64,000 nucleotides of DNA from Candidatus Babeliales bacterium (GTDB taxonomy: Bacteria; Babelota; Babeliae; Babelales; JBFXEV01), in assembly GCA_050179755.1 (NCBI GenBank), contig JBFXEV010000001.1, forward strand, positions 395,567-459,566. Reading direction: 5' to 3'. A program made the translations under genes and the position numbers. Positions 1-64,000 of this stretch are shown here, piece after piece. The notes under the pieces are model-generated. The model made no database searches and was not told the DNA's origin. It saw only the letters and a list, made by a program, of their open reading frames with translations. How positions within the stretch are numbered: the stretch's first letter is position 1; each line of letters starts with the position of its first letter.

Positions 1-65
1 ATGCTGATGAAGTGATCAAGCGGGTGCTCATGGCATCTAAAGTAGTGAAAGCTTCTGAATCGTGA
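1..65 (+). CDS. 3' end of an unidentified upstream gene (partial, runs off the window)
   Basis: The frame is open from the window edge (..ADEVIKRVLMASKVVKASES*). Its TGA at 63-65 overlaps the GTG start of the next gene (GTGA junction). Too short to name. Confidence 0.3.
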   Translation, partial: ADEVIKRVLMASKVVKASES

Positions 66-1171
66 CCAAAAAGAAGCGCATTCTAACAATTGGTGGCGCT
101 ACTGAAGATATCTTTCTTGACTATCAACAAGCGCAGACAATGCTAATCAATACTAAGCAGGGGCAACGCTCCTGCTTAGTGCTTGAAGAAGGCGCAAAAC
201 TAGAAATAAATCAACTTACGTATACTACCGGCGGCGGTGCAACCAATTCTGCTACGTCATTTGAACGGCAAGGCTTTGATGTCACGGCATGTTGCAAATT
301 AGGCCTCGATGTGCAAGGCCAATACATTAAAGAACAACTTATCACTAATAACATAGATACTAAAGCGGTATCTTTTCATGAAACTATACCAACCGGTCTT
401 TCATGCATCATAAAAGCACCCAGCGGCAATCATACTATTCTTGCCTATCGCGGTGCAAATACAACACTCAAAGCAAGCGATATCCCTTTTGATATGTTTA
501 AAAATATGGACCTGCTTTATGTCACCTCTCTTTCGGGAGAATCTTCAAAGCAGCTTGGTGTTATTATTGAAAAAGCATTAGCAGCAAAAGTTCCCGTGGC
601 ACTTAACCCTGGCGCCAGCCAACTTGCCTCATGCACCAAAGGATTGTGCACAGCACTCTATGGCATTGATATACTTATTTTAAATGCTGATGAAGCAAAA
701 ACTTTTTTATATGCGCTTATGCAAAGTGATGAGAATTTGAAAAAAGAACTTACACAAAAAGCACCCGGTATAACAAACATTGGAGAACTTTCTCAAGAAA
801 GTATGTACAAAGACATGCACTTTACCATCGAGCGTTACTTTAAGATTATTCTTTCTCGTGGCACACGTGTTGCGGTAGTAACTAATGGTGCAGAAGGTGT
901 GTATGTGGCCACCAAAGATACCATGTATTTTCATAAAAGTTTGCCCGCAACCGTAATTAATACCGTTGGTGCTGGTGATGCGTTTGGCTCTACCTTTGTA
1001 GGTTCGCTCGCAGCTGACTATTCTTTAGAAGAAGCTATTGTACGCGGTATACTTAATGCCGTCTCAGTGATTAGTTCCTTAAACGCAAAAGATGGTTTAT
1101 TGAATGCACGAGAACTTGATCAACGGCTTAAAGATGTTGGCATTGCGGGGATATCAACGTTTTTGCTCTAA
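62..1171 (+). CDS. PfkB/ribokinase-family carbohydrate kinase
   Basis: 369 aa. N-terminal 'TTGGGATNSA' and C-terminal 'NTVGAGDAFGSTFVG' (the DTxGAGD-type PfkB signature). GTG start is coupled to the upstream stop. Confidence 0.8.
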   Translation: MTKKKRILTIGGATEDIFLDYQQAQTMLINTKQGQRSCLVLEEGAKLEINQLTYTTGGGATNSATSFERQGFDVTACCKLGLDVQGQYIKEQLITNNIDTKAVSFHETIPTGLSCIIKAPSGNHTILAYRGANTTLKASDIPFDMFKNMDLLYVTSLSGESSKQLGVIIEKALAAKVPVALNPGASQLASCTKGLCTALYGIDILILNADEAKTFLYALMQSDENLKKELTQKAPGITNIGELSQESMYKDMHFTIERYFKIILSRGTRVAVVTNGAEGVYVATKDTMYFHKSLPATVINTVGAGDAFGSTFVGSLAADYSLEEAIVRGILNAVSVISSLNAKDGLLNARELDQRLKDVGIAGISTFLL

Positions 1172-1519
1172 AACAATCTTACCGTTATCCCTACGAATCA
1201 AAATCTCTTTAGGGCTATCGGCAATAAGCTCATTAAAACGATTAATAACGCCTAATAGTTCAAATTTATTGGTAACTAAGGTGGCTTTTTTATTCGTTAC
1301 TAATGGCTCAAGGCTTACGCGCATTTGATCGCCATACTTTTCGATGAAGGTAACTTTACCAGAAATTTCACCTTCATTGGTTGCAGTGATCCAATCTTGA
1401 AATTGATCAGGGCTGCCGCCATCGGTTAAAAAATGAGCTAATGCAAGCAAGCAATCATCTGTTGCAGCATCAGGAACATAGACCCCTTTGCCAACATATT
1501 TTAATAAAGCATACAACAT
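1154..1519 (-). CDS. hypothetical cytoplasmic protein, distant paralog of 28965..29330
   Basis: 121-aa ORF with no signal peptide. It shares the blocks 'FLxDG' and 'GxhT..KxGxxMxVxL' with the immunity-like ORF 28965..29330. Its end overlaps the convergent PfkB gene by 18 nt. Confidence 0.4.
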   Translation of the reverse strand: MLYALLKYVGKGVYVPDAATDDCLLALAHFLTDGGSPDQFQDWITATNEGEISGKVTFIEKYGDQMRVSLEPLVTNKKATLVTNKFELLGVINRFNELIADSPKEILIRRDNGKIVLEQKR

Positions 1520-1647
1520 ATCTTTTCTCCTTTTGATCTATACGGTTCTAGATACATTCTATCACTTTTATATAATTGCTGGCAATTATATCACTCATTA
1601 TGCTACGTTAAAAAAAAAGACTAACTTTAACTAAAAAAGGAGCATTC

Positions 1648-2046
1648 ATGTTGTGTGTTATAGCATTACTGGCCGTTTTAGGCTTAAGCATATCTCTCTA
1701 TTCTTTTTGGGTTGATCGCAAGTTGCTTCATGACGCCACGTATAAGCCAATGTGCGATTTATCAGACAAAGTTTCTTGTTCAAAGCCATTCTCAACGCCA
1801 TATAGTGAAGTGCTGGGCATATCAAATACGGTCATTAGCATAATTTTTTATACCAGCATGTTTTGGCTTGCAATGGGTTGTTTTTCTAGATCATTGTTTT
1901 TAGGAGCATTAATCTCGGTTGTTGCTTCTATCTATTTGGCATATCTTTTATTTTTTAAAATAAAATCTTTGTGCCTTATTTGTGTATCGCTTTATATTGT
2001 GAACATTCTATTGCTCATTGCAACATATTATAATCTCTATTACTAA
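1648..2046 (+). CDS. VKOR (vitamin K epoxide reductase) family membrane protein
   Basis: 132 aa with about 4 TM helices. Loop cysteine pair 'CDLSDKVSC' and TM-embedded CxxC 'CLIC' are typical of bacterial VKOR homologs. Confidence 0.7.
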   Translation: MLCVIALLAVLGLSISLYSFWVDRKLLHDATYKPMCDLSDKVSCSKPFSTPYSEVLGISNTVISIIFYTSMFWLAMGCFSRSLFLGALISVVASIYLAYLLFFKIKSLCLICVSLYIVNILLLIATYYNLYY

Positions 2047-2055
2047 GGATCTTCT

Positions 2056-2499
2056 ATGTTTTCTAAAATAAAATCATGGTTTTGTAGTGAATCACTGTTT
2101 TCAAAAAACCTTGGACTTTCGGTAATCCGTATTGGTGTTGGCCTTATATTTATAGTGCTTGGTGCAGGAAAGTTAATGGCCGGACCAGAAAAATGGCAAG
2201 ATCTTGGCTTAATGACCCAATACGTAGGCATTTCCTTTTGGCCAAGCATGTGGGGCCTTTTGGGTGCATGTGCTGAATTTTTTGGTGGTATTGCATTGCT
2301 TATTGGATTTGCAACACGCGCTGCCGCTCTTGCCATTGCTTGTGTAATGATTGTGGCAACCGCATGGCATCATGGAAATGGTCATCCATTTATGCAAACT
2401 GCCTACCCGCTTTCATTGCTTTTTGTAATGATTGGGCTAATGATTGCTGGTGGCGGTAATTTTTCTGTTGATCGCTATATACATAGAAACAAGAAATAA
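2056..2499 (+). CDS. DoxX-family membrane protein
   Basis: 147 aa with 4 predicted TM helices. The 'RIGVGLIFIVLGAGKL' / 'AEFFGGIALLIGFATR' pattern is typical of DoxX. It starts 10 nt after VKOR, so the two are probably an operon. Confidence 0.65.
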   Translation: MFSKIKSWFCSESLFSKNLGLSVIRIGVGLIFIVLGAGKLMAGPEKWQDLGLMTQYVGISFWPSMWGLLGACAEFFGGIALLIGFATRAAALAIACVMIVATAWHHGNGHPFMQTAYPLSLLFVMIGLMIAGGGNFSVDRYIHRNKK

Positions 2500-2503
2500 A
2501 ATC

Positions 2504-2541
2504 AAGAAGGGCATGCTCTTAACAAAGAACATGCCCTTCTT
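2504..2541. terminator. bidirectional intrinsic-terminator-like hairpin
   Basis: Perfect 12-bp stem: aagaagggcatg (2504-2515) pairs with catgcccttctt (2530-2541). It lies between the convergent DoxX gene and the small Cys-rich gene and has A/T-rich flanks. Confidence 0.6.
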
Positions 2542-2558
2542 AAAAATTATAACGTCAG

Positions 2559-2714
2559 TTACTTAGCCATTGGATGCTTGTCGTTTTTGCATTCTTTGCA
2601 AGGATGCGAGTTTTTACAGCCGCATTTGCAATCACTGCATTTTTTTGTACAAGCTTCACATGACTTACACATTTTACCTGCTTTGCAGGTACAATTATTA
2701 TTTGAACGTTCCAT
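2559..2714 (-). CDS. metallothionein-like small cysteine-rich protein (51 aa), absent from the ORF track
   Basis: Hand translation: MERSNNNCTCKAGKMCKSCEACTKKCSDCKCGCKNSHPCKECKNDKHPMAK*. 12 Cys arranged as CxC/CxxC. An AGGAGG RBS lies 6 nt upstream of the ATG at 2714. Paralog of 2874..3032. Confidence 0.6.
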   Translation of the reverse strand: MERSNNNCTCKAGKMCKSCEACTKKCSDCKCGCKNSHPCKECKNDKHPMAK

Positions 2715-2873
2715 AGGAACCTCCTTTCTTTTGAGTCAGTTTGTATTAAAACTGACAACTTTACACAATACATCTTCCCATACTTTAGATATATCAAATT
2801 CAGCTAGCAAAAGTAAAGCGTAAAGGTACAAATCCTTAAAAACACTCAAAGCAGCCGATGCTCTCAAGAGTGA

Positions 2874-3032
2874 CTATTCTGGCTGGGCATAAGGATGACT
2901 ACATGTTCCACAGTCATTGCATGGGTGTGCACTATTGCACCCACAATCGCAATCTTTGCATCTTTGCGGGCAACTATCGTGCACTTTGCATACTTTACCA
3001 GTGCCACAATTGCAATTACCTGAACGTTCCAT
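2874..3032 (-). CDS. metallothionein-like small cysteine-rich protein (52 aa), absent from the ORF track
   Basis: Hand translation: MERSGNCNCGTGKVCKVHDSCPQRCKDCDCGCNSAHPCNDCGTCSHPYAQPE*. 12 Cys. An AAGGAG RBS lies upstream of the ATG at 3032. A hairpin plus T-run follows the stop on the minus strand (about 2838-2873). Confidence 0.6.
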   Translation of the reverse strand: MERSGNCNCGTGKVCKVHDSCPQRCKDCDCGCNSAHPCNDCGTCSHPYAQPE

Positions 3033-3119
3033 TATAAACACTCCTTTTTATGATAAATACCTTATGCTCTAGATATAGCAAACTGCTGTGGGAGGGTAAA
3101 GAGTTATGATAGAAAAAGA

Positions 3120-3737
3120 TTAAAAAGACTGATTTTGCGCCAAAAAGCTCAGCAACTTTTTAACTGCTGCAACCCTATGGGACTTTGCGCACGACTGCCC
3201 CATAGTAATAAGCTGGGTAATGGTCTTTCCAAATTCAGGGAGCACAAAAATGCTGCAGTAGGGAAAATCGGGAATATGGGGTGTTTCTGGTTGCTTTCCT
3301 ATCAATCCTTCTCGCACACCGTCAAACGTATGCACGTTGCCAGCAGGATCGGCAAGCGCGAGCACACAAGTAAAACGAGCAGTGCGATCTTGTGCAGGCA
3401 CACCTTTTAATTTTTCTAGAATAAAGGCCCGTTTTTGATCATCAGTCGCATTATCGCCTGCATAACGCCGTGAATAAATGCCAGGCTCACCACCTAAAGC
3501 ATCAATTTCTAAGCCTGAATCATCGGCAAGCACCATATGGCCCGTCATAGAGGCATACGTTTTTGCTTTTAAAATAGCATTTTCTTGAAACGTAGTTCCT
3601 GTTTCATCCACATCATGGGTGATACCCAATTGTGTTAATGAGACCAAGTTAAATCCTGAATCTGTAAGCAAATTCTTAAGTTCTGCAAATTTTGCTGTGT
3701 TGTGTGTTGCAATAACTAATGTTTTGTTGTTGTTCAT
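3120..3737 (-). CDS. rdgB: non-canonical purine NTP pyrophosphatase (RdgB/HAM1 family)
   Basis: 205 aa with Ham1 motifs 'ATHNTAKFAEL', 'TFQENAILKA', 'ADDSGLEIDALGGEPGIYSRRYAG' and a C-terminal 'SHR'. Confidence 0.85.
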   Translation of the reverse strand: MNNNKTLVIATHNTAKFAELKNLLTDSGFNLVSLTQLGITHDVDETGTTFQENAILKAKTYASMTGHMVLADDSGLEIDALGGEPGIYSRRYAGDNATDDQKRAFILEKLKGVPAQDRTARFTCVLALADPAGNVHTFDGVREGLIGKQPETPHIPDFPYCSIFVLPEFGKTITQLITMGQSCAKSHRVAAVKKLLSFLAQNQSF

Positions 3738-4100
3738 AATTAAAATCCTAAAAAATTGAAGCGCATAGCGCGAAATTCTTCGTAGCCAAAAAAGTTACAG
3801 GTAACTTTTAAAATCATCAACTATTCCGGCGAAGTAGAAATAATTGACCCACAGGGGAATAACCCTGAAAGGTACCTAAAAAAAGCAATTTTGAGAGGGA
3901 AATTGCGAAATACTCGCTGTGAAAGACCTGTGAGAAACTTTGTTCAAAATTATACCAGATTAATACTATATGTCAATAACAAGATGAGTCCCGGGCTATT
4001 ATCCTTAACCATTTTACCATTAAAACCTACTTTGAATTTCGACCATATCAAATACAAAACATCCTTGAATTTTAACCAAATTACAGGGGTAGCTATCAAA

Positions 4101-5451
4101 TGAAACGAATAATCGATTATTATCTAAAAAATTGGATCTCAGATCCCCTGCGGCAGCCCTTAATCTTAAAAGGCGCACGGCAAGTAGGCAAAACCCATGC
4201 TACCCGTGAACTGGCAAACATCTTTTGAAAGATTTGTTGAGGTCAACTTTGATCAACTACCTGCGGCTCGTCTTATCTTTGAAGAAGATTTAAAGCCCGA
4301 ACGAATAATAAGAGATCTTTCGTTACTCACCAAAAAAGATATCGTTCCTGGCTCAACTCTTTTGTTCTTTGATGAAGCGCAAGAGGCTCCCAAAGCACTT
4401 CAATCACTCCGCTACTTCTATGAAGAAATGCCTGACCTCCATATAATCGCTGCAGAGCTCCCTTCTTGATTTCACTATTGAAAAAATCGGCGAATCAGTT
4501 GGCCGTGTTGAATCACTCTACATGTACCCACTTTCTTTTATTGAATTTCTTGCAGCACTTGAAGAATACTCTCTCATTCAAGAAATTCTTGTCCATGAGC
4601 TTACTACGGAGCTCTCAACGCCCATTCATGAAAAATGTCTGCGTCTTGTTGCCGAGTATCTTGCCTTAGGCGGCATGCCCGCTGTAGTAAATTGCTGGCT
4701 CACATTCAAGACTCCTCGTCATTGTACAAAAATTCAAAAACGTCTTCTTAATTCTTATAAGCAAGGTTTTAGCAAATATGCAAAAAAACATCAGATTGAA
4801 TATGTTTCTATGCTTTTTAAAGAAGTACCTCGTCAATTAAGTAAAAAATTTAAATATAATGATATTGAAGGTGATTATCGCAAACGGGAACTTCAGCCAG
4901 CACTTAATCTTTTAGAAATCGCAGGCATTATTCACAAAGTATATGACTGTGCGGGCCAAGGAATGCCTCTTGGTGCTCAAATTGACAGTAATGATTATAA
5001 AACTATCTTTCTTGATGTAGGACTCATCCAATCAGTGCTTGCTCTTGACCTTACTGATTGGTTCTTAAATCCATTTAATGAATTTATAAATAAAGGAGCT
5101 CTTGTACAGGCTTTTGTTGGACAAGAATTACTTGCTTACAGCGATCCGCTTGAAAAGAGCGACTTGTATTATTGGCACCGTAATGCTCCCTCTAGTGTCG
5201 CCGAAATTGATTATCTCATTCAACAAGACAATCACATTATACCGGTTGAGGTAAAAAGTGGAGCAGGCACAACGCTCAAAAGCATGCATACTTTCCTTAA
5301 GGATCATCCATTCTCTCCTTATGGTATTCGATTTTCAGCCCAAAATTATTCTATTATGGATAACATTCACTCATATCCATTGTATGCGCTTGCAAAGATT
5401 GCATGCACAGGGCATCACGATATTAAAAAGTCTATTGAGGCACTTTTATAA
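4101..5451 (+). pseudogene. frameshifted AAA ATPase (AAA_14/DUF4143 family), paralog of 17439..18782
   Basis: It begins MKRIIDYYLKNW..GARQVGKT, collinear with the intact paralog. Homology then jumps frame twice, near 4222-4228 (premature TGA at 4226) and near 4454. Three track ORFs (4197.., 4466/4522..) together cover one gene. Confidence 0.8.
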
Positions 5452-5500
5452 TAAGGCAACACCTCACACGTTAACTCTTCTCCTTTTGCTTTATCTTTAA

Positions 5501-7029
<1,529 letters not shown>

Positions 7030-7030
<1 letters not shown>

Positions 7031-7281
7031 TGGATTTAACCATCATACGGCCTACTGGCACCGAAACGCGTAGTGTTGTTTGGGTAGATATTGATACTGA
7101 TGATGTTGGTAACTTTGTAATCAAGCGGGAGCATGCGCCCATGGTGCTTGCAATTGCTGAGCATAAGCCTATTACCGTATTACTCACCAGTGGCAAACAA
7201 GAAACTTTTGCAGTAAAACATGGTGGTTTTGCTCATATTGAACGGGAGAAGGTTACCTTAATTTTGCATGACCAATTCTAA
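7030..7281 (+). CDS. atpC: F1 ATP synthase epsilon subunit, short form (beta-sandwich domain only)
   Basis: The start overlaps the atpD stop (TAATG). The 83-aa product matches the pattern of the epsilon N-terminal domain ('GNFVIKREHAPMVLAI..', 'VKHGGFAHIEREKVTLI'). No C-terminal helical hairpin is encoded. Confidence 0.75.
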
Positions 7282-7348
7282 TAATTGCTCATTGCATTCG
7301 CAATAAAGTTATTAATTATCTTCTCTGACATTTTAAACATCTTGGAAT

Positions 7349-7645
7349 TTGCATGGTACACTACGGACTCTTAAGCATTTTGCTTGTATACCATCGCTCA
7401 TTACAGCAGGCTCACAACCAATCATTGTTAATGAAGCTGGTAATTACGATGTGCAAGAAGAAGAAATAACAACTATAGTAATTGACGCTGATTATGTGAC
7501 CATTAATCTGAAAGATAGCACCATAGACGCTCAAGGCGCCGATTCCGGTATAATAAGAGAAGGCCATAAATATATCACCATTAAAAATGGCACTATTAAA
7601 AATGCAAGAATAGCAGCCAGTATTGCAAAGATTGTGAAGAGATAG
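7349..7645 (+). CDS. hypothetical ORF, possible fragment of a parallel beta-helix repeat protein
   Basis: 98 aa with a TTG start. Contains short repeats of the 'VTINLKDSTIDA / ITIKNGTIKNARI' type. It lies inside the segment bracketed by the atpC 3' duplication. Weak support. Confidence 0.25.
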   Translation: MHGTLRTLKHFACIPSLITAGSQPIIVNEAGNYDVQEEEITTIVIDADYVTINLKDSTIDAQGADSGIIREGHKYITIKNGTIKNARIAASIAKIVKR

Positions 7646-7811
7646 TAACTGAAAAACTCTCTATAGTAAACAGTGGCGGCTTTCTACATGAACCGTCAAA
7701 AGGAGTGTTTATGGTTACAGAATATGGAGAACTCTTTTTAATAGGGAACGACAAGAACTTTTATCTGCCAAGTTTCTATTTAAACACTTTGGATCAATCC
7801 ACTAATTATCA

Positions 7812-7909
7812 TATTACTCAGCAATAAACAAGAAACATTTGCAGTAAAACATCGCGGGTTTGCTCATATTGAGCGTGAGAAAGTTACCTTAATTTTGCAT
7901 GATGCCTGA
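7812..7909 (+). repeat. decayed duplicate of the atpC 3' end
   Basis: About 95 nt align to 7178-7281 (tattactca..aaacaagaaac(t/a)tttgcagtaaaacat..tttgctcatattga..gttaccttaattttgcatga) with a 2-nt indel and point changes. In frame it reads KQETFAVKHRGFAHIEREKVTLILHDA*. Confidence 0.8.
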
Positions 7910-8265
7910 ATACCAAACTGAATCAGCCAGGTTTATGGCGCTTTGTTTTCAGACTCACTGCCTTCTTGATTTCCAGTTTCAATAGCAACTTCATTGATAT
8001 TTTCGACTTTATTTTCAATAATGGTTTTAAGATGCTTCCAGCAAACTTCGCTCTCAATCTTTATATATTCACCGCCAAACACTTTAATCTCTTTTATTTT
8101 TTGTAAAAATGCCCCAATATCTCTGAGTGTGGCGGAAGAAGTTCCTACAAGAGAATCTATCTATTTTATCTGCGAGATATACCAAAAAATTGCAAAATCA
8201 TCACATGAAAAAGAAATTATTATGCCCTATCCACAAGTGCCTAGTATTTAATTGTTGCCTCAACT

Positions 8266-9981
8266 TTATGGTTTATTAAGAATTTCCAGAATACCATCCC
8301 AACGGGTTTTATATTTCCGCTGCAAATTGTTCCATATTGCTTGCGCTTGTTTAGTGTTCATAACAGACAATTTTTTAAACAACCAATCAATATCCCATAT
8401 ACGTATTGTATTGTCATTTGCGGCTGAAACAAGCTTGTTGTCAGAAGTTGCGCATAATAACTGTACAGTCTTTTCATGACCCTTACAGACTACAAGCTTT
8501 TTACCCTGTGTATTCCATACGCATATTGTACGATCAAAAGATGCTGAAACAATCTTATTATCATGCGTTACACAAACCCTATAAACCACATCTGTATGGC
8601 CGTTACACACTGCAAGTTGGTTCCCTTTAATATCCAGTATGCGCACCGTGTTATCTTGCAAACCTAAGACTATTTTATCATCAGGCGTTATGCATAGTGG
8701 CATAACATAACTTTTAGAATCGCTATATATACCATATTGATTACCTTGTATATCCCAGATGCATATTGTTTTAGGATTAAACGGTGAAACTATTTTATTT
8801 TCTGAGGTTACACATAATGAGTTGACAGAATTTGTATAACCATTGAACATGGTGCGTTGAGTGCCATCCAGATTCCAAATGCGTACGCTACCATCATCAG
8901 AATTTGAAACTATCGTTTTGCCATCTTGGGTTACACATACGGATGCAATAAATCCTGTATGACCCTCGCATAGCGCACTTTGTACGCCGTTCATATTCCA
9001 CACACGTACGGTCGTATCACAAGACCCTGAAATTATCGTTGTATCATCGTCTGTTATACACATTGACTTAATGGCATCGGTATGACCATTACACACAGCG
9101 TGTTGAGTGCCATCTATATTCCATATACGAATCGTACCATCTCTAGATCCTGAGACAATTTTATTATTACGGGTAATACATATTACATTAACGCAATCCG
9201 TATGCCCTCTACATATCGCATGCAGGATGCGATCCCTATTCCATATACAAAGCGTGCCATCTTCAGATCCTGAAACTATCATACCATCGTCAGTTATACT
9301 TATTGCCCTAACTCGATTTGTATGCTCATTGCGTATAACGCCACCTTGCTTACCATGCATCGGGCCCAAAATACAAACCATTTGATTTGCAATAATAAGG
9401 TTTCGAATTTCTGGAGGCAAGCTAGCAATTTTATCAAAAGGAATCTTTTTAACATTCATTTCTTTTGCAGCATCAATTGTCAATGCTAATTCCAAAAGAA
9501 GTGGAATATCCAAATAATTTGCTGCTATAATAAAGTCTATAAACGCAACAATATCAAAGGTTTGTATTTTAGCAATAATTTCTTGCTTAATAATATTTTT
9601 TTCTTCTTGATGGTCAGGTTGATCTTTAAATCTGGCAACTAACGGTAATAAGTCGTGAATCTTTTGCCATATAGATGCAGTAATAGTAGGAAGTGGAATT
9701 GCGTTATGCACCGTGTCATTTGCTGCATCTTCCAGTAAATTCTTGATTGTCTCAGATAATTTTAGAAGCTTATCTGGAACTTTAAAATCTTTGCCATCTT
9801 GAGTGGTGATAGTGGAATAATCCTCACTTTCCTGAACTGGCTCCATCCGCCGTTGCTCCTCTGGAGCGATGGCGCGATTGATATCACGACATAGCAATGG
9901 CGAAGTCGGATCCATCCCAAATGCAGAGCTTGCTCCGCATACTGCACCAAGTAATAAAATTAGTATATTTTTCTTTAACAT
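8266..9981 (-). CDS. exported Skp1-like (BTB-fold) domain / WD40 propeller fusion, paralog 1 (8 divergent blades, no C-terminal anchor)
   Basis: Signal peptide MLKKNILILLLGAVCGASSAFG. Skp1-like blocks 'ITTQDGKDFKVPDKLLKLSETIKNLLED', 'NAIPLPTITASIWQKI' and 'IIAANYLDIPLLLELAL'. Eight 'GHT..V..vc.T.d.kIVSGS.D.T.R.W' repeats follow. Confidence 0.75.
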   Translation of the reverse strand: MLKKNILILLLGAVCGASSAFGMDPTSPLLCRDINRAIAPEEQRRMEPVQESEDYSTITTQDGKDFKVPDKLLKLSETIKNLLEDAANDTVHNAIPLPTITASIWQKIHDLLPLVARFKDQPDHQEEKNIIKQEIIAKIQTFDIVAFIDFIIAANYLDIPLLLELALTIDAAKEMNVKKIPFDKIASLPPEIRNLIIANQMVCILGPMHGKQGGVIRNEHTNRVRAISITDDGMIVSGSEDGTLCIWNRDRILHAICRGHTDCVNVICITRNNKIVSGSRDGTIRIWNIDGTQHAVCNGHTDAIKSMCITDDDTTIISGSCDTTVRVWNMNGVQSALCEGHTGFIASVCVTQDGKTIVSNSDDGSVRIWNLDGTQRTMFNGYTNSVNSLCVTSENKIVSPFNPKTICIWDIQGNQYGIYSDSKSYVMPLCITPDDKIVLGLQDNTVRILDIKGNQLAVCNGHTDVVYRVCVTHDNKIVSASFDRTICVWNTQGKKLVVCKGHEKTVQLLCATSDNKLVSAANDNTIRIWDIDWLFKKLSVMNTKQAQAIWNNLQRKYKTRWDGILEILNKP

Positions 9982-10068
9982 GTTATAACCCTTATATCCG
10001 AATCAGTTTCAAAACTGAGACGGGTTTAGCCCGAAGTAGCTAACTTTTATTAGCGAAGACGGGCCCAT
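9982..10068 (-). repeat. conserved 87-88 nt inter-paralog spacer, copy 1
   Basis: gttataacccttatatccgaatcagtttcaaaactgagacgggtttagcccgaagtagctaacttttattagcgaagacgggcccattt. It is nearly identical at all four junctions. It contains short dyads (tcagttt/aaactga, gctaa/ttagc, gcccg/cgggc) and the RBS of the downstream paralog. Confidence 0.8.
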
Positions 10069-11706
10069 TTAATTATTTGAATTATCACTTGTAAGCCACT
10101 TGTATGCACACCAGCCAAATATCCCAAGAGCTGCTCCTACACCAAGTACTAATGCTGCTCTTTGAATCACCATTGTTGGCTCTTTCTGAACCTCATTATC
10201 TACTGCTAATCCAAGAATCTTCTTAATTCCATTCCAATCTTTTTGGTTCTCACCTTGCAAATAGTTCCAAATTTCTCTCGCTTGCTGAGCGCTTATTTGA
10301 GACAGCCAGTTAACATCCCACACGCGCACGGTGCGATCTACAGATCCTGAAACTATCTTATTGTCAGAAGTTGCACATACTGAAGTAACAGAATACGGAG
10401 TATAGAGATTGCAAACGCTCAGTTGATTACCTGCCATATCCCATATTCGCACGGTACCTATAGATCCTAAAACTATCTTATTGTCAGGAGTTACACATAC
10501 TGAGCTAACATAATCTGTATGGCCATTGCAAACGCTCAGTTGATTACCTGCCATATCCCATACTCGCACGCCGCCGTGATTAGCTCCTGAAACTATCTTA
10601 TTGTCAGACGTTACGCATACTGAATAAACCGAATTAGTATGGCCATTGCATACGCTCAGTTGATTACCTGCCATATCCCATACTCGCACGGTGCGATCTA
10701 TAGATCCTGAAACTATCTTATTGTCAGGAGTTACGCATACTGAAGTAACCTGATTTGTATGGCCATTACAAACACTCAGTTGATTACCTGCCATATCCCA
10801 TACTCGCACGGTGTCATCAACAGCTCCTGAAACTATCTTATTGTCAGGAGTTACACATACTGAATTAACCCAATTTGTATGGCCATGGCAAACGCTCAGT
10901 TGATTACCTGCCATATCCCATACTCGCACGGTGTCATCAACAGCTCCTGAAACTATCTTATTGTCAGGAGTTACACATACTGAATTAACGCCACATGTAT
11001 GGCCATGGCAAACGCTCAGTTGATTACCTGCCATATCCCATACGCGCACGGTGCCGTCATAAGATCCTGAAACTATCTTATTTTCAGGAGTTACACATAC
11101 TGAGCTAACATAATCTGTATGGCCATTGCAAACGCTCAGTTGATTACCGGGCACGGGTCCTAGTAAACGAGTCATCTGCCCTAACGTAATGGGGTAACGA
11201 ATTTCCCTTGGCAATCCAGCAATCTGTTCAGAAGTAATATTTTTAATATCAGTTTGTTTTGCAACATCAATTGCCAACTCTAACAAAAGAGGAATATCCA
11301 AATAATTGGTTGCTGCAATAAAATCCATAAGATCGGCACCATCAAATGCCTGTATTTGCGCCTTAATTTCTTGCTTAATGGCATCTTTTTCTTTTTGATG
11401 GTCCACAGGTTGCTCTTTAAAATTCTCTACTAACGGTAATAAGCCTTGAATCTTTTGCCATACAGACGCTGTAATAGTAGGAAGTGGAATTGCATTATGC
11501 ACCGTGTCATATGAAGCATCTTCCAGTAAATTCTTGATCGTCTCAGATAACTTTAAAAGAGTATCTTGAACTGTAAAACTTTTACCATCTTGCGTGGTGA
11601 TAGTTGAATGATCCTTAGATTCTTGGAATTGACTTTCCATCCCAAATGCAGAGCTTGCTCCGCATACTGCACCAAGTAATAAAATTAGTATATTTTTCTT
11701 TAACAT
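10069..11706 (-). CDS. exported Skp1-like / WD40 fusion, paralog 2 (7 blades, C-terminal TM anchor)
   Basis: Same signal peptide and Skp1-like region. Seven near-identical 40-aa blades 'NQLSVCNGHTxxVxSVCVTPDNKIVSGSxDxTVRVWDMAG'. The tail 'AALVLGVGAALGIFGWCAYKWLTSDNSNN' is hydrophobic. Confidence 0.75.
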   Translation of the reverse strand: MLKKNILILLLGAVCGASSAFGMESQFQESKDHSTITTQDGKSFTVQDTLLKLSETIKNLLEDASYDTVHNAIPLPTITASVWQKIQGLLPLVENFKEQPVDHQKEKDAIKQEIKAQIQAFDGADLMDFIAATNYLDIPLLLELAIDVAKQTDIKNITSEQIAGLPREIRYPITLGQMTRLLGPVPGNQLSVCNGHTDYVSSVCVTPENKIVSGSYDGTVRVWDMAGNQLSVCHGHTCGVNSVCVTPDNKIVSGAVDDTVRVWDMAGNQLSVCHGHTNWVNSVCVTPDNKIVSGAVDDTVRVWDMAGNQLSVCNGHTNQVTSVCVTPDNKIVSGSIDRTVRVWDMAGNQLSVCNGHTNSVYSVCVTSDNKIVSGANHGGVRVWDMAGNQLSVCNGHTDYVSSVCVTPDNKIVLGSIGTVRIWDMAGNQLSVCNLYTPYSVTSVCATSDNKIVSGSVDRTVRVWDVNWLSQISAQQAREIWNYLQGENQKDWNGIKKILGLAVDNEVQKEPTMVIQRAALVLGVGAALGIFGWCAYKWLTSDNSNN

Positions 11707-11794
11707 GTTATAACCCTTATATCCGAATCAGTTTCAAAACTGAGACGGGTTTAGCCCGAAGTAGCTAACTTTTATTAGCGAATACGGGTCCACT
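11707..11794 (-). repeat. conserved inter-paralog spacer, copy 2
   Basis: Same sequence as 9982..10068 with a few substitutions. Confidence 0.8.
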
Positions 11795-13618
11795 TTAATT
11801 ATTTGAATTATCACTTGTAAGCCACTTGTATGCACACCAGCCAAGCACGCCAAGAGCGGCACCAGTGCCAAGCGCTACTGCTGCTCTTTGCATTAAACTT
11901 GTTGGCTTAACCTCAGGCTTAGTATCTATTGCCAATCCAAGAATTTTCTTAACGCCGTTCCAGTCTTTTTTGTGATCACCTTGCAAATAGTTCCAAATTT
12001 CTCTCACTTGTTGAGCGCTTATTTGAGACAACCAATTAACATCCCACCCGCGCACGGTGCGCTCATCAGATCCTGAAACTATCTTATTGTCAGGAGTTAC
12101 ACATACTGATCCAACCCAATCTGTATGGCCATTGCAAACGCTCAGTTGATTGCCCGCCATATCCCATACTCGCACGGTGCCATCACTCGCTCCTGAAACT
12201 ATCTTATTGTCAGGAGTTACACATACTGAAATAACCCGATTTGTATGGCCATTGCAAACACTCAGTTGATTACCCGCCATATCCCATACTCGCACGGTGC
12301 GATCACTAGATCCTGAAATTATCTTATTGTCAGGAGTTACACATACTGATCCAACCCAATCTGTATGGCCATTGCAAACGCTCAGTTGATTGCCCGCCAT
12401 ATCCCATACTCGCACGGTGCCATCACTCGCTCCTGAAACTATCTTATTGTCAGGAGTTACACATACTGAGCTAACACTATCTGTATGGCCATTGCATACG
12501 CTCAGTTGATTACCTGCCATATCCCATACTCGCACGGTGCGATCTATAGATCCTGAAACTATCTTATTGTCAGACGTTACACATACTGAGCTAACATTAT
12601 CTGTATGGCCATTGCAAACGCTCAGTTGATTGCCCGCCATATCCCATACTCGCACGGTGCGATCCCAAGATCCTGAAACTATCTTATTGTCAGGAGTTAC
12701 ACATACTGAAGAAACCCAATGTGTATGGCCATTACAAACACTCAGCTGATTACCTGCCATATCCCATACGCGCACGGTGCCATCACTCGATCCTGAAACT
12801 ATCTTATTGTCAGCAGTTACGCATACTGAATTAACCCAATTTGTATGGCCATTGCAAACGCTCAGCTGATTGCCTGCCATATCCCATACTCGCACGGTAC
12901 CATCATGAGATCCTGAAACTATCTTATTGTCAGCAGTTACACATACTGATCTAACACTATCTGTATGGCCATTGCAAACGCTCAGCTGAATACCGGGCAC
13001 GGGTCCTAGTAAACGAGTCATCTGGCCTAACGTAATGGGGTAACGAATTTCCCTTGGCAATGCAGCAATCTGTTCAGAAGTAATATTTTTAATATCAGTT
13101 TGTTTTGCAACATCAATTGCCAACTCTAACAAAAGAGGAATATCCAAATAATTGGTTGCTGCAATAAAATCCATAAGATCGGCACCATCAAATGCTTGTA
13201 TTTGAGCCTTAATTTCTTGCTTAATGGCATCTTTTTCTTTTTGATGATCCACAGGTTGCTCTTCAAAATTCTCTACAAACTGCAATAAGCCTTGAATCTT
13301 TTGCCATATAGATGCAGTAATAGTAGGAAGTGGAATTGCATTATGCACCGTGTCATTTGCTGCATCTTCCAGTAAATTCTTGATCGTCTCAGATAATTTT
13401 AGAAGCTTATCTGGAACTTTAAAATCTTTACCATCTTGAGTGGTGATAGTGGAATAATCCTCACATTCCTGAACTGGCTCCATCCGCCGTTGCTCCTCTG
13501 GAGCGATGGCGTGATTGGTATCACGACATAGCAATGGCGAAGTCGGATCCATTCCAAATGCAGAGCTTGCTCCGCATACTGCACCAAGTAATAAAATTAG
13601 TATATTTTTCTTTAACAT
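11795..13618 (-). CDS. exported Skp1-like / WD40 fusion, paralog 3 (8 blades, C-terminal TM anchor)
   Basis: As above, with 8 blades. It carries the 'DPTSPLLCRD.N.AIAPEEQRRMEPVQE' insert after the signal peptide that is otherwise found only in paralog 1. Confidence 0.75.
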   Translation of the reverse strand: MLKKNILILLLGAVCGASSAFGMDPTSPLLCRDTNHAIAPEEQRRMEPVQECEDYSTITTQDGKDFKVPDKLLKLSETIKNLLEDAANDTVHNAIPLPTITASIWQKIQGLLQFVENFEEQPVDHQKEKDAIKQEIKAQIQAFDGADLMDFIAATNYLDIPLLLELAIDVAKQTDIKNITSEQIAALPREIRYPITLGQMTRLLGPVPGIQLSVCNGHTDSVRSVCVTADNKIVSGSHDGTVRVWDMAGNQLSVCNGHTNWVNSVCVTADNKIVSGSSDGTVRVWDMAGNQLSVCNGHTHWVSSVCVTPDNKIVSGSWDRTVRVWDMAGNQLSVCNGHTDNVSSVCVTSDNKIVSGSIDRTVRVWDMAGNQLSVCNGHTDSVSSVCVTPDNKIVSGASDGTVRVWDMAGNQLSVCNGHTDWVGSVCVTPDNKIISGSSDRTVRVWDMAGNQLSVCNGHTNRVISVCVTPDNKIVSGASDGTVRVWDMAGNQLSVCNGHTDWVGSVCVTPDNKIVSGSDERTVRGWDVNWLSQISAQQVREIWNYLQGDHKKDWNGVKKILGLAIDTKPEVKPTSLMQRAAVALGTGAALGVLGWCAYKWLTSDNSNN

Positions 13619-13705
13619 GTTATAACCCTTATATCCGAATCAGTTTCAAAACTGAGACGGGCCTAGCCCGAAGTAGCTAACTTTTATTAGCGAAGACGGG
13701 CCCAT
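13619..13705 (-). repeat. conserved inter-paralog spacer, copy 3
   Basis: Same sequence as 9982..10068 with a few substitutions. Confidence 0.8.
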
Positions 13706-15346
13706 TTAATTATTTGAATTATCACTTGTAAGCCACTTGTATGCACACCAGCCAAATATCCCAAGAGCTGCTCCTACACCAAGTACTAATGCTGCTCTTT
13801 GAATCACCATTGTTGGCTCTTTCTGAACCTCACTATCTATTGCTAATCCAAGAATCTTCTTAATTCCATTCCAATCTTTTTGGTTCTCACCTTGCAAATA
13901 GTTCCAAATTGCTCTCACTTGTTGAGCGCTTATTTGAGACAGCCAGTTAACATCCCACACGCGCACGGTGCCATCTACAGATCCTATAACTATCTTATTG
14001 TCAGCAGTTACACATACTGAATCAACCCAATTTGTATGGCCATTACAAACACTCAGCTGACTACCTGCCATATCCCATACTCGCACGGTGCCGTCATAAG
14101 ATCCTGAAACTATCTTATTTTCAGGAGTTACACATACTGAGCTAACCCAATTTGTATGGCCATTGCATACGCTCAGTTGATTACCTGCCATATCCCATAC
14201 TCGCACGGTGCCATCATCAGATCCTGAAACTATCTTATTGTCAGACGTTACGCATACTGAATGAACCGAATTAGTATGGCCATTGCAAACGCTCAGTTTT
14301 TGATTGCCTGCCATATCCCATACTCGCACGGTGCCATCATAAGATCCTGAAACTATCTTATTGTCAGGCGTTACACATACTGAAGTAACGCCATGTGTAT
14401 GGCCATTGCAAACGCTCAATTGCTTACCTGCCATATCCCATACTCGCACGGTGTCATCACGAGATCCTGAAACTATCTTATTGTCAGGCGTTACACATAC
14501 TGAGCTAACACTATCTGTATGGCCATTACAAACACTCAGTTGATTACCTGCCATATCCCACACTCGCACGGTGCCATCATCAGATCCTGAAACTATCTTA
14601 TTGTCAGGAGTTACGCATACTGAAATAACTTGATTGGTATGGCCATTGCAAACGCTCAGTTGATTACCTGCCATATCCCATACTCGCACGGTGCCATCAT
14701 AAGAACCTGAAACTATCTTATTGTCAGAGCTTACGCATACTGATCTAACGCCACGTGTATGGCCATTGCAAACACTCAGTTGAACACCAGGCACGGGTCC
14801 TAGTAAACGAGTCATCTGGCCTAACGCAATGGGATAACGAATTTGTCTTGGCAATGCAGCAATCTGTTCAGAAGTAATATTTTTAATATCAGTTTGTTTT
14901 GCAACATCAATTGCCACTTGCAATAACAGAGGAATATCCAAATAATTGGTTGCTGCAATAAAATCCATAAGATCGGCACCATCAAATGCTTGTATTTGAG
15001 CCTTAATTTTTTGTTTTATAGCTTCTTTTTCTTTTTGATGACCCACCGGTTGCTCTTCAAAATTCTCTACAAACTGCAATAAGCCTTGAATCTTTTGCCA
15101 TACAGACGCAGTAATAGTAGGAAGTGGAATTGCATTATGCACCGTGTCATATGCTGCATCTTCCAGTAAATTCTTGATCGTCTCAGATAACTTCAAAAGA
15201 GTATCTTGAACTGTAAAACTTTTACCATCTTGCGTGGTGATAGTTGAATGATCCTTAGATTCTTGGAATTGACTTTCCATTCCAAATGCAGAGCTTGCTC
15301 CGCATACTGCACCAAGTAATAAAATTAGTATATGTTTCTTTAACAT
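13706..15346 (-). CDS. exported Skp1-like / WD40 fusion, paralog 4 (7 blades, C-terminal TM anchor)
   Basis: As above. One blade junction has a 1-codon insertion ('NQKLSV'). Confidence 0.75.
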   Translation of the reverse strand: MLKKHILILLLGAVCGASSAFGMESQFQESKDHSTITTQDGKSFTVQDTLLKLSETIKNLLEDAAYDTVHNAIPLPTITASVWQKIQGLLQFVENFEEQPVGHQKEKEAIKQKIKAQIQAFDGADLMDFIAATNYLDIPLLLQVAIDVAKQTDIKNITSEQIAALPRQIRYPIALGQMTRLLGPVPGVQLSVCNGHTRGVRSVCVSSDNKIVSGSYDGTVRVWDMAGNQLSVCNGHTNQVISVCVTPDNKIVSGSDDGTVRVWDMAGNQLSVCNGHTDSVSSVCVTPDNKIVSGSRDDTVRVWDMAGKQLSVCNGHTHGVTSVCVTPDNKIVSGSYDGTVRVWDMAGNQKLSVCNGHTNSVHSVCVTSDNKIVSGSDDGTVRVWDMAGNQLSVCNGHTNWVSSVCVTPENKIVSGSYDGTVRVWDMAGSQLSVCNGHTNWVDSVCVTADNKIVIGSVDGTVRVWDVNWLSQISAQQVRAIWNYLQGENQKDWNGIKKILGLAIDSEVQKEPTMVIQRAALVLGVGAALGIFGWCAYKWLTSDNSNN

Positions 15347-15433
15347 GTTATAACCCTTATATCCGAATCAGTTTCAAAACTGAGACGGGTTTAGCCCGAA
15401 GTAGCTAACTTTTGTTAGCGAAGACGGGTCCAT
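15347..15433 (-). repeat. conserved inter-paralog spacer, copy 4
   Basis: Same sequence as 9982..10068 with a few substitutions. Confidence 0.8.
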
Positions 15434-17146
15434 TTAATTATTTGAATTATCGCTTGCAAACCACTTATATGCACACCAGCCAAGCACGCCAAGAGCGGCA
15501 CCAGTGCCAAGCGCTACTGCTGCTCTTTGTAACAAATTAGTTGGCTCAACAACCGCTGCTCTTAGCTCCAAATTAGCTGGCTCAACTAATGCTGCTCTTT
15601 GAATCACCATTGTTGGCTCTTTCTGAACCTCATTATCTACTGCTAATCCAAGAATTTTCTTAATTCCATTCCAGTCTTTTTTGTGATCACTTTGCAAATA
15701 GTTCCAAATTTCTCTCACTTGTTGAGCGCTTATTTGAGACAGCCAGTTAACATCCCACACGCGCACGGTGCCATCTACAGATCCTGAAACTATCTTCTTG
15801 TCAGCAGTTACACATACTGAATTAACGAGCTTTGTATGGCCATTGCAAACACTCAGTTGATTGCCTGCCACATCCCATACTCGCACAGTGCGATCTAGAG
15901 ATCCTGAAACTATCTTAGTGTCCGGCGTTACACATACTGAGCTAACACTATCTGTATGGCCATTGCAAACGCTCAGTTGATTACCTGCCATATCCCATAC
16001 TCGCACGGTGCCATCATAAAAACCTAAAACTATCTTATTGTCAGGAGTTACGCAGACGCACTTAACCCAATTTGTATGGCCATTGCAAACGCTCAGTTTT
16101 TGATTGCCTGCCATATCCCATACTCGCACGGTGCGATCTATAGATCCTGAAACTATCTTATTGTCAGGAGTTACACATACTGAGCTAACACTATCTGTAT
16201 GGCCATTACAAACACTCAGTTGATTACCTGCCATATCCCATACGCGCACGGTGTCATCAACAGATCCTGAAACTATCTTATTGTCAGGCGTTACACATAC
16301 TGAAGTAACCCGATTTGTATGGCCATTGCAAACACTCAGTTGATTACCTGCCATATCCCATACGCGCACGGTGCCATCACGAGATCCTGAAACTATCTTA
16401 TTGTCAGGAGTTACACATACTGAAATAACGCTACCTGTATAGCCATTACAAACACTCAGCTGATTACCTGCCATATCCCATACTCGCACGGTGCCATCAT
16501 AAGATCCTGAAACTATCTTATTGTCAGAACTTACACATACTGATCTAACGACACCTGTATGGCCATTGCAAACGCTCAGCTGAACACCTGGCACAGGTCC
16601 TAGTAAACGAGTCATCTGGCCTAACGTAATGGGATAACGAATTTCCCTTGGCAATGCAGCAATCTGCTCAGAAGTTATATTTTTAATATCAGTTTGTTTT
16701 GCAACATCAATTGCCACTTGGAATAACAGAGGGATATCCAAATAGTTTACTGCTGTAATAAAATCCATAAGATCGGCACCATCAAATGCTTGTATTTGCG
16801 CCTTAATTTGTCGTTTTATAGCTTCTTTTTCTTGGTGATGACCCACCGGTTGCTCTTCAAAATTCTCTACAAACTGCAATAAGCCTTGAATCTTTTGCCA
16901 TATAGATGCAGTAATAGTAGGAAGTGGAATTGCATTATGCACCGTGTCATATGCTGCATCTTCCAGTAAATTCTTGATCGTCTCAGATAGCTTTAAAAGA
17001 GTATCTTGAACTGTAAAACTTTTACCATCTTGCGTGGTGATAGTTGAATGATCCTTAGATTCTTGGAATTGACTTTCCATTCCAAATGCAGAGCTTGCTC
17101 CGCATAATGCACCGAACACTAAAATAAATATATGTTTCTTAACCAT
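15434..17146 (-). CDS. exported Skp1-like / WD40 fusion, paralog 5 (7 blades, chimeric C-terminal tail with TM anchor)
   Basis: As above. The tail joins the paralog 2/4 type ('EVQKEPTMVIQRAALV') to the paralog 3 type ('LLQRAAVALGTGAALGVLGWCAYKW'). Its upstream region is unique, so it is probably the first gene of the array. Confidence 0.75.
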   Translation of the reverse strand: MVKKHIFILVFGALCGASSAFGMESQFQESKDHSTITTQDGKSFTVQDTLLKLSETIKNLLEDAAYDTVHNAIPLPTITASIWQKIQGLLQFVENFEEQPVGHHQEKEAIKRQIKAQIQAFDGADLMDFITAVNYLDIPLLFQVAIDVAKQTDIKNITSEQIAALPREIRYPITLGQMTRLLGPVPGVQLSVCNGHTGVVRSVCVSSDNKIVSGSYDGTVRVWDMAGNQLSVCNGYTGSVISVCVTPDNKIVSGSRDGTVRVWDMAGNQLSVCNGHTNRVTSVCVTPDNKIVSGSVDDTVRVWDMAGNQLSVCNGHTDSVSSVCVTPDNKIVSGSIDRTVRVWDMAGNQKLSVCNGHTNWVKCVCVTPDNKIVLGFYDGTVRVWDMAGNQLSVCNGHTDSVSSVCVTPDTKIVSGSLDRTVRVWDVAGNQLSVCNGHTKLVNSVCVTADKKIVSGSVDGTVRVWDVNWLSQISAQQVREIWNYLQSDHKKDWNGIKKILGLAVDNEVQKEPTMVIQRAALVEPANLELRAAVVEPTNLLQRAAVALGTGAALGVLGWCAYKWFASDNSNN

Positions 17147-17438
17147 TATAACCTCCTGGTTTAAATATGCTTTTTTTAGCTATAATCAGTATACCAGAGC
17201 AGTGATTTATGTCAAATAGAAAATATTTGCCAAATTTTACCTTTATTTTTCTCTGTACATGCTACACCCTTTGTTCCTTCTCGTTTTACTACCCCAATCA
17301 CTAAGGCGTGCTTTTTAACCATTTACGGCATAAAATAGGTGCCAAAAAAGTACATTTCTTATATAAAATATCCTTGATTTTTGTACATATAGGAGTTATT
17401 CTAGGTAAAAGTGCAAGTGTACTACATGGGAAGGCTAA

Positions 17439-18782
17439 ATGATGAAAAGACTCATAGATTATTATTTATTAGAATGGAAAAACAAACCAAATCATAAGCC
17501 TTTGCTCCTGAGAGGAGCACGCCAAGTAGGGAAAACCTACGCCGTCCGTACCCTCGCAAAAACATTTGAAAACTATATCGAGCTTAACCTTGAATCAAAT
17601 ACTCTGGCTCGTAAAATTTTGTCTGAAGACCTAAATATAGAACGAATCCTGTTACAACTCTCTGAATCTTTTGGTCAACTTACTCCTGGCACCACCTTAT
17701 TGTTTATCGATGAAATTCAACACGTGCCCCAAGCAATTATTGCACTCAGATATTTTTATGAATTTGTGCCAAACCTTCATGTGATAGCTGCAGGATCTTT
17801 ACTAGATTTTGCTATCGAAGAAGTTGGTCTACCTGTGGGCCGTGTAACCATACGCTACATGTATCCATTATCATTTTTAGAATTTTTAGCTGCGTTAGGG
17901 CATAGCCATTGGGTTTTGGCTATTATTTCTGATAAGCCTGTGTTTGAAGAATTACATAAACAAATAATCAATCTTCTGAGCATGTATCTTGCAATCGGAG
18001 GCATGCCTGCAGCGGTCAATAATTGGCAAGAGGCAAAAAATTCACGCGCAGTTAAGGAAACACATACTGAAATTCTCACTGCATATGTAGGCGATTTTAA
18101 TACCTATGCAAAAAAACACCAGCAAAAATACCTCTCGCTTATTTTTGATAGAGCTATGCAACAACTTGCTAGAAAATTTATGTTCGCTCGCATAGGGGAA
18201 TATAAAAAACGAGAACTGGAACCGGCGCTTTTATTGCTTGAAAAGGCTGGTATCATATACCCTATTTATGAAAATAGTGGGCAAGGAATCCCACTAGGAT
18301 CTGATGTAAATTTTGATGATTTCAAAGTTATTTTTTTGGATATTGGTCTTGCGCAAGCACAGCTAAAATTTGATATATCAAGCTGGCTCATTAACCCTCA
18401 AGAAACGATCGTAAATCAAGGTGAACTTGTTGAAGCTTTTATAGGCCAAGAATTACTTGCCTATTCTGATCCTATCAAAAAAGAACAATTATATTATTGG
18501 CGAAAAAAAGTTCGTGGAAGCGATTGCGAAGTTGATTACCTTACACAATTAGGACAAAAAATTATACCAATCGAAGTTAAATCAGGCAGAAGTACTCGTT
18601 TACTCAGCATGCATCGCTTTTTAGAAACACATCCAAAATCACCTTATGGCATTCGTTTTTGGGCAAATACTGAAACTAAAGAAGCCTCTCTGCATTCGTT
18701 GCCATTATATGCAGTTGCTAAACCATTTTTAAACGAACAATCTTATTTAAAACAAGCTCTCATGTTTTTAATTACAGATTAA
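17439..18782 (+). CDS. AAA ATPase with C-terminal PD-(D/E)xK-like module (AAA_14/DUF4143 family), intact copy
   Basis: Walker A 'GARQVGKT' and Walker B 'LLFIDEIQ'. The C-terminal 'CEVDYL....IIPIEVKSG' has a D..ExK arrangement. The RBS GGGAAGG lies upstream. Confidence 0.75.
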   Translation: MMKRLIDYYLLEWKNKPNHKPLLLRGARQVGKTYAVRTLAKTFENYIELNLESNTLARKILSEDLNIERILLQLSESFGQLTPGTTLLFIDEIQHVPQAIIALRYFYEFVPNLHVIAAGSLLDFAIEEVGLPVGRVTIRYMYPLSFLEFLAALGHSHWVLAIISDKPVFEELHKQIINLLSMYLAIGGMPAAVNNWQEAKNSRAVKETHTEILTAYVGDFNTYAKKHQQKYLSLIFDRAMQQLARKFMFARIGEYKKRELEPALLLLEKAGIIYPIYENSGQGIPLGSDVNFDDFKVIFLDIGLAQAQLKFDISSWLINPQETIVNQGELVEAFIGQELLAYSDPIKKEQLYYWRKKVRGSDCEVDYLTQLGQKIIPIEVKSGRSTRLLSMHRFLETHPKSPYGIRFWANTETKEASLHSLPLYAVAKPFLNEQSYLKQALMFLITD

Positions 18783-18830
18783 TACTATATTCTATAAAAC
18801 CATCGTTATGCTATGATCGGGGGAAACAGG

Positions 18831-27679: not shown

Positions 27680-28882
27680 TTAAAAAGCCGAATCAATCCA
27701 CTGCTCAGGGTCAACGTGCACATTATTAATACGCATTTCCCAATGCAAATGATACCCGCTTGCATAACCAGTCATACCCAAAGTACCTACCGGGCTTCCA
27801 CGTTTAACTTTATCACCAACGTTCACGTTTGCAAAATTATCAAGATGATAGAGTAACGTAAAGATACCAAATCCATGGTCAATGATAATAGTGTTACCAC
27901 TATACGCAAAGCGATCTTTCATAACAATAATACCATCTTGCGGTGCCCACACCACGCTCTTTGGCAAGTTAATAACATCAACTGCCTTATGCATATACCG
28001 GCCACGTAATTGCGTGGTGCGAATGGTGCCATAATCAGTTGTTTTACGTTTTATTTCAATCGGCGCATAAAACACGCCATGCCATAATTTTTCTTGTGGT
28101 GATTCTTTAAAAAGTGCCGCAAAGCGATCATCAAGTTCTTGTTGGCTACGGCTCATTTCAAGCTCTTTATCCATTTTTTCTTGACTCACCGTAAGCGAGG
28201 ACGTTTTAAATGGAAACGCTACTATCTGCAACGGAATTTCTTCTTTGTGCGAGCCACCCACGCCATCTTCTACCACAAGCTCGAGCACGTATTCGCCAGG
28301 ATCTTGCTCACACGGCACCGGCACAAAGCATTCCCACACAAGTGAAGATTTGGTTACCGGAAAACACGGGTACGTTTGCCCAAATAAAGTTGCATGTGCT
28401 TTTACTTCAGATTTATTTAACTGAAATTGCACGTGAATAGTTTTGCCTTGAAAGATTCTCACGTCACCAGTAGGGCGCATTAATGAAAAATGAAGCGGTA
28501 AATTGTCTACAAAAAAAGTTCGTGTAAACGCCATTTTGTTTTGTGCATAGCTGCCATCTTGCGCTTCTACTTTTAACGTGTGCTTGCCTTGTGCCATAGC
28601 ATGCGTATCAAACGTCAATGGCAAACGTACGCTGCTTCTATTAATAATTTTATTATCAACAATAGGTTCATCATCAACGGTCACCGTAATTGCTCTAATG
28701 CGATATCTATCAGAGCCATTAAGCGTTGCTTTGAGCATATCTTTATGCGTGCTGCCTTCATCTAAGCCTTCAAGCGTAATAACGGGCGCTTCAGTATCAA
28801 AAGTATAGGTATATATCCACCAACCACTATATGCTATGGTTGCAAATAATAAAAAATAGATGGCTGCTTTTATGAGATTCAT
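27680..28882 (-). CDS. M23/LytM-family metallopeptidase, membrane anchored
   Basis: N-terminal TM helix. C-terminal 'GNTIIIDHGFGIFTLLYHL', 'GDKVKRGSPVGTLGMTG' and 'HLHWEMRINNVHVDP' (HxxxD and HxH motifs). Confidence 0.85.
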   Translation of the reverse strand: MNLIKAAIYFLLFATIAYSGWWIYTYTFDTEAPVITLEGLDEGSTHKDMLKATLNGSDRYRIRAITVTVDDEPIVDNKIINRSSVRLPLTFDTHAMAQGKHTLKVEAQDGSYAQNKMAFTRTFFVDNLPLHFSLMRPTGDVRIFQGKTIHVQFQLNKSEVKAHATLFGQTYPCFPVTKSSLVWECFVPVPCEQDPGEYVLELVVEDGVGGSHKEEIPLQIVAFPFKTSSLTVSQEKMDKELEMSRSQQELDDRFAALFKESPQEKLWHGVFYAPIEIKRKTTDYGTIRTTQLRGRYMHKAVDVINLPKSVVWAPQDGIIVMKDRFAYSGNTIIIDHGFGIFTLLYHLDNFANVNVGDKVKRGSPVGTLGMTGYASGYHLHWEMRINNVHVDPEQWIDSAF

Positions 28883-28964
28883 GATGCGTTACCTGTGTGT
28901 GCTAAGAAGTTGTTATTCCTTTAAGTAATAATCAATTATACTGATTTTTAAAGCAGTGGTAAAT

Positions 28965-29330
28965 TTAATTTCCTACTATTTCAAGCACGTCATTCTCCAA
29001 TGAAAATTTAATTTCATTCACTTGCAATAAACGCAACCTATCCCATTCCTTTAAGATCTGAATAAGATTTTCAGACGTAGTGGTAAAAGGCAACATATTT
29101 GGAATGATATCAGCAGTAAGAGCAACTGTAACCATAGAGCCTTGTTTTTGCATAGTAGTTATATTGCCATAAAACTCTTTTTCCTGGGCATTCTCTAAGA
29201 ACTCAAAATAGGTACTCCTATAAAGACCATCGCCTAAAAACATATAAAGCGTGAAGACTGATGAATCACTAGCACCATTAAATAGGTACATATGGTCTTT
29301 TACTTTTTTAAAAATTGCATGTTTTTTCAT
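28965..29330 (-). CDS. small cytoplasmic immunity-like protein
   Basis: 121 aa with no signal peptide. It is the terminal gene of the toxin/immunity locus and a distant paralog of 1154..1519. Confidence 0.4.
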   Translation of the reverse strand: MKKHAIFKKVKDHMYLFNGASDSSVFTLYMFLGDGLYRSTYFEFLENAQEKEFYGNITTMQKQGSMVTVALTADIIPNMLPFTTTSENLIQILKEWDRLRLLQVNEIKFSLENDVLEIVGN

Positions 29331-29351
29331 ACTTTTGTTCTATTCACGATT

Positions 29352-30026
29352 TTAATGATTAGTTTCTTGTGTTACTTGTGAAATTGACCCGTCAGCATGT
29401 ACCGTAAAAACATATTCATTCTTTACATCGGAAATATCAACTGATGCTACATTATTTTCATGCCATACTGTTAATGTACCCCCGATAAAATAAGGAATTT
29501 GACCAGCATCATAAGGGCCCATGTAATGCTCATCTACCATCTTCTGACCATCCTTCTCATGAATAAATGTTAATTTAATGCTGCAATCCATTTCATTATT
29601 CATGACAATTCTGCGGAAATTCATTAATAACTGATTTTTAAATTGTTCCTCCATAGCATCAGTCATTTCAAATTTTTCTTCTTTTGAACTAAAGTGATCA
29701 CTTATTCTTTGCTTCAAGCGGCCAAACAATGAATCTGCTGATTCTAGGGCGTCATTATCAGTTAATGAAATATCAAACATCGGGTAATTATAATGAATTT
29801 CTCCCGTAGACCGACTGGCAATATACCGCATATTGATATGTCCTTGCAACAAGCCTTGAAAAATAATATAATCTCCAGCGACTCCAATAAGTTCTTTATT
29901 TTTCCAGACTTCCTCCAATGTTTCTTCAATTTCTTCCATAGTCCAATTTTTGGGGAAATAAGTCCTATTGACCCATTTGCCATCTTTAAATACTTCGGCG
30001 GTAAAAAATTGCCCTGAATTTTTCAT
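29352..30026 (-). CDS. composite ORF: truncated EndoU-like toxin tail fused to an immunity-like domain
   Basis: The N-terminal approx. 85 aa ('GQFFTAEVFKDGKWVNRTYFPKNWTMEEIEETLEEVW ... STGEIHYNYP') resemble the C-terminal half of bacterial EndoU-type toxin domains (sTFFPxxW ... tGxIxTxYP). The C-terminal approx. 95 aa are homologous to 35061..35519. Confidence 0.45.
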   Translation of the reverse strand: MKNSGQFFTAEVFKDGKWVNRTYFPKNWTMEEIEETLEEVWKNKELIGVAGDYIIFQGLLQGHINMRYIASRSTGEIHYNYPMFDISLTDNDALESADSLFGRLKQRISDHFSSKEEKFEMTDAMEEQFKNQLLMNFRRIVMNNEMDCSIKLTFIHEKDGQKMVDEHYMGPYDAGQIPYFIGGTLTVWHENNVASVDISDVKNEYVFTVHADGSISQVTQETNH

Positions 30027-30084
30027 TGAGTTTCCCTCAAGTATCTTTCATTAATGAGGCTTTGCAATAGATGTCTTTTAATCT

Positions 30085-30390
30085 TTATTCATTCTCAAAA
30101 ATAACGATTCCTAGATCTCTAAATCTATCTTTAACTAATTGTGGCGCTTCATTAGCAAAGAAATATCCATATATTTTTCCTTCCTTTTGAGCAAGAGTAC
30201 TAATGTTTTCAGCACGGAAAAATAACTCTTCCATGTCTTGTGCTGAAAGTTCGTCCCAGGACCAAGCTCTACAGTCTATCCATTTTGTTTCGGTAACAAT
30301 ATCAATTTTATATTCTAAATTCCTTTTAACCAATTCAGTACCTTTCTTATTTAGAGATTCGTTATAACCTTTTAATATCTTATCTTTCAA
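30085..30390 (-). CDS. orphan PD-(D/E)xK-like toxin C-terminal module (no N-terminal core)
   Basis: The 101-aa product aligns to the last approx. 100 aa of 39299..41380 ('YKIDIVTETKWIDCRAWSWD' vs 'CEIDIVTETKWIECKDWFWD', 'KEGKIYGYFFAN' vs 'KDGKIYEICFSN'). The ExK position reads DxR. Confidence 0.6.
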   Translation of the reverse strand: MKDKILKGYNESLNKKGTELVKRNLEYKIDIVTETKWIDCRAWSWDELSAQDMEELFFRAENISTLAQKEGKIYGYFFANEAPQLVKDRFRDLGIVIFENE

Positions 30391-30549
30391 CTTTTTCTAA
30401 CGGCGTCCATTCATTAATACTCACAAGTAAATTCTTTTTTCAACGCAAACATTGGAAATCATTGATTCAATTTTCGTTTTATCATATATATACACCAAAT
30501 AATATGTTTTAATGATAACTATCTTTCTATTCTTCAAATTTAACAAAAA

Positions 30550-30963
30550 CTATCTATTTTCTAATTCTTCATTTGTTTCAATTACATATACATATACCCC
30601 TGCTAACATATCTAATAATAAATTTAAATATGCAAGATAATCGGTAGATGCTTCAACTTCATCAATATGCAACCGGCGCTTAAATGGTTCTTCAGGGTAT
30701 AACTTTACTGAATAATTCACAAATACTACTGCAGCACGCAAATCGCCCTTTTGAATGCCAAAAAAGTATCGTTGCTTCTTTGTTAATGAGTCTAGTATAT
30801 CTTGAGCAATTATTTCGCTATTTTCAGTGATTACTTGAGATGTATTTATAAAAATACCAGAACTTTCAGCATTCTTTAAAATCATCTTATAGATGTCTAA
30901 TGCACTATCCGCAGAGTATTCAACACTATACTGAGCATGGAAAAGCTTAATTTCTTTATTCAT
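30550..30963 (-). CDS. immunity-like protein B1 (pairs with 38516..38923)
   Basis: 137 aa and cytoplasmic. It shares 'KEIKLFH', 'AAVVFVNYSVKLYPEEPF..LHI(D/E)E' and 'DY(L/V)AYL(N/D)(L/I)LLD(M/L)L' with the second gene after toxin 3. Confidence 0.55.
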   Translation of the reverse strand: MNKEIKLFHAQYSVEYSADSALDIYKMILKNAESSGIFINTSQVITENSEIIAQDILDSLTKKQRYFFGIQKGDLRAAVVFVNYSVKLYPEEPFKRRLHIDEVEASTDYLAYLNLLLDMLAGVYVYVIETNEELENR

Positions 30964-30966
30964 ACA

Positions 30967-31338
30967 TTACTCAACATTCATTGCTATGTCATATATAGAA
31001 AATTCATGTATCAATTCAACAAAAATACGCATATAATGCACCATATCAATATCATAAAAATCACCAATCGAAAGACCTATCTCTTTTTTATCACAATCTC
31101 GCGGATGTGACGCAATAAAAAACAACTCTCCATTTAATCTACCGGTAATTGCATAAGTAAAATATACATTTTCTGTCATTAATGCATCCACAGCTTCATC
31201 CACATTAGCAAATTTATAGGTATCGTCTACAGAAGAATATTCTAACCCTAACCGCATTCCTTTCTCTAATATTTGTTTAATATTTGCTCGTGTATAATAC
31301 GCTCTTAATTCGATCGAATAAGAAAATGCCATCCCCAT
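30967..31338 (-). CDS. immunity-like protein A1 (pairs with 38926..39309)
   Basis: 123 aa, starting 2 nt after the toxin 1 stop. The block 'IASHPRD..K(E/K)(I/L)GLSIGDFYDID.V.YMRIFVE(L/M)I' is shared with the gene after toxin 3. Confidence 0.55.
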   Translation of the reverse strand: MGMAFSYSIELRAYYTRANIKQILEKGMRLGLEYSSVDDTYKFANVDEAVDALMTENVYFTYAITGRLNGELFFIASHPRDCDKKEIGLSIGDFYDIDMVHYMRIFVELIHEFSIYDIAMNVE

Positions 31339-31340
31339 AG

Positions 31341-33365
31341 TTATATTACCTTGAAAGATATGTGATTCTTGATTAATTTTTCTTTTACAATATGCGGAAC
31401 AGGATTACTATAATACACTTCATATAATTTTCCTTCCCTTTCAGCCAGCGAACGCATATAGCAAAGACGCGATATATGATCATCTATTTTGTCAATCTTG
31501 TCCCAATAATAATTCTTACATTCTATCCATTTTGATGCAGTTACCAAATCAATTTCTCCTTGCGGCACTTTTCTACCAAACTCTATAATCGATTCACCGC
31601 GTCTAACTAAAAAATTTGCAGATTTAATTTCATACCCCGCACCGCGCGCAGTGCTTATTGCTCCTCCCTCTTTATTGAAATTATTAATAAATTTTTGAAA
31701 AGGGCCCTCTTTAGACAAAAAACCTTTTGTATCTTTAAAATTTTTATAAGCAAAATCTAATTCCGCATACTCTAAGCCTATAGATTGCATAGCATTATGC
31801 ATCGGCACTGTATCTAATTCTTTCAACTTCGATATTGGCTCATCAGGTAACCAGTTTCTCGGCTTTTCTTTTTTTAAACGCTGAGCTCCATCACCACCAT
31901 TCTGTGACAGCAGCGTCAAGCCAGGTGACGCCTTAGAAGCAACATCAAAAACTTCACCAAGCGTACCGCCAGCAATTTCTATCGCGCTCGCACTTGCATT
32001 CATAATATCTGCAAGCGCTGCATCATAACAAATTGCAGCTTGCATGGTGCTTGGATCTAGTGGTAAATTTAAAAAATCACTATTCTCTAAAAATCTACTC
32101 AATCCTGATCCGGCATTTTTACTCAACATGCCCAATGCACCAAAGGTAACGCTCGTTAACGTAGATTCCACCGCATAAGCAGTGCCTACTTCTATGCCTT
32201 TTAGCATGGTATCATAATCAAAATCATGGCATATCTTTGTTAAAGCATTCTTAACATCAAGCATTGTTTGGCGGGCGGCAAATACGTCTCGCTTCACAAG
32301 GCCCCAATACGTTATCTTGCCCTGCTGCAGGTCAATCGCATCTTGCAATGATTGCTCCATGTAGCGCAGCGTGTAATGACCTGCCTTATTGCCAATAACA
32401 TGCACTGTTTTTGCAAGGCCGTATAATGTGTTGCAAGCAGTATCAATCGGATGCAGCACTTTATTTGCGTAATTTACACCTCCTTTTGCTGCTCCTCTGC
32501 CCACTGCGGCGCTAATATCACACGTAATCTCTTTTACTTGCAGCGTTAACTTGTATAATCCATGGCAAAAATCAGCAAATGAAAAAGCGTCGGCTACACG
32601 CCCTCTCTGATTATGCACGTGGCCTGCATGCGCAAAGCGCGTAAGTGTTGATGCAATTGGCTTATAATTATAATCTTGCTGATACCGCAGTTTGCCTGCA
32701 CCGTTGAGAATATCCACAATCTCTTGATGCAAGACGCGTTGAATTTGGTTGCCATAACATTTTGGATATGTTGTTGTTGCAATTCCTTCTTCCTGCATCA
32801 AACAAAAAGCTTCATGAGTAATCCGATAAGTTTCTTCTTGCCATATTTGATTACCCGTCAAATAATCATGCAGAGCCTCTGTGCGCTTTACTCTATACTG
32901 ACGGGGCGTTAACGCATGTATATCATCATATACTTCTATTTGTTGATATAACGCATAGTGCTCTTGCAGTGCTTGCTGTGTTTCACCAAAAATCTGTGCA
33001 ATCTGCTTTTTATAAACATGCTGTTCTTCAAGTTTTCTTTTTGCTTGATTTTGAGCTTCTAATTCATATGCATGTTGAGCGGCTGCCTGCTCTGCTTGTT
33101 TTAATTTCTCTTGTTTTTCATGCACAAATGATGGATGCTGATATTCTTCCTCTTCTTGCTTTCTTTTCTCTTTTTTATCTGAGCTCTTTTTAAATATACT
33201 AACAAAACATTTGCCTGCAGCGTATGCAAAAACACAAGTACCAACTATTACGCTAGCTGCTGCTTCAGCCGAATCTTTCACAAAACTAAATTCATTTTGT
33301 GCATAGAGTTGTTACATTTGGCCAAACAAAAATAACCAAAGTAAAGCAAGATGTTTTATTTTCAT
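31341..33365 (-). pseudogene. polymorphic-toxin-like protein 1 (PD-(D/E)xK-like C-terminal domain), signal peptide cut off by a nonsense codon
   Basis: From the ATG at 33365 the frame reads MKIKHLALLWLFLFGQM then TAA (33312-33314), where the paralogs have CAA. The remaining 646-codon frame (track 31341..33281, GTG start) is intact. C-terminal 'GEIDLVTASKWIECK'. Confidence 0.6.
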
Positions 33366-33545
33366 ATGTACTCCTAAGATGTATAAAAACTATGTGCAAG
33401 TATAATCCCAAAAGTAAACATGTAAAGAAAAAACATCTCGATATATTGATTAAATCAGCATATCAAGCAAGCTAAAAAGTTATATTTTATGCGTAAGAAT
33501 AAGATTTTTTAACACTTTTTTTATTTTTTTTGAAGAAGCAAAAAA
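33366..33545 (-). promoter_or_regulatory. conserved leader/promoter repeat of the toxin genes, copy 1
   Basis: About 140-180 nt are shared with 38323.. and 41381... Candidate -35 TTTACA (33421-33426) and -10 TATACT (33399-33404) with a 16-nt spacer, plus RBS TAAGGAG. Confidence 0.45.
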
Positions 33546-33638
33546 TTGCAACCTTTCTTGCCAATAAACAACATTTTTGCTACGATCCTTACAATTCTTT
33601 TACTTGTACAGTACCTATATAACACATAAACAAAAAAG

Positions 33639-34400
33639 ATGTTCATTATGCAAACACAAGACTTTTCCATCAAGCAAGTTAAAGACTTTTCCATCAAGGA
33701 GGCGTTGCTTTTTGGCTTTAGAAAAACAAATGAACATATATTATTGATTTTATCTATAGAACTTTTATTTTTTTGTATTTGGCTACTACAAGCTTTGGCC
33801 GGAGCAATTACACATGGCATTCCAGATAAAATAGCAGACCCAAACTTTTTACAAAAAAGTATTTTAATTGTGGGGTCTATAATACATAACATGATACCTC
33901 TCTCGATAAAGAGCCAGGTCTTATTTGCCTTAAGTCTTTTCATTTTGGCATCGCTTCTTGCTACTTTAGTATTATTACAAGGTGTTCGCCGAATTATGCT
34001 TGATATATACGACAAAAATGAAAGTTCTCTTTCTCAAATATATTCCCAAGTAGATATTTTTTCGGTTATTTTATTGGCAAAATTCCTGTACTTGATATCA
34101 GTGCTTGCTGGTAGCATTTGCATAATTCTTCCAGGTATTTACTTATCGGCAAAATATGGCTTCTATGCATATGTTTTACTTGATGATCAAACACTTGGTC
34201 CAGTCGATGCATTTAAAAAAAGTGGTCAAATAACAAAAGGATTCGTAAATCACCTATGCGTATATAATATTTTATGGATTATTTTGCTTATTCTTTCAAT
34301 TCTTACATGGATTGGCTGGATTATTATCGTTCCCGTATTAGTGCTGTCTGATACCTACATATATCGCCAAATAACTAGTCAGTCTACAGAAACAAACTAA
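33639..34400 (+). CDS. multi-pass membrane protein (unknown family)
   Basis: 253 aa with about 5-6 hydrophobic helices and an N-terminal duplicated 'DFSIK' motif. It sits on the opposite strand, inserted between toxin cassettes. Confidence 0.5.
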   Translation: MFIMQTQDFSIKQVKDFSIKEALLFGFRKTNEHILLILSIELLFFCIWLLQALAGAITHGIPDKIADPNFLQKSILIVGSIIHNMIPLSIKSQVLFALSLFILASLLATLVLLQGVRRIMLDIYDKNESSLSQIYSQVDIFSVILLAKFLYLISVLAGSICIILPGIYLSAKYGFYAYVLLDDQTLGPVDAFKKSGQITKGFVNHLCVYNILWIILLILSILTWIGWIIIVPVLVLSDTYIYRQITSQSTETN

Positions 34401-34408
34401 CGATCAAT

Positions 34409-34921
34409 ATGAGAGAATTTCGCATTACTACACAACAAAAAAATTCTCTCTACATTACGTCTTGCATTTTCCCAGAATCAGAAAAAGATATTGCAGAAGA
34501 GTTTTTTGATGATTACTCAGATACATTCTCTGCATGCAACTACCAGGTTGCTATATATGCAATCACCTTCAAGTCTATCTCCAATAGGCCATTTACAGAA
34601 CAAGATTTAATATACTTAAAATGGAATGGGCCAACAGTAAATATTATTGCTGAAGTAAGCTTAGAAACAATGAAGCAAGAAGTAAGAGAGTTTGTTTCTT
34701 TTACTGAAAATTGGGATCGTCTCGAGGATCATAACATTATCAATGAGCGAGTGATTAAGTTCTGGATGATAGTCAATAATTACGTTCAAATATCGAAATG
34801 TAAAATATACCAATACTGCGTACATCATGATCACCCAGACATGGGAATTTTCCAAACTACTAGTTTTGCCTTAGTAGATCAGTCACGCGGCCTTTTTTTA
34901 TTTATGGTATCTTTTGATTAA
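34409..34921 (+). CDS. hypothetical cytoplasmic protein
   Basis: 170-aa ORF starting 9 nt after the membrane protein gene. No recognisable motif. Confidence 0.4.
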   Translation: MREFRITTQQKNSLYITSCIFPESEKDIAEEFFDDYSDTFSACNYQVAIYAITFKSISNRPFTEQDLIYLKWNGPTVNIIAEVSLETMKQEVREFVSFTENWDRLEDHNIINERVIKFWMIVNNYVQISKCKIYQYCVHHDHPDMGIFQTTSFALVDQSRGLFLFMVSFD

Positions 34922-34942
34922 CAATATTATTAACATTGTTTA

Positions 34943-35047
34943 TTAACTTAATCTATAGGCACTTAAAACCTCCAGCGCCGCTGCACTATCAGGTTTTTCT
35001 TTAATGATTTGCAGCGCAATTTCAATGGCCTCATCTTGTTTTAATGC
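34943..35047 (-). pseudogene. remnant of a third TPR-like immunity gene (3' end only)
   Basis: Minus-strand translation ..LKQDEAIEIALQIIKEKPDSAAALEVLSAYRLS* parallels the C-termini of 36014..36466 (KEEAIKIAQEVLQEDPECGVSLNVLERY) and 35556..36005 (RHAALLAQEILEIDPSNYDAIEILKQ). A stop lies immediately upstream. Confidence 0.35.
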
Positions 35048-35060
35048 TTACCCTAGAATC

Positions 35061-35519
35061 CTAAGTATTATTTTCTGCCTTTAATTCACGAGTTGTTTGA
35101 CTTACTTGAGATACAGACCCATCAGAATGAACTGTAAATATATACTCTTTGGTAATATCAGAGATATCCACCGATGCAGTGTTTTTATCATGAGTTACAT
35201 ATAAAACACCGGGCACAAAATAAGGAACTTGACCAGAATCATTTGCTCCAATATAATGCTGCACACTAAAATCTTCATTGCCATCTTGCTTTAGCAAAAA
35301 AGTAAGTTCTATGTTTTGATTCATTTCATTACGTAGAACAATTCGTCTAAATTCTTCAGTGAATTGTTTCATAAGTTTTTCACGATGCTCTGGGGTAAAA
35401 TACTCATGCGTATTATTTAACATCAGCGCATTTCTATTGCTCACATATTCTTCATAGAATTTTGATAAAATAAAAGCTATTGCAACAACAAGTAATATGC
35501 TAATAAAATTAATATTCAT
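35061..35519 (-). CDS. membrane-anchored immunity-like protein (domain shared with 29352..30026)
   Basis: N-terminal TM helix 'INFISILLVVAIAFIL'. The C-terminal 'FRRIVLRNEMNQNIELTF..GQVPYFVPGVLYVTHDKNTASVDISDITKEYIFTVHSDGSVSQV' is homologous to the C-terminus of 29352..30026. Confidence 0.5.
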   Translation of the reverse strand: MNINFISILLVVAIAFILSKFYEEYVSNRNALMLNNTHEYFTPEHREKLMKQFTEEFRRIVLRNEMNQNIELTFLLKQDGNEDFSVQHYIGANDSGQVPYFVPGVLYVTHDKNTASVDISDITKEYIFTVHSDGSVSQVSQTTRELKAENNT

Positions 35520-35555
35520 ATATTTTCACTTTAAAAAATTTATCTGACTTTTTTG

Positions 35556-36005
35556 TTAATTATTTTGTTTTAATATTTCTATTGCATCATAATTACTAGG
35601 ATCTATTTCAAGGATTTCTTGAGCTAGCAAAGCAGCATGTCTTTTATCTAACAGGTTTCCCGGTAATGAATAAAAATTAATTATTTGCATCTTATAATCA
35701 ATATTATCTGTCTCTAGCTCTAACGCTCGTTTCGCATGCCAAAATCCCGCTGCATATGCACCTTCCATCTCATTAAGTATCTTAATAAGAATACGCGACG
35801 CTAAATAATGATATCCTGCAGTTTCCTTTTGAATCAATACCGCAATAACATATCCATAACTAAGAATCGATGGCTTTTCATAATTAATCGCAATCATTAC
35901 TTGCCATAATTCATCTAAATTCAAATGCTTTGCAAGTACATGCGCCTGCGCAAACTCACCATAATAAAGTAATTTATAAAATTTTTGTACATCAATCGTT
36001 TGCAT
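35556..36005 (-). CDS. TPR-like helical-repeat immunity-like protein, copy 2
   Basis: The ATG at 36005 lies 8 nt after the upstream stop and has an AAGG RBS; the track extends it to 36062. Paralog of 36014..36466 ('GAYAAGFWHAKRALELETDNIDYK' vs 'GAYSVGLFHARRASELEPKNIEYK'). Confidence 0.55.
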   Translation of the reverse strand: MQTIDVQKFYKLLYYGEFAQAHVLAKHLNLDELWQVMIAINYEKPSILSYGYVIAVLIQKETAGYHYLASRILIKILNEMEGAYAAGFWHAKRALELETDNIDYKMQIINFYSLPGNLLDKRHAALLAQEILEIDPSNYDAIEILKQNN

Positions 36006-36013
36006 ATGTGACC

Positions 36014-36466
36014 TTATCGTTGTATGCCATAACGCTCCAACACGTTTAAAGAAACACCGCATTCAGGATCTTCTTGCAATACTTCTTGAGCAATTTTTAT
36101 TGCCTCTTCTTTATCAACAAGCTGCTCAGGTATATCATGAAATAAAATCATGAACCGTTTATATTCTATGTTCTTTGGCTCTAATTCACTAGCTCGCCTA
36201 GCATGAAAAAGACCAACGCTGTAAGCTCCATTATAAGCACATAAAGGCATTGCCATAAGATAAGACGCCCATCCGTGTTCTGCAGCACCTTCATGCTTTA
36301 TTAATATGCTAGCCGCTAAGGTATACAAAGTAATATTATGTGTTTTATACGACCATTCTTCTATTCCTTTCGGTAAAACTTCTATATTTGTTATCAAATC
36401 TTTAACTTCATCAATTTTACCTATCATCAACAAATCAATTATTTTTAAATTCATGGTCGCACCCAA
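36014..36466 (-). CDS. TPR-like helical-repeat immunity-like protein, copy 1
   Basis: 150 aa. Its start overlaps the toxin 2 stop by 16 nt. The pattern is helical-repeat. Confidence 0.55.
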   Translation of the reverse strand: MGATMNLKIIDLLMIGKIDEVKDLITNIEVLPKGIEEWSYKTHNITLYTLAASILIKHEGAAEHGWASYLMAMPLCAYNGAYSVGLFHARRASELEPKNIEYKRFMILFHDIPEQLVDKEEAIKIAQEVLQEDPECGVSLNVLERYGIQR

Positions 36467-38322
36467 GAATTACCTATCATTTTTTTCCCATTCTCAATAA
36501 AAAAATTAACTTGTACGGTTTCCACACCTATTTTCAAGAATCTCATCTTAACCATCTCATTTTGGAGCTTCTTATAGATGTTCTTTATATATAAATCTTC
36601 CTGCCCCTCTTTCATAACCTTAGTCATTATTCGAGCTATGGAATCAAAGTCTTTTGGATCTTTAACGAGCCTATCCCATAAATGATGCTCTGCCATAATA
36701 TGATCTTTGTTGTGCTGGCACAAGTTTGCGATATTATCGTCTATTTCACCTATACCTTCAATGTATATTTTATACCTATCTTGTAATGGATCCATTAACC
36801 CATTAGAATTACTGCCATTCGTACTTGCCGTAAAATTATTTTGTCCATCACCGCCATTCTGCGACAGCACCGTCAAGCCAGGTGACGCCTTAGAAGCAAC
36901 ATCAAAAACTTCACCAAGCGTACCGCCAGCAATTTCTATCGCGCTCGCACTTGCATTCATAATATCTGCAAGCGCTGCATCATAACAAATTGCCGCCTGC
37001 ATAGTGCTTGGATCTAGTGGTAAATTTAAAAAATCACTATTCTCTAAAAATCTACTCAATCCAGACCCTGCATTTTTGCTCAACATGCCCAATACACCAA
37101 AGGTAACGCTCGTCAACGTAGATTCCACCGCATAAGCAGTGCCCACTTCTACACCTTTTAACATGGTATCATAATCAAAATCATGGCATATCTTTGTTAA
37201 AGCATTTTTAACATCAAGCACTGTTTGGCGGGCGGCAAATACGTCTCGCTTCACAAGGCCCCAATATGTTATCTTGCCCTGCTGCAGGTCAATCGCATCT
37301 TGCAATGATTGCTCCATGTAGCGCAGCGTGTAATGACCTGCCTTATTGCCAATAATATGCACTGTTTTTGCAAGACCATATAATGTGTCTCGCGCTGCAT
37401 CAAATGGATGCAGCAGTTTATTTGCGTAATTTACACCTCCTTTTGCTGCTCCTCTGCCAACTGCGGCGCCAATATCACATGTAATCTCTTTTACTTGCAG
37501 CGTTAACTTGTATAATCCATGGCAAAAATCAGCAAATGAAAAAGCGTCGGCTACACGCCCTCTCTGATTATGCACGTGGCCTGCATGCGCAAAGCGAGTA
37601 AGTGTTGATGCAATGGGTTTATAATTATAATCTTGCTGATATCGCAGAGATCCTGCGCCATTGAGAATATCCACAAACTCTTGATGCAAGACGCGTTGAA
37701 TTTGATTGCCATAACACGTTGGATATGCTGTTACTTCAATGCATTCCTCCTGCATCAAACAAAAAGCTTCATGAGTAATTTGATACGTCTGTTCTTGCCA
37801 TATTTGATTCCCCGTCAAACAATCATGCAAAGCCTCTGTGCGCTTTACTCTATACTGACGGGGAGTTAACGCATGTATATCATCATATACTTCTATCTGT
37901 TGATATAACGCATAGTGTTCTTGCAGTTCTTGCTGTGTTTCACTAAAAATCTGCGCCGTCTGCTTTTTATAAACACGCTGTTCTTCACATTTTCTTTTTG
38001 CTTGATTTTGAACTTCTAATTCATATGCATGTTGGGCAGCTGCTTGCTCTGCTTGCTTTAATTTTTCTTGTTTTTCACGCACAAATGATAGATGCTGATA
38101 TTCTTCCTCTTCCTGCTTTCTTTTCTCTTTTTTATCTGAGCTCTTTTTAAATATACTAACAAAACATTTGCCTGCAGCGTATGCTAAAACACAAGTACCA
38201 ACTATTACGCTAGCTGCTGCTTCAGCCGAATCTTTCACAAAACTAAATTCATTTTGTGCATAGAGTTGTTGCGTTTGACCAAAAACAAACAGCCAAAGTA
38301 AGGCAAGATGTTTTATTTTCAT
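36451..38322 (-). CDS. polymorphic-toxin-like protein 2 (alternative His-rich C-terminal domain)
   Basis: 623 aa: signal peptide, TM helix, charged coiled coil and shared core up to 'LSQNGGDG' (36844-36867). A unique approx. 130-aa C-terminus follows, containing 'CQHNKDHIMAEHHLWDRL'. Confidence 0.6.
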   Translation of the reverse strand: MKIKHLALLWLFVFGQTQQLYAQNEFSFVKDSAEAAASVIVGTCVLAYAAGKCFVSIFKKSSDKKEKRKQEEEEYQHLSFVREKQEKLKQAEQAAAQHAYELEVQNQAKRKCEEQRVYKKQTAQIFSETQQELQEHYALYQQIEVYDDIHALTPRQYRVKRTEALHDCLTGNQIWQEQTYQITHEAFCLMQEECIEVTAYPTCYGNQIQRVLHQEFVDILNGAGSLRYQQDYNYKPIASTLTRFAHAGHVHNQRGRVADAFSFADFCHGLYKLTLQVKEITCDIGAAVGRGAAKGGVNYANKLLHPFDAARDTLYGLAKTVHIIGNKAGHYTLRYMEQSLQDAIDLQQGKITYWGLVKRDVFAARQTVLDVKNALTKICHDFDYDTMLKGVEVGTAYAVESTLTSVTFGVLGMLSKNAGSGLSRFLENSDFLNLPLDPSTMQAAICYDAALADIMNASASAIEIAGGTLGEVFDVASKASPGLTVLSQNGGDGQNNFTASTNGSNSNGLMDPLQDRYKIYIEGIGEIDDNIANLCQHNKDHIMAEHHLWDRLVKDPKDFDSIARIMTKVMKEGQEDLYIKNIYKKLQNEMVKMRFLKIGVETVQVNFFIENGKKMIGNSWVRP

Positions 38323-38500
38323 GAGTGCTCCTTAGATGTATAAAAACTATGTGCAAGTATAATCCAAAAACTAACATGTAAAGAGAAATTGTCTCAATCA
38401 ATTGACTCAATCAATGTATTGAATACATAAAAATGATATTTTAGCGCGCAAGAATAAGTTTTTTAACGTTCTTTTTATTTTTTTTGAGATGGAAAATAGC
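38323..38500 (-). promoter_or_regulatory. conserved leader/promoter repeat of the toxin genes, copy 2
   Basis: Shared with copies 1 and 3. -10 TATACT at 38356-38361, -35 TTTACA at 38377-38382, with a 15-nt spacer. Confidence 0.45.
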
Positions 38501-38515
38501 TTACGGTCGATAACT

Positions 38516-38923
38516 TTACAATTCTTCATTTATCTCAAGACCATCAATACGAATACTCTCAAGTAAGTCGAGCAATATGTCTAAATATGCAACATAGTCA
38601 GGTGACGGTTCTCTTTCTTCAATATGTAATTTCATAATTAAGGGTTCTTGTAGATATAATTTTATTGAATTACTCACAAATACTATACGTGCATGTAGAT
38701 TACCTCTTTGTATATAAAAACTATATTGTTTATTATTATCTATAGCTCTATATATTTGCTCTGCAATAACTGATACATCAAATTCTCTTTTATTTTCATT
38801 AGAGAAAATTGAAATAAAATGCTTTTGTGCATTTCCTAAAAATGTAGCATACACTTCATGTAAGTCTATATAATCCGGAGTTGAATCAAAATGAACATGA
38901 AATAATTTAATTTCTTTAAACAT
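38516..38923 (-). CDS. immunity-like protein B3 (pairs with 30550..30963)
   Basis: 135 aa, homologous to B1 along its full length. Confidence 0.55.
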   Translation of the reverse strand: MFKEIKLFHVHFDSTPDYIDLHEVYATFLGNAQKHFISIFSNENKREFDVSVIAEQIYRAIDNNKQYSFYIQRGNLHARIVFVSNSIKLYLQEPLIMKLHIEEREPSPDYVAYLDILLDLLESIRIDGLEINEEL

Positions 38924-38925
38924 AA

Positions 38926-39309
38926 TTACTCTATATCAATTTTAAGGTCACAGATTGCAAAATTCCTTATCATTTCAACAAATATTCGCATATAATAGAC
39001 AGCATCAATATCATAAAAATCACCTATTGATAGGCCCAACTTCCTAATTTCAGGATCACGCGGTGAAGATGCAATATGTATAATATGACCATCTATTTTT
39101 CCTATAATCGAATAGGTCTCATATATATTAATAGACAATAATGCTGCAACTGCATCATCGAGGCTTTCAAATTCTTGATCACATGCTACAGGAAAATATT
39201 TAAATCCAAACCTTATTCCTTGTTCAAGAATATTTTTAAAATTTTGTTTTGTATATGAAACATTTAGTAATATTTCATATGAATAGGCTCTACTCAATTT
39301 ATTCCTCAC
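38926..39309 (-). CDS. immunity-like protein A3 (pairs with 30967..31338)
   Basis: 127 aa. The GTG start overlaps the toxin 3 stop by 11 nt; an alternative TTG lies at 39297. Homologous to A1. Confidence 0.55.
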   Translation of the reverse strand: MRNKLSRAYSYEILLNVSYTKQNFKNILEQGIRFGFKYFPVACDQEFESLDDAVAALLSINIYETYSIIGKIDGHIIHIASSPRDPEIRKLGLSIGDFYDIDAVYYMRIFVEMIRNFAICDLKIDIE

Positions 39310-41380
39310 AAAGAGTTATACCAATTTTTATTAATCTTGCTCTAATGTCTTCTGGCACACCATTACTAAAGCAAATTTCATATATTTTTCCATCTTTTTT
39401 GGCAAGGTCTCTTGCATGACCCGCTCGTGAAAGCAACCTTTTTACTTTGTCTTCGGAAATTTTATCCCAGAACCAATCTTTACACTCGATCCACTTAGTT
39501 TCTGTAACTATATCAATTTCACAATCTAGCACTTTTTTACCAAATTCAATTATACGTTCTTTATTTTTAAATAGTCTATTGGCTGTTTTAATTTCAAAAG
39601 CTGCTCCTTGAGCAGTTTTTGTACTTTTCGCTGCTCTAAAATTATTAATAAATTTTTGGAATGGACCATCTTTAGTTAAAAATCCCTTTATATCTTTAAA
39701 TTGCTCATAAGTTATTCTTAACTCTTCATATTCAAGTCCTACTCTTTGCATTTGATGATATGTTGATGGAGTGTTTAATTCTTCTAATTTTAAACATGCT
39801 TCCTCAGATAGCCAGTTTCTTGGCTTTTCTCTAGGAGCATTTTGACTGTTTTGAGTATTATTGCCAAATCCACTTATTTGTGCGCCGTCATCAGACGTAC
39901 TATTTGGTCCACTGCCTCCTGATCCAGCATTCGATGCCAATGTTAACACAGGAGCTATTTTAGATGCTGCGTCAAAAGCCCCACTAGCTATTTGAACAGC
40001 ACCTGCACTTGCATTCATAATATCTGCAAGCGCTGCATCATAACAAATTGCCGCCTGCATAGTGCTTGGATCTAATGGTAAATTTAAAAAATCGCTATTC
40101 TCTAAAAATCTACTCAATCCTGATCCGGCATTTTTGCTCAACATGCCCAATGCACCAAAGGTAACGCTCGTTAACGTAGATTCCACCGCATAAGCAGTGC
40201 CTACTTCTATGCCTTTTAGCATGGTATCATAATCAAAATCATGGCATATCTTTGTTAAAGCATTCTTAACATCAAGCATTGTTTGGCGGGCGGCAAATAC
40301 GTCTCGCTTCACAAGGCCCCAATACGTTATCTTGCCCTGCTGCAGGTCAATCGCATCTTGCAATGATTGCTCCATGTAGCGCAGCGTGTAATGACCTGCC
40401 TTATTGCCAATAACATGCACTGTTTTTGCAAGGCCGTATAATGTGTTGCAAGCAGTATCAATCGGATGCAGCACTTTATTTGCGTAATTTACACCTCCTT
40501 TTGCTGCTCCTCTGCCCACTGCGGCGCTAATATCACACGTAATCTCTTTTACTTGCAGCGTTAACTTGTATAATCCATGGCAAAAATCAGCAAATGAAAA
40601 AGCGTCGGCTACACGCCCTCTCTGATTATGCACGTGGCCTGCATGCGCAAAGCGCGTAAGTGTTGATGCAATTGGCTTATAATTATAATCTTGCTGATAC
40701 CGCAGTTTGCCTGCACCGTTGAGAATATCCACAATCTCTTGATGCAAGACGCGTTGAATTTGATTGCCATAACATTTTGGATATGTTGTTGTTGCAATTC
40801 CTTCTTCCTGCATCAAACAAAAAGCTTCATGCGTAATTTGATACGTCTGTTCTTGCCATACGTGATTACCCGTCAAACAATCATGCAGAGCCTCTGTGCG
40901 CTTTACTCTATATTGATGGGGAGTTAACGCATGTATATCATCATATACTTCTATCTGTTGATATAACGCATAGTGTTCTTGCAGTTCTTGCTGTGTTTCA
41001 CTAAAAATCTGCGCCGTCTGCTTTTTATAAACACGCTGTTCTTCACATTTTCTTTTTGCTTGATTTTGAACTTCTAATTCATATGCATGTTGGGCAGCTG
41101 CTTGCTCTGCTTGCTTTAATTTTTCTTGTTTTTCACGCACAAATGATAGATGCTGATATTCTTCCTCTTCCTGCTTTCTTTTCTCTTTTTTATCTGAGCT
41201 CTTTTTAAATATACTAACAAAACATTTGCCTGCAGCGTATGCTAAAACACAAGTACCAACTATTACGCTAGCTGCTGCTTCAGCCGAATCTTTCACAAAA
41301 CTAAATTCATTTTGTGCATAGAGTTGTTGCGTTTGACCAAAAACAAACAGCCAAAGTAAGGCAAGATGTTTTATTTTCAT
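39299..41380 (-). CDS. polymorphic-toxin-like protein 3 (PD-(D/E)xK-like C-terminal domain), intact
   Basis: 693 aa: signal peptide MKIKHLALLWLFVFGQTQQLYA, TM helix 'ASVIVGTCVLAYAAGKCFVSIF', KE-rich coiled coil, conserved core, G/S/N-rich linker and a C-terminal domain with 'EIDIVTETKWIECK' (39479-39520). Confidence 0.65.
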   Translation of the reverse strand: MKIKHLALLWLFVFGQTQQLYAQNEFSFVKDSAEAAASVIVGTCVLAYAAGKCFVSIFKKSSDKKEKRKQEEEEYQHLSFVREKQEKLKQAEQAAAQHAYELEVQNQAKRKCEEQRVYKKQTAQIFSETQQELQEHYALYQQIEVYDDIHALTPHQYRVKRTEALHDCLTGNHVWQEQTYQITHEAFCLMQEEGIATTTYPKCYGNQIQRVLHQEIVDILNGAGKLRYQQDYNYKPIASTLTRFAHAGHVHNQRGRVADAFSFADFCHGLYKLTLQVKEITCDISAAVGRGAAKGGVNYANKVLHPIDTACNTLYGLAKTVHVIGNKAGHYTLRYMEQSLQDAIDLQQGKITYWGLVKRDVFAARQTMLDVKNALTKICHDFDYDTMLKGIEVGTAYAVESTLTSVTFGALGMLSKNAGSGLSRFLENSDFLNLPLDPSTMQAAICYDAALADIMNASAGAVQIASGAFDAASKIAPVLTLASNAGSGGSGPNSTSDDGAQISGFGNNTQNSQNAPREKPRNWLSEEACLKLEELNTPSTYHQMQRVGLEYEELRITYEQFKDIKGFLTKDGPFQKFINNFRAAKSTKTAQGAAFEIKTANRLFKNKERIIEFGKKVLDCEIDIVTETKWIECKDWFWDKISEDKVKRLLSRAGHARDLAKKDGKIYEICFSNGVPEDIRARLIKIGITLCEE

Positions 41381-41520
41381 GAGTGCTCCTTAGATGTATA
41401 AAAACTATGTGCAAGTATAATCCCAAAAGTAAACATGTAAAGAAAAAACATCTCGATATATTGATTAAATCAATGTATTGAATACATAAAAATGATATTT
41501 TAGCGCGCAATAATAAGCTT
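41381..41520 (-). promoter_or_regulatory. conserved leader/promoter repeat of the toxin genes, copy 3
   Basis: -10 TATACT at 41414-41419, -35 TTTACA at 41436-41441, with a 16-nt spacer and RBS TAAGGAG. Confidence 0.45.
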
Positions 41521-41531
41521 TTTATACACTA

Positions 41532-43451
41532 CTACTCAGCAAGACGTGCTATAACCTCTTTATTTACTTCTCTTTTTTCTGCAGCGCGCATTGCATGTTT
41601 CCACATAACATCACGCACATTATAGCCCGGGTGATGTGCTGCATTATAAGCTTCAGCCACCTTAAACCCGATGAACAGTTCTAGTATTTCTGCCGTCTCG
41701 CGCATCTTCCATAAACGCTGCATTTCTTGCGAAAGATCATGCACTGTTTTGCCCGTGTGCAAGTTAGGCATACTCACCGGCATGTCCATTAGCCTTGTAT
41801 CATCAGATGCCCATGCCACCCTTGGCCATAAAAGATATACTAGAGTCCTCAGTTTTTCTAATTGCCCTTTATAGCGATAACTATTGTACAGTAATACTTC
41901 AATTGGTTTTAGATGATCATAGTTTTCTAGCAACTTATCACCGTCCAAACTGCGCACAAAATCAAACACAGCCGGGTCCATTAAGGCGCCATGCTCTGCA
42001 AGCGCGTGATACATTGTATTACCTTCATAATCTTGTTTGTTCACATCAATATACTTTGCAACCAATTTCGCCATGGCAACTGAACGCGGGCAAAAAGATC
42101 TGTGCACGTCAGCATAAAGCTTGTGCCGTAGCATGTATTGTATAAACGCACAATCATCTTCAAGAAAAGCATGCTTTACCATGTGGCGCAATTCAGAACT
42201 ATCAAATAAATATCCCAATCGAGTGGCAATAGTTAATGCAACCCAGCCACGTACGGTATGCCAATTTAAAAATATTCTCTTAAATTCTTGCTCTAAAAGA
42301 ATACCCGCATCATCAGACACTGAAATATCCTTGCGCTTGCACGCCAAAACCCGTCTACCGCCACTATAACTTGCATCTGTGTTTAATACTTTGCAAGATA
42401 AATCATCTGATCGCTCGGGCACAAGGGGCACGCATTGCTGCATAAATGAAAGCGTAACCACTTGATCAACCTCATCAATCTCTTGATGTTCTTCACAAAT
42501 CAATGTGGCAACATCTTGCGCTCTATAACAAACACCTTGTAGGTCAGGTATGTCCTGCGTATAAGCAAGCCCCAACGCACAAGCAACAGGTGCATAACGA
42601 TTAATCAGAAGATAATCTTTGTATGTTTTGCCATGAGCATCTTTTACTGTGCCATCAACTCCTTGCGCCAGCAAGAATATAAGCATTGGCACAATGCATT
42701 CTTCTTTTTGCTCTAGATTGTAGAGCGCTGCGCAATGCAATGGCGTACGTCCTTGTGCATCGCACGCATGCACGTCAGCTCCTTTAGCTATGCAAAACTT
42801 TAAAAGTTTAATTATTTCGTTGCCAGCATGCCCGCGGCTTTTAGGCATAGGAGGGTGTGTACACATATGATGTAGTATTGTTTTATTATCTCTGGCAGCA
42901 CGCACACTATAATCTGCGCCAAGAAATAACCAAAGCCGCTTGGCCATTTTTTTACTTTGCGCAATAAAAAAAAATGGTAATTCTTCACTGCTACAAATTC
43001 CCTTACGACGTGCAGGTTCGCATGTATTTTCGGTATACAATGTATGTATAAGCCAACTTGGAGCAGGTCTATATGGTGCAATAGTTGCAATAAAACGCGG
43101 CAAGTCTTTCTCTATCGCCTTTTTAAGCAATGCTCGTAAATCGAATTCATCTGCAACGCCCACGGCTACACAGCATGCGGCCTTATATTGTTGCTCCATA
43201 GTATCAAGAGCCGCCACGTGCGCGAGCGCATCTTTGCGCACAGAATATGGACTCGCGCGCAAGCGCTGTGCTGTGCGATCTTCTTGTAATTCCCAAGTGG
43301 GCCAATATCCATTAAAAGTACGTGCAGCCAGAATAGGCCAACCGTGATTTGCAAACTCTTCTTTGGTGTTAAATGGTTTTATAATATCCATCGCGCCCAC
43401 CACATGAGCTACCGCAATCATACTCAGCAACACAATTCTCTGTATAATCAT
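41532..43451 (-). CDS. exported ankyrin-repeat protein, paralog A
   Basis: Signal peptide MIIQRIVLLSMIAVAHVVGA. Ankyrin core 'GADVHACDAQGRTPLHCAALYN'. The N- and C-terminal regions are collinear with 50637..52409. Confidence 0.7.
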   Translation of the reverse strand: MIIQRIVLLSMIAVAHVVGAMDIIKPFNTKEEFANHGWPILAARTFNGYWPTWELQEDRTAQRLRASPYSVRKDALAHVAALDTMEQQYKAACCVAVGVADEFDLRALLKKAIEKDLPRFIATIAPYRPAPSWLIHTLYTENTCEPARRKGICSSEELPFFFIAQSKKMAKRLWLFLGADYSVRAARDNKTILHHMCTHPPMPKSRGHAGNEIIKLLKFCIAKGADVHACDAQGRTPLHCAALYNLEQKEECIVPMLIFLLAQGVDGTVKDAHGKTYKDYLLINRYAPVACALGLAYTQDIPDLQGVCYRAQDVATLICEEHQEIDEVDQVVTLSFMQQCVPLVPERSDDLSCKVLNTDASYSGGRRVLACKRKDISVSDDAGILLEQEFKRIFLNWHTVRGWVALTIATRLGYLFDSSELRHMVKHAFLEDDCAFIQYMLRHKLYADVHRSFCPRSVAMAKLVAKYIDVNKQDYEGNTMYHALAEHGALMDPAVFDFVRSLDGDKLLENYDHLKPIEVLLYNSYRYKGQLEKLRTLVYLLWPRVAWASDDTRLMDMPVSMPNLHTGKTVHDLSQEMQRLWKMRETAEILELFIGFKVAEAYNAAHHPGYNVRDVMWKHAMRAAEKREVNKEVIARLAE

Positions 43452-43937
43452 AAATCTCTTTGCTCCCGTATTCTCCTGTATGATCAAGCTTTGTTTTATT
43501 AAACTTGTTTATGCACGACAATTGCTCTTCTTTGCCATATTGCATAAAACGATAACTGTGCTCTGCTAACACGTCAAGCGCAGTCTGTGACCAAAAACAA
43601 ACAGCTAAAGTACTGAACATCAAGAAGTTGAATTAAAAGCACAACGGAGTGAGCTCTCTTGTGTTTCTGCATTTTTTGGAATAATGTCTGCATTTACCTT
43701 TATGCAGGCAGAAAGTGATGTAACTTTGCGATTAATTTCTTTCGCTTCTGCTTTACTTGCGACATCTCACCATGTTACCAAACAACAGTTATCCGCTGGC
43801 ACTATTTTTGAGACTAGAAAGAAAGAATTAGCTACACAGTTAAATATAACTAAAATCAAAATTGAACCTGATGAATTTATAAGCTGTGTAAAAAACAATC
43901 ATTAAATTCAGTAAAATTTTATTACTCTGCAGCCTTC

Positions 43938-44501
43938 TCATGCAATCTGGCAACACACGCGGCTTTTTTCATGCGCATATGCAAGATACTGCTGAGAATA
44001 TTCACTGTTAATATACTTTGATTGTTCAAATATTTCATTATACAATCTAAATCCACCCTGCTCACAAAGCGCCCTATGCACCGTATTTGCCCTACGCACC
44101 ATAACAAGCACTTTTTGAGCCTCCGGATACTGCCGCAGCACATGCTGCACATACGCATTGCGGATCATAAGCTCCTGTTCTTTATATAAAATATTAATGG
44201 GCAGCGTACGTATAAGCACTGTGTTAGTATCCCTCAACAATTCATAGGTTGTGCACCCTACAAGTTCATAACCCAAAAACGCAAAAGCTAGTTTTAACTT
44301 ATTATCACCCAGTGCAGCGCGTGTTTTAGCAAAAATCCTTGCAAGATAAGCATCAACTGGCTCAGTAACCCCTAGTGTTGCAGGAGATATCTCTTTATAA
44401 AGATGAGAAAAGTAGCGGATAAAAATGGCTTTAAATTGAACTAATTCATTGCTGCTTATTTCTTTTATTTCTTGAACACGAATATCAGCACTTGATTGCA
44501 T
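43938..44501 (-). CDS. possible GNAT-like acetyltransferase
   Basis: 187 aa. 'VMVRRANTVHRALCEQGGFRL' fits the GNAT N..A..LY...GF block only loosely. Confidence 0.35.
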   Translation of the reverse strand: MQSSADIRVQEIKEISSNELVQFKAIFIRYFSHLYKEISPATLGVTEPVDAYLARIFAKTRAALGDNKLKLAFAFLGYELVGCTTYELLRDTNTVLIRTLPINILYKEQELMIRNAYVQHVLRQYPEAQKVLVMVRRANTVHRALCEQGGFRLYNEIFEQSKYINSEYSQQYLAYAHEKSRVCCQIA

Positions 44502-44532
44502 AAAATGATATTTTCTTTAGAACTGTTGTAGT

Positions 44533-45156
44533 TTATTTAGACGTTTTTGTGACTTCTTTCAACTTATCTTCATATTCTTTGAATGTTGAAAGTCCAACAG
44601 CTTTTCTACGCATATCTATATTTTCTGAATCTTCAATCTCATAAGGAACCATTACGCCATCTTGCAAATGAAATTGCGTGCCATATCTTTGTGGTCTATT
44701 TTCTGCCATTGCTACACGATCATAAAGATAGGCAGTATTTTTGCAACTTGTTTCTTTTTTTAAACAAAGTTTTTCTAAACGTGTAAGCACTTCTTTCTGA
44801 AACGCAGGATCAAGATCGGCATGTTGCACCAAAAGCCATGCATCATTATCTGCCTCTTCTCCAAACGCAGAAATAATGGGCCATTGCTCAGGCAAACTTT
44901 GTAATATATCTTTTAACACTGCGGTATTTTTTCTATCAATTGCATGAATTTGCTCCCATAACGCCGTATCAAACTGTGCATAATCAACTTTTAAACGAAG
45001 GTCCTGATCTTCAGCAACCATTGCTTTAAGCTGTTTTTGAATTGATTCTCTTTGTGATCCCGGCTTTTTCATACAATAGAGAGCGCTCACCACAATAAGA
45101 AGCAAAAGAACAAGCATTATTTTATTATAACTCTGCATGCTTACTCTTTCAGACAA
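44533..45156 (-). CDS. hypothetical exported protein
   Basis: Signal/anchor 'IMLVLLLLIVVSALYC'. Conserved-looking blocks 'DAWLLVQHADLD' and 'YLYDRVAMAENRPQRYGTQF'. The family is not named with confidence. Confidence 0.45.
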   Translation of the reverse strand: MSERVSMQSYNKIMLVLLLLIVVSALYCMKKPGSQRESIQKQLKAMVAEDQDLRLKVDYAQFDTALWEQIHAIDRKNTAVLKDILQSLPEQWPIISAFGEEADNDAWLLVQHADLDPAFQKEVLTRLEKLCLKKETSCKNTAYLYDRVAMAENRPQRYGTQFHLQDGVMVPYEIEDSENIDMRRKAVGLSTFKEYEDKLKEVTKTSK

Positions 45157-45194
45157 TAATTAAGATTCATTGCATATACTAAACTCATAGACAT

Positions 45195-46055
45195 TCATGG
45201 TTTGACCGTACTTAAATCTGTTTCACTGCAAGCGATATTTTCATTAGTACTCAAAAATAGTTCAGGCCTATACTCAAAATGCATCGTATCATAATGATAC
45301 ATTTTACCACCCCAAATAAAACCATATTTTTCAAAAACTTCTACAATTTCCCACGGCACGGTATTGCGATACTGCAATAGTTCGTCTTCACTGATTTGGC
45401 GATTTTCTGCTTTAAGATCCCATTGCCAATAGTTTGATTCTTGTGCATTAATATCTAATGTCATGCCAAAACTATGAGCGCTTAAACGATTAGTGTTTGC
45501 AATAACGCGCCAGCAATACGTGCCACCTGGATTTGCAAGATATTTAATCATATCTGGATATTCACCAACAAGTTCCTCAAGCTCATCAGAAATCGCTTGT
45601 ATCTTTGCATGCACGTTATTAATTCTGGTTACCCGCAAAATATACGTGCTAGATCCAAATACATTTGGCATCCATGCAACGTGTTCTAAATTATCTTCAA
45701 CTTCTGCTGGCGTGGCACCATACATTTTTTTAAAAAAGGGTTCATATCGTATTCTGCCAGGATCTTCATTTGGCAATTCTAAAGGCTCACCGATTTGATA
45801 GCAGGCTTGCAGCACATGATCTTTTAATGTTGGCTTATCAAGTTTTTCTTGCATGGTTTCAAAAAGTTCACCAAGTAGCATGCTAGTGCCATCATGCCAA
45901 AGAATATATTCATGAGTAACAAATTGAATATGATCTGGATACGCATTTTGTAACCGTATGAGTGCTTGATCTAATTGATCCATACAATGTAGAGTACTCC
46001 AGAAAAGTAATGCAAATAAGCACATACTTTTAGCCACAAAAAATTCCTCAAGCAT
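45195..46055 (-). CDS. M15-family (LAS) metallopeptidase, exported
   Basis: 'LSAHSFGMTLDIN' (HxxxxxxD) and 'YDTMHFEY' (second His), with an N-terminal signal 'MCLFALLFWSTLHC'. Confidence 0.65.
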   Translation of the reverse strand: MLEEFFVAKSMCLFALLFWSTLHCMDQLDQALIRLQNAYPDHIQFVTHEYILWHDGTSMLLGELFETMQEKLDKPTLKDHVLQACYQIGEPLELPNEDPGRIRYEPFFKKMYGATPAEVEDNLEHVAWMPNVFGSSTYILRVTRINNVHAKIQAISDELEELVGEYPDMIKYLANPGGTYCWRVIANTNRLSAHSFGMTLDINAQESNYWQWDLKAENRQISEDELLQYRNTVPWEIVEVFEKYGFIWGGKMYHYDTMHFEYRPELFLSTNENIACSETDLSTVKP

Positions 46056-46111
46056 TTATAGTTTTGGTATACTAAAAACAATGATACCATTTTACCCATC
46101 AAAGGAACAAC

Positions 46112-46993
46112 ATGTTGCGTATCACATTGCATCTCTTAACCACAACGCTATATATTTCTCAATTATTCGCACAGCAAAACACAGAATCTGCTTGGCAACA
46201 GTATACAGAAACAAAAAAAGCACAGGCGAAACTAGCAGCGACAGAAGAATTAAAAACACAACTCAAGCAAACAGCAGCTGCTGCCACACCGGTAGAGCAA
46301 GCATTCCGCAACCAGTGCTTGCAACAAAATTGTTTGGCATGCATAAAACTAAAAGAACGCATAGAAGCACGCATAAAAGAAGTTGAAGAACTTCGTTGCA
46401 AAGCAGCCGTAAATGGCAAAAAACTAAGAACCATATTGCATGATACTGAACTCTCCCATGAATTAAAGCAAGAACTTGCAGAGCCTTTCATGCAAGCAGC
46501 GCAAGAATTTTTCACAAAAATCAGCCGCGATATTCCTGCATGCGCCACGTATGCTTATGGAATACATCTTCCACCTATGGAAAGCATTGAAATAAGTTTA
46601 AATGAATGTTTAGGCGACTCAGAAATACAAAATAAACTGTTTTATGCTCTTATCCCTGAAAGTAACATAGCAGTACCTACGCAAGAACAGCTAAGCTGTG
46701 CAAAGAAGATTGTTATTCTTAGTAATCAAAGAGTTGAGGCTTTGCCAACAGGGCTACAAACTAAAAAGCTTGCCAACTCCACGTATGAAGTTGGTGGCAT
46801 TGTAGAACATACTATCCTTAGTGAATATACGCGCGGTCATGATTCAACAGGAAAAAATGTACAGACAACTGACTTGCGTAAAGTGTTAGTCTGTACAGGC
46901 GAAGAACTGCTTATTCTGCAACAATTATATAGAAAACAGCAACAACAAATAATGCAGAAGTTAGATGATATGATTGCAAACTTAAATGACTAA
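46112..46993 (+). CDS. exported coiled-coil protein
   Basis: 293 aa with signal peptide 'LHLLTTTLYISQLFA' and Q/E/K-rich helices. No family motif. Confidence 0.45.
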   Translation: MLRITLHLLTTTLYISQLFAQQNTESAWQQYTETKKAQAKLAATEELKTQLKQTAAAATPVEQAFRNQCLQQNCLACIKLKERIEARIKEVEELRCKAAVNGKKLRTILHDTELSHELKQELAEPFMQAAQEFFTKISRDIPACATYAYGIHLPPMESIEISLNECLGDSEIQNKLFYALIPESNIAVPTQEQLSCAKKIVILSNQRVEALPTGLQTKKLANSTYEVGGIVEHTILSEYTRGHDSTGKNVQTTDLRKVLVCTGEELLILQQLYRKQQQQIMQKLDDMIANLND

Positions 46994-47006
46994 GTCAACT
47001 TGTTTT

Positions 47007-47657
47007 TCAACTAAATAACCCAAGAAGTCTTATAAGCAAAGGTATATGATATTTATCTTCAACAGCTTCAAGTTGACTCAAATCAAGATGCTTTTGCAAA
47101 TATCGATTTGACTGCACGTCTTGCAATGCAACGCCATTATCCCAACGAGTCCAGAATATAACTTCACCATCACGATCATACAAAAAGATGGCACGATTAA
47201 TTTTTATGTGATATACAACCACGGCTTTCACTGCTTGTAATTTAGCATTTTCGTCTAGACGCTTTTTACATTCTTCATATGTCATCATAGACATTTGCTT
47301 AAGTTCTTCAATTGCAATAACTTTGCCTTCTCTATTGTGATAGGTAGCTACTGCTTCACATCTGTCTTTTAGCAATGCTTTTTTAATCACATCTAACTGA
47401 CAGACTTTACAAGGGCTAATGTGCTTGTGATCCAGCTTAACACATGTACAACCTGATTTTTTATGTATTTGATAATATGAAGCATCTTTAACTTGCGTCC
47501 AACCAAGCTTGTCGTGCCAACTTTTAACTTGCTTTGGTTGATCCTCTTTATTCCAAAAATTAAAATTAAACGCTATGGCCGGAGTTGTTACATAACAGCA
47601 CAGCACAACGATAAAAAATTTAAACATGCGTAAGATAAACTCATGAGAATAAAACAT
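47007..47657 (-). CDS. hypothetical exported protein
   Basis: 216-aa ORF with the probable start at internal 'MFKFFIVVLCCYVTTPAIA' (47627). Contains a Cys cluster 'CTCVKLDHKHISPCKVC'. Confidence 0.4.
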   Translation of the reverse strand: MFYSHEFILRMFKFFIVVLCCYVTTPAIAFNFNFWNKEDQPKQVKSWHDKLGWTQVKDASYYQIHKKSGCTCVKLDHKHISPCKVCQLDVIKKALLKDRCEAVATYHNREGKVIAIEELKQMSMMTYEECKKRLDENAKLQAVKAVVVYHIKINRAIFLYDRDGEVIFWTRWDNGVALQDVQSNRYLQKHLDLSQLEAVEDKYHIPLLIRLLGLFS

Positions 47658-47666
47658 AAAGACTCT

Positions 47667-48230
47667 TTATTTTGATTGTTGTAAATTTTCGGCGACTACC
47701 TCAAGAGTATTATATACTTCATTAATTTCGGTAATCATACCATTATCAATGGTTAAGAATTTCATTACCACAAATGTGCCAATGTGCTCTGTAGGAATTT
47801 CATAATGAATCAACACTTTGTTAGCTTCTACATTTACCATCATCACATTCACAATGTTGACTGACCACAGCCCTGCTCCAACTTTGGCAGTTGCAAGTTG
47901 ATTATAAAGTTCATCAACAGTTCGCGTGATCACCTTACCGTTAACTACCTTTTGGCAATCGTCTGCAAAAAGTGATGCCATAAACCCTTTAATGTCCCCT
48001 TGATCGGCAGACCCAAATTGAGCCAAAAAGTTTGTATAGCGCTTTGCAGCAGCATATAATGCAGCTTCCTTGCGCAAGCGAAGGTCATATGCTCGTGCTG
48101 CAACAATATATTGCTTTGCAACTTCCCGTTTGGTATCTTGGCTAACCTCCTGCTTATCTACAGCAGTAAGGTTGGCACATGAACTAATTGCAAAACCTAA
48201 CCCCAAGAAAACAACTAATTTTTTAAACAT
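47667..48230 (-). CDS. lipoprotein with NTF2/SnoaL-like fold
   Basis: Lipobox 'FAISSC'. Size and the pattern 'VLIHYEIPTEHIGTFVVMKFLTIDNGMITEINEVY' fit an NTF2-like cone. Confidence 0.4.
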   Translation of the reverse strand: MFKKLVVFLGLGFAISSCANLTAVDKQEVSQDTKREVAKQYIVAARAYDLRLRKEAALYAAAKRYTNFLAQFGSADQGDIKGFMASLFADDCQKVVNGKVITRTVDELYNQLATAKVGAGLWSVNIVNVMMVNVEANKVLIHYEIPTEHIGTFVVMKFLTIDNGMITEINEVYNTLEVVAENLQQSK

Positions 48231-48255
48231 AATAATCCTCTTAAAAACTTATATG

Positions 48256-48724
48256 CTAACTATATTTATGCTTGCTTGGCTCAATTGCACCCATTTTCGC
48301 AAGCTGCTCCACTGCTCCAGGGCAATCTTTCAGCATTGCTTCTAGCAACAATCTTTCACTCATCTGCATAATTACACGCAGCGCTTGAGCCTGTGATTCT
48401 GGCATGCCTTTTAAGGTATATTCATCATACTCATACAGCGCAAGCTGTAATGTAAGCAAAACACCTAACGGGTTAAGCTGCTTTTCTGCAATACTTTCAA
48501 CTAAATGTGTTTTTTCCCAAAAAGTGCTGATACGCTGCCAGTCGCTCTTTAAGCACCTTGGCATTAGGCATTTGGCATGCTTGCTCAATTTCGGCAGAGA
48601 GCAGACTACTAGTAATAAGTGCAGCGGCCAACATATAACGAAATTTCATAAGCCACTTTCTAGATATAGGTAAATCTGTAAATAGATCATTCACTGAATC
48701 GGTGTCTATAAAATAGCATATCAT
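48256..48724 (-). pseudogene. small exported protein gene split into two frames
   Basis: The signal peptide ORF (48497..48724, contains MKFRYMLAAALITSSLLSA) and the body ORF (48256..48588) overlap in different frames. This is consistent with a frameshift or a sequencing error. Confidence 0.3.
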
Positions 48725-48851
48725 AAACTATGGGCAATAATAGCCCTGGCATGCTATTTTGAAGCGGCTTAACCCCTTGCTAAATTTGACAAATAGAAGC
48801 CTGTTTACTAGTCTTAAAACTATTATATTCTTTTTTAAGAAAGGCTATCCC

Positions 48852-49247
48852 ATGGAAAAATCAACCCTATTCCTGCTCACCTTCCTATGTACAGCAACTA
48901 ATTCATTCTGTTCTTGGGGCACAAAATACCAAACTGATACAGAAAGATACAGGCAACTCTACGAAGAAGCTAAAATAGAAGTTAATAGTTATCCAGAAAT
49001 GGCCTGTGAGTTAACGGAGCCTGGAACTCTAGAAGCGATTGGCGCTCTTGCCTATTTAGAGGATCAAATTCAAAAAAAACTCAAAGCAAAAGTAGATCAA
49101 TGCCTTGCAGGTAGCATGCCTGAATCATCTTGTTACGATTGCAGTGCAATAAATTTATATATAAAGCTTCTATCGGCACAAAAGACGGCAGAAGAAGCCA
49201 GAAAAGTATTAAAATGGGTAGAAGAAACATTGCAAAAAGCAAAATAA
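48852..49247 (+). CDS. small exported protein
   Basis: Starts at the internal ATG 48852 ('MEKSTLFLLTFLCTATNSFC'). Helical, with no family motif. Confidence 0.4.
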   Translation: MEKSTLFLLTFLCTATNSFCSWGTKYQTDTERYRQLYEEAKIEVNSYPEMACELTEPGTLEAIGALAYLEDQIQKKLKAKVDQCLAGSMPESSCYDCSAINLYIKLLSAQKTAEEARKVLKWVEETLQKAK

Positions 49248-49491
49248 TCGAACCTCAATAACATGTTCCTTTGGGGCACCTTAATGTCAAAAAAATCACT
49301 TCTATTTTTAAGCCTTCTATCTATGGTAATTACTGCTCATATCTGCGCAAAACCTTGGTTCTGGGCAAGTGATTATAGCAACGCAAATGCTTAAATAATA
49401 TGATAAAAATGCAATTCAGATTAGCAACTACGAGCACTTGGTCGATTATATACGGCAAACAGTTCATAAAAGAGTACAAAACGAAAAAATT

Positions 49492-49878
49492 ATGAAAGTA
49501 TTTAATCACGTACAAATAAAAGTTCTAGATTTAAATCATAGCCACCAATTTTATAAATTGATTATGGGCATATTAGGATATAATGTGGTACTGGAAATCA
49601 AAGACACTGTCATTGCTTATGGGACAAGTGTGCATGACATGTTTGAAATACGCCAAGCTACAAATGATGCAAAATTGTCGCAGTCTGTTCACATAGCTTT
49701 TAATGCAGCAACATCAGAAATGGTAGATGCTTTTTATCAAACTGCGCTGCAAAATGGTGCAAAATGCAATGGCAGACCAGGCTTTAGGCCTGAATATGAA
49801 GAAGGTTATTATGCTGCATTTGTTATAGATCCTAATGGACATAATATTGAAGCGGTATACATTCAAAGAAAAATTTGA
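49492..49878 (+). CDS. VOC/glyoxalase-family protein
   Basis: 'MKVFNHVQIKVLDLNHSHQFY', 'VHIAFNA' and 'YYAAFVIDPNGHNIEAV' are the paired beta-alpha-beta-beta-beta module motifs of glyoxalase/bleomycin-resistance-type proteins. Confidence 0.65.
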   Translation: MKVFNHVQIKVLDLNHSHQFYKLIMGILGYNVVLEIKDTVIAYGTSVHDMFEIRQATNDAKLSQSVHIAFNAATSEMVDAFYQTALQNGAKCNGRPGFRPEYEEGYYAAFVIDPNGHNIEAVYIQRKI

Positions 49879-49945
49879 TTCAATGAAACAGCATTTTACT
49901 CTAACTCACGAGCATTCTTAATCATATAAAGGAACAGGGCAATTT

Positions 49946-50503
49946 ATGAAAACAACCCAAAGCATATTACTTATTCTAAGCGCCTTCATTTCTTTTAACA
50001 CACAGACAATGGATGGTGAGCAACCTTCCGCAAAGCCCACATATACTCAATTAAAAGGTGAATTTCAAGAAGCATGTAAAAATAGTACTCATGCAGAGGC
50101 TCTCAAAAAAGCTGCTGTTCTACAAGAATTTTTTAACAATAAAAACAACCAACAAGCACACGCCTTGCTCGCAAAACATGCTTGTAGGAGTAAAGCTATT
50201 CTTTTTGGAATTGGCACCTTAGGATTTGGCGCGTTAGCAGCAGCCTCATTAGGCGCTGATCTTTTAACTTGGAGCTTTAGCTTTGGTGAATATAAAACTT
50301 CTTTTTTGGTGCCAAAAGGATTTGCGGCGGCTGCAACAGTATGCCTATTTAAAGCGATACAACAAGGCACTAAACACCGTTTAGTAACAGAAGAAAATGT
50401 ATTTGACGCAGAAAAAATCTGGCTCACTAAGCACATTAAATCTCTGGAGCCATCTGTGATTGATAAAGAACTGAGCAATGCACTGAAAACAAAGAAGGAT
50501 TAA
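49946..50503 (+). CDS. exported protein with two central TM helices
   Basis: Signal peptide MKTTQSILLILSAFISFNTQT and hydrophobic 'AILFGIGTLGFGALAAASLGADLL' / 'GFAAAATVCLFKAI'. Confidence 0.45.
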   Translation: MKTTQSILLILSAFISFNTQTMDGEQPSAKPTYTQLKGEFQEACKNSTHAEALKKAAVLQEFFNNKNNQQAHALLAKHACRSKAILFGIGTLGFGALAAASLGADLLTWSFSFGEYKTSFLVPKGFAAAATVCLFKAIQQGTKHRLVTEENVFDAEKIWLTKHIKSLEPSVIDKELSNALKTKKD

Positions 50504-50636
50504 AATAGCTACCAGCAACGTATCTAGACCAAAAGAAGAATCAATTTGCGCAGCTAAATGCTAAAATAGATTTTCTACTAAAAGCCAGGCTTTTGCATAA
50601 ACCATAAGCCTGGCTTGTTTATTTTTAAAATTTCCT

Positions 50637-52409
50637 TTAGGGAATAGGCTCCCCATGTTCTGCATACGTACGTGCCGCATGCTGCCAAAAAATAAATTCT
50701 GCAAACATTTTAGTTACTGGCAAATTCCATAATTTATGTGTAGCCCTTGCAAGATCAGCAATTGATTTTCCCGTTTCAGGATTTTTTTCATATACTGAAA
50801 CTCCTTCATGGCCCCAAATAGTCTTTGCCACCCAAATAAGTTCATTGAGCTTACTCTCAAATCTATAACTATTTTGGGTCAGAAGTTCCAATCGTTTCAG
50901 GCGTTCCAATCGCTGACGAGCTTCATCTAAACATCTTGATCCTGCAAAATATTCAACCGCACCTTGCGGCAAGCGCGTGGCATGTTGCACCCCAAAGACA
51001 AACGTATCCATAGATTCATAAGGCAGGGCACGGTACTTTTTTAATAATTGAAACATAGCTTCTGAGCGAATGAAAAGAGATTCTATTTCAAATTTATACT
51101 TATGCCGCAAAAGCAGCTCGATAAAAGCACAATCATTTTCCAAAAAAGCGTGGGTGATCATGCGGTTAAAATCAGTTGAATCAAAGAGATCGCCATAACG
51201 CAGTGCCACATTGAGCGCAAGCCATATGCGTGCAAGACGCCACTCACTTAAGATTCTCGCTATTTCTTGATTTATGATTTCTACCACTTCAACGCACGGT
51301 TTCGCATTACCACGTTTATAATCAAGTAATTTTCGTGCACGTGCATAGCGAGGATCAATATATAATGCTTTGCACGACATATCATCGCACTCTTCTGGAA
51401 CTAACGGTAAGCATGACTTCATGTCTGCAGGGGTAATTTCGCGCTCAATAAGCTCAACATCTTGATGATCTATGCAATGCATATCTTGATAATTGCATGG
51501 TGGATATTGCTTAGAAGGTGGCTTTGCTGCAAGGGCATCAAGATGCGCAAGCACTATGCGGCAGGCCAAATCACCAGCGTCTGGTTGAAACTTATGCGCT
51601 TCAAGATAATCCCTGCAAGTGCTACCAGCAGCATCTTTTAAATTGAGCAGGGCGCCATGCTTTATGAGAAACAACGTAACAGGCAGCAAGTAATTTTCAG
51701 TATTTCCCGCACGATTAAGCGCTACTCTATGGAGTGGTGTACGCCCTTTAGTATCAACAGCATCAACTGGCACCCCACGCGCTATGTAAAACTTCATTAA
51801 TTTGAGTGTTTCTTGCGGTGCATTTGAAGGTTGTGCGCATATATGGTGTAATACCGTGCCGCCCTCGCTATGTTCAAGTTCTTTATAATTAGCCCCTAGT
51901 ATCCAGAACCATTTTGCCATTTTTTTAGTCTGTGCTAAAAAAAAGAGAGGTACTGCCGTACGAGTTTGACATAGAGTACTATCAGTTTTTTCAGTGCGCC
52001 AACAACCTGCCAAATGATTAACGTTTGGCTTATACGGCGCCACTGTTGCAACAAAACGATGTAGGTTTTTATCTGCGGCGCTTTTTAGCACGTCCACTAA
52101 TCTGTAGTCACTGAGTAATGATGCACAACATGCTGCTTTATATTGTTTTTCAAGGGTATCTAATGCCACTATCTGCTGTGCTGCCGCATCGCGAACTTCA
52201 AAGGGTGAAACGCGCAAGCGCTGTGCAGTGGAATCTTGCTCGAGCTCCCATGCTGTCCAATACCCGGTAAACGTGCAGGCATTAGCTGGCATTGGCCAAT
52301 GGTGCTGTGCAAATTCTTCTGGTGTGAATGGCTTTGCCCCTTCCATTGCCTGCACGTGTACGTGCAATGAAAGAAATAGGCATAATGGAAAAGCAAGGCT
52401 TTTATGCAT
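50637..52409 (-). CDS. exported ankyrin-repeat protein, paralog B
   Basis: Signal peptide MHKSLAFPLCLFLSLHVHVQA and 'GVPVDAVDTKGRTPLHRVALN'. Collinear with 41532..43451 ('STAQRLRVSPFEVR', 'LEKQYKAACC', 'HAFLENDCAFIE'). Confidence 0.7.
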   Translation of the reverse strand: MHKSLAFPLCLFLSLHVHVQAMEGAKPFTPEEFAQHHWPMPANACTFTGYWTAWELEQDSTAQRLRVSPFEVRDAAAQQIVALDTLEKQYKAACCASLLSDYRLVDVLKSAADKNLHRFVATVAPYKPNVNHLAGCWRTEKTDSTLCQTRTAVPLFFLAQTKKMAKWFWILGANYKELEHSEGGTVLHHICAQPSNAPQETLKLMKFYIARGVPVDAVDTKGRTPLHRVALNRAGNTENYLLPVTLFLIKHGALLNLKDAAGSTCRDYLEAHKFQPDAGDLACRIVLAHLDALAAKPPSKQYPPCNYQDMHCIDHQDVELIEREITPADMKSCLPLVPEECDDMSCKALYIDPRYARARKLLDYKRGNAKPCVEVVEIINQEIARILSEWRLARIWLALNVALRYGDLFDSTDFNRMITHAFLENDCAFIELLLRHKYKFEIESLFIRSEAMFQLLKKYRALPYESMDTFVFGVQHATRLPQGAVEYFAGSRCLDEARQRLERLKRLELLTQNSYRFESKLNELIWVAKTIWGHEGVSVYEKNPETGKSIADLARATHKLWNLPVTKMFAEFIFWQHAARTYAEHGEPIP

Positions 52410-52428
52410 TAAGTAATAACATCTTTCT

Positions 52429-53157
52429 CTAAAAAATTTTCTTGTCAGATGTGTCTTTAATATTTTGTAACGCTAGCTTCAAATAAAATAGCGTTTCCAC
52501 TTTTAAATTCGCTTGAACCCATTTTCTTTGCTCTGCGCTCAAAAGTTCGCCCAGACCTGTCAAAATCTGTTTATCATCAAACTTTTCAAGAGCTTCAATT
52601 ACTTGTACTAAAAAATCTTGATAGGGCATGCCAGTACGCGATTGTATAAGATCTTGATTAATAGGCCATTGCTCTTTCAAAAAATACCATACATCATAAA
52701 TATCTCGATTTGCATTGCCCAACCTATTATACATTGCCATAAGCTTATGGGCAGACATATCAGTTTTTACCATAACGCGCATAGGGATCCCTAGATAGTT
52801 CATTATGTGATACTGAGAACCAAATTGCCGCTTATTAATTTCCACTTTTATATTGGCAGCATTTGGTACTTTCCCCTCATATGATAGCAAAAAAAATAGA
52901 GTATATCGTTTATCGTAGGCTTTTTTTACTATGCCATATTTTTCTATATGCCTGTTAATACCTTCAAAGATAATTTTTTCATCAGGCTCATTAAGTAGAT
53001 CAAAATCTAAGTCAACAGAAAAGCGCGGTAACCCATAGAAAAGCATTGCTGCAGTACCTCCCTTAAATCCAAGATAAGGTGTAAGTGATGTATCCCTAAA
53101 AATATCTTTTAAAATACTCACCAGAATGTTTTTATGGAATTCAGGATTACGCGTCAT
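52429..53157 (-). CDS. AbiEii/AbiGii-family nucleotidyltransferase toxin (type IV TA)
   Basis: 'LGFKGGTAAMLFYGLPRFSVDLDFDL' matches the family's GGTA..R.S.D.D motif. The start at 53157 overlaps the upstream gene by 11 nt; the track extends the ORF to 53235. Confidence 0.7.
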   Translation of the reverse strand: MTRNPEFHKNILVSILKDIFRDTSLTPYLGFKGGTAAMLFYGLPRFSVDLDFDLLNEPDEKIIFEGINRHIEKYGIVKKAYDKRYTLFFLLSYEGKVPNAANIKVEINKRQFGSQYHIMNYLGIPMRVMVKTDMSAHKLMAMYNRLGNANRDIYDVWYFLKEQWPINQDLIQSRTGMPYQDFLVQVIEALEKFDDKQILTGLGELLSAEQRKWVQANLKVETLFYLKLALQNIKDTSDKKIF

Positions 53158-53734
53158 TTTTTTCCTTATAATCTTTATAAAGCATATGCACTTTTTCTTC
53201 AAGACGCTTATTTGCATAAAGCGGAAGCAGCTCAAAAACTGTATCCCAATTAACTACCGAAAGATTGTCAACCCCAAAGCCTTTATGAAGATAAAGCATA
53301 TCTAGCAATGCACGCTCTGGCGTTGCTATACTATACTGATTTTCAATTGTAATGCCTTGTGAATTGGTCAAAAGAGGGCCTTTAATTTTTCTGTATTCAT
53401 ACGTTTGGCCATCACATTCAATAATTCTAGTTTGATACGAAGCCACAAAAATTCTTTGATACCACTGAAAAATAACCCCCGATTGCAGCAAAACTGTTTC
53501 AAAACTAATATATGATGGAGTTAATATTTTTGTAGCTACTTCAAATCGATTATAATCTTTATTCTTAGCGTAAAGCCCACGCCTGATATGATACAGATAA
53601 CCCCGCTTTATATAATAACTAAGGCGTGACCTCAGGAGCGCAGGATCCGCTTTACCCCACATCAAAAATAACTCTTTAGTTGAAAACACGGTTTGAGATG
53701 AGCTTAGAATATCTTTTAAAAGTGTATCATGCAT
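53147..53734 (-). CDS. AbiEi-family antitoxin/transcriptional regulator
   Basis: 195 aa, upstream of and overlapping the AbiEii gene. 'LSYYIKRGYLYHIRRGLYA' matches the AbiEi N-terminal wHTH motif (G.l.r..rGlY). Confidence 0.65.
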   Translation of the reverse strand: MHDTLLKDILSSSQTVFSTKELFLMWGKADPALLRSRLSYYIKRGYLYHIRRGLYAKNKDYNRFEVATKILTPSYISFETVLLQSGVIFQWYQRIFVASYQTRIIECDGQTYEYRKIKGPLLTNSQGITIENQYSIATPERALLDMLYLHKGFGVDNLSVVNWDTVFELLPLYANKRLEEKVHMLYKDYKEKNDA

Positions 53735-53922
53735 AAAACCTCGTATGAAAGCTAATAATAAGAATTTTTCTTATCTTTAGCTTTAATCTTACACAAATTT
53801 GTAAAGAAGGAAAGATCCCTCTCACTACGAGGCATTTGATCATTTTACCGCTTGACCAATATATCAAACTGATATATACTGAATATATCATAATGATACA
53901 TCAATTAAGCGTAAGGTAAAAC

Positions 53923-54480
53923 ATGGCAAAAAGCAGCAAAAGCCCCTATGCAATTCTAGGCATGCTAGCCTTATTAAAGAAAAGCTCAGGATATGACTTA
54001 AAAAAACATATGGCCGCAAGTACCGAGTATTTTTGGAAAGAAACCTATAGTTCCATTTACCCCGTGCTTGAAAGCTTAGAAAAACAGCGCTTAATTGAAA
54101 AGGTGACAACAACGCGCACGAGCGACCGCAAGCGCAACGTTTACGCGCTCACGCCCCAAGGCCATGCAATTTTTAAAGAATGGTTGCAGCAACCAGCAGA
54201 AAGCATGCAATTAAGAAACGAGTTGCTACTTAAATTATTTTTTGGTGGCATGATGCCGCCTGAGATGAGCATTAAACAGCTAGAGCAACAAAAAAAGGAA
54301 CTTAAAAGTAAATTGGCAACCTATCAAGAAATTAAAAAAGAATTAGAAGCACTTGATACGCAAGAATCTCTCTATTCGTTACTCACACTTGATCATGGCA
54401 TACGCCTTACAAGTTGTTCTTTAGACTGGTGCGATAATGCCATAAAAACACTAATAAAATTAGATCGTCAAAGACATTAA
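53923..54480 (+). CDS. PadR-family transcriptional regulator
   Basis: 'SPYAILGMLALLKKSSGYDLKKHM' and 'YSSIYPVLESLEKQRLIE' form the wHTH, followed by a C-terminal coiled-coil extension. Confidence 0.75.
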   Translation: MAKSSKSPYAILGMLALLKKSSGYDLKKHMAASTEYFWKETYSSIYPVLESLEKQRLIEKVTTTRTSDRKRNVYALTPQGHAIFKEWLQQPAESMQLRNELLLKLFFGGMMPPEMSIKQLEQQKKELKSKLATYQEIKKELEALDTQESLYSLLTLDHGIRLTSCSLDWCDNAIKTLIKLDRQRH

Positions 54481-54503
54481 TTTATCCAAATGGAGGATTC
54501 ACT

Positions 54504-57101
54504 ATGTTACCCAATTTCAGTTGTACGCATTGCAAAGATGCACTACCCACTGCTCCCAAGCAAGATCGCATTATTGTGCATGGCGCCAAAGAACATAATC
54601 TAAAAAATATTTGTTTTGAGATACCAAAAGGTAAACTTGTTGCCTTAACAGGGCCATCAGGCTCTGGTAAATCTTCACTTGCCACCGATATTTTGCAAAA
54701 AGAATGCGTGCGGCAATTCTTGGAATCGCTTGGCATGACCACCGATCATCTAGAAAAAGCAAAAGTAGATAAGATCATGGGATTATCGCCTTCTATTGGC
54801 GTGAGCCAACGCGCTGCCGAGTTTAATCCACGCTCAACTGTAGGCACCAAAACGGGTATTCTGACTATTTTACGCACTATGTTTGCAGCATTAGGGCAGC
54901 AGCCATGCGCAGGCTGTGGTGCATTAGTTAAGCAACCGTTACAAGATAAAGAAAATTTACACACTATTGAAGTAGAAGAAGGCAATGCCGATTCTTTAAA
55001 GAAAAGAAAAATAAGCTATTTTAATTGCCCCCACTGTAGCCACCAACTTGAGAAGTTACAGATGGCTCATTTTTCAAACAATACCATTGCAGGAGCATGC
55101 TCCACGTGTAAAGGTATTGGCAAAACTCTGGCAATTAATCTTACTGCGCTACTTGATGAAGAAAGAACGCTCCAAGATGGCGCAGTGCGTTTATGGGATG
55201 CCGCAACAGCAACGTATTATCAAAACGCAATTCTTGCATCAAGCAAGCATTATAATTTTACATTTGATCCTACACTACCACTTAAAAACTATACAACAGA
55301 ACAAAAAAACTTTTTGCTCTATGGTATATCGTTTCCTGATTTTGCAAAAGCCAATAAGGATATCAAAGCGCCAAAAAAAGTAAGCGATGGAAACTTTGAA
55401 GGCGTTGCGACTGCGTTACTCAACATGCATAAAAAAAATCCAGAAACCACGAGTGCTGAAAGCAAACAATTCATTATGCATGCGCCGTGCATAGCATGCG
55501 CAAGCACCGGGCTTTCCGCATTAGGGCGCACAGCAACGGTTGATAAAAAAACTATTACCACTGTTACCAACCTAAGCCTTAATGAACTTCTTGCATGGAT
55601 AGAAAACCTAGATACCACCATAACGCACGATGTAGTGCCTATTTTTACCGCTTTTAAAAGCGCACTTACCGAGCGCACGGCAAACATAGTAGAAGTTGGT
55701 TTAGAGTATCTTACGCTTGATCGCATGCTGCCCTCACTTTCTGGCGGGGAATTGCAACGCGTAAAACTTGCAAGTTTACTAGGCAGCGGATTGACCGGCA
55801 TGCTCTATGTATTTGATGAACCAACAACTGGCTTGCACCCCCATGATACTGCCAAATTATTAGCAACGATTCGGAAATTGCAAGAAGCTGGCAACACGGT
55901 GCTTATTATTGAACACGATACAGAAGTTATCAAGCACGCTGATTATATTATAGATATGGGCCCTGGTGGCGGCACAAATGGCGGCGAAATTGTAATTACC
56001 GGCACGCCGGCAGATGTTAGAGCGTGTGCTGCATCAAGCACGGGTAGTTATTTGGCCAAACAAGTTGTCATTAAAGAGTATGTACGTGCACGTGATTATG
56101 GCGCGCTCACCATACGGGGTGCTAGCGCCTATAACTTAAAAAACATAGATGTATCTATTCCGCTTAAACAGTTTGTGGTACTCACCGGTGTTTCTGGTTC
56201 AGGAAAATCAACGTTCTTATTTGATATTATAGATAAAGTAGTCCGCAAGCATCTTAACCGTGCAAGCGAACTTCCCGGTAAGCATACTGCTGTTGAAGGG
56301 TTGGAACATGTTAATCGTGTAATAACCGTTGATCAAGTTGCCATTGGTAATACAAAATCATCAAGGTCAAACATTGCCACGTACTCAAAATTATTTGATG
56401 CTATTCGTGATCTTTTTGCTGCATTGCCCACTGCCAAATCGCGCGGCTTTGATGCGCAAGCATTTTCATTTAATACATCAAACGAACGTTGCGGGAATTG
56501 CAACGGCGCGGGCGTGGTGGCAATTGATATGGCGTTTATGCCAGATATAGAAGCCGAATGCCCTGCGTGCAACGGCATGCGATTTAGTGCAAGATTATTA
56601 GAAGTACAATTTCAGGGCTATCATGTTGCACAAATTTTAGGAATGACCATCTGCCAAGCCCTGGTGCTTTTTAGACATGAAAAAAAGATTTTTGCACTGC
56701 TTGATATCATGCGCCGCGTTAGTTTGGAACATTTAAAATTAGGCCAATCAACGAGCACGTTATCTGGCGGTGAAGCGCAACGGCTTAAATTATCGGCAGA
56801 ACTTGCAAAAGCAGAAAGCGGCAATACGCTTTATTTACTTGATGAACCAACCACCGGTTTGCATCCACAAGAAGTTGAAAAATTACTGGGTATTTTACAA
56901 GAACTGGTGCTCAAGGGTAACACGGTTGTGATCATTGAACATAAATTAGAAGCCATATGCCAAGCGGATACCATTATTGATTTTGGCCCGGGCGGCGGCA
57001 AAGCCGGCGGCAACATTGTTGCAATGGGCACTGTGCAAGCAGTTATGGCGCAACAAGATTCTTTAACCGGCCAAGCGCTAAAGGTTTATTTAAATGAGTA
57101 A
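54504..57101 (+). CDS. UvrA-like ABC ATPase (short, class II / UvrA2-like)
   Basis: Walker A 'GPSGSGKSS' and 'GVSGSGKST'; signatures 'LSGGELQR' and 'LSGGEAQR'; Walker B 'LYVFDEPT' and 'LYLLDEPT'. Zn modules 'CPHC..CSTCKG' and 'CGNCNGAG..CPACNG'. At 865 aa it is shorter than canonical UvrA. Confidence 0.85.
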   Translation: MLPNFSCTHCKDALPTAPKQDRIIVHGAKEHNLKNICFEIPKGKLVALTGPSGSGKSSLATDILQKECVRQFLESLGMTTDHLEKAKVDKIMGLSPSIGVSQRAAEFNPRSTVGTKTGILTILRTMFAALGQQPCAGCGALVKQPLQDKENLHTIEVEEGNADSLKKRKISYFNCPHCSHQLEKLQMAHFSNNTIAGACSTCKGIGKTLAINLTALLDEERTLQDGAVRLWDAATATYYQNAILASSKHYNFTFDPTLPLKNYTTEQKNFLLYGISFPDFAKANKDIKAPKKVSDGNFEGVATALLNMHKKNPETTSAESKQFIMHAPCIACASTGLSALGRTATVDKKTITTVTNLSLNELLAWIENLDTTITHDVVPIFTAFKSALTERTANIVEVGLEYLTLDRMLPSLSGGELQRVKLASLLGSGLTGMLYVFDEPTTGLHPHDTAKLLATIRKLQEAGNTVLIIEHDTEVIKHADYIIDMGPGGGTNGGEIVITGTPADVRACAASSTGSYLAKQVVIKEYVRARDYGALTIRGASAYNLKNIDVSIPLKQFVVLTGVSGSGKSTFLFDIIDKVVRKHLNRASELPGKHTAVEGLEHVNRVITVDQVAIGNTKSSRSNIATYSKLFDAIRDLFAALPTAKSRGFDAQAFSFNTSNERCGNCNGAGVVAIDMAFMPDIEAECPACNGMRFSARLLEVQFQGYHVAQILGMTICQALVLFRHEKKIFALLDIMRRVSLEHLKLGQSTSTLSGGEAQRLKLSAELAKAESGNTLYLLDEPTTGLHPQEVEKLLGILQELVLKGNTVVIIEHKLEAICQADTIIDFGPGGGKAGGNIVAMGTVQAVMAQQDSLTGQALKVYLNE

Positions 57102-57125
57102 CGATCAAGTTTCTTTGGTAATAAC

Positions 57126-57611
57126 TTAAGAATCTTTTTTGACAGCAACCACACTGCCATTAGTTATTTGTACTAATTCTTCTAGTGTTAATTTAAATAC
57201 GGCATTGTGTGTTCCTGCAGCAGCCCAAATTTCAGCATACTGCATAAGATCTTGATCAATGAGCGTTTGATATTCAAAGGTAAATCCTACGGGTGACACG
57301 CCACCGATTGCATAAGCCGTATGCTTTTCCACAAAGTCTGCATCGGGCCGCTCAATAGCTTCCCCAATGATCTGCGCGATCTTCTTTTCATCCACACGAT
57401 TGGCGCCGCTTGCAATCACGCACAGCGGCTTATCACTTGCTTTGCCTTTAAAAATAAGCGTCTTTGCAATTTGCCCGAGTTCACAACCAATGGCAGTAGC
57501 AGCTTCTTGCGAGGTCCGCGTAAGTTCAGAAAACTCAACAATGTTAGTCTGTATACCGTACTGGAGTAACGCATCTTGCACGCGTTGCACCGATTTTTTT
57601 ATTGTAGTCAT
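57126..57611 (-). CDS. YbaK/ProX-type aminoacyl-tRNA deacylase domain protein
   Basis: 161 aa with 'KTLIFKGK', 'AIGGVSPVG' and 'IWAAAGTHNAVF', typical of YbaK/EbsC editing domains. Confidence 0.7.
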   Translation of the reverse strand: MTTIKKSVQRVQDALLQYGIQTNIVEFSELTRTSQEAATAIGCELGQIAKTLIFKGKASDKPLCVIASGANRVDEKKIAQIIGEAIERPDADFVEKHTAYAIGGVSPVGFTFEYQTLIDQDLMQYAEIWAAAGTHNAVFKLTLEELVQITNGSVVAVKKDS

Positions 57612-57619
57612 GACGAATT

Positions 57620-57976
57620 TTAAGCACTTTTCTTTTCAAATGGCCGCGCATCAAAGAATATCTCATTTTTAAAGATAAGCCCATCTTTAAACGTCATAAG
57701 CACCGCAGTTTTAAGAATGCCCAAAGGCTGTGGGTATTCCACATCGCACGCAAGCATTACCTGATCACCGGCACCACATGCGGCTCGTATAGTAATACTT
57801 TGAACATGCGGCATAAAAAGTTTAAGTGCTTTCAAAACCGCTTCTTTGCCCACAAGGCTATCCATAGGGCTAGTGACGATAACTTCGGGATGAAGATACT
57901 TTTCTAAACTTGCGGCATCTTTAGCGCCTATTGCTTGGTAATACGCTTGCGCGGTGGCTATATTTTTTTGAGTCAT
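57620..57976 (-). CDS. SnoaL/NTF2-like small protein
   Basis: The start at 57976 has an AAAGG RBS. 'AQAYYQAIGAKDAASLEKYLHPEV' is a typical SnoaL-like N-terminus. Forms an operon with the YbaK gene. Confidence 0.5.
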   Translation of the reverse strand: MTQKNIATAQAYYQAIGAKDAASLEKYLHPEVIVTSPMDSLVGKEAVLKALKLFMPHVQSITIRAACGAGDQVMLACDVEYPQPLGILKTAVLMTFKDGLIFKNEIFFDARPFEKKSA

Positions 57977-58070
57977 GTGATTCACCTTTCTGATCAATTA
58001 ACGTTGCATTTCATAATTCAATATAGTAAACTATATCTAATATGTCAACACTTACACCACGAATAGTACT

Positions 58071-58691
58071 ATGTCAGCACAAAAAAGATCTTATAATGCA
58101 GATTCCAGGCAGGCGCAAGCGCAAAAAAATAAAGAGCGTATTTTGGCTACTGCACAAAAACTTTTTGAATCAAAAGGTTTTACCAAGGTAACCATTGAGC
58201 AGATCGCCCAAAAGGCAGAAGTATCAGTGCCATCAATCTATGCGATCTTTAAATCAAAAATAGGCATATTAAGAGAATTAATTGATACCGCTTTGCCAAG
58301 CACTGAGCGCGAAGCGCTTATACATCGCGCCAAAACAGAAAAGTCTCCTAAAGAACGGCTCAGAATCACCGCCGCCATCACGCGTCAACTCTATGACGCA
58401 GAGCATGCACAGCTGGGTTTATTGCAGCATGCAGCAATTCTTGATCCACTGTTTAAAAAATTACAGCAGGAGCGCGAGCAACGGCGCTATAAACGGCTAG
58501 AGGAATCAATGAACATCATGGCGCAAGAGAAGGGATTTGCAAAAGACCTTACCACATCACAAGCGCATGATATTTTGTGGGCATTCACCGGGAGAGATCT
58601 GTATCGCCTGCTTGTCATTGAGCGTGGCTGGTCATCTAATGACTATGAAAAATGGCTCGGGAATACATTGGTAAAAGCGCTGCTGAAGTAA
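58071..58691 (+). CDS. TetR-family transcriptional regulator (intact copy)
   Basis: N-terminal HTH 'ILATAQKLFESKGFTKVTIEQIAQKAEVSVPSIYAIFKSK' followed by an all-helical ligand domain. Confidence 0.8.
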   Translation: MSAQKRSYNADSRQAQAQKNKERILATAQKLFESKGFTKVTIEQIAQKAEVSVPSIYAIFKSKIGILRELIDTALPSTEREALIHRAKTEKSPKERLRITAAITRQLYDAEHAQLGLLQHAAILDPLFKKLQQEREQRRYKRLEESMNIMAQEKGFAKDLTTSQAHDILWAFTGRDLYRLLVIERGWSSNDYEKWLGNTLVKALLK

Positions 58692-58693
58692 TC

Positions 58694-59923
58694 TTATGGA
58701 ATAGTTGCCCGGAACGCTCTTTCAATATCGTTATTCTTATTTTTTAGATACTTATCAAAAAAAGCGACAATGTAATTTGTAGTACGCTCTGTAACTTTTT
58801 GGCCACTTAATGTGCCTATGCCAAATCGTAAATGCAACAATGGCTCAAGCAATGCATTCTCTTTCAGAAAAATTGCATCACCAAAAGACATGTGCCCTGC
58901 ACCATTAATGACCACACGATACACATCGCTCATTTGCTGTGCGTGCAATTTCTCTTTCATGAACGTAGCTTTTCCTAAGATTTTATTTAAATCAGCACGT
59001 GATCTAAAGCCATAATTCATTAACTGATCATCCCTAATGCCTTCAAGCATTTGCGCCCAAGTAACACTTTCTTCTGCAATAATGTGCATAAATGGTTTAT
59101 TGAAATTAACCAATAACTCTTTATCACCAAAAATACCACCATCTATATTTAAGCCTACCTTGATCTCTTGCAATCTATGCGTTGCAAAAAGTGCCGTAGA
59201 ACCTCCCACGGAGTGCCCAAAAATACCTATCGCTTCAGGATTAAGGCTCTTATATAAGAGCGAATCACTATTTGCATTAAGCTTTTTAAGTTCTTTAACA
59301 ACAAACGCAATGTCAGTAACAAACATATCGGTAAACTGCTGCTCTTTTTCCACCGTATCAAGATTCAACTTGACACCTTCAACAATACGCCCATCAGGAA
59401 AAACAACGTGCTCAGAAAAATAGGTATAATCAATAGCCACCACAATGTAGCCATAACTTGCAACGTGCTCACATAAAGCCGTATTCATGGTTCGCATTTG
59501 AGCACACCCGGGCGAAAAAATCAGTACGGGATATGGAGCATTTTGTTGATTCAAAGAAGCATTTAATTTTTCATACACAAAGATTTGATCTAAAGAGTCT
59601 AATTGCGCTTTGGTAGCATTGCCGATGGCATTAATTTGCGCTTTCCAATACGTTATAGCATCCGGCGCATATGCCGTTGGCAACACGTCATTAACAGCAC
59701 CCTCTGTTGGATACCACACTTGAATCATAAGTTCTCTGTGTGCTGGATCACTCGCAAATTCATTCATGCGTGACGTGTCAATCAAATGAACTGCCATTGA
59801 ACCTACAGCATAAAACCCCGTAGGCTTTGGAAGATAAATTGCATTGCTGTTCATACAAAAAACTCCGTTTATTAAAAAAAGATTTAAAAATAATACACAA
59901 ATAATATAGCTATCAGCTATCAT
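58694..59923 (-). CDS. alpha/beta hydrolase (PAF-acetylhydrolase/lipase-like), exported
   Basis: Nucleophile elbow 'FGHSVGGS' and 'YPVLIFSPG', with a hydrophobic N-terminus 'IICVLFLNLFLINGVFC'. The start overlaps the MerR gene stop (ATGA). Confidence 0.65.
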   Translation of the reverse strand: MIADSYIICVLFLNLFLINGVFCMNSNAIYLPKPTGFYAVGSMAVHLIDTSRMNEFASDPAHRELMIQVWYPTEGAVNDVLPTAYAPDAITYWKAQINAIGNATKAQLDSLDQIFVYEKLNASLNQQNAPYPVLIFSPGCAQMRTMNTALCEHVASYGYIVVAIDYTYFSEHVVFPDGRIVEGVKLNLDTVEKEQQFTDMFVTDIAFVVKELKKLNANSDSLLYKSLNPEAIGIFGHSVGGSTALFATHRLQEIKVGLNIDGGIFGDKELLVNFNKPFMHIIAEESVTWAQMLEGIRDDQLMNYGFRSRADLNKILGKATFMKEKLHAQQMSDVYRVVINGAGHMSFGDAIFLKENALLEPLLHLRFGIGTLSGQKVTERTTNYIVAFFDKYLKNKNNDIERAFRATIP

Positions 59924-60696
59924 AAGTTCCTTTCAGCAAATACCTTAATTGCATCAGCGATAAATTGCGCTAATTGCGGATCATACGCATCATAAAACTT
60001 TCTCAATTCAGTATCCATAATAAAGTCCGCATGCCCTGCATACGTCTCTTTTGTAGGCGCCCAGAACTGTTTAATCCATTCATAATGTCTACGCACCACC
60101 TGCTGCACTTCTTGAGATTCTAGCGTTTTTTGCTTACGCATAAGCATCACTAATGCGTTGCAAATCTCATCACCTTCTTGGCGAGCCTTTTGCCAATCAT
60201 CTTTGGTCCATTTTTTAGCATCTTTATAGCTTTGTTGCATAATTTGTTGCATGTCATTGCCATATTTTTTAGTTAAATATTCTTCTACATACTTTTCATA
60301 CAAATATTGTTCTCTAGAATCTGGTTCAAAGCCTATAAACAATTCTCGATCATGCACTGCCTGCTTACCTTCTAAATGATCTATTGTTGTATCAATAGTT
60401 TTTATCAAAGTTTGCAGCCTCCGGATTTTGGTGCTTATTAACTTTTTCTGCGACGCTAAAGTTGCTAATCGATCAAGAACACCTTGAGTAAGAATTTCTT
60501 GAATCTGTTTAAGCGGAAATCCTAATTCCCTAAAAAAAAGGATCTGTTGGAGCGTAAGTAATTCTTTTTCCTGATAATATCGATACCCTGTATCAGCCAC
60601 ATATGATGGTTTTAATAAACCTATTTCGTCATAATAGTGCAACGTGCGTACGCTCACCCCTGCAAGTTCTGCCAACTTTTTTACCGTATACTGCAT
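59920..60696 (-). CDS. MerR-family regulator with TipAS/Mta-like C-terminal domain
   Basis: 'MQYTVKKLAELAGVSVRTLHYYDEIGLLKPS...GYRYY' closely parallels Mta/TipA N-termini. The approx. 150-aa C-terminal helical domain is W/Y-rich. The true start is 60696; the track's 60765 lies in the promoter. Confidence 0.8.
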   Translation of the reverse strand: MQYTVKKLAELAGVSVRTLHYYDEIGLLKPSYVADTGYRYYQEKELLTLQQILFFRELGFPLKQIQEILTQGVLDRLATLASQKKLISTKIRRLQTLIKTIDTTIDHLEGKQAVHDRELFIGFEPDSREQYLYEKYVEEYLTKKYGNDMQQIMQQSYKDAKKWTKDDWQKARQEGDEICNALVMLMRKQKTLESQEVQQVVRRHYEWIKQFWAPTKETYAGHADFIMDTELRKFYDAYDPQLAQFIADAIKVFAERNL

Positions 60697-60730
60697 ATAA
60701 AGCTTCCCTTCATTTTCAATCTCTACATCT

Positions 60731-60761
60731 AGCGTACAGCATAACGTAACGTGAGAGTCAA
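60731..60761 (-). promoter_or_regulatory. MerR-type promoter with 19-nt spacer
   Basis: The minus strand reads TTGACT-ctcacgttacgttatgctg-TACGCT. The over-long 19-nt spacer contains an ACGT-t-ACGT dyad-like core. It lies 35 nt upstream of the merR-like ATG. Confidence 0.45.
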
Positions 60762-60907
60762 GCATTGAGCAAAATAACGTTATAAATCTTTAAAAAGGAC
60801 AGTAGAGTGGAGCCCGCCGGAAGCAATTAACTAGTGGATTACTATTCACCAACCAGCTACCAAGAGCATCAACCTTCACGCCAATCTTTTTTTTAGAAGC
60901 AAATTAT

Positions 60908-61536
60908 GGCATGTCCTCATAAGAGTTTGACCCAAATAAGCAAACAGGCGATGTAGACAATTGATTTGAAATTTCTTGCAAGTTTTTCAAATCTTGTCGC
61001 AACACTTTGGTAGTGTTTGATCTTTGCGAAAAAATTTTCAACCAAGTGCCTCAGTTTATATAAATATGCGTCAAATTCCGGATTTTCTTTTTTACTGTTG
61101 GATCGTCTTGGAATTATCGGACTTACATTTTTGCTCCTCGCATATTCTCGGATTTGATCGGAGTCGTATCCTTTATCTGCAATAAAAACTTCAGCTGTAA
61201 GGACCATGTCCAGGAGCTTCAGGGCGACTGCTGCGTCGTGAACTTCTGGGCCCATCGATTAAAGCGATTAAATGCTGTTTTCCAGGGGCAAAAATCTTCG
61301 GGAACATCTCTCCACGGAGCACCTGCTCTCAGTTTCCAAAGAATTGCTTCTAAAACATCACGACTATCTCTGGTCTTGCGACAGCCTTTCACCTTCATCG
61401 TTATTAAAAGTTGTTCCCATATAGCATCAATGATCATTCGTCGGACCACAGAAGAACTCTCCATCACCGTCAGATGAATAGAGAGTTTTACACAAAATTG
61501 AGGATTTTTAGATGATTAAGTGCACGAGGACATGCC
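60908..61536 (-). mobile_element. IS5-family (IS427/IS1031-like) element with an internal deletion, non-autonomous
   Basis: Terminal inverted repeats ggcatgtcctc (60908-60918) and gaggacatgcc (61526-61536). The OrfA-like product 'VLEAILWKLRAGAPWRDVPEDFCPWKTAFNRFNRW' joins directly, out of frame, to 'GPEVHDAAVALKLL..FIADKGYDSD..YKLRHLVENFF..VATRFEKLARNF'. The segment with the first catalytic D is missing. Confidence 0.7.
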
Positions 61537-61647
61537 CTAGAAGATAATTTATGTCGATCAATTTGATGTAAGCGATGTGATGAAAACGGGGTCAGTTCAC
61601 GAAACGGAAAATATTGTACGTTAGCGATTCAAAATACTTAGTTAGGA

Positions 61648-62052
61648 TTAGCTTGGCGATAAATTACTTCCAGTTTTGGTGATTGTTGCATCTATCTCGA
61701 CCAACTGGTTTTCGTGTCCAAGTAATGCTACGCCTAAAAGAGTCGCTGGAGGTACTATTCCTTTGAAGTAATGCTGCACAGCCTTCCAGGCCTCACTTAG
61801 ATTGTCACTGTTTCCGACTACATAAATGGTGATGTGTTGGATATCACTCTTTCCAAAACGATAGCAGCTCAACAATAGTTCTAGATTAGCAAGACATTGT
61901 TGAGCTTGTTCATATGGGTTAGAAATAGCCACAATGACACCAGACTTGTTATGGGGTACCTGTCCCGAGATGTATAGTTGAGTACCTACATGTTTTGCAT
62001 ACCGATACCCTGGAGTTGCTGGTAGTCCGGCTTTTTCCTCAATTTCATTCAT
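61648..62052 (-). CDS. RidA/YjgF/L-PSP-family protein
   Basis: 134 aa with 'LYISGQVP', 'QAQQCLANLELLL', 'HITIYV' and a 'LVEIDA' C-terminal motif. Confidence 0.65.
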   Translation of the reverse strand: MNEIEEKAGLPATPGYRYAKHVGTQLYISGQVPHNKSGVIVAISNPYEQAQQCLANLELLLSCYRFGKSDIQHITIYVVGNSDNLSEAWKAVQHYFKGIVPPATLLGVALLGHENQLVEIDATITKTGSNLSPS

Positions 62053-62166
62053 AATGCTGCTTGTCTCTTAAATACTGACTAAAACTGTCAGAATGAAGTG
62101 TACTCCATTTTGGCACTGTTAACAATCCTCAATTTTACGGATAATTAACAATCTTGCCATCTGCTT

Positions 62167-62835
62167 TCAGTTCATTAATGTAGTGCGGTAAAGCACCGAA
62201 GGATTATATTTTTGCCCATATACAAGCAAACTCTTTTTTCTCTGACTTTCTCCTGCTTCCGCTTCTAACGGATATATTTCATGATCATCTTCAAAAAGAA
62301 AATCTAGTTCAGCAGTTCCTTCGCTTGCCCAATAATAAAGTTTTTTAGAACCAGAAGCTACAAGTTCTTGCGCCACATGATTTTCTGTTAACGCTCCTTT
62401 AAATTCAGTAAAAAGACTGTTCCCTTCTATAATCATGCGTGCAGAGAGCAAACTTTTGTACGCCAAGCAAGCCAACATCAAGCAAAAAAATCTTAAACGT
62501 ATGGTATCCGCATAAGCACTTAGCGGAAATTTTGGGACCTCTACAAAATTGTTTTTATAAAGCAAGCCAGCATCAACTAGCCATTGTATAGCATCTACAT
62601 AATCTCTGCCCCGTGAGCTCTTTCTAATTGCAGAAAAGCTAAATTTCTTATTTTCTTTTGCAAGTTGCCGATGGACTTGATTCCATACGGTGGTGATCTT
62701 CATAACTTCTTGTGGTGGTGCATGCTTTGCAAAGTCGCGCTCATACGCATTCAAAATTTCCAACTGAACAACGCGAGCAACGGAAAAATTATCATGCTTT
62801 ACATACTCCGCAACCGCTGCTGGCATGCCTCCTAT
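62167..62835 (-). pseudogene. 5'-truncated AAA_14/DUF4143 ATPase (C-terminal 220 codons only)
   Basis: Homology to 17439..18782 begins at 'IGGMPAAV' (about residue 187 of the intact copy) and runs to 'AELDFL..IYPLEAEAG'. There is no Walker A/B part. Confidence 0.7.
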
Positions 62836-62837
62836 AA

Positions 62838-63425
62838 AAAAATAAAGAGCGTATTTTGGCTACTGCACAAAAACTTTTTGAGTCTAAAGGTTTTACCAAG
62901 GTAACCATTGAGCAGATCGCACAAAAAGCAGAAGTATCAGCTCCCTCAATCTATGCGATCTTTAAATCAAAAACAGGCATCTTAAGAGAGTTAATTGATA
63001 CCGCTTTGCCAAGCACTGAGCGCGAAGCGCTTATACATCGCGCCAAAACAGAACAGTCTCCTAAAGAACGGCTCAGAATCACCGCCGCCATCACGCGTCA
63101 ACTCTATGATGCAGAGCGTACGCAAATAGGGTTGCTGCAAAACGCAGCAATTTTAGATCCCGTATTTAAGAAATTAGAACATGAGCGCGAGCAACGGCGC
63201 TATAAACGGCTAGAGGAATCAATGAATATCATGGCGCAAGAAAAGGGATTTGCAAAAGACCTTACCACATCACAAGCGCATGATATTTTGTGGGCATTCA
63301 CCGGTAGAGATCTTTATCGCATGCTCGTTATTGAACGTGGCTGGACATCAGATGACTATGAAGAGTGGCTAACAGAAACATTGATCAAAACACTCATGCA
63401 ATCAACAAAGTCATATATTATCTAA
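62838..63425 (+). pseudogene. 5'-truncated duplicate of the TetR gene 58071..58691
   Basis: DNA is collinear with 58124-58691 from aaaaataaagagcgtattttggctactgc onward. The first approx. 18 codons and the promoter are missing. The track ORF (62856..) needs a TTG start. Confidence 0.6.
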
Positions 63426-63449
63426 GAAGGGTAAAATTAATAATTCAGA

Positions 63450-63803
63450 CTATTTTATTGGTTCTTTTTGCATTTTCTGCTGCTCATGTTCATATCGAAG
63501 CTTAAGCCTATTATAATGCATTTCGTGATTTTCTGTCGTAAAAAAATGACGTTTAACACCTGTCCCAGCTAGTGGGCCACTTACTACTGGCAAAAGCCTA
63601 CTAAAATGATACTCGTTACTTCTTTTACCAAAAGTAGCAACTTGTTCTTCACCATTTGGCAAAGTCAGGTTATATACAATTTTTTCGGAGTCTTCCGACC
63701 TACTAACACTTGGATTATGCTCCATACTTTGTGTGCTATTAAAGCAAAAAACTAACGCAAATAAGTTGATATATATCAATTTTTTAGAATTTAACAATTT
63801 CAT
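63450..63803 (-). CDS. small exported protein
   Basis: 117 aa with signal peptide 'LIYINLFALVFCFNSTQS'. No family motif. Confidence 0.4.
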   Translation of the reverse strand: MKLLNSKKLIYINLFALVFCFNSTQSMEHNPSVSRSEDSEKIVYNLTLPNGEEQVATFGKRSNEYHFSRLLPVVSGPLAGTGVKRHFFTTENHEMHYNRLKLRYEHEQQKMQKEPIK

Positions 63804-63817
63804 GGTTACCTCTTGAG

Positions 63818-64000
63818 TTATTTATAGATTCCTAAAAGTTTATTCATTATACTATTTTTGAGAGCATCACGTAAAGCCACTCGTATGCTATTATCATCAT
63901 AAGTGCCCATAGGTACAAACCTTGTACTCGGAATTAATGGACTCAGTTTCGCTAACTTCTCATCAACAAGCGCATTAAATTCAGCCGTATTTATTATTCT
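63818..64000 (-). CDS. 3' end of an unidentified gene (partial, runs off the window)
   Basis: The minus-strand frame is open from the window edge (..NALVDEKLAKLSPLIPSTRFVPMGTYDDNSIRVALRDALKNSIMNKLLGIYK*). It stops 15 nt before the next gene start. Confidence 0.3.
   Translation of the reverse strand, partial: RIINTAEFNALVDEKLAKLSPLIPSTRFVPMGTYDDNSIRVALRDALKNSIMNKLLGIYK

Follow-up and report, generated by a model that had tools for sequence, protein, structure and literature searches.

Two short cysteine-rich genes, geneA and geneB, lying on the minus strand of the 64,000-nucleotide stretch of DNA analysed here (the window), are best explained as a tandemly duplicated pair encoding cytosolic metallothionein-like metal–thiolate proteins of a new small family, a reading to which we assign a probability of roughly 55%. 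The source genome is a MAG, and the evidence for this reading comes from sequence analysis. In the sequences searched, no member of the family has as yet been seen outside Babeliales-type bacteria (phylum Dependentiae/TM6). To our knowledge, the Dependentiae are known almost only from metagenomes, and their members all live inside protists.

The gene pair and its homologues

The upstream gene, geneB (3032..2874, minus strand), encodes a protein of 52 aa, MERSGNCNCGTGKVCKVHDSCPQRCKDCDCGCNSAHPCNDCGTCSHPYAQPE, beginning MERSGNCNC, and the downstream gene, geneA (2714..2559, minus strand), encodes one of 51 aa, MERSNNNCTCKAGKMCKSCEACTKKCSDCKCGCKNSHPCKECKNDKHPMAK, beginning MERSNNNCTC. Open reading frame analysis and translation returned exactly the peptides given by an earlier, sequence-only reading of this DNA, which had described two paralogous minus-strand frames of 51 and 52 aa with 12 Cys in each protein. 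The paralogy is evident in BLASTP (49% identity, E = 9e-16), but the cysteines number 11 in each. GeneA has in addition 2 His and 11 Lys and a net charge of +7; geneB has 3 His, 3 Lys and a net charge of −1. On alignment, ten cysteines are shared, and one more column pairs Cys19 with His18. That both genes had been missed by annotation is true of geneA, whose product has no entry in any protein collection searched, but not of geneB, whose product is identical to the NCBI hypothetical protein AB7F19_03295 (MGE0009543.1, MGE4258360.1) from a Candidatus Babeliales MAG.

Searches of protein collections, of the tblastn and HMM kind that the sequence-only reading had proposed, gave no relatives. Scans of both peptides against Pfam and NCBIfam at E ≤ 10 returned no match, metallothionein family and zinc-finger models included. 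A PDB profile search at E ≤ 10 returned no match and no metallothionein chain. Word-indexed searches of proteins, for which each peptide and the four-member alignment served as queries, recovered geneB itself only, and so did a HMMER profile search run exhaustively over 1.84 billion representatives. Comparison by tblastn with plasmids and phages yielded no match, and back-translated peptide patterns gave no confirmed match in genome and metagenome contigs. A DNA motif scan, by contrast, found two homologues. The motif was a degenerate form of C-x2-C-x-C-G-C-x3-H-P-C, with or without a further x2-C, and gave 26 + 6 + 1 matches, among which the real ones are L015 and L027 only; the remainder were rejected as off-frame matches in high-GC DNA. 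L015 (OY970310.1, a second Babeliales MAG) carries a single-copy gene for a 57-aa protein; although this lies in a complete 1.87-Mb chromosome, it is in no protein collection searched. L027, also single-copy, is on a metagenome contig whose end cuts off the gene. The family thus comprises four members from three genomes, and the comparative evidence is correspondingly shallow.

Both homologues occupy the same syntenic slot, the gene order in all three genomes being rdgB > mini-gene > terminator < doxX < VKOR. These genomes are related, with neighbouring proteins 65–75% identical and AtpD 89%. GeneA, 70% identical to the single-copy genes of L015 and L027, is the conserved, orthologue-like copy; geneB is the diverged paralogue.

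It might be supposed that these are chance reading frames in a spacer, their richness in cysteine a by-product of TG-rich sequence. Both are very short, and the 80-aa alternative frame across geneA (2555..2797) is also open, as it is in the homologues. The 11 Cys in 45 aa found here are the maximum for the window, with 30 shuffles peaking at 6–9; however, off-frame segments of the real window sequence reach 9–10 Cys per 45 aa, so that cysteine density alone is weak evidence. The pattern of substitution effectively refutes this explanation. Values of pN/pS are 0.00–0.50 in the cysteine-encoding frame and exceed 1 in both alternative frames, which also disposes of the 80-aa frame as an overlapping gene. 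GeneA gives a value of about 0.10 against the L015 and L027 genes, and geneB gives 0.27–0.50 in its own frame and more than 1 in the others. Substitutions pile up at the third codon position (L015 and L027 differ at 4, 3 and 16 sites in positions 1, 2 and 3), and synonymous TGC/TGT changes occur at eight of the ten invariant Cys columns. Between the paralogues, synonymous sites are saturated, yet every shared Cys has been kept. Moreover, the ATG, Shine–Dalgarno sequence, promoter-like block and terminator are conserved across the three genomes. We conclude from the sequence comparison, in which conservation and codon-level selection are decisive, that geneA and geneB are real protein-coding genes under purifying selection.

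Conserved ligand columns and the case for metal binding

The sequence-only reading had made its proposal depend on homologues conserving the Cys columns, and they do: 10 Cys and 2 His are invariant among the four members from three genomes. C9, C15, C21, C25, C28, C30, C32, C38, C41, H36 and H46 are found in all four, and C7 in the three sequences that cover its column. In a further column geneA has Cys where the other three members have His, the change involving two nucleotides. Cys and His are interchangeable as metal ligands, though not in disulfides, and the swap therefore points to metal ligands rather than disulfides.

In composition, the proteins are metallothionein-like, as had been proposed. 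They are of low molecular mass (51, 52 and 57 aa, below about 10 kDa) and contain 18–22% Cys, within the approximately 15–35% of metallothioneins, arranged in CxC, CxCxC and CxxC motifs. Each has 0–1 aromatic residues (F/W/Y) and 1–3 residues of I, L, V or M, with no hydrophobic core and no signal peptide, and Lys residues adjoin the cysteines. No metallothionein family HMM, on the other hand, matches them. AlphaFold2, run without metal on a two-sequence alignment, returned a pLDDT of 51, as expected if the fold depends on metal; as a test of metal clusters this apo model is uninformative.

If the metallothionein reading is right, the product, of about 5.5 kDa, would fold only around metal ions. 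The 13 conserved ligand positions (10 Cys, 2 His and the Cys/His column) fall in a span of about 40 residues and could accommodate some 3–4 Zn(II) or Cd(II) ions or a larger number of Cu(I) ions. They may be divided between an N-terminal cluster resembling the M3Cys9 β-domain of vertebrate metallothioneins (C7, C9, C15, H/C18, C21, C25, C28, C30 and C32) and a C-terminal H-x-C-x2-C-x4-H site (H36, C38, C41 and H46). An old duplication would have given rise to a basic isoform (+7), presumably of the ancestral type, and an acidic one (−1). That neither has lost a ligand suggests that they have specialised, whether in metal, affinity or partner.

Alternatively, Zn might be bound permanently to shape a very small basic domain for contact with nucleic acid or a protein partner; such a structural zinc-cluster or zinc-finger mini-protein would have a regulatory or architectural function rather than a buffering one. 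We regard this as unlikely, though it deserves serious consideration. CXC/pre-SET Zn3Cys9 modules and zinc knuckles offer models for such a protein, and the C-terminal C-x2-C-x4-H matches a CCHC zinc knuckle (C-x2-C-x4-H-x4-C) as far as its third ligand. That knuckle is nevertheless incomplete: C38-x2-C41-x4-H46 is present, but the fourth ligand is absent, no Cys following H46 in any member. The 13 ligands in about 40 residues exceed the density of ordinary zinc fingers, and no zinc-finger Pfam model is matched even at E ≤ 10. Metallothioneins usually drift outside their Cys positions, whereas the non-ligand residues of L015 and L027 are conserved at 24 of 28 columns (86%), which is unusually high. 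The two mini-proteins are 92% identical overall; between these two genomes, DoxX and VKOR reach 74% and 67%, both below the 86% of the non-ligand columns. Three of the four members are strongly basic (+7, with 10–11 Lys in 40–57 aa), and this charge, taken with the non-ligand conservation, is compatible as well with a protein that has a specific macromolecular partner. Vertebrate metallothioneins, however, typically carry Lys beside Cys too, where it offsets the charge of the cluster. Moreover, geneB has lost 8 of 11 Lys while retaining all the shared ligands under purifying selection; the ligand set, not the charge, is thus the conserved feature, and selection appears to act on ligands rather than on charge.

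Small, cysteine-rich proteins confined to one lineage, in an intracellular parasite whose genome encodes ankyrin, WD40 and Ntox35-type proteins in the same window, could also be secreted or host-delivered disulfide-rich peptides, whether effectors, toxins, antimicrobial peptides or RiPP precursors. We consider this very improbable. Neither translation contains a signal peptide, a leader/core organisation or a hydrophobic segment; no gene for a maturase, radical-SAM enzyme, protease or transporter adjoins the mini-genes; and neither peptide matches the NCBIfam RiPP precursor models. The Cys counts of the three full-length members are 11, 11 and 10, and the odd numbers in geneA and geneB, like the conserved His columns, argue against disulfides.

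Expression signals, neighbourhood and possible role

The strong ribosome-binding sites reported by the sequence-only reading are both present. AAGGAG (3046..3041, minus strand) lies 8 nt before the geneB ATG, and AGGAGG (2725..2720, minus strand) lies 5 nt before that of geneA; the latter has been conserved ahead of the L015 homologue as well. Such motifs are uncommon at other starts in the window, an SD-like 5-mer match being found at 10 of 50 long ORFs, whose starts were assigned mechanically.

Further upstream, each gene has a promoter-like block. That of geneB (3100..3067, minus strand) consists of TTTACC (3100..3095), a 17-nt spacer, the extended −10-like TGCTATATC (3080..3072) and then TAGAG; that of geneA (2817..2783, minus strand) consists of TTTACT (2817..2812), an 18-nt spacer, TGATATATC (2796..2788) and then TAAAG. 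Ahead of geneB, geneA and the L015 gene, the arrangement TTTAC-N17/18-TGNTATATCTA[GA]AG has been kept amid diverged flanking non-coding sequence, and exact matches to TGNTATATCTARAG occur in the window only at the two blocks. A strict σ70 scan made no call here, because position 6 of the −10 element is C. The conservation suggests that the block acts as a promoter. Its presence at both genes indicates that the tandem duplication carried the upstream element along. Each gene would then rely on a conserved promoter-like element of its own for transcription and on a strong Shine–Dalgarno site for translation. Two candidate regulatory features were rejected: an operator palindrome in the geneB block (TGCT-N8-AGCA, noted by eye), which is not conserved in geneA or L015, and an 8-bp hairpin in the geneA 5′ UTR (2756..2735), which folds no better than shuffles and has no counterpart in geneB or L015. 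Comparison of 2300..3400 with Rfam yielded sub-threshold matches only, on the terminator hairpin.

That hairpin, identified by terminator scan and RNA folding, is a strong intrinsic terminator after geneA (2543..2502, minus strand; 19-bp stem and T-run, −30.1 kcal/mol, z = −8.7), which geneA and the convergent doxX share head-to-head. In L015 and L027, too, the homologue is followed by an equivalent hairpin, differing in sequence (−37.0 and −27.2 kcal/mol, respectively). The sequence-only reading had noted a hairpin and T-run after the second of the two genes; the strong one follows the 51-aa geneA, whereas that after the 52-aa geneB (2872..2838, minus strand; a weak hairpin and TTTTT, −10.6 kcal/mol, z = −0.45) is no better than shuffles, 61 of 200 of which fold as well or better. 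It may be a leaky terminator or functionless.

The neighbouring VKOR (1648..2046) and DoxX (2056..2499) genes are convergent with the mini-genes. Their adjacency, to which the sequence-only reading had drawn attention, is conserved in all three genomes, and with the very high Cys content it invites the idea of a cytosolic thiol/redox buffer, or a client of the VKOR–DoxX thiol/quinone redox pair, whose cysteines cycle between thiol and disulfide and bind no metal. This seems to us improbable. The convergent orientation and the strong terminator between the genes mean that the mini-genes are not co-transcribed with doxX–VKOR, and a functional link was rejected on these grounds; in genomes as related as these, shared synteny can be plain inheritance. 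Bacterial VKOR homologues act on periplasmic substrates, and the mini-proteins lack a signal peptide. Moreover, invariant His residues and a column in which Cys and His replace each other fit metal ligation and not disulfide chemistry. We conclude that the adjacency represents conserved synteny, not an operon.

The HMA-domain lipoprotein cited in the same reading (25710..26084) has a lipobox (LAGC) and a CxxC motif, but its HMA match is below the Pfam threshold (21.8 versus 24.8 bits) and the gene is 23 kb distant. The approximately 37 window ORFs scanned included no metal sensor (ArsR/SmtB, MerR, CsoR or Zur) and no exporter, a lack of nearby metal-homeostasis genes that accords with the structural-zinc alternative. 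The window also encodes the ankyrin, WD40 and Ntox35-type proteins mentioned above.

Protist vacuoles are known to use Zn and Cu intoxication. For the metallothionein reading, the role would be buffering or sequestration of Zn or Cu in a bacterium living inside protists. Protists are the hosts of the Dependentiae, which are obligate intracellular parasites (PMC4776705, PMC12172432), and amoebal vacuoles accumulate toxic Zn2+ (PMC7858047). Recognised bacterial metallothionein families are few, reviews and a 2026 survey listing essentially Smt/BmtA and MymT (PMC10612145, PMC13519478), and a new family without detectable relatives would broaden this picture. Tentatively, and at odds clearly short of even, we suggest that the proteins constitute a third independent bacterial family, confined to the Dependentiae and combining an N-terminal Cys register of the eukaryotic type (vertebrate β-domain/Cup1) with a C-terminal His2Cys2 site. 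This family would be either convergent or captured from a protist host, and would have been tandem-duplicated into basic and acidic isoforms as an adaptation to Zn/Cu intoxication in the host vacuole. On this reading, the conserved TGNTATATCTARAG block may be where a metal-responsive control acts. If true, this would give a concrete handle on how these parasites cope with metal poisoning by their hosts, and the isoform pair, with its identical ligand sets, would be a natural experiment on how charge tunes metallothionein function. Small-ORF cut-offs and gene callers hide such genes, as geneA and its homologue in the 1.87-Mb chromosome illustrate.

Comparison with known metallothioneins

The family profile was compared with metallothioneins using hhalign, with composition-matched full shuffles (n = 500 for MT2A and Cup1) and shuffles in which the Cys positions were fixed (n = 200); the MT2A and Cup1 sequences were verified against PDB chains. 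The score of 31.8 against the human MT2A β-domain was reached by 1 of 500 full and 0 of 200 Cys-fixed shuffles, and that of 28.3 over 37 columns against yeast Cup1 by 0 of 500 and 2 of 200, respectively. SmtA (9.3) and MymT (8.6) were equalled or exceeded by 75 and 63 of 100 shuffles, the metallothionein α-domain (13.1) scored the same as shuffles, and six other metallothioneins scored no better than shuffles. The earlier description of the pattern as eukaryotic rather than SmtA-like is thus upheld. The single-comparison P values for MT2A and Cup1 are about 1e-5 to 1e-7, but some 12 comparisons were tried and the resemblance is not significant at database scale; it may represent convergent CxC spacing.

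BmtA/SmtA (PF02069; Zn4Cys9His2, GATA-like zinc-finger fold) resembles the family in being bacterial, cytosolic and of about 55 aa, with 11–13 mixed Cys/His ligands and a presumed function in Zn handling; His ligands are typical of bacterial and plant Zn-metallothioneins (PMC10612145). There is, however, no sequence relationship (no Pfam match, and hhalign scores equal to those of shuffles), the family lacks the aromatic and hydrophobic residues that make up the core of the SmtA zinc-finger fold, and there is no divergent smtB-like repressor gene. MymT, of 53 aa against 51–57 aa, is likewise Cys-rich and restricted to one lineage, in bacteria found inside phagocytic cells, but it has fewer Cys and no sequence similarity to the family. 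It is controlled by the Cu sensor RicR. In mycobacteria it protects against Cu (PMC6337107). As for other metal-cluster motifs, the 4Fe–4S ferredoxin motif C-x2-C-x2-C-x3-C-P is absent from the family alignment, and there is no Pfam Fer4 match.

The vertebrate β-domain (human MT2A residues 1–30; PF00131; M(II)3Cys9) is similar in the N-terminal half, M-x-x-x-C-x-C-x-x-G-x-x-C ... C-x-x-C-x-C, where 25 columns align at 44% identity. Of the nine Cys in the β-domain register C-x-C-x5-C-x-C-x3-C-x-C-x2-C-x-C-x2-C, seven fall on family Cys, across one 2-residue gap, which hints at a resemblance but is no proof of homology. Lys beside Cys, a lack of aromatic residues and similar size are further common features. 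The family differs in having no PF00131 match and no equivalent of the α-domain, and in its three conserved His-containing columns and two H-P motifs, which are absent from vertebrate metallothioneins. It is also bacterial, and at database scale the resemblance does not establish homology.

The Cu(I)-metallothionein Cup1 of Saccharomyces cerevisiae (PDB 1aqs/1rju) shows 41% identity over 37 columns, a common GCNS motif and nine family Cys falling on Cup1 Cys, although the family has no Pfam match and Cup1 has no conserved His ligands. The two Cys-fixed shuffles that reached the Cup1 score, together with a score of 23.6 for reversed Cup1, indicate that much of this signal is Cys spacing, and specificity for Cu(I) does not follow from the likeness. 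CUP1 is also known for tandem gene amplification, with which the duplicated pair described here may be compared.

Two mini-genes under coding selection

Reading of the minus strand of 2300..3300 and a list of ORFs of at least 30 aa agree on two mini-genes, geneB upstream (3032..2874, minus strand; 52 aa, MERSGNCNC...) and geneA downstream (2714..2559, minus strand; 51 aa, MERSNNNCTC...), whose peptides are exactly those of the sequence-only reading. That observation is real, subject to three factual corrections; each protein contains 11 Cys by our count, not the 12 claimed. The proposed paralogy holds, the two proteins being 49% identical (BLASTP E = 9e-16), with ten Cys and two His in register and, in a further column, Cys19 of geneA opposite His18 of geneB. 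The Cys density is 11 per 45 aa in both, against a shuffle maximum of 6–9 (n=30); off-frame stretches of real sequence reach 9–10 per 45 aa, and by itself the density makes the mini-ORFs only weakly significant.

A degenerate DNA motif for C-x2-C-x-C-G-C-x3-H-P-C, used to seek homologues, returned two real ones amid chance off-frame matches in high-GC DNA. The first, L015 (5377..5550; 57 aa), lies on OY970310.1, the 1.87-Mb chromosome of another Babeliales MAG, and the second, L027 (2..124), on the metagenome contig WBZM01104294.1, which begins inside the gene. The family is known from these three genomes only. The L015 and L027 mini-proteins are 92% identical over 39 aligned residues, compared with 74% for the neighbouring DoxX and 67% for VKOR; this constraint on non-ligand residues is unusually strong for a metallothionein-like protein.

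In a codon alignment of the four members, position 3 holds most of the differences (4/3/16 at positions 1/2/3 for L015 versus L027). Between geneA and geneB, pS is 0.86, with synonymous sites saturated, and pN is 0.31. For every pair, pN/pS in the gap-free block lies at 0.00–0.50 for the Cys frame and exceeds 1 for each of the other two, and TGC/TGT synonymous turnover is seen at eight of the ten invariant Cys columns. The alternative that these are chance ORFs and not genes is contradicted by this selection signal and effectively excluded; geneA and geneB are genuine genes.

In all three genomes, a second frame runs open through the mini-gene, for 80, 73 and 42 aa (window 2555..2797, minus strand; L015 5342..5563, plus strand; L027 12..140, plus strand). 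The 80-aa ORF was rejected as a gene: because pN/pS exceeds 1 in this frame, we regard it as a by-product of TGY/AAR-rich codon composition. Such an open frame could lead gene callers astray, which may help to explain why geneA and the L015 gene are unannotated.

The geneB product is identical to NCBI proteins MGE0009543.1 and MGE4258360.1, encoded on a contig of up to 1.53 Mb, whereas geneA has no match in any protein collection searched, and the L015 peptide likewise has no entry. The statement that the pair had been missed by the ORF track therefore reflects the 60-aa cut-off of the first stage and is only half true. Pfam and NCBIfam gave no matches to the mini-proteins at E <= 10. Apart from geneB, no relatives emerged from word-indexed protein searches or from an exhaustive HMMER profile search of 1.84 billion representatives; a PDB profile search and tblastn against plasmids and phages also gave none, and a pattern-based locus search found no homologues. 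The mini-proteins lie outside every known family.

Genomic surroundings

The gene order atpD ... rdgB > mini-gene > terminator < doxX < VKOR is common to the window, L015 and L027, the mini-gene being single-copy in L015. On the plus strand, the neighbours are a PfkB kinase, a conserved hypothetical protein, VKOR and DoxX, the last two as noted from sequence alone; Ham1/RdgB lies upstream on the minus strand. The VKOR–DoxX pair is convergent with the mini-genes, with a terminator between them, and the adjacency is conserved synteny among related genomes (neighbouring proteins 65–75% identical, AtpD 89%), not an operon. A redox role linked to VKOR/DoxX is a much less likely alternative.

A scan of approximately 37 window ORFs turned up no metal sensor or transporter. 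The supposed HMA-domain lipoprotein, 23 kb from the mini-genes (25710..26084, minus strand; 124 aa), does have a lipobox (LLLAGC) and a CxxC (GVECRAC), but it matches the first 30 HMA positions only and scores 21.8 bits against a Pfam cut-off of 24.8. Its 3' end overlaps that of a convergent glutamine synthetase ORF, and its product might be a divergent lipoprotein that binds metal in the periplasm.

The remainder of the window encodes WD40 and ankyrin repeat proteins, a content typical of Dependentiae (compare PMC4776705). Five tandem ORFs of 545–607 aa (8266..17146, minus strand) suggest that a family of eukaryote-like repeat proteins has recently expanded in tandem; a domain scan of 8266..9981 alone identified a WD40 beta-propeller protein, and four of the five have an identical 19-nt upstream stretch, ATTCGGATATAAGGGTTAT. 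Two large minus-strand ORFs, 36451..38322 (623 aa; Ntox35 toxin domain at its end) and 39299..41380 (693 aa), have an identical upstream sequence, TTTATACATCTAAGGAGCA, and adjoin small ORFs of ~125–170 aa without a Pfam match; they may represent a duplicated polymorphic-toxin/immunity cassette. An AAA_14 + DUF4143 ATPase at 4100..5451 (plus strand) is divided among three frames (4100..4228, 4197..4469 and 4522..5451), and is thus probably a frameshifted pseudogene. An intact paralogue lies at 17439..18782, and the syntenic atpD–rdgB interval of L015 lacks the gene.

Expression signals

Both strong ribosome binding sites described earlier are present, AGGAGG 5 nt upstream of the geneA ATG and AAGGAG 8 nt upstream of that of geneB. 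They are among the strongest in the window, since a 5-mer SD-like match accompanies the mechanically assigned start of only ten of its 50 long ORFs. The hairpin and T-run had been placed after the second gene, an assignment that we correct: the strong terminator follows the 51-aa geneA (2543..2502, minus strand; 19-bp stem, -30.1 kcal/mol, z = -8.7), and the hairpin and T5 after geneB are at shuffle level (-10.6 kcal/mol, z = -0.45). A strong terminator follows the mini-gene, or the last of them, in all three genomes, differing in sequence and alike in structure.

The upstream regions of geneB, geneA and the L015 gene share the block TTTAC[C/T/A]-N17/18-TG-N-TATATCTA[G/A]AG, which is kept within diverged non-coding sequence, and its exact 14-mer occurs in the window only in the geneA and geneB upstream regions. 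The block resembles a -35-like hexamer with an extended -10 (TGnTATATC), and we take it to be a putative promoter; with C at position 6 of the -10, it escapes a strict consensus scan. As the tandem duplication brought the block along, each copy probably has its own promoter. Rfam identified no leader or riboswitch. Relative to geneB, the geneA 5' UTR has an insertion of ~34 nt, and it contains a perfect 8-bp hairpin (2735..2756, minus strand; GTCAGTTT-taatac-AAACTGAC) that is missing from geneB and L015; the overall fold of the UTR is at shuffle level (z = -0.21). A further terminator-like hairpin and T-run, at 3150..3169 (minus strand), falls inside rdgB/Ham1, in its final ~15 codons, and shortly precedes the promoter-like block of geneB; it could insulate geneB from rdgB read-through or be a chance match.

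Putative metal ligands and comparison with metallothioneins

As would be expected of metallothionein-like homologues, the ten shared Cys columns are invariant across the four-member alignment. The invariant residues are C9, C15, C21, C25, C28, C30, C32, H36, P37, C38, C41, H46 and P47, together with G12, K16 and G31; C7 is invariant in all three sequences covering that column, and column 19 is Cys in geneA and His in the other three. The resulting consensus, C-x-C-x5-C-x2-[H/C]-x2-C-x3-C-x2-C-x-C-x-C-x3-H-P-C-x2-C-x4-H-P, places 13 potential ligands within ~40 residues. Cys makes up 18–22% of the family members, which have 0–1 aromatic and 1–3 aliphatic residues and neither a signal peptide nor a hydrophobic segment. 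A secreted peptide or RiPP precursor is a much less likely alternative.

The best-supported reading of these features is that the mini-proteins are putative cytosolic metal-thiolate proteins. Metal ligation is favoured over disulfides by the column in which Cys and His interchange and by the invariant His residues, and without a signal peptide the thiols would stay in the cytoplasm, a reducing environment. The mini-proteins have no hydrophobic core and an AlphaFold2 pLDDT of 51, both of which fit a metal-dependent fold. Divergence of the two copies is asymmetric: geneA is the copy that looks like the single-copy genes (70% identity; 11 Lys and a net charge of +7), whereas geneB has lost most of its Lys (three left), has a net charge of -1 and gained an extra Cys, C44. 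Every shared ligand is retained in this charge-reversed paralogue, which indicates that selection preserves the ligand set.

In one arrangement compatible with the MT2A alignment, residues C7 to C32 could form a beta-domain-like M3(Cys8-9, His0-1) cluster, and H36, C38, C41 and H46 a mononuclear His2Cys2 site. Zn-metallothioneins of bacteria and plants typically have His ligands (PMC10612145), which points to Zn as the putative metal, with Cu(I) as an alternative. Dependentiae live inside protists as obligate parasites (PMC4776705, PMC12172432), toxic Zn2+ accumulates in amoebal vacuoles (PMC7858047) and the mycobacterial metallothionein MymT protects against Cu (PMC6337107); resistance to vacuolar Zn2+, or Cu protection of the MymT type, might provide a physiological rationale.

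The foremost alternative is a mini-protein built around a structural zinc cluster, with nucleic acid or a partner as its binding target. Its charge of +7, a knuckle-like C-x2-C-x4-H and unusual conservation of non-ligand residues speak for this; against it, the geneB paralogue is acidic, ligands are very dense and no zinc-finger model matches. The metallothionein-like proposal is itself upheld in part: the genes are conserved, selected and Cys/His-rich and match no known family, and HMMER gave no metallothionein match. In every sequence-level feature by which metallothioneins are recognised, the mini-proteins qualify.

The family profile was compared by hhalign, with composition-preserving shuffles, to a panel of metallothioneins, of which MT2A and Cup1 were the two confirmed against PDB chains. 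SmtA (9.3; 75/100 full shuffles reach the score) and MymT (8.6; 63/100) are at shuffle level, as are Drosophila MtnA, lobster, sea urchin, wheat Ec-1 and C. elegans MTL-1; Neurospora metallothionein is marginal (2/100). The human MT2A alpha-domain scores 13.1 (full shuffles 200/500, Cys-fixed 61/200). Yeast Cup1 scores 28.3 over 37 columns (0/500 and 2/200), much of this signal being Cys spacing, since reversed Cup1 scores 23.6. The MT2A beta-domain scores 31.8 (1/500 and 0/200), and over 25 columns at 44% identity, seven of its nine Cys align with the family. The impression of a eukaryote-like CxC register, unlike that of SmtA, is therefore borne out as a resemblance, with single-comparison P values of ~1e-5 to 1e-7 that, after ~12 comparisons, would not survive a database search. 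We regard the likeness to MT2A and Cup1 as a resemblance that may be convergent and that falls short of demonstrating homology.

Follow-up and report, generated by a model that had tools for sequence, protein, structure and literature searches.

A tandem gene family of Babeliales bacteria joins a Skp1-like domain to WD40 propellers with homogenised blades and hypervariable top-face residues

TAL effectors of Xanthomonas and Ralstonia are built from near-identical tandem repeats, in each of which one or two hypervariable residues set specificity. Repeats that are near-identical except at a handful of hypervariable surface positions are an established fast route to new binding specificities, known mainly from defence proteins such as fungal NLRs and bacterial STAND proteins. 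In the NWD/HET-E repeats of Podospora, positive selection is reported to fall on two pairs of residues, x-V-x and x-D-x, located on the top face of the propeller (PMC1805685). A catalogue of 2017 already lists highly repetitive WD40 proteins of prokaryotes in which hotspot sites vary (PMC5587647), so the pattern that the preliminary description of the DNA considered here points out in a bacterial protein family is no novelty among bacteria. Here the same WD40 subtype, variable at the same positions, is joined to a Skp1-like ubiquitin-ligase adaptor in an expanded family of an obligate intracellular parasite.

Babeliales belong to the Dependentiae, a phylum of obligate intracellular parasites of protists. 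The window – the whole stretch of 64,000 nucleotides analysed here, taken from a single metagenome assembly – carries five tandem paralogs of a family present in Babeliales, the products of which are 100% identical to AB7F19_03335-03355 of a Candidatus Babeliales bacterium MAG (Table 1). Each protein begins with a signal-like segment of the Sec type, followed by a domain homologous to Skp1 and by a WD40 propeller of seven or eight blades; paralogs 2–5 additionally show a C-terminal hydrophobic helix. The blades of paralog 1 retain about 40% internal identity (0.40 mean pairwise), blades 5–7 of paralog 2 are partly degenerate (a 39-aa blade, SGANHGG, NLYTPYS), and a 22-aa N-terminal insert is common to paralogs 1 and 3. 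Because the four intergenic spacers are nearly identical, the tandem unit includes the spacer; when folded, the spacer at 13619..13705 (minus strand) gives two hairpins, and its 3' end bears a ribosome-binding-like AAGGG.

Table 1. Features of the paralog array (window coordinates)
Feature	Position	Strand	Description
Paralog 1	8266..9981	-	571 aa; Skp1-like N-terminus and 8 diverged blades
Paralog 2	10069..11706	-	545 aa; signal-like N-terminus, Skp1-like domain, 7 WD40 blades, C-terminal hydrophobic helix
Paralog 2 blade array	10315-11145	-	7 blades
Paralog 3	11795..13618	-	607 aa; architecture as paralog 2, but 8 blades
Paralog 3 blade array	12041-12991	-	8 blades
Paralog 3 two-blade (240-bp) tandem duplication	12032..12511	-	b5b6 = 12272-12511; b7b8 = 12032-12271
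Paralog 4	13706..15346	-	546 aa; exemplar chosen for modelling
Paralog 4 signal-like segment	15281-15346	-	aa 1-22
Paralog 4 Skp1-like domain	14792-15256	-	about aa 31-185
Paralog 4 blade array	13952-14785	-	aa 188-465; 7 blades, then helical region
Paralog 4 hydrophobic C-terminal helix	13727-13783	-	about aa 522-540
Paralog 5	15434..17146	-	570 aa; 7 blades
Paralog 5 blade array	15752-16585	-	7 blades
Paralog 5 36-bp tandem repeat	15514-15619	-	makes linker before C-terminal helix longer
Intergenic spacers	9982-10068, 11707-11794, 13619-13705, 15347-15433	-	four, 87-88 bp, nearly identical

Paralogs 2–5 contain 29 blades (7, 8, 7 and 7), which with the eight diverged blades of paralog 1 makes 37. 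Both figures, as well as the consensus NQLSVCNGHTxxVxSVCVTPDNKIVSGSxDxTVRVWDMAG, had been given in the preliminary description and were reproduced; the mapped arrays agree to within 3 nt with the span it assigned (10312-16582), every dipeptide it listed after GHT is present, and the NQK insertion (p4_b5, p5_b5) and the 39-aa blade (p2_b6) are real. TRF reports a period of 120 with 85-89% matches. The claim that the DNA of successive blades is almost the same is an overstatement: pairwise nucleotide identity among the 29 averages 86.8% (range 74-97%), and scaffold codons taken by themselves reach 93.7% (92-94% identity once the variable codons are removed). Mean amino-acid identity of the blades inside one protein, as obtained from a crude regex segmentation and not from WDSP, is 0.79-0.87 for paralogs 2–5, which places these four proteins in the HR class of Hu et al. 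2017 (internal identity of at least 0.7). Amino-acid entropy reaches 2.3-3.0 bits at alignment columns 12, 14, 16 and 31; columns 2, 22 and 33 follow with 1.3-1.4 bits and column 30 with 0.87, and no other column exceeds 0.6. Variation is thus focused on few codons, as first described: four (GHT-x-x, V-x-S, SGS-x-D) and a weaker fifth (D-x-T). The comparison of p2_b2 with p2_b3 is illustrative, with four differences in 120 nt, all of them inside two hypervariable codons.

An AlphaFold model of paralog 4 (pLDDT 88.2, pTM 0.79) has seven blades, and its best PDB matches are the highly repetitive Nostoc propeller 2ymu, the designed derivatives of 2ymu, and PkwA (E = 1e-25, rmsd 0.8 A, 37% identity). 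By DSSP assignment on the model, the variable codons occupy the d-a loop, the b-c turn and residue 2 of strand a, and hence the predicted top face, as the preliminary description had expected; the hypervariable columns correspond to the four positions selected in the Podospora HET-E/NWD repeats. Together, the alignment and the model show four or five residues per blade that are effectively randomised, all on the predicted top face of the propeller.

Selection on these codons was assessed by counting methods for dN/dS, applied here to recombining repeats: sister-blade pairs (14, all independent) show 0.556 non-synonymous changes per site at hypervariable codons vs. 0.100 synonymous changes per site in the scaffold (Fisher p = 2e-24), and over all blade pairs hypervariable-codon dN is 1.02, with a scaffold dS of 0.20 and dN of 0.026 (Nei-Gojobori). 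Hypervariable divergence is already saturated between blades with identical scaffolds. Had synonymous sites varied as much as the hotspot codons, the preliminary description would have lost its case for selection; they are 3-5 times less variable.

The same organisation recurs in locus L002, which belongs to an independent MAG from a different data set and comprises 49 blades in at least nine tandem genes with the same variable positions (hypervariable dN 1.43 vs. scaffold dS 0.42); of the 120 homologues listed, at least 27 share a single 413-kb contig of a related genome. Scaffold dS is 0.19 inside the window and 0.42 inside the second Babeliales contig, and rises to 0.91 between the two. Four synonymous codons are fixed by genome (Leu3 CTG/CTT, Val16 GTA/GTC, Ile24 ATA/ATT, Gly27 GGA/GGC), and the nearest neighbour of every blade comes from its own genome (24/24 and 49/49). 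That blades group by genome, with genome-specific synonymous codons, points to concerted evolution, and the homogenised scaffold of the preliminary description is borne out. Homogenisation is no stronger within a gene than between genes (blade identity 0.871 vs. 0.868): the blades of paralogs 2–5 show themselves to be one shared pool, which blade duplication and loss, together with recombination or gene conversion, keep alike both within and between genes.

Two parts of the locus add to the evidence for concerted evolution. Recombination or gene conversion has made paralog 1 a mosaic: it is 95-100% identical to paralog 3 over its first 300 nt and 62-80% over the remainder. The eighth blade of paralog 3 is the product of the 240-bp duplication, the halves of which (b5b6 and b7b8) are 96% identical and contain a 150-bp exact repeat (12080/12320); the differences between their blades fall nearly all in hypervariable codons, the rest comprising a single I/V exchange, a pair of synonymous substitutions and those at the 3' junction. 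A PHI recombination test on the blade alignment was not significant (p = 0.55), and we infer conversion inside blades from the mosaics and the genome-specific codons instead.

The N-terminal domain, overlooked in the preliminary description, is a Skp1 homologue. Pfam assigns it to Skp1_POZ (PF03931; E = 3e-9 to 3e-10; 37.2 and 40.6 bits against a gathering cut-off of 21.9), a single sequence matches Skp1 in the PDB (E = 2.5e-8, aligned over residues about 7-146), and a family profile retrieves 33 Skp1 chains from the PDB at E <= 2.5e-6 (best 3e-13). Every match of that profile with E below 0.1 is Skp1; one BTB protein is listed, at E = 0.67, and no Elongin C chain. All 50 of the top 50 Foldseek PDB matches of the AlphaFold N-terminal model (pLDDT 85.8) are likewise Skp1 chains, aligned over 133-170 columns at an rmsd of 5-9 A. 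Pfam gave no match to the C-terminal F-box-binding domain of Skp1 (PF01466) in the N-terminal region at E <= 10; the Skp1 alignment extends to residue about 146, including H5-H6 ('ANYLDI..LL') and the start of H7. The Tyr of 'NYLDI' in helix H5 is invariant across the family, and this helix is, we assume, part of the Cul1 contact of Skp1. No F-box family was found by Pfam at E <= 10 in the 187-aa N-terminal region. From the Skp1-like core to blade 1 there are about 20 residues ('LPRQIRYPIALGQMTRLL'), and a conserved 'LPxxIR..I' helix is the only connection between them.

The preliminary description had likened the blades to those of fungal NLR/HET genes. As far as the repeat pattern is concerned the likeness stands, since the same positions are selected; it does not extend to an NLR-like protein. 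Pfam found no NTPase family in the isolated N- and C-terminal regions at E up to 10, the 25 listed of the 36-46 families matched by each full-length protein are all beta-propeller/WD40, and the roughly 165 residues that precede blade 1 form a Skp1 fold. With a Skp1 N-terminus and no NACHT domain, the proteins are not NLRs.

Taken as a whole – Skp1-WD40 architecture, a homogenised blade pool with a randomised face, and a presumptive SCF-type role in the host cytosol – this account is one that we think rather probable. Most likely, each protein is secreted and mimics, in a single chain, an SCF substrate receptor (Skp1 plus F-box/WD40) or a BTB-type receptor. Once exported into the host cytosol, such a protein would dock on a host cullin through its Skp1-like domain and recruit host proteins to the variable propeller face for ubiquitination; changing or multiple host targets would then impose diversifying selection on that face. 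Across the family the N-terminus consists of basic residues followed by a hydrophobic stretch, as in a signal peptide, and published work ascribes to the effectors of Dependentiae both Sec signal peptides and host ubiquitin signalling as a target (PMC4378268, PMC6561590). A more specific version, which we offer as no better than tentative, is that these are 'degraders' aimed at the host: Skp1 would be plugged into cullin without an F-box, cassette shuffling among blades and paralogs would re-specify the face, and variable host proteins – protist defence factors, for example – would be delivered to the proteasome. The family would then give the pathogen an evolvable repertoire comparable to those of NLRs or of antibody-like recognition.

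These proteins might instead be envelope or surface proteins, Sec-exported and anchored by the C-terminal helix, with a face that binds host or environmental ligands and a Skp1-like fold reused as a scaffold module or for dimerisation. Oligomerisation is indeed common among BTB/POZ folds. A signal-like N-terminus together with a C-terminal hydrophobic helix, as in paralogs 2–5, is what a membrane-anchored exported protein looks like, and would by default give a periplasm-facing inner-membrane protein; moreover, Dependentiae have no known injection system, only components of type II secretion and of a type IV pilus (PMC4776705). However, the hydrophobic C-terminus is absent from paralog 1 and from a much larger sister family in other Babeliales, and the anchor therefore does not typify the family. 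At the N-terminus the match is to Skp1 itself and not to BTB in general; to our knowledge Skp1 acts only as a cullin/F-box adaptor in the eukaryotic cytosol and nucleus, and we know of no partner for it in a periplasm. An envelope function is accordingly unlikely in our judgement. Assembly artefact is a concern of a different kind, since a metagenome assembler working on short reads could have joined near-identical 120-bp units wrongly, or collapsed or expanded them. Non-unique 31-mers make up 47% of the arrays, the eighth blade of paralog 3 rests on the 150-bp exact repeat, and a search for a second assembly of the organism found none. Against this, all five genes are intact ORFs with regularly phased blades, non-unique 127-mers amount to 1.6% only, the contig is 1.53 Mb long, and the pattern is repeated in the independent MAG. 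We consider it very unlikely that the array is an artefact; the b5b6/b7b8 duplication is the sole part at risk.

Two further explanations concern the origin of the variation. Blades may be alike simply because they are young, blades and genes having been duplicated in a recent burst and left to drift neutrally since, with variable codons that are no more than unconstrained surface positions and neither concerted evolution nor positive selection at work. Blade scaffold dS (0.20) is close to the paralog dS of the non-repeat N-terminal domain (0.14-0.27), so that one burst could explain both; the PHI result is in keeping with drift; and most highly repetitive prokaryotic WD40s are, according to Hu et al., young duplications (PMC5587647). 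Neutrality, however, predicts dN similar to dS, whereas the four codons have a pN of 0.56, which exceeds scaffold synonymous divergence 3-5-fold. There are clear mosaics between paralogs, and the genome-specific codons are fixed in all blades of two genomes that share the 7-8-blade, multi-paralog layout, which requires either that blades were homogenised once the genomes had diverged or that entire propellers were rebuilt repeatedly. Burst and drift are, on balance, quite improbable. Extremely local variation, with multi-nucleotide changes inside single codons of otherwise identical blades, also brings to mind a diversity-generating retroelement or some other mechanism devoted to mutating the variable codons. 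Yet Pfam scans of ten neighbouring ORFs (62-7030, 17439-25741) revealed no reverse-transcriptase domain, and no non-coding blade template is evident, TRF listing no 120-bp repeats outside the genes. In the variable codons each of the four bases and each of the three codon positions is involved, while no scaffold adenine varies (AAG, ATA and GAT, each 29/29), and identical three-codon cassettes that recur across different blades are better fitted by exchange between blades. A mechanism of this kind is thus extremely unlikely.

If the proteins do reach the host cytosol and bind cullin, they would constitute a natural family of programmable targeted-degradation effectors, and would preserve, in a form open to study, the history of parasite-protist arms races for a phylum from which hardly any functional data exist. 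The fusion of Skp1 to WD40 suggests, in addition, that an F-box may be dispensable, which would bear on the construction of SCF receptors.

Of the described systems, the NWD/HNWD genes of Podospora anserina (het-e, het-d, het-r) offer the closest parallel for the repeats: near-identical WD40 units are exchanged within and between paralogs, repeat number varies, and positive selection acts on four top-face positions, one pair flanking V (x-V-x, d-a loop/strand a) and the other flanking D (x-D-x, b-c turn; PMC1805685). By sequence the WD40 subtype is also the same, since the best matches outside Babeliales are fungal NACHT-WD proteins (40-50% identity). The Babeliales proteins differ in being bacterial, in lacking a NACHT/STAND NTPase and a HET or other death domain, and in having a Skp1-like N-terminal partner behind a signal peptide; their repeats are less identical (87% nucleotide vs. 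up to 100% in Podospora), include one extra variable position (GHT-x) and are free of RIP. With the highly repetitive prokaryotic WD40s (Hu et al. 2017; Npun_R6612, 2ymu; PkwA, 5yzv) they share internal identity of at least 0.7, low between-blade dS, a conserved scaffold and variable predicted hotspots (PMC5587647). Those proteins, however, come for the most part from cyanobacteria or actinobacteria, have kinase or STAND modules as their usual fusion partners and belong to free-living organisms; none has been described with a Skp1 domain, a signal peptide, a tandem multigene array or an intracellular-parasite context. TAL effectors, also bacterial and host-targeting, are an analogy only, with helical 34-aa repeats, a DNA ligand, type III export and no homology. 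Eukaryotic SCF receptors (Skp1 with Fbw7, beta-TrCP or Cdc4) likewise combine a Skp1 fold with a WD40 propeller of seven or eight blades, the top face of which binds substrate, and chains of beta-TrCP and Fbw7 match the full model along about 410 alignment columns; in Babeliales the two are in one polypeptide, with no detectable F-box and with putative cullin binding. The BTB/POZ plus WD-repeat family of amoeba-infecting giant viruses (e.g. Mimivirus R739) has a POZ-fold N-terminus and a C-terminal propeller in about 490 aa, and aligns with the model over about 490-560 columns with an identity of only 12-16%. The POZ domain of the viral proteins carries a BTB-type and not a Skp1-type annotation, and a virus needs no signal peptide; but both families are multi-copy and both are found in parasites of amoebae.

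When cut at the Q(K)LSVC motif, paralogs 2–5 (p2–p5) yield 29 blades (7, 8, 7 and 7) with the consensus given in the preliminary description; Tandem Repeats Finder detects four arrays with a period of 120 (85–89% matches). The indels noted at blade junctions are also present: an NQK insertion lies in the fifth blades of p4 and p5 (p4_b5 and p5_b5), and the 39-aa blade is p2_b6. The remaining paralog, p1, carries 8 further blades with a mutual identity of only ~40%. Aligned by codon, the 29 blades have an amino-acid entropy of 2.3–3.0 bits at four columns (both residues after GHT, the residue after the next V, and the x of SGS-x-D; hereafter the hypervariable codons), 1.3–1.4 bits at D-x-T, T-x-D and the blade-junction residue, and no more than 0.9 elsewhere. 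Pairwise nucleotide identity between blades averages 86.8% (range 74–97%), rising to 93.7% in the other, scaffold, codons: the contrast between scaffold and hotspots is real, although to call the DNA of successive units almost the same was somewhat generous.

Over all blade pairs (Nei-Gojobori counts) the scaffold shows a dS of 0.20 against a dN of 0.026, which indicates strong purifying selection; dN at the four hypervariable codons is 1.02. So that related pairs were not counted repeatedly, blades were also paired greedily on scaffold similarity alone, giving 14 independent sister pairs. Differences per site in these pairs are 0.100 for scaffold synonymous, 0.019 for scaffold non-synonymous and 0.556 for hypervariable non-synonymous positions (Fisher p = 2e-24 for the last). 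Synonymous sites are therefore not as variable as the hotspots (0.100 vs 0.556). At the hypervariable codons sister blades differ as much as random pairs do; for example, 4 of 120 nucleotides distinguish p2_b2 from p2_b3, and all four fall in two such codons.

An AlphaFold2 model of p4, made from a 50-sequence family alignment, is a seven-bladed propeller (mean pLDDT 88.2, pTM 0.79) whose best structural matches are 2ymu and PkwA (37% identity, rmsd 0.8–1.4 A). When the DSSP string is laid over the blades the layout is identical in each: strand d (QLSVCN), d-a loop (GHT-x-x), strand a (V-x-SVCV), a-b loop (T(P/S/A)DNK), strand b (IVSGS), b-c turn (x-D-x) and strand c (TVRVW). The model agrees with the top-face location originally proposed for the variable residues: all strongly variable ones are predicted to lie in the d-a loop, at residue 2 of strand a or in the b-c turn, and on the opposite side, that of the a-b loop, only the P/S/A position varies moderately.

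Stronger homogenisation within than between genes was not seen among the blades of p2–p5 (identity 0.871 vs 0.868), and these blades are one common pool. Their scaffold dS of 0.20 equals that between paralogs in the non-repeat N-terminal domain (0.14–0.27). The paralogs have recombined: p1 is a mosaic in which the first 300 nt, including a 22-codon insert common to p3 and absent from p2, p4 and p5, are 95–100% identical to p3, the remainder being 62–80% identical, and its blades are not homogenised; between p2 and p4, dS is 0.02 in the C-terminal region vs 0.19 in the N-terminal domains. Blades have also been duplicated: the 8th blade of p3 derives from a 240-bp two-blade duplication with copies 96% identical, the differences in blade sequence being nearly all hypervariable, apart from two synonymous changes, one I/V replacement and the 3' junction. 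A PHI-type test on the 29-blade alignment gave an observed value of 0.806 against 0.804 in permutations (p = 0.55), with 53% of informative site pairs incompatible at any distance; with incompatibility this high whatever the distance, the test does not resolve conversion tracts inside blades, and its non-significant result does not count against them. Some three-codon cassettes recur in identical form across blades of different genes, a pattern compatible with exchange of short cassettes between blades. There is no clear evidence of an unequal-crossover gradient, first, last and internal blades being nearly alike (0.90–0.93).

The strongest indication is that the pattern recurs in a second, independent Babeliales MAG, at a locus (L002) where a series of 11 gene calls has WD40 hits; ten of these genes were analysed. 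From these, 49 ungapped blades were extracted, with the consensus NQLAVCRGHExxVxSVCVTxDGKIVSGSxDxTVRVWDMxG, hypervariability at the same positions, a scaffold dS of 0.42, a scaffold dN of 0.11 and a hypervariable dN of 1.43. Scaffold dS between the genomes is 0.91, many synonymous codons are fixed throughout the blades of either genome but to different triplets (window vs L002: Leu CTG/CTT, Val GTA/GTC, Ile ATA/ATT, Gly GGA/GGC, Thr ACC/ACG), and each blade is closest to another from the genome it belongs to (24/24 and 49/49). Because this homogenisation is genome-wise and the multi-blade, multi-paralog architecture is common to both, the sequences require either that blades were homogenised after the lineages split or that propellers are repeatedly regenerated from few blades, which amounts to the same process. 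Some L002 genes overlap by a few bases and two are apparently truncated (379 and 179 aa); the adjoining ribonucleotide reductase genes are themselves split into fragments, and these split or truncated genes may reflect pseudogenisation or frameshift errors.

Blade 1 is separated from the N-terminal hydrophobic segment by ~165 residues, on which the preliminary description was silent and which are a Skp1 homologue. Pfam Skp1_POZ clears its curated threshold (E = 3e-9 to 3e-10), and phmmer against the PDB returns Skp1 chains only, aligned over Skp1 residues ~7–146 including the 'AANYLDI' helix. With a 14-sequence family profile the best E-value against the PDB is 3e-13 and Skp1 accounts for each of the 33 matches with E <= 2.5e-6; one BTB protein is listed (E = 0.67) and no Elongin C chain is among the matches listed. 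When the domain was modelled by itself with AlphaFold (pLDDT 85.8), each of the top 50 Foldseek matches in the PDB was a Skp1 chain. The domain is joined directly to the propeller by one conserved helix (LPxxIR..I), and Pfam found no F-box in the linker region. In all family members the N-terminus is basic and then hydrophobic, as is typical of Sec signal peptides; p2–p5, but not p1 or the relatives, terminate in a 19-residue hydrophobic helix.

Other features of the termini were also recorded. A Met directly after the N-terminal hydrophobic segment ('SSAFG-M-E', 'VVA-M-E/D') is invariant in 50/50 aligned family members, with an equivalent codon in each of p1–p5 and poorly conserved surroundings; it may mark a conserved site of cleavage or recognition, or start translation internally to give a non-exported isoform. 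Poly-asparagine tails end p2–p5 (..SDNSNN) and relatives P0005–P0061 in other Babeliales MAGs (..NINNNNNE), a conserved feature that is possibly a secretion or targeting signal. The linker before the C-terminal helix is lengthened in p5 by 2.9 copies of a 36-bp tandem repeat (73% matches), which encode a 12-aa repeat (..QRAALVEPAN / LELRAAVVEPTN / LLQRAAVALGTG).

The five genes are arranged head to tail with spacers of 87–88 bp, and correspond at 100% identity to hypothetical proteins AB7F19_03335–03355 of a 'Candidatus Babeliales bacterium' MAG (1.53-Mb contig). A terminator or processing element duplicated with each gene is one possible reading of the spacers, each of which folds as two hairpins (-27.8 kcal/mol, z = -2.7) and is followed by an AAGGG ribosome-binding-like site. 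AAA_14/DUF4143-type ATPase genes bracket the region. The 64-kb window contains no tRNA genes and no Rfam families at gathering threshold; its GC content is 0.31–0.43, and GC skew is negative over almost its entire length.

Coordinates of the array, its surroundings and the second locus (window positions unless a contig is named)
Feature	Position	Strand	Remark
p1	8266-9981	minus	gene
p2	10069-11706	minus	gene
p3	11795-13618	minus	gene
p4	13706-15346	minus	gene
p5	15434-17146	minus	gene
Four intergenic spacers	9982-10068, 11707-11794, 13619-13705, 15347-15433		almost identical at 4/4 junctions, including beside divergent p1
Invariant Met codon	15278-15280		Met23 of p4
Poly-asparagine tail	13709-13726		example from p2–p5
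36-bp tandem repeat	15514-15619		in p5
AAA_14/DUF4143-type ATPase gene	4522-5451		match to DUF4143 part only
AAA_14/DUF4143-type ATPase gene	17439-18782
HerA/DUF87-like ATPase gene	18813-20444		adjoins 17439-18782
L002	ERZ25039484 contig_54939 163577-185292		11 called family genes in a row

When the N-terminal profile was run over the complete set of 1.84 billion representative proteins, it recovered 145 clusters at E <= 1e-10. The stronger of these are mostly 500–620 aa with the domain at residues ~20–190, that is, the fusion architecture; Skp1-sized sequences (~160 aa) stand lower in the match list. One 413-kb contig carries at least 27 of 120 listed homologues and another carries 16. A profile search of genome contigs with a 4-sequence alignment returned one locus, in Babeliales MAG OY970310.1; the window genome was not among the results.

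In eukaryotes the WD40 top face of F-box proteins such as Fbw7 and beta-TrCP binds substrate, and Skp1 links these proteins to Cul1. By analogy, a single polypeptide could dock on a host cullin and present host proteins for ubiquitination; a role as a putative host-acting ubiquitination adaptor is plausible. The diversified face would be the outcome of selection to bind many or changing host targets, and the C-terminal helix of p2–p5 might anchor the protein on a host membrane. We infer that the family is exported from the bacterium and has its site of action in the host. Babeliales belong to the Dependentiae/TM6, obligate intracellular parasites of protists (PMC4776705, PMC4378268, PMC6561590), and studies of Babela and Chromulinavorax argue that signal-peptide-bearing proteins with eukaryotic-type domains enter the host by secretion, and name host ubiquitin signalling as a major target (PMC4378268, PMC6561590). 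Given their C-terminal hydrophobic helix, p2–p5 could equally remain in the bacterial envelope.

Pure recent duplication with neutral drift of the surface is contradicted: hotspot dN exceeds scaffold dS 3–5-fold, the hypervariable codons are already saturated in sister blades, and synonymous codons are genome-specific. An assembly artefact is unlikely: reading frames are intact, only 1.6% of 127-mers are non-unique and the pattern is replicated in another MAG. The count of eight blades in p3, however, depends on an exact repeat of 150 bp and is provisional. A diversity-generating retroelement was rejected on the base pattern of variation, and neither a reverse transcriptase (in ten flanking ORFs scanned) nor a template repeat was found.

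Prokaryotic highly repetitive WD40 proteins with a conserved scaffold and variable hotspots are already catalogued (PMC5587647), the model of concerted evolution plus selection is established for fungal NLRs (PMC1805685, PMC2873952), and WD40 and F-box proteins are mentioned, without detail, for Dependentiae genomes (PMC4776705, PMC4378268). Full-text literature on Skp1 in Dependentiae, effector, amoeba and WD40 contexts yielded no description of a Skp1-WD40 fusion family or its repeat dynamics; the evolutionary mechanism is therefore known and the protein context new. The likeness to fungal NLRs suggested earlier holds for the repeat dynamics and not for the architecture: because Pfam scans of the proteins detected no NACHT, NB-ARC or F-box, and the N-terminus is a Skp1 homologue, these are NLR repeat dynamics without NLR architecture.

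The p4 propeller is of the same WD40 subtype as the highly repetitive propellers of cyanobacteria and actinobacteria. By sequence, fungal NWD repeats belong to this subtype too, and fungal NACHT-WD proteins are the best matches outside Babeliales. Work by Paoletti et al. on Podospora NWD/HET-E repeats detected positive selection at four codons, in pairs that each flank a conserved residue, in the d-a loop and the b-c turn, on the propeller top (PMC1805685); the x-V-x and x-D-x pairs of p2–p5 occupy homologous positions. Giant viruses of amoebae have an analogous BTB/POZ plus WD-repeat family, which aligns with the model over ~500 columns at 12–16% identity and points to convergence of the viral and Babeliales families on the same solution.
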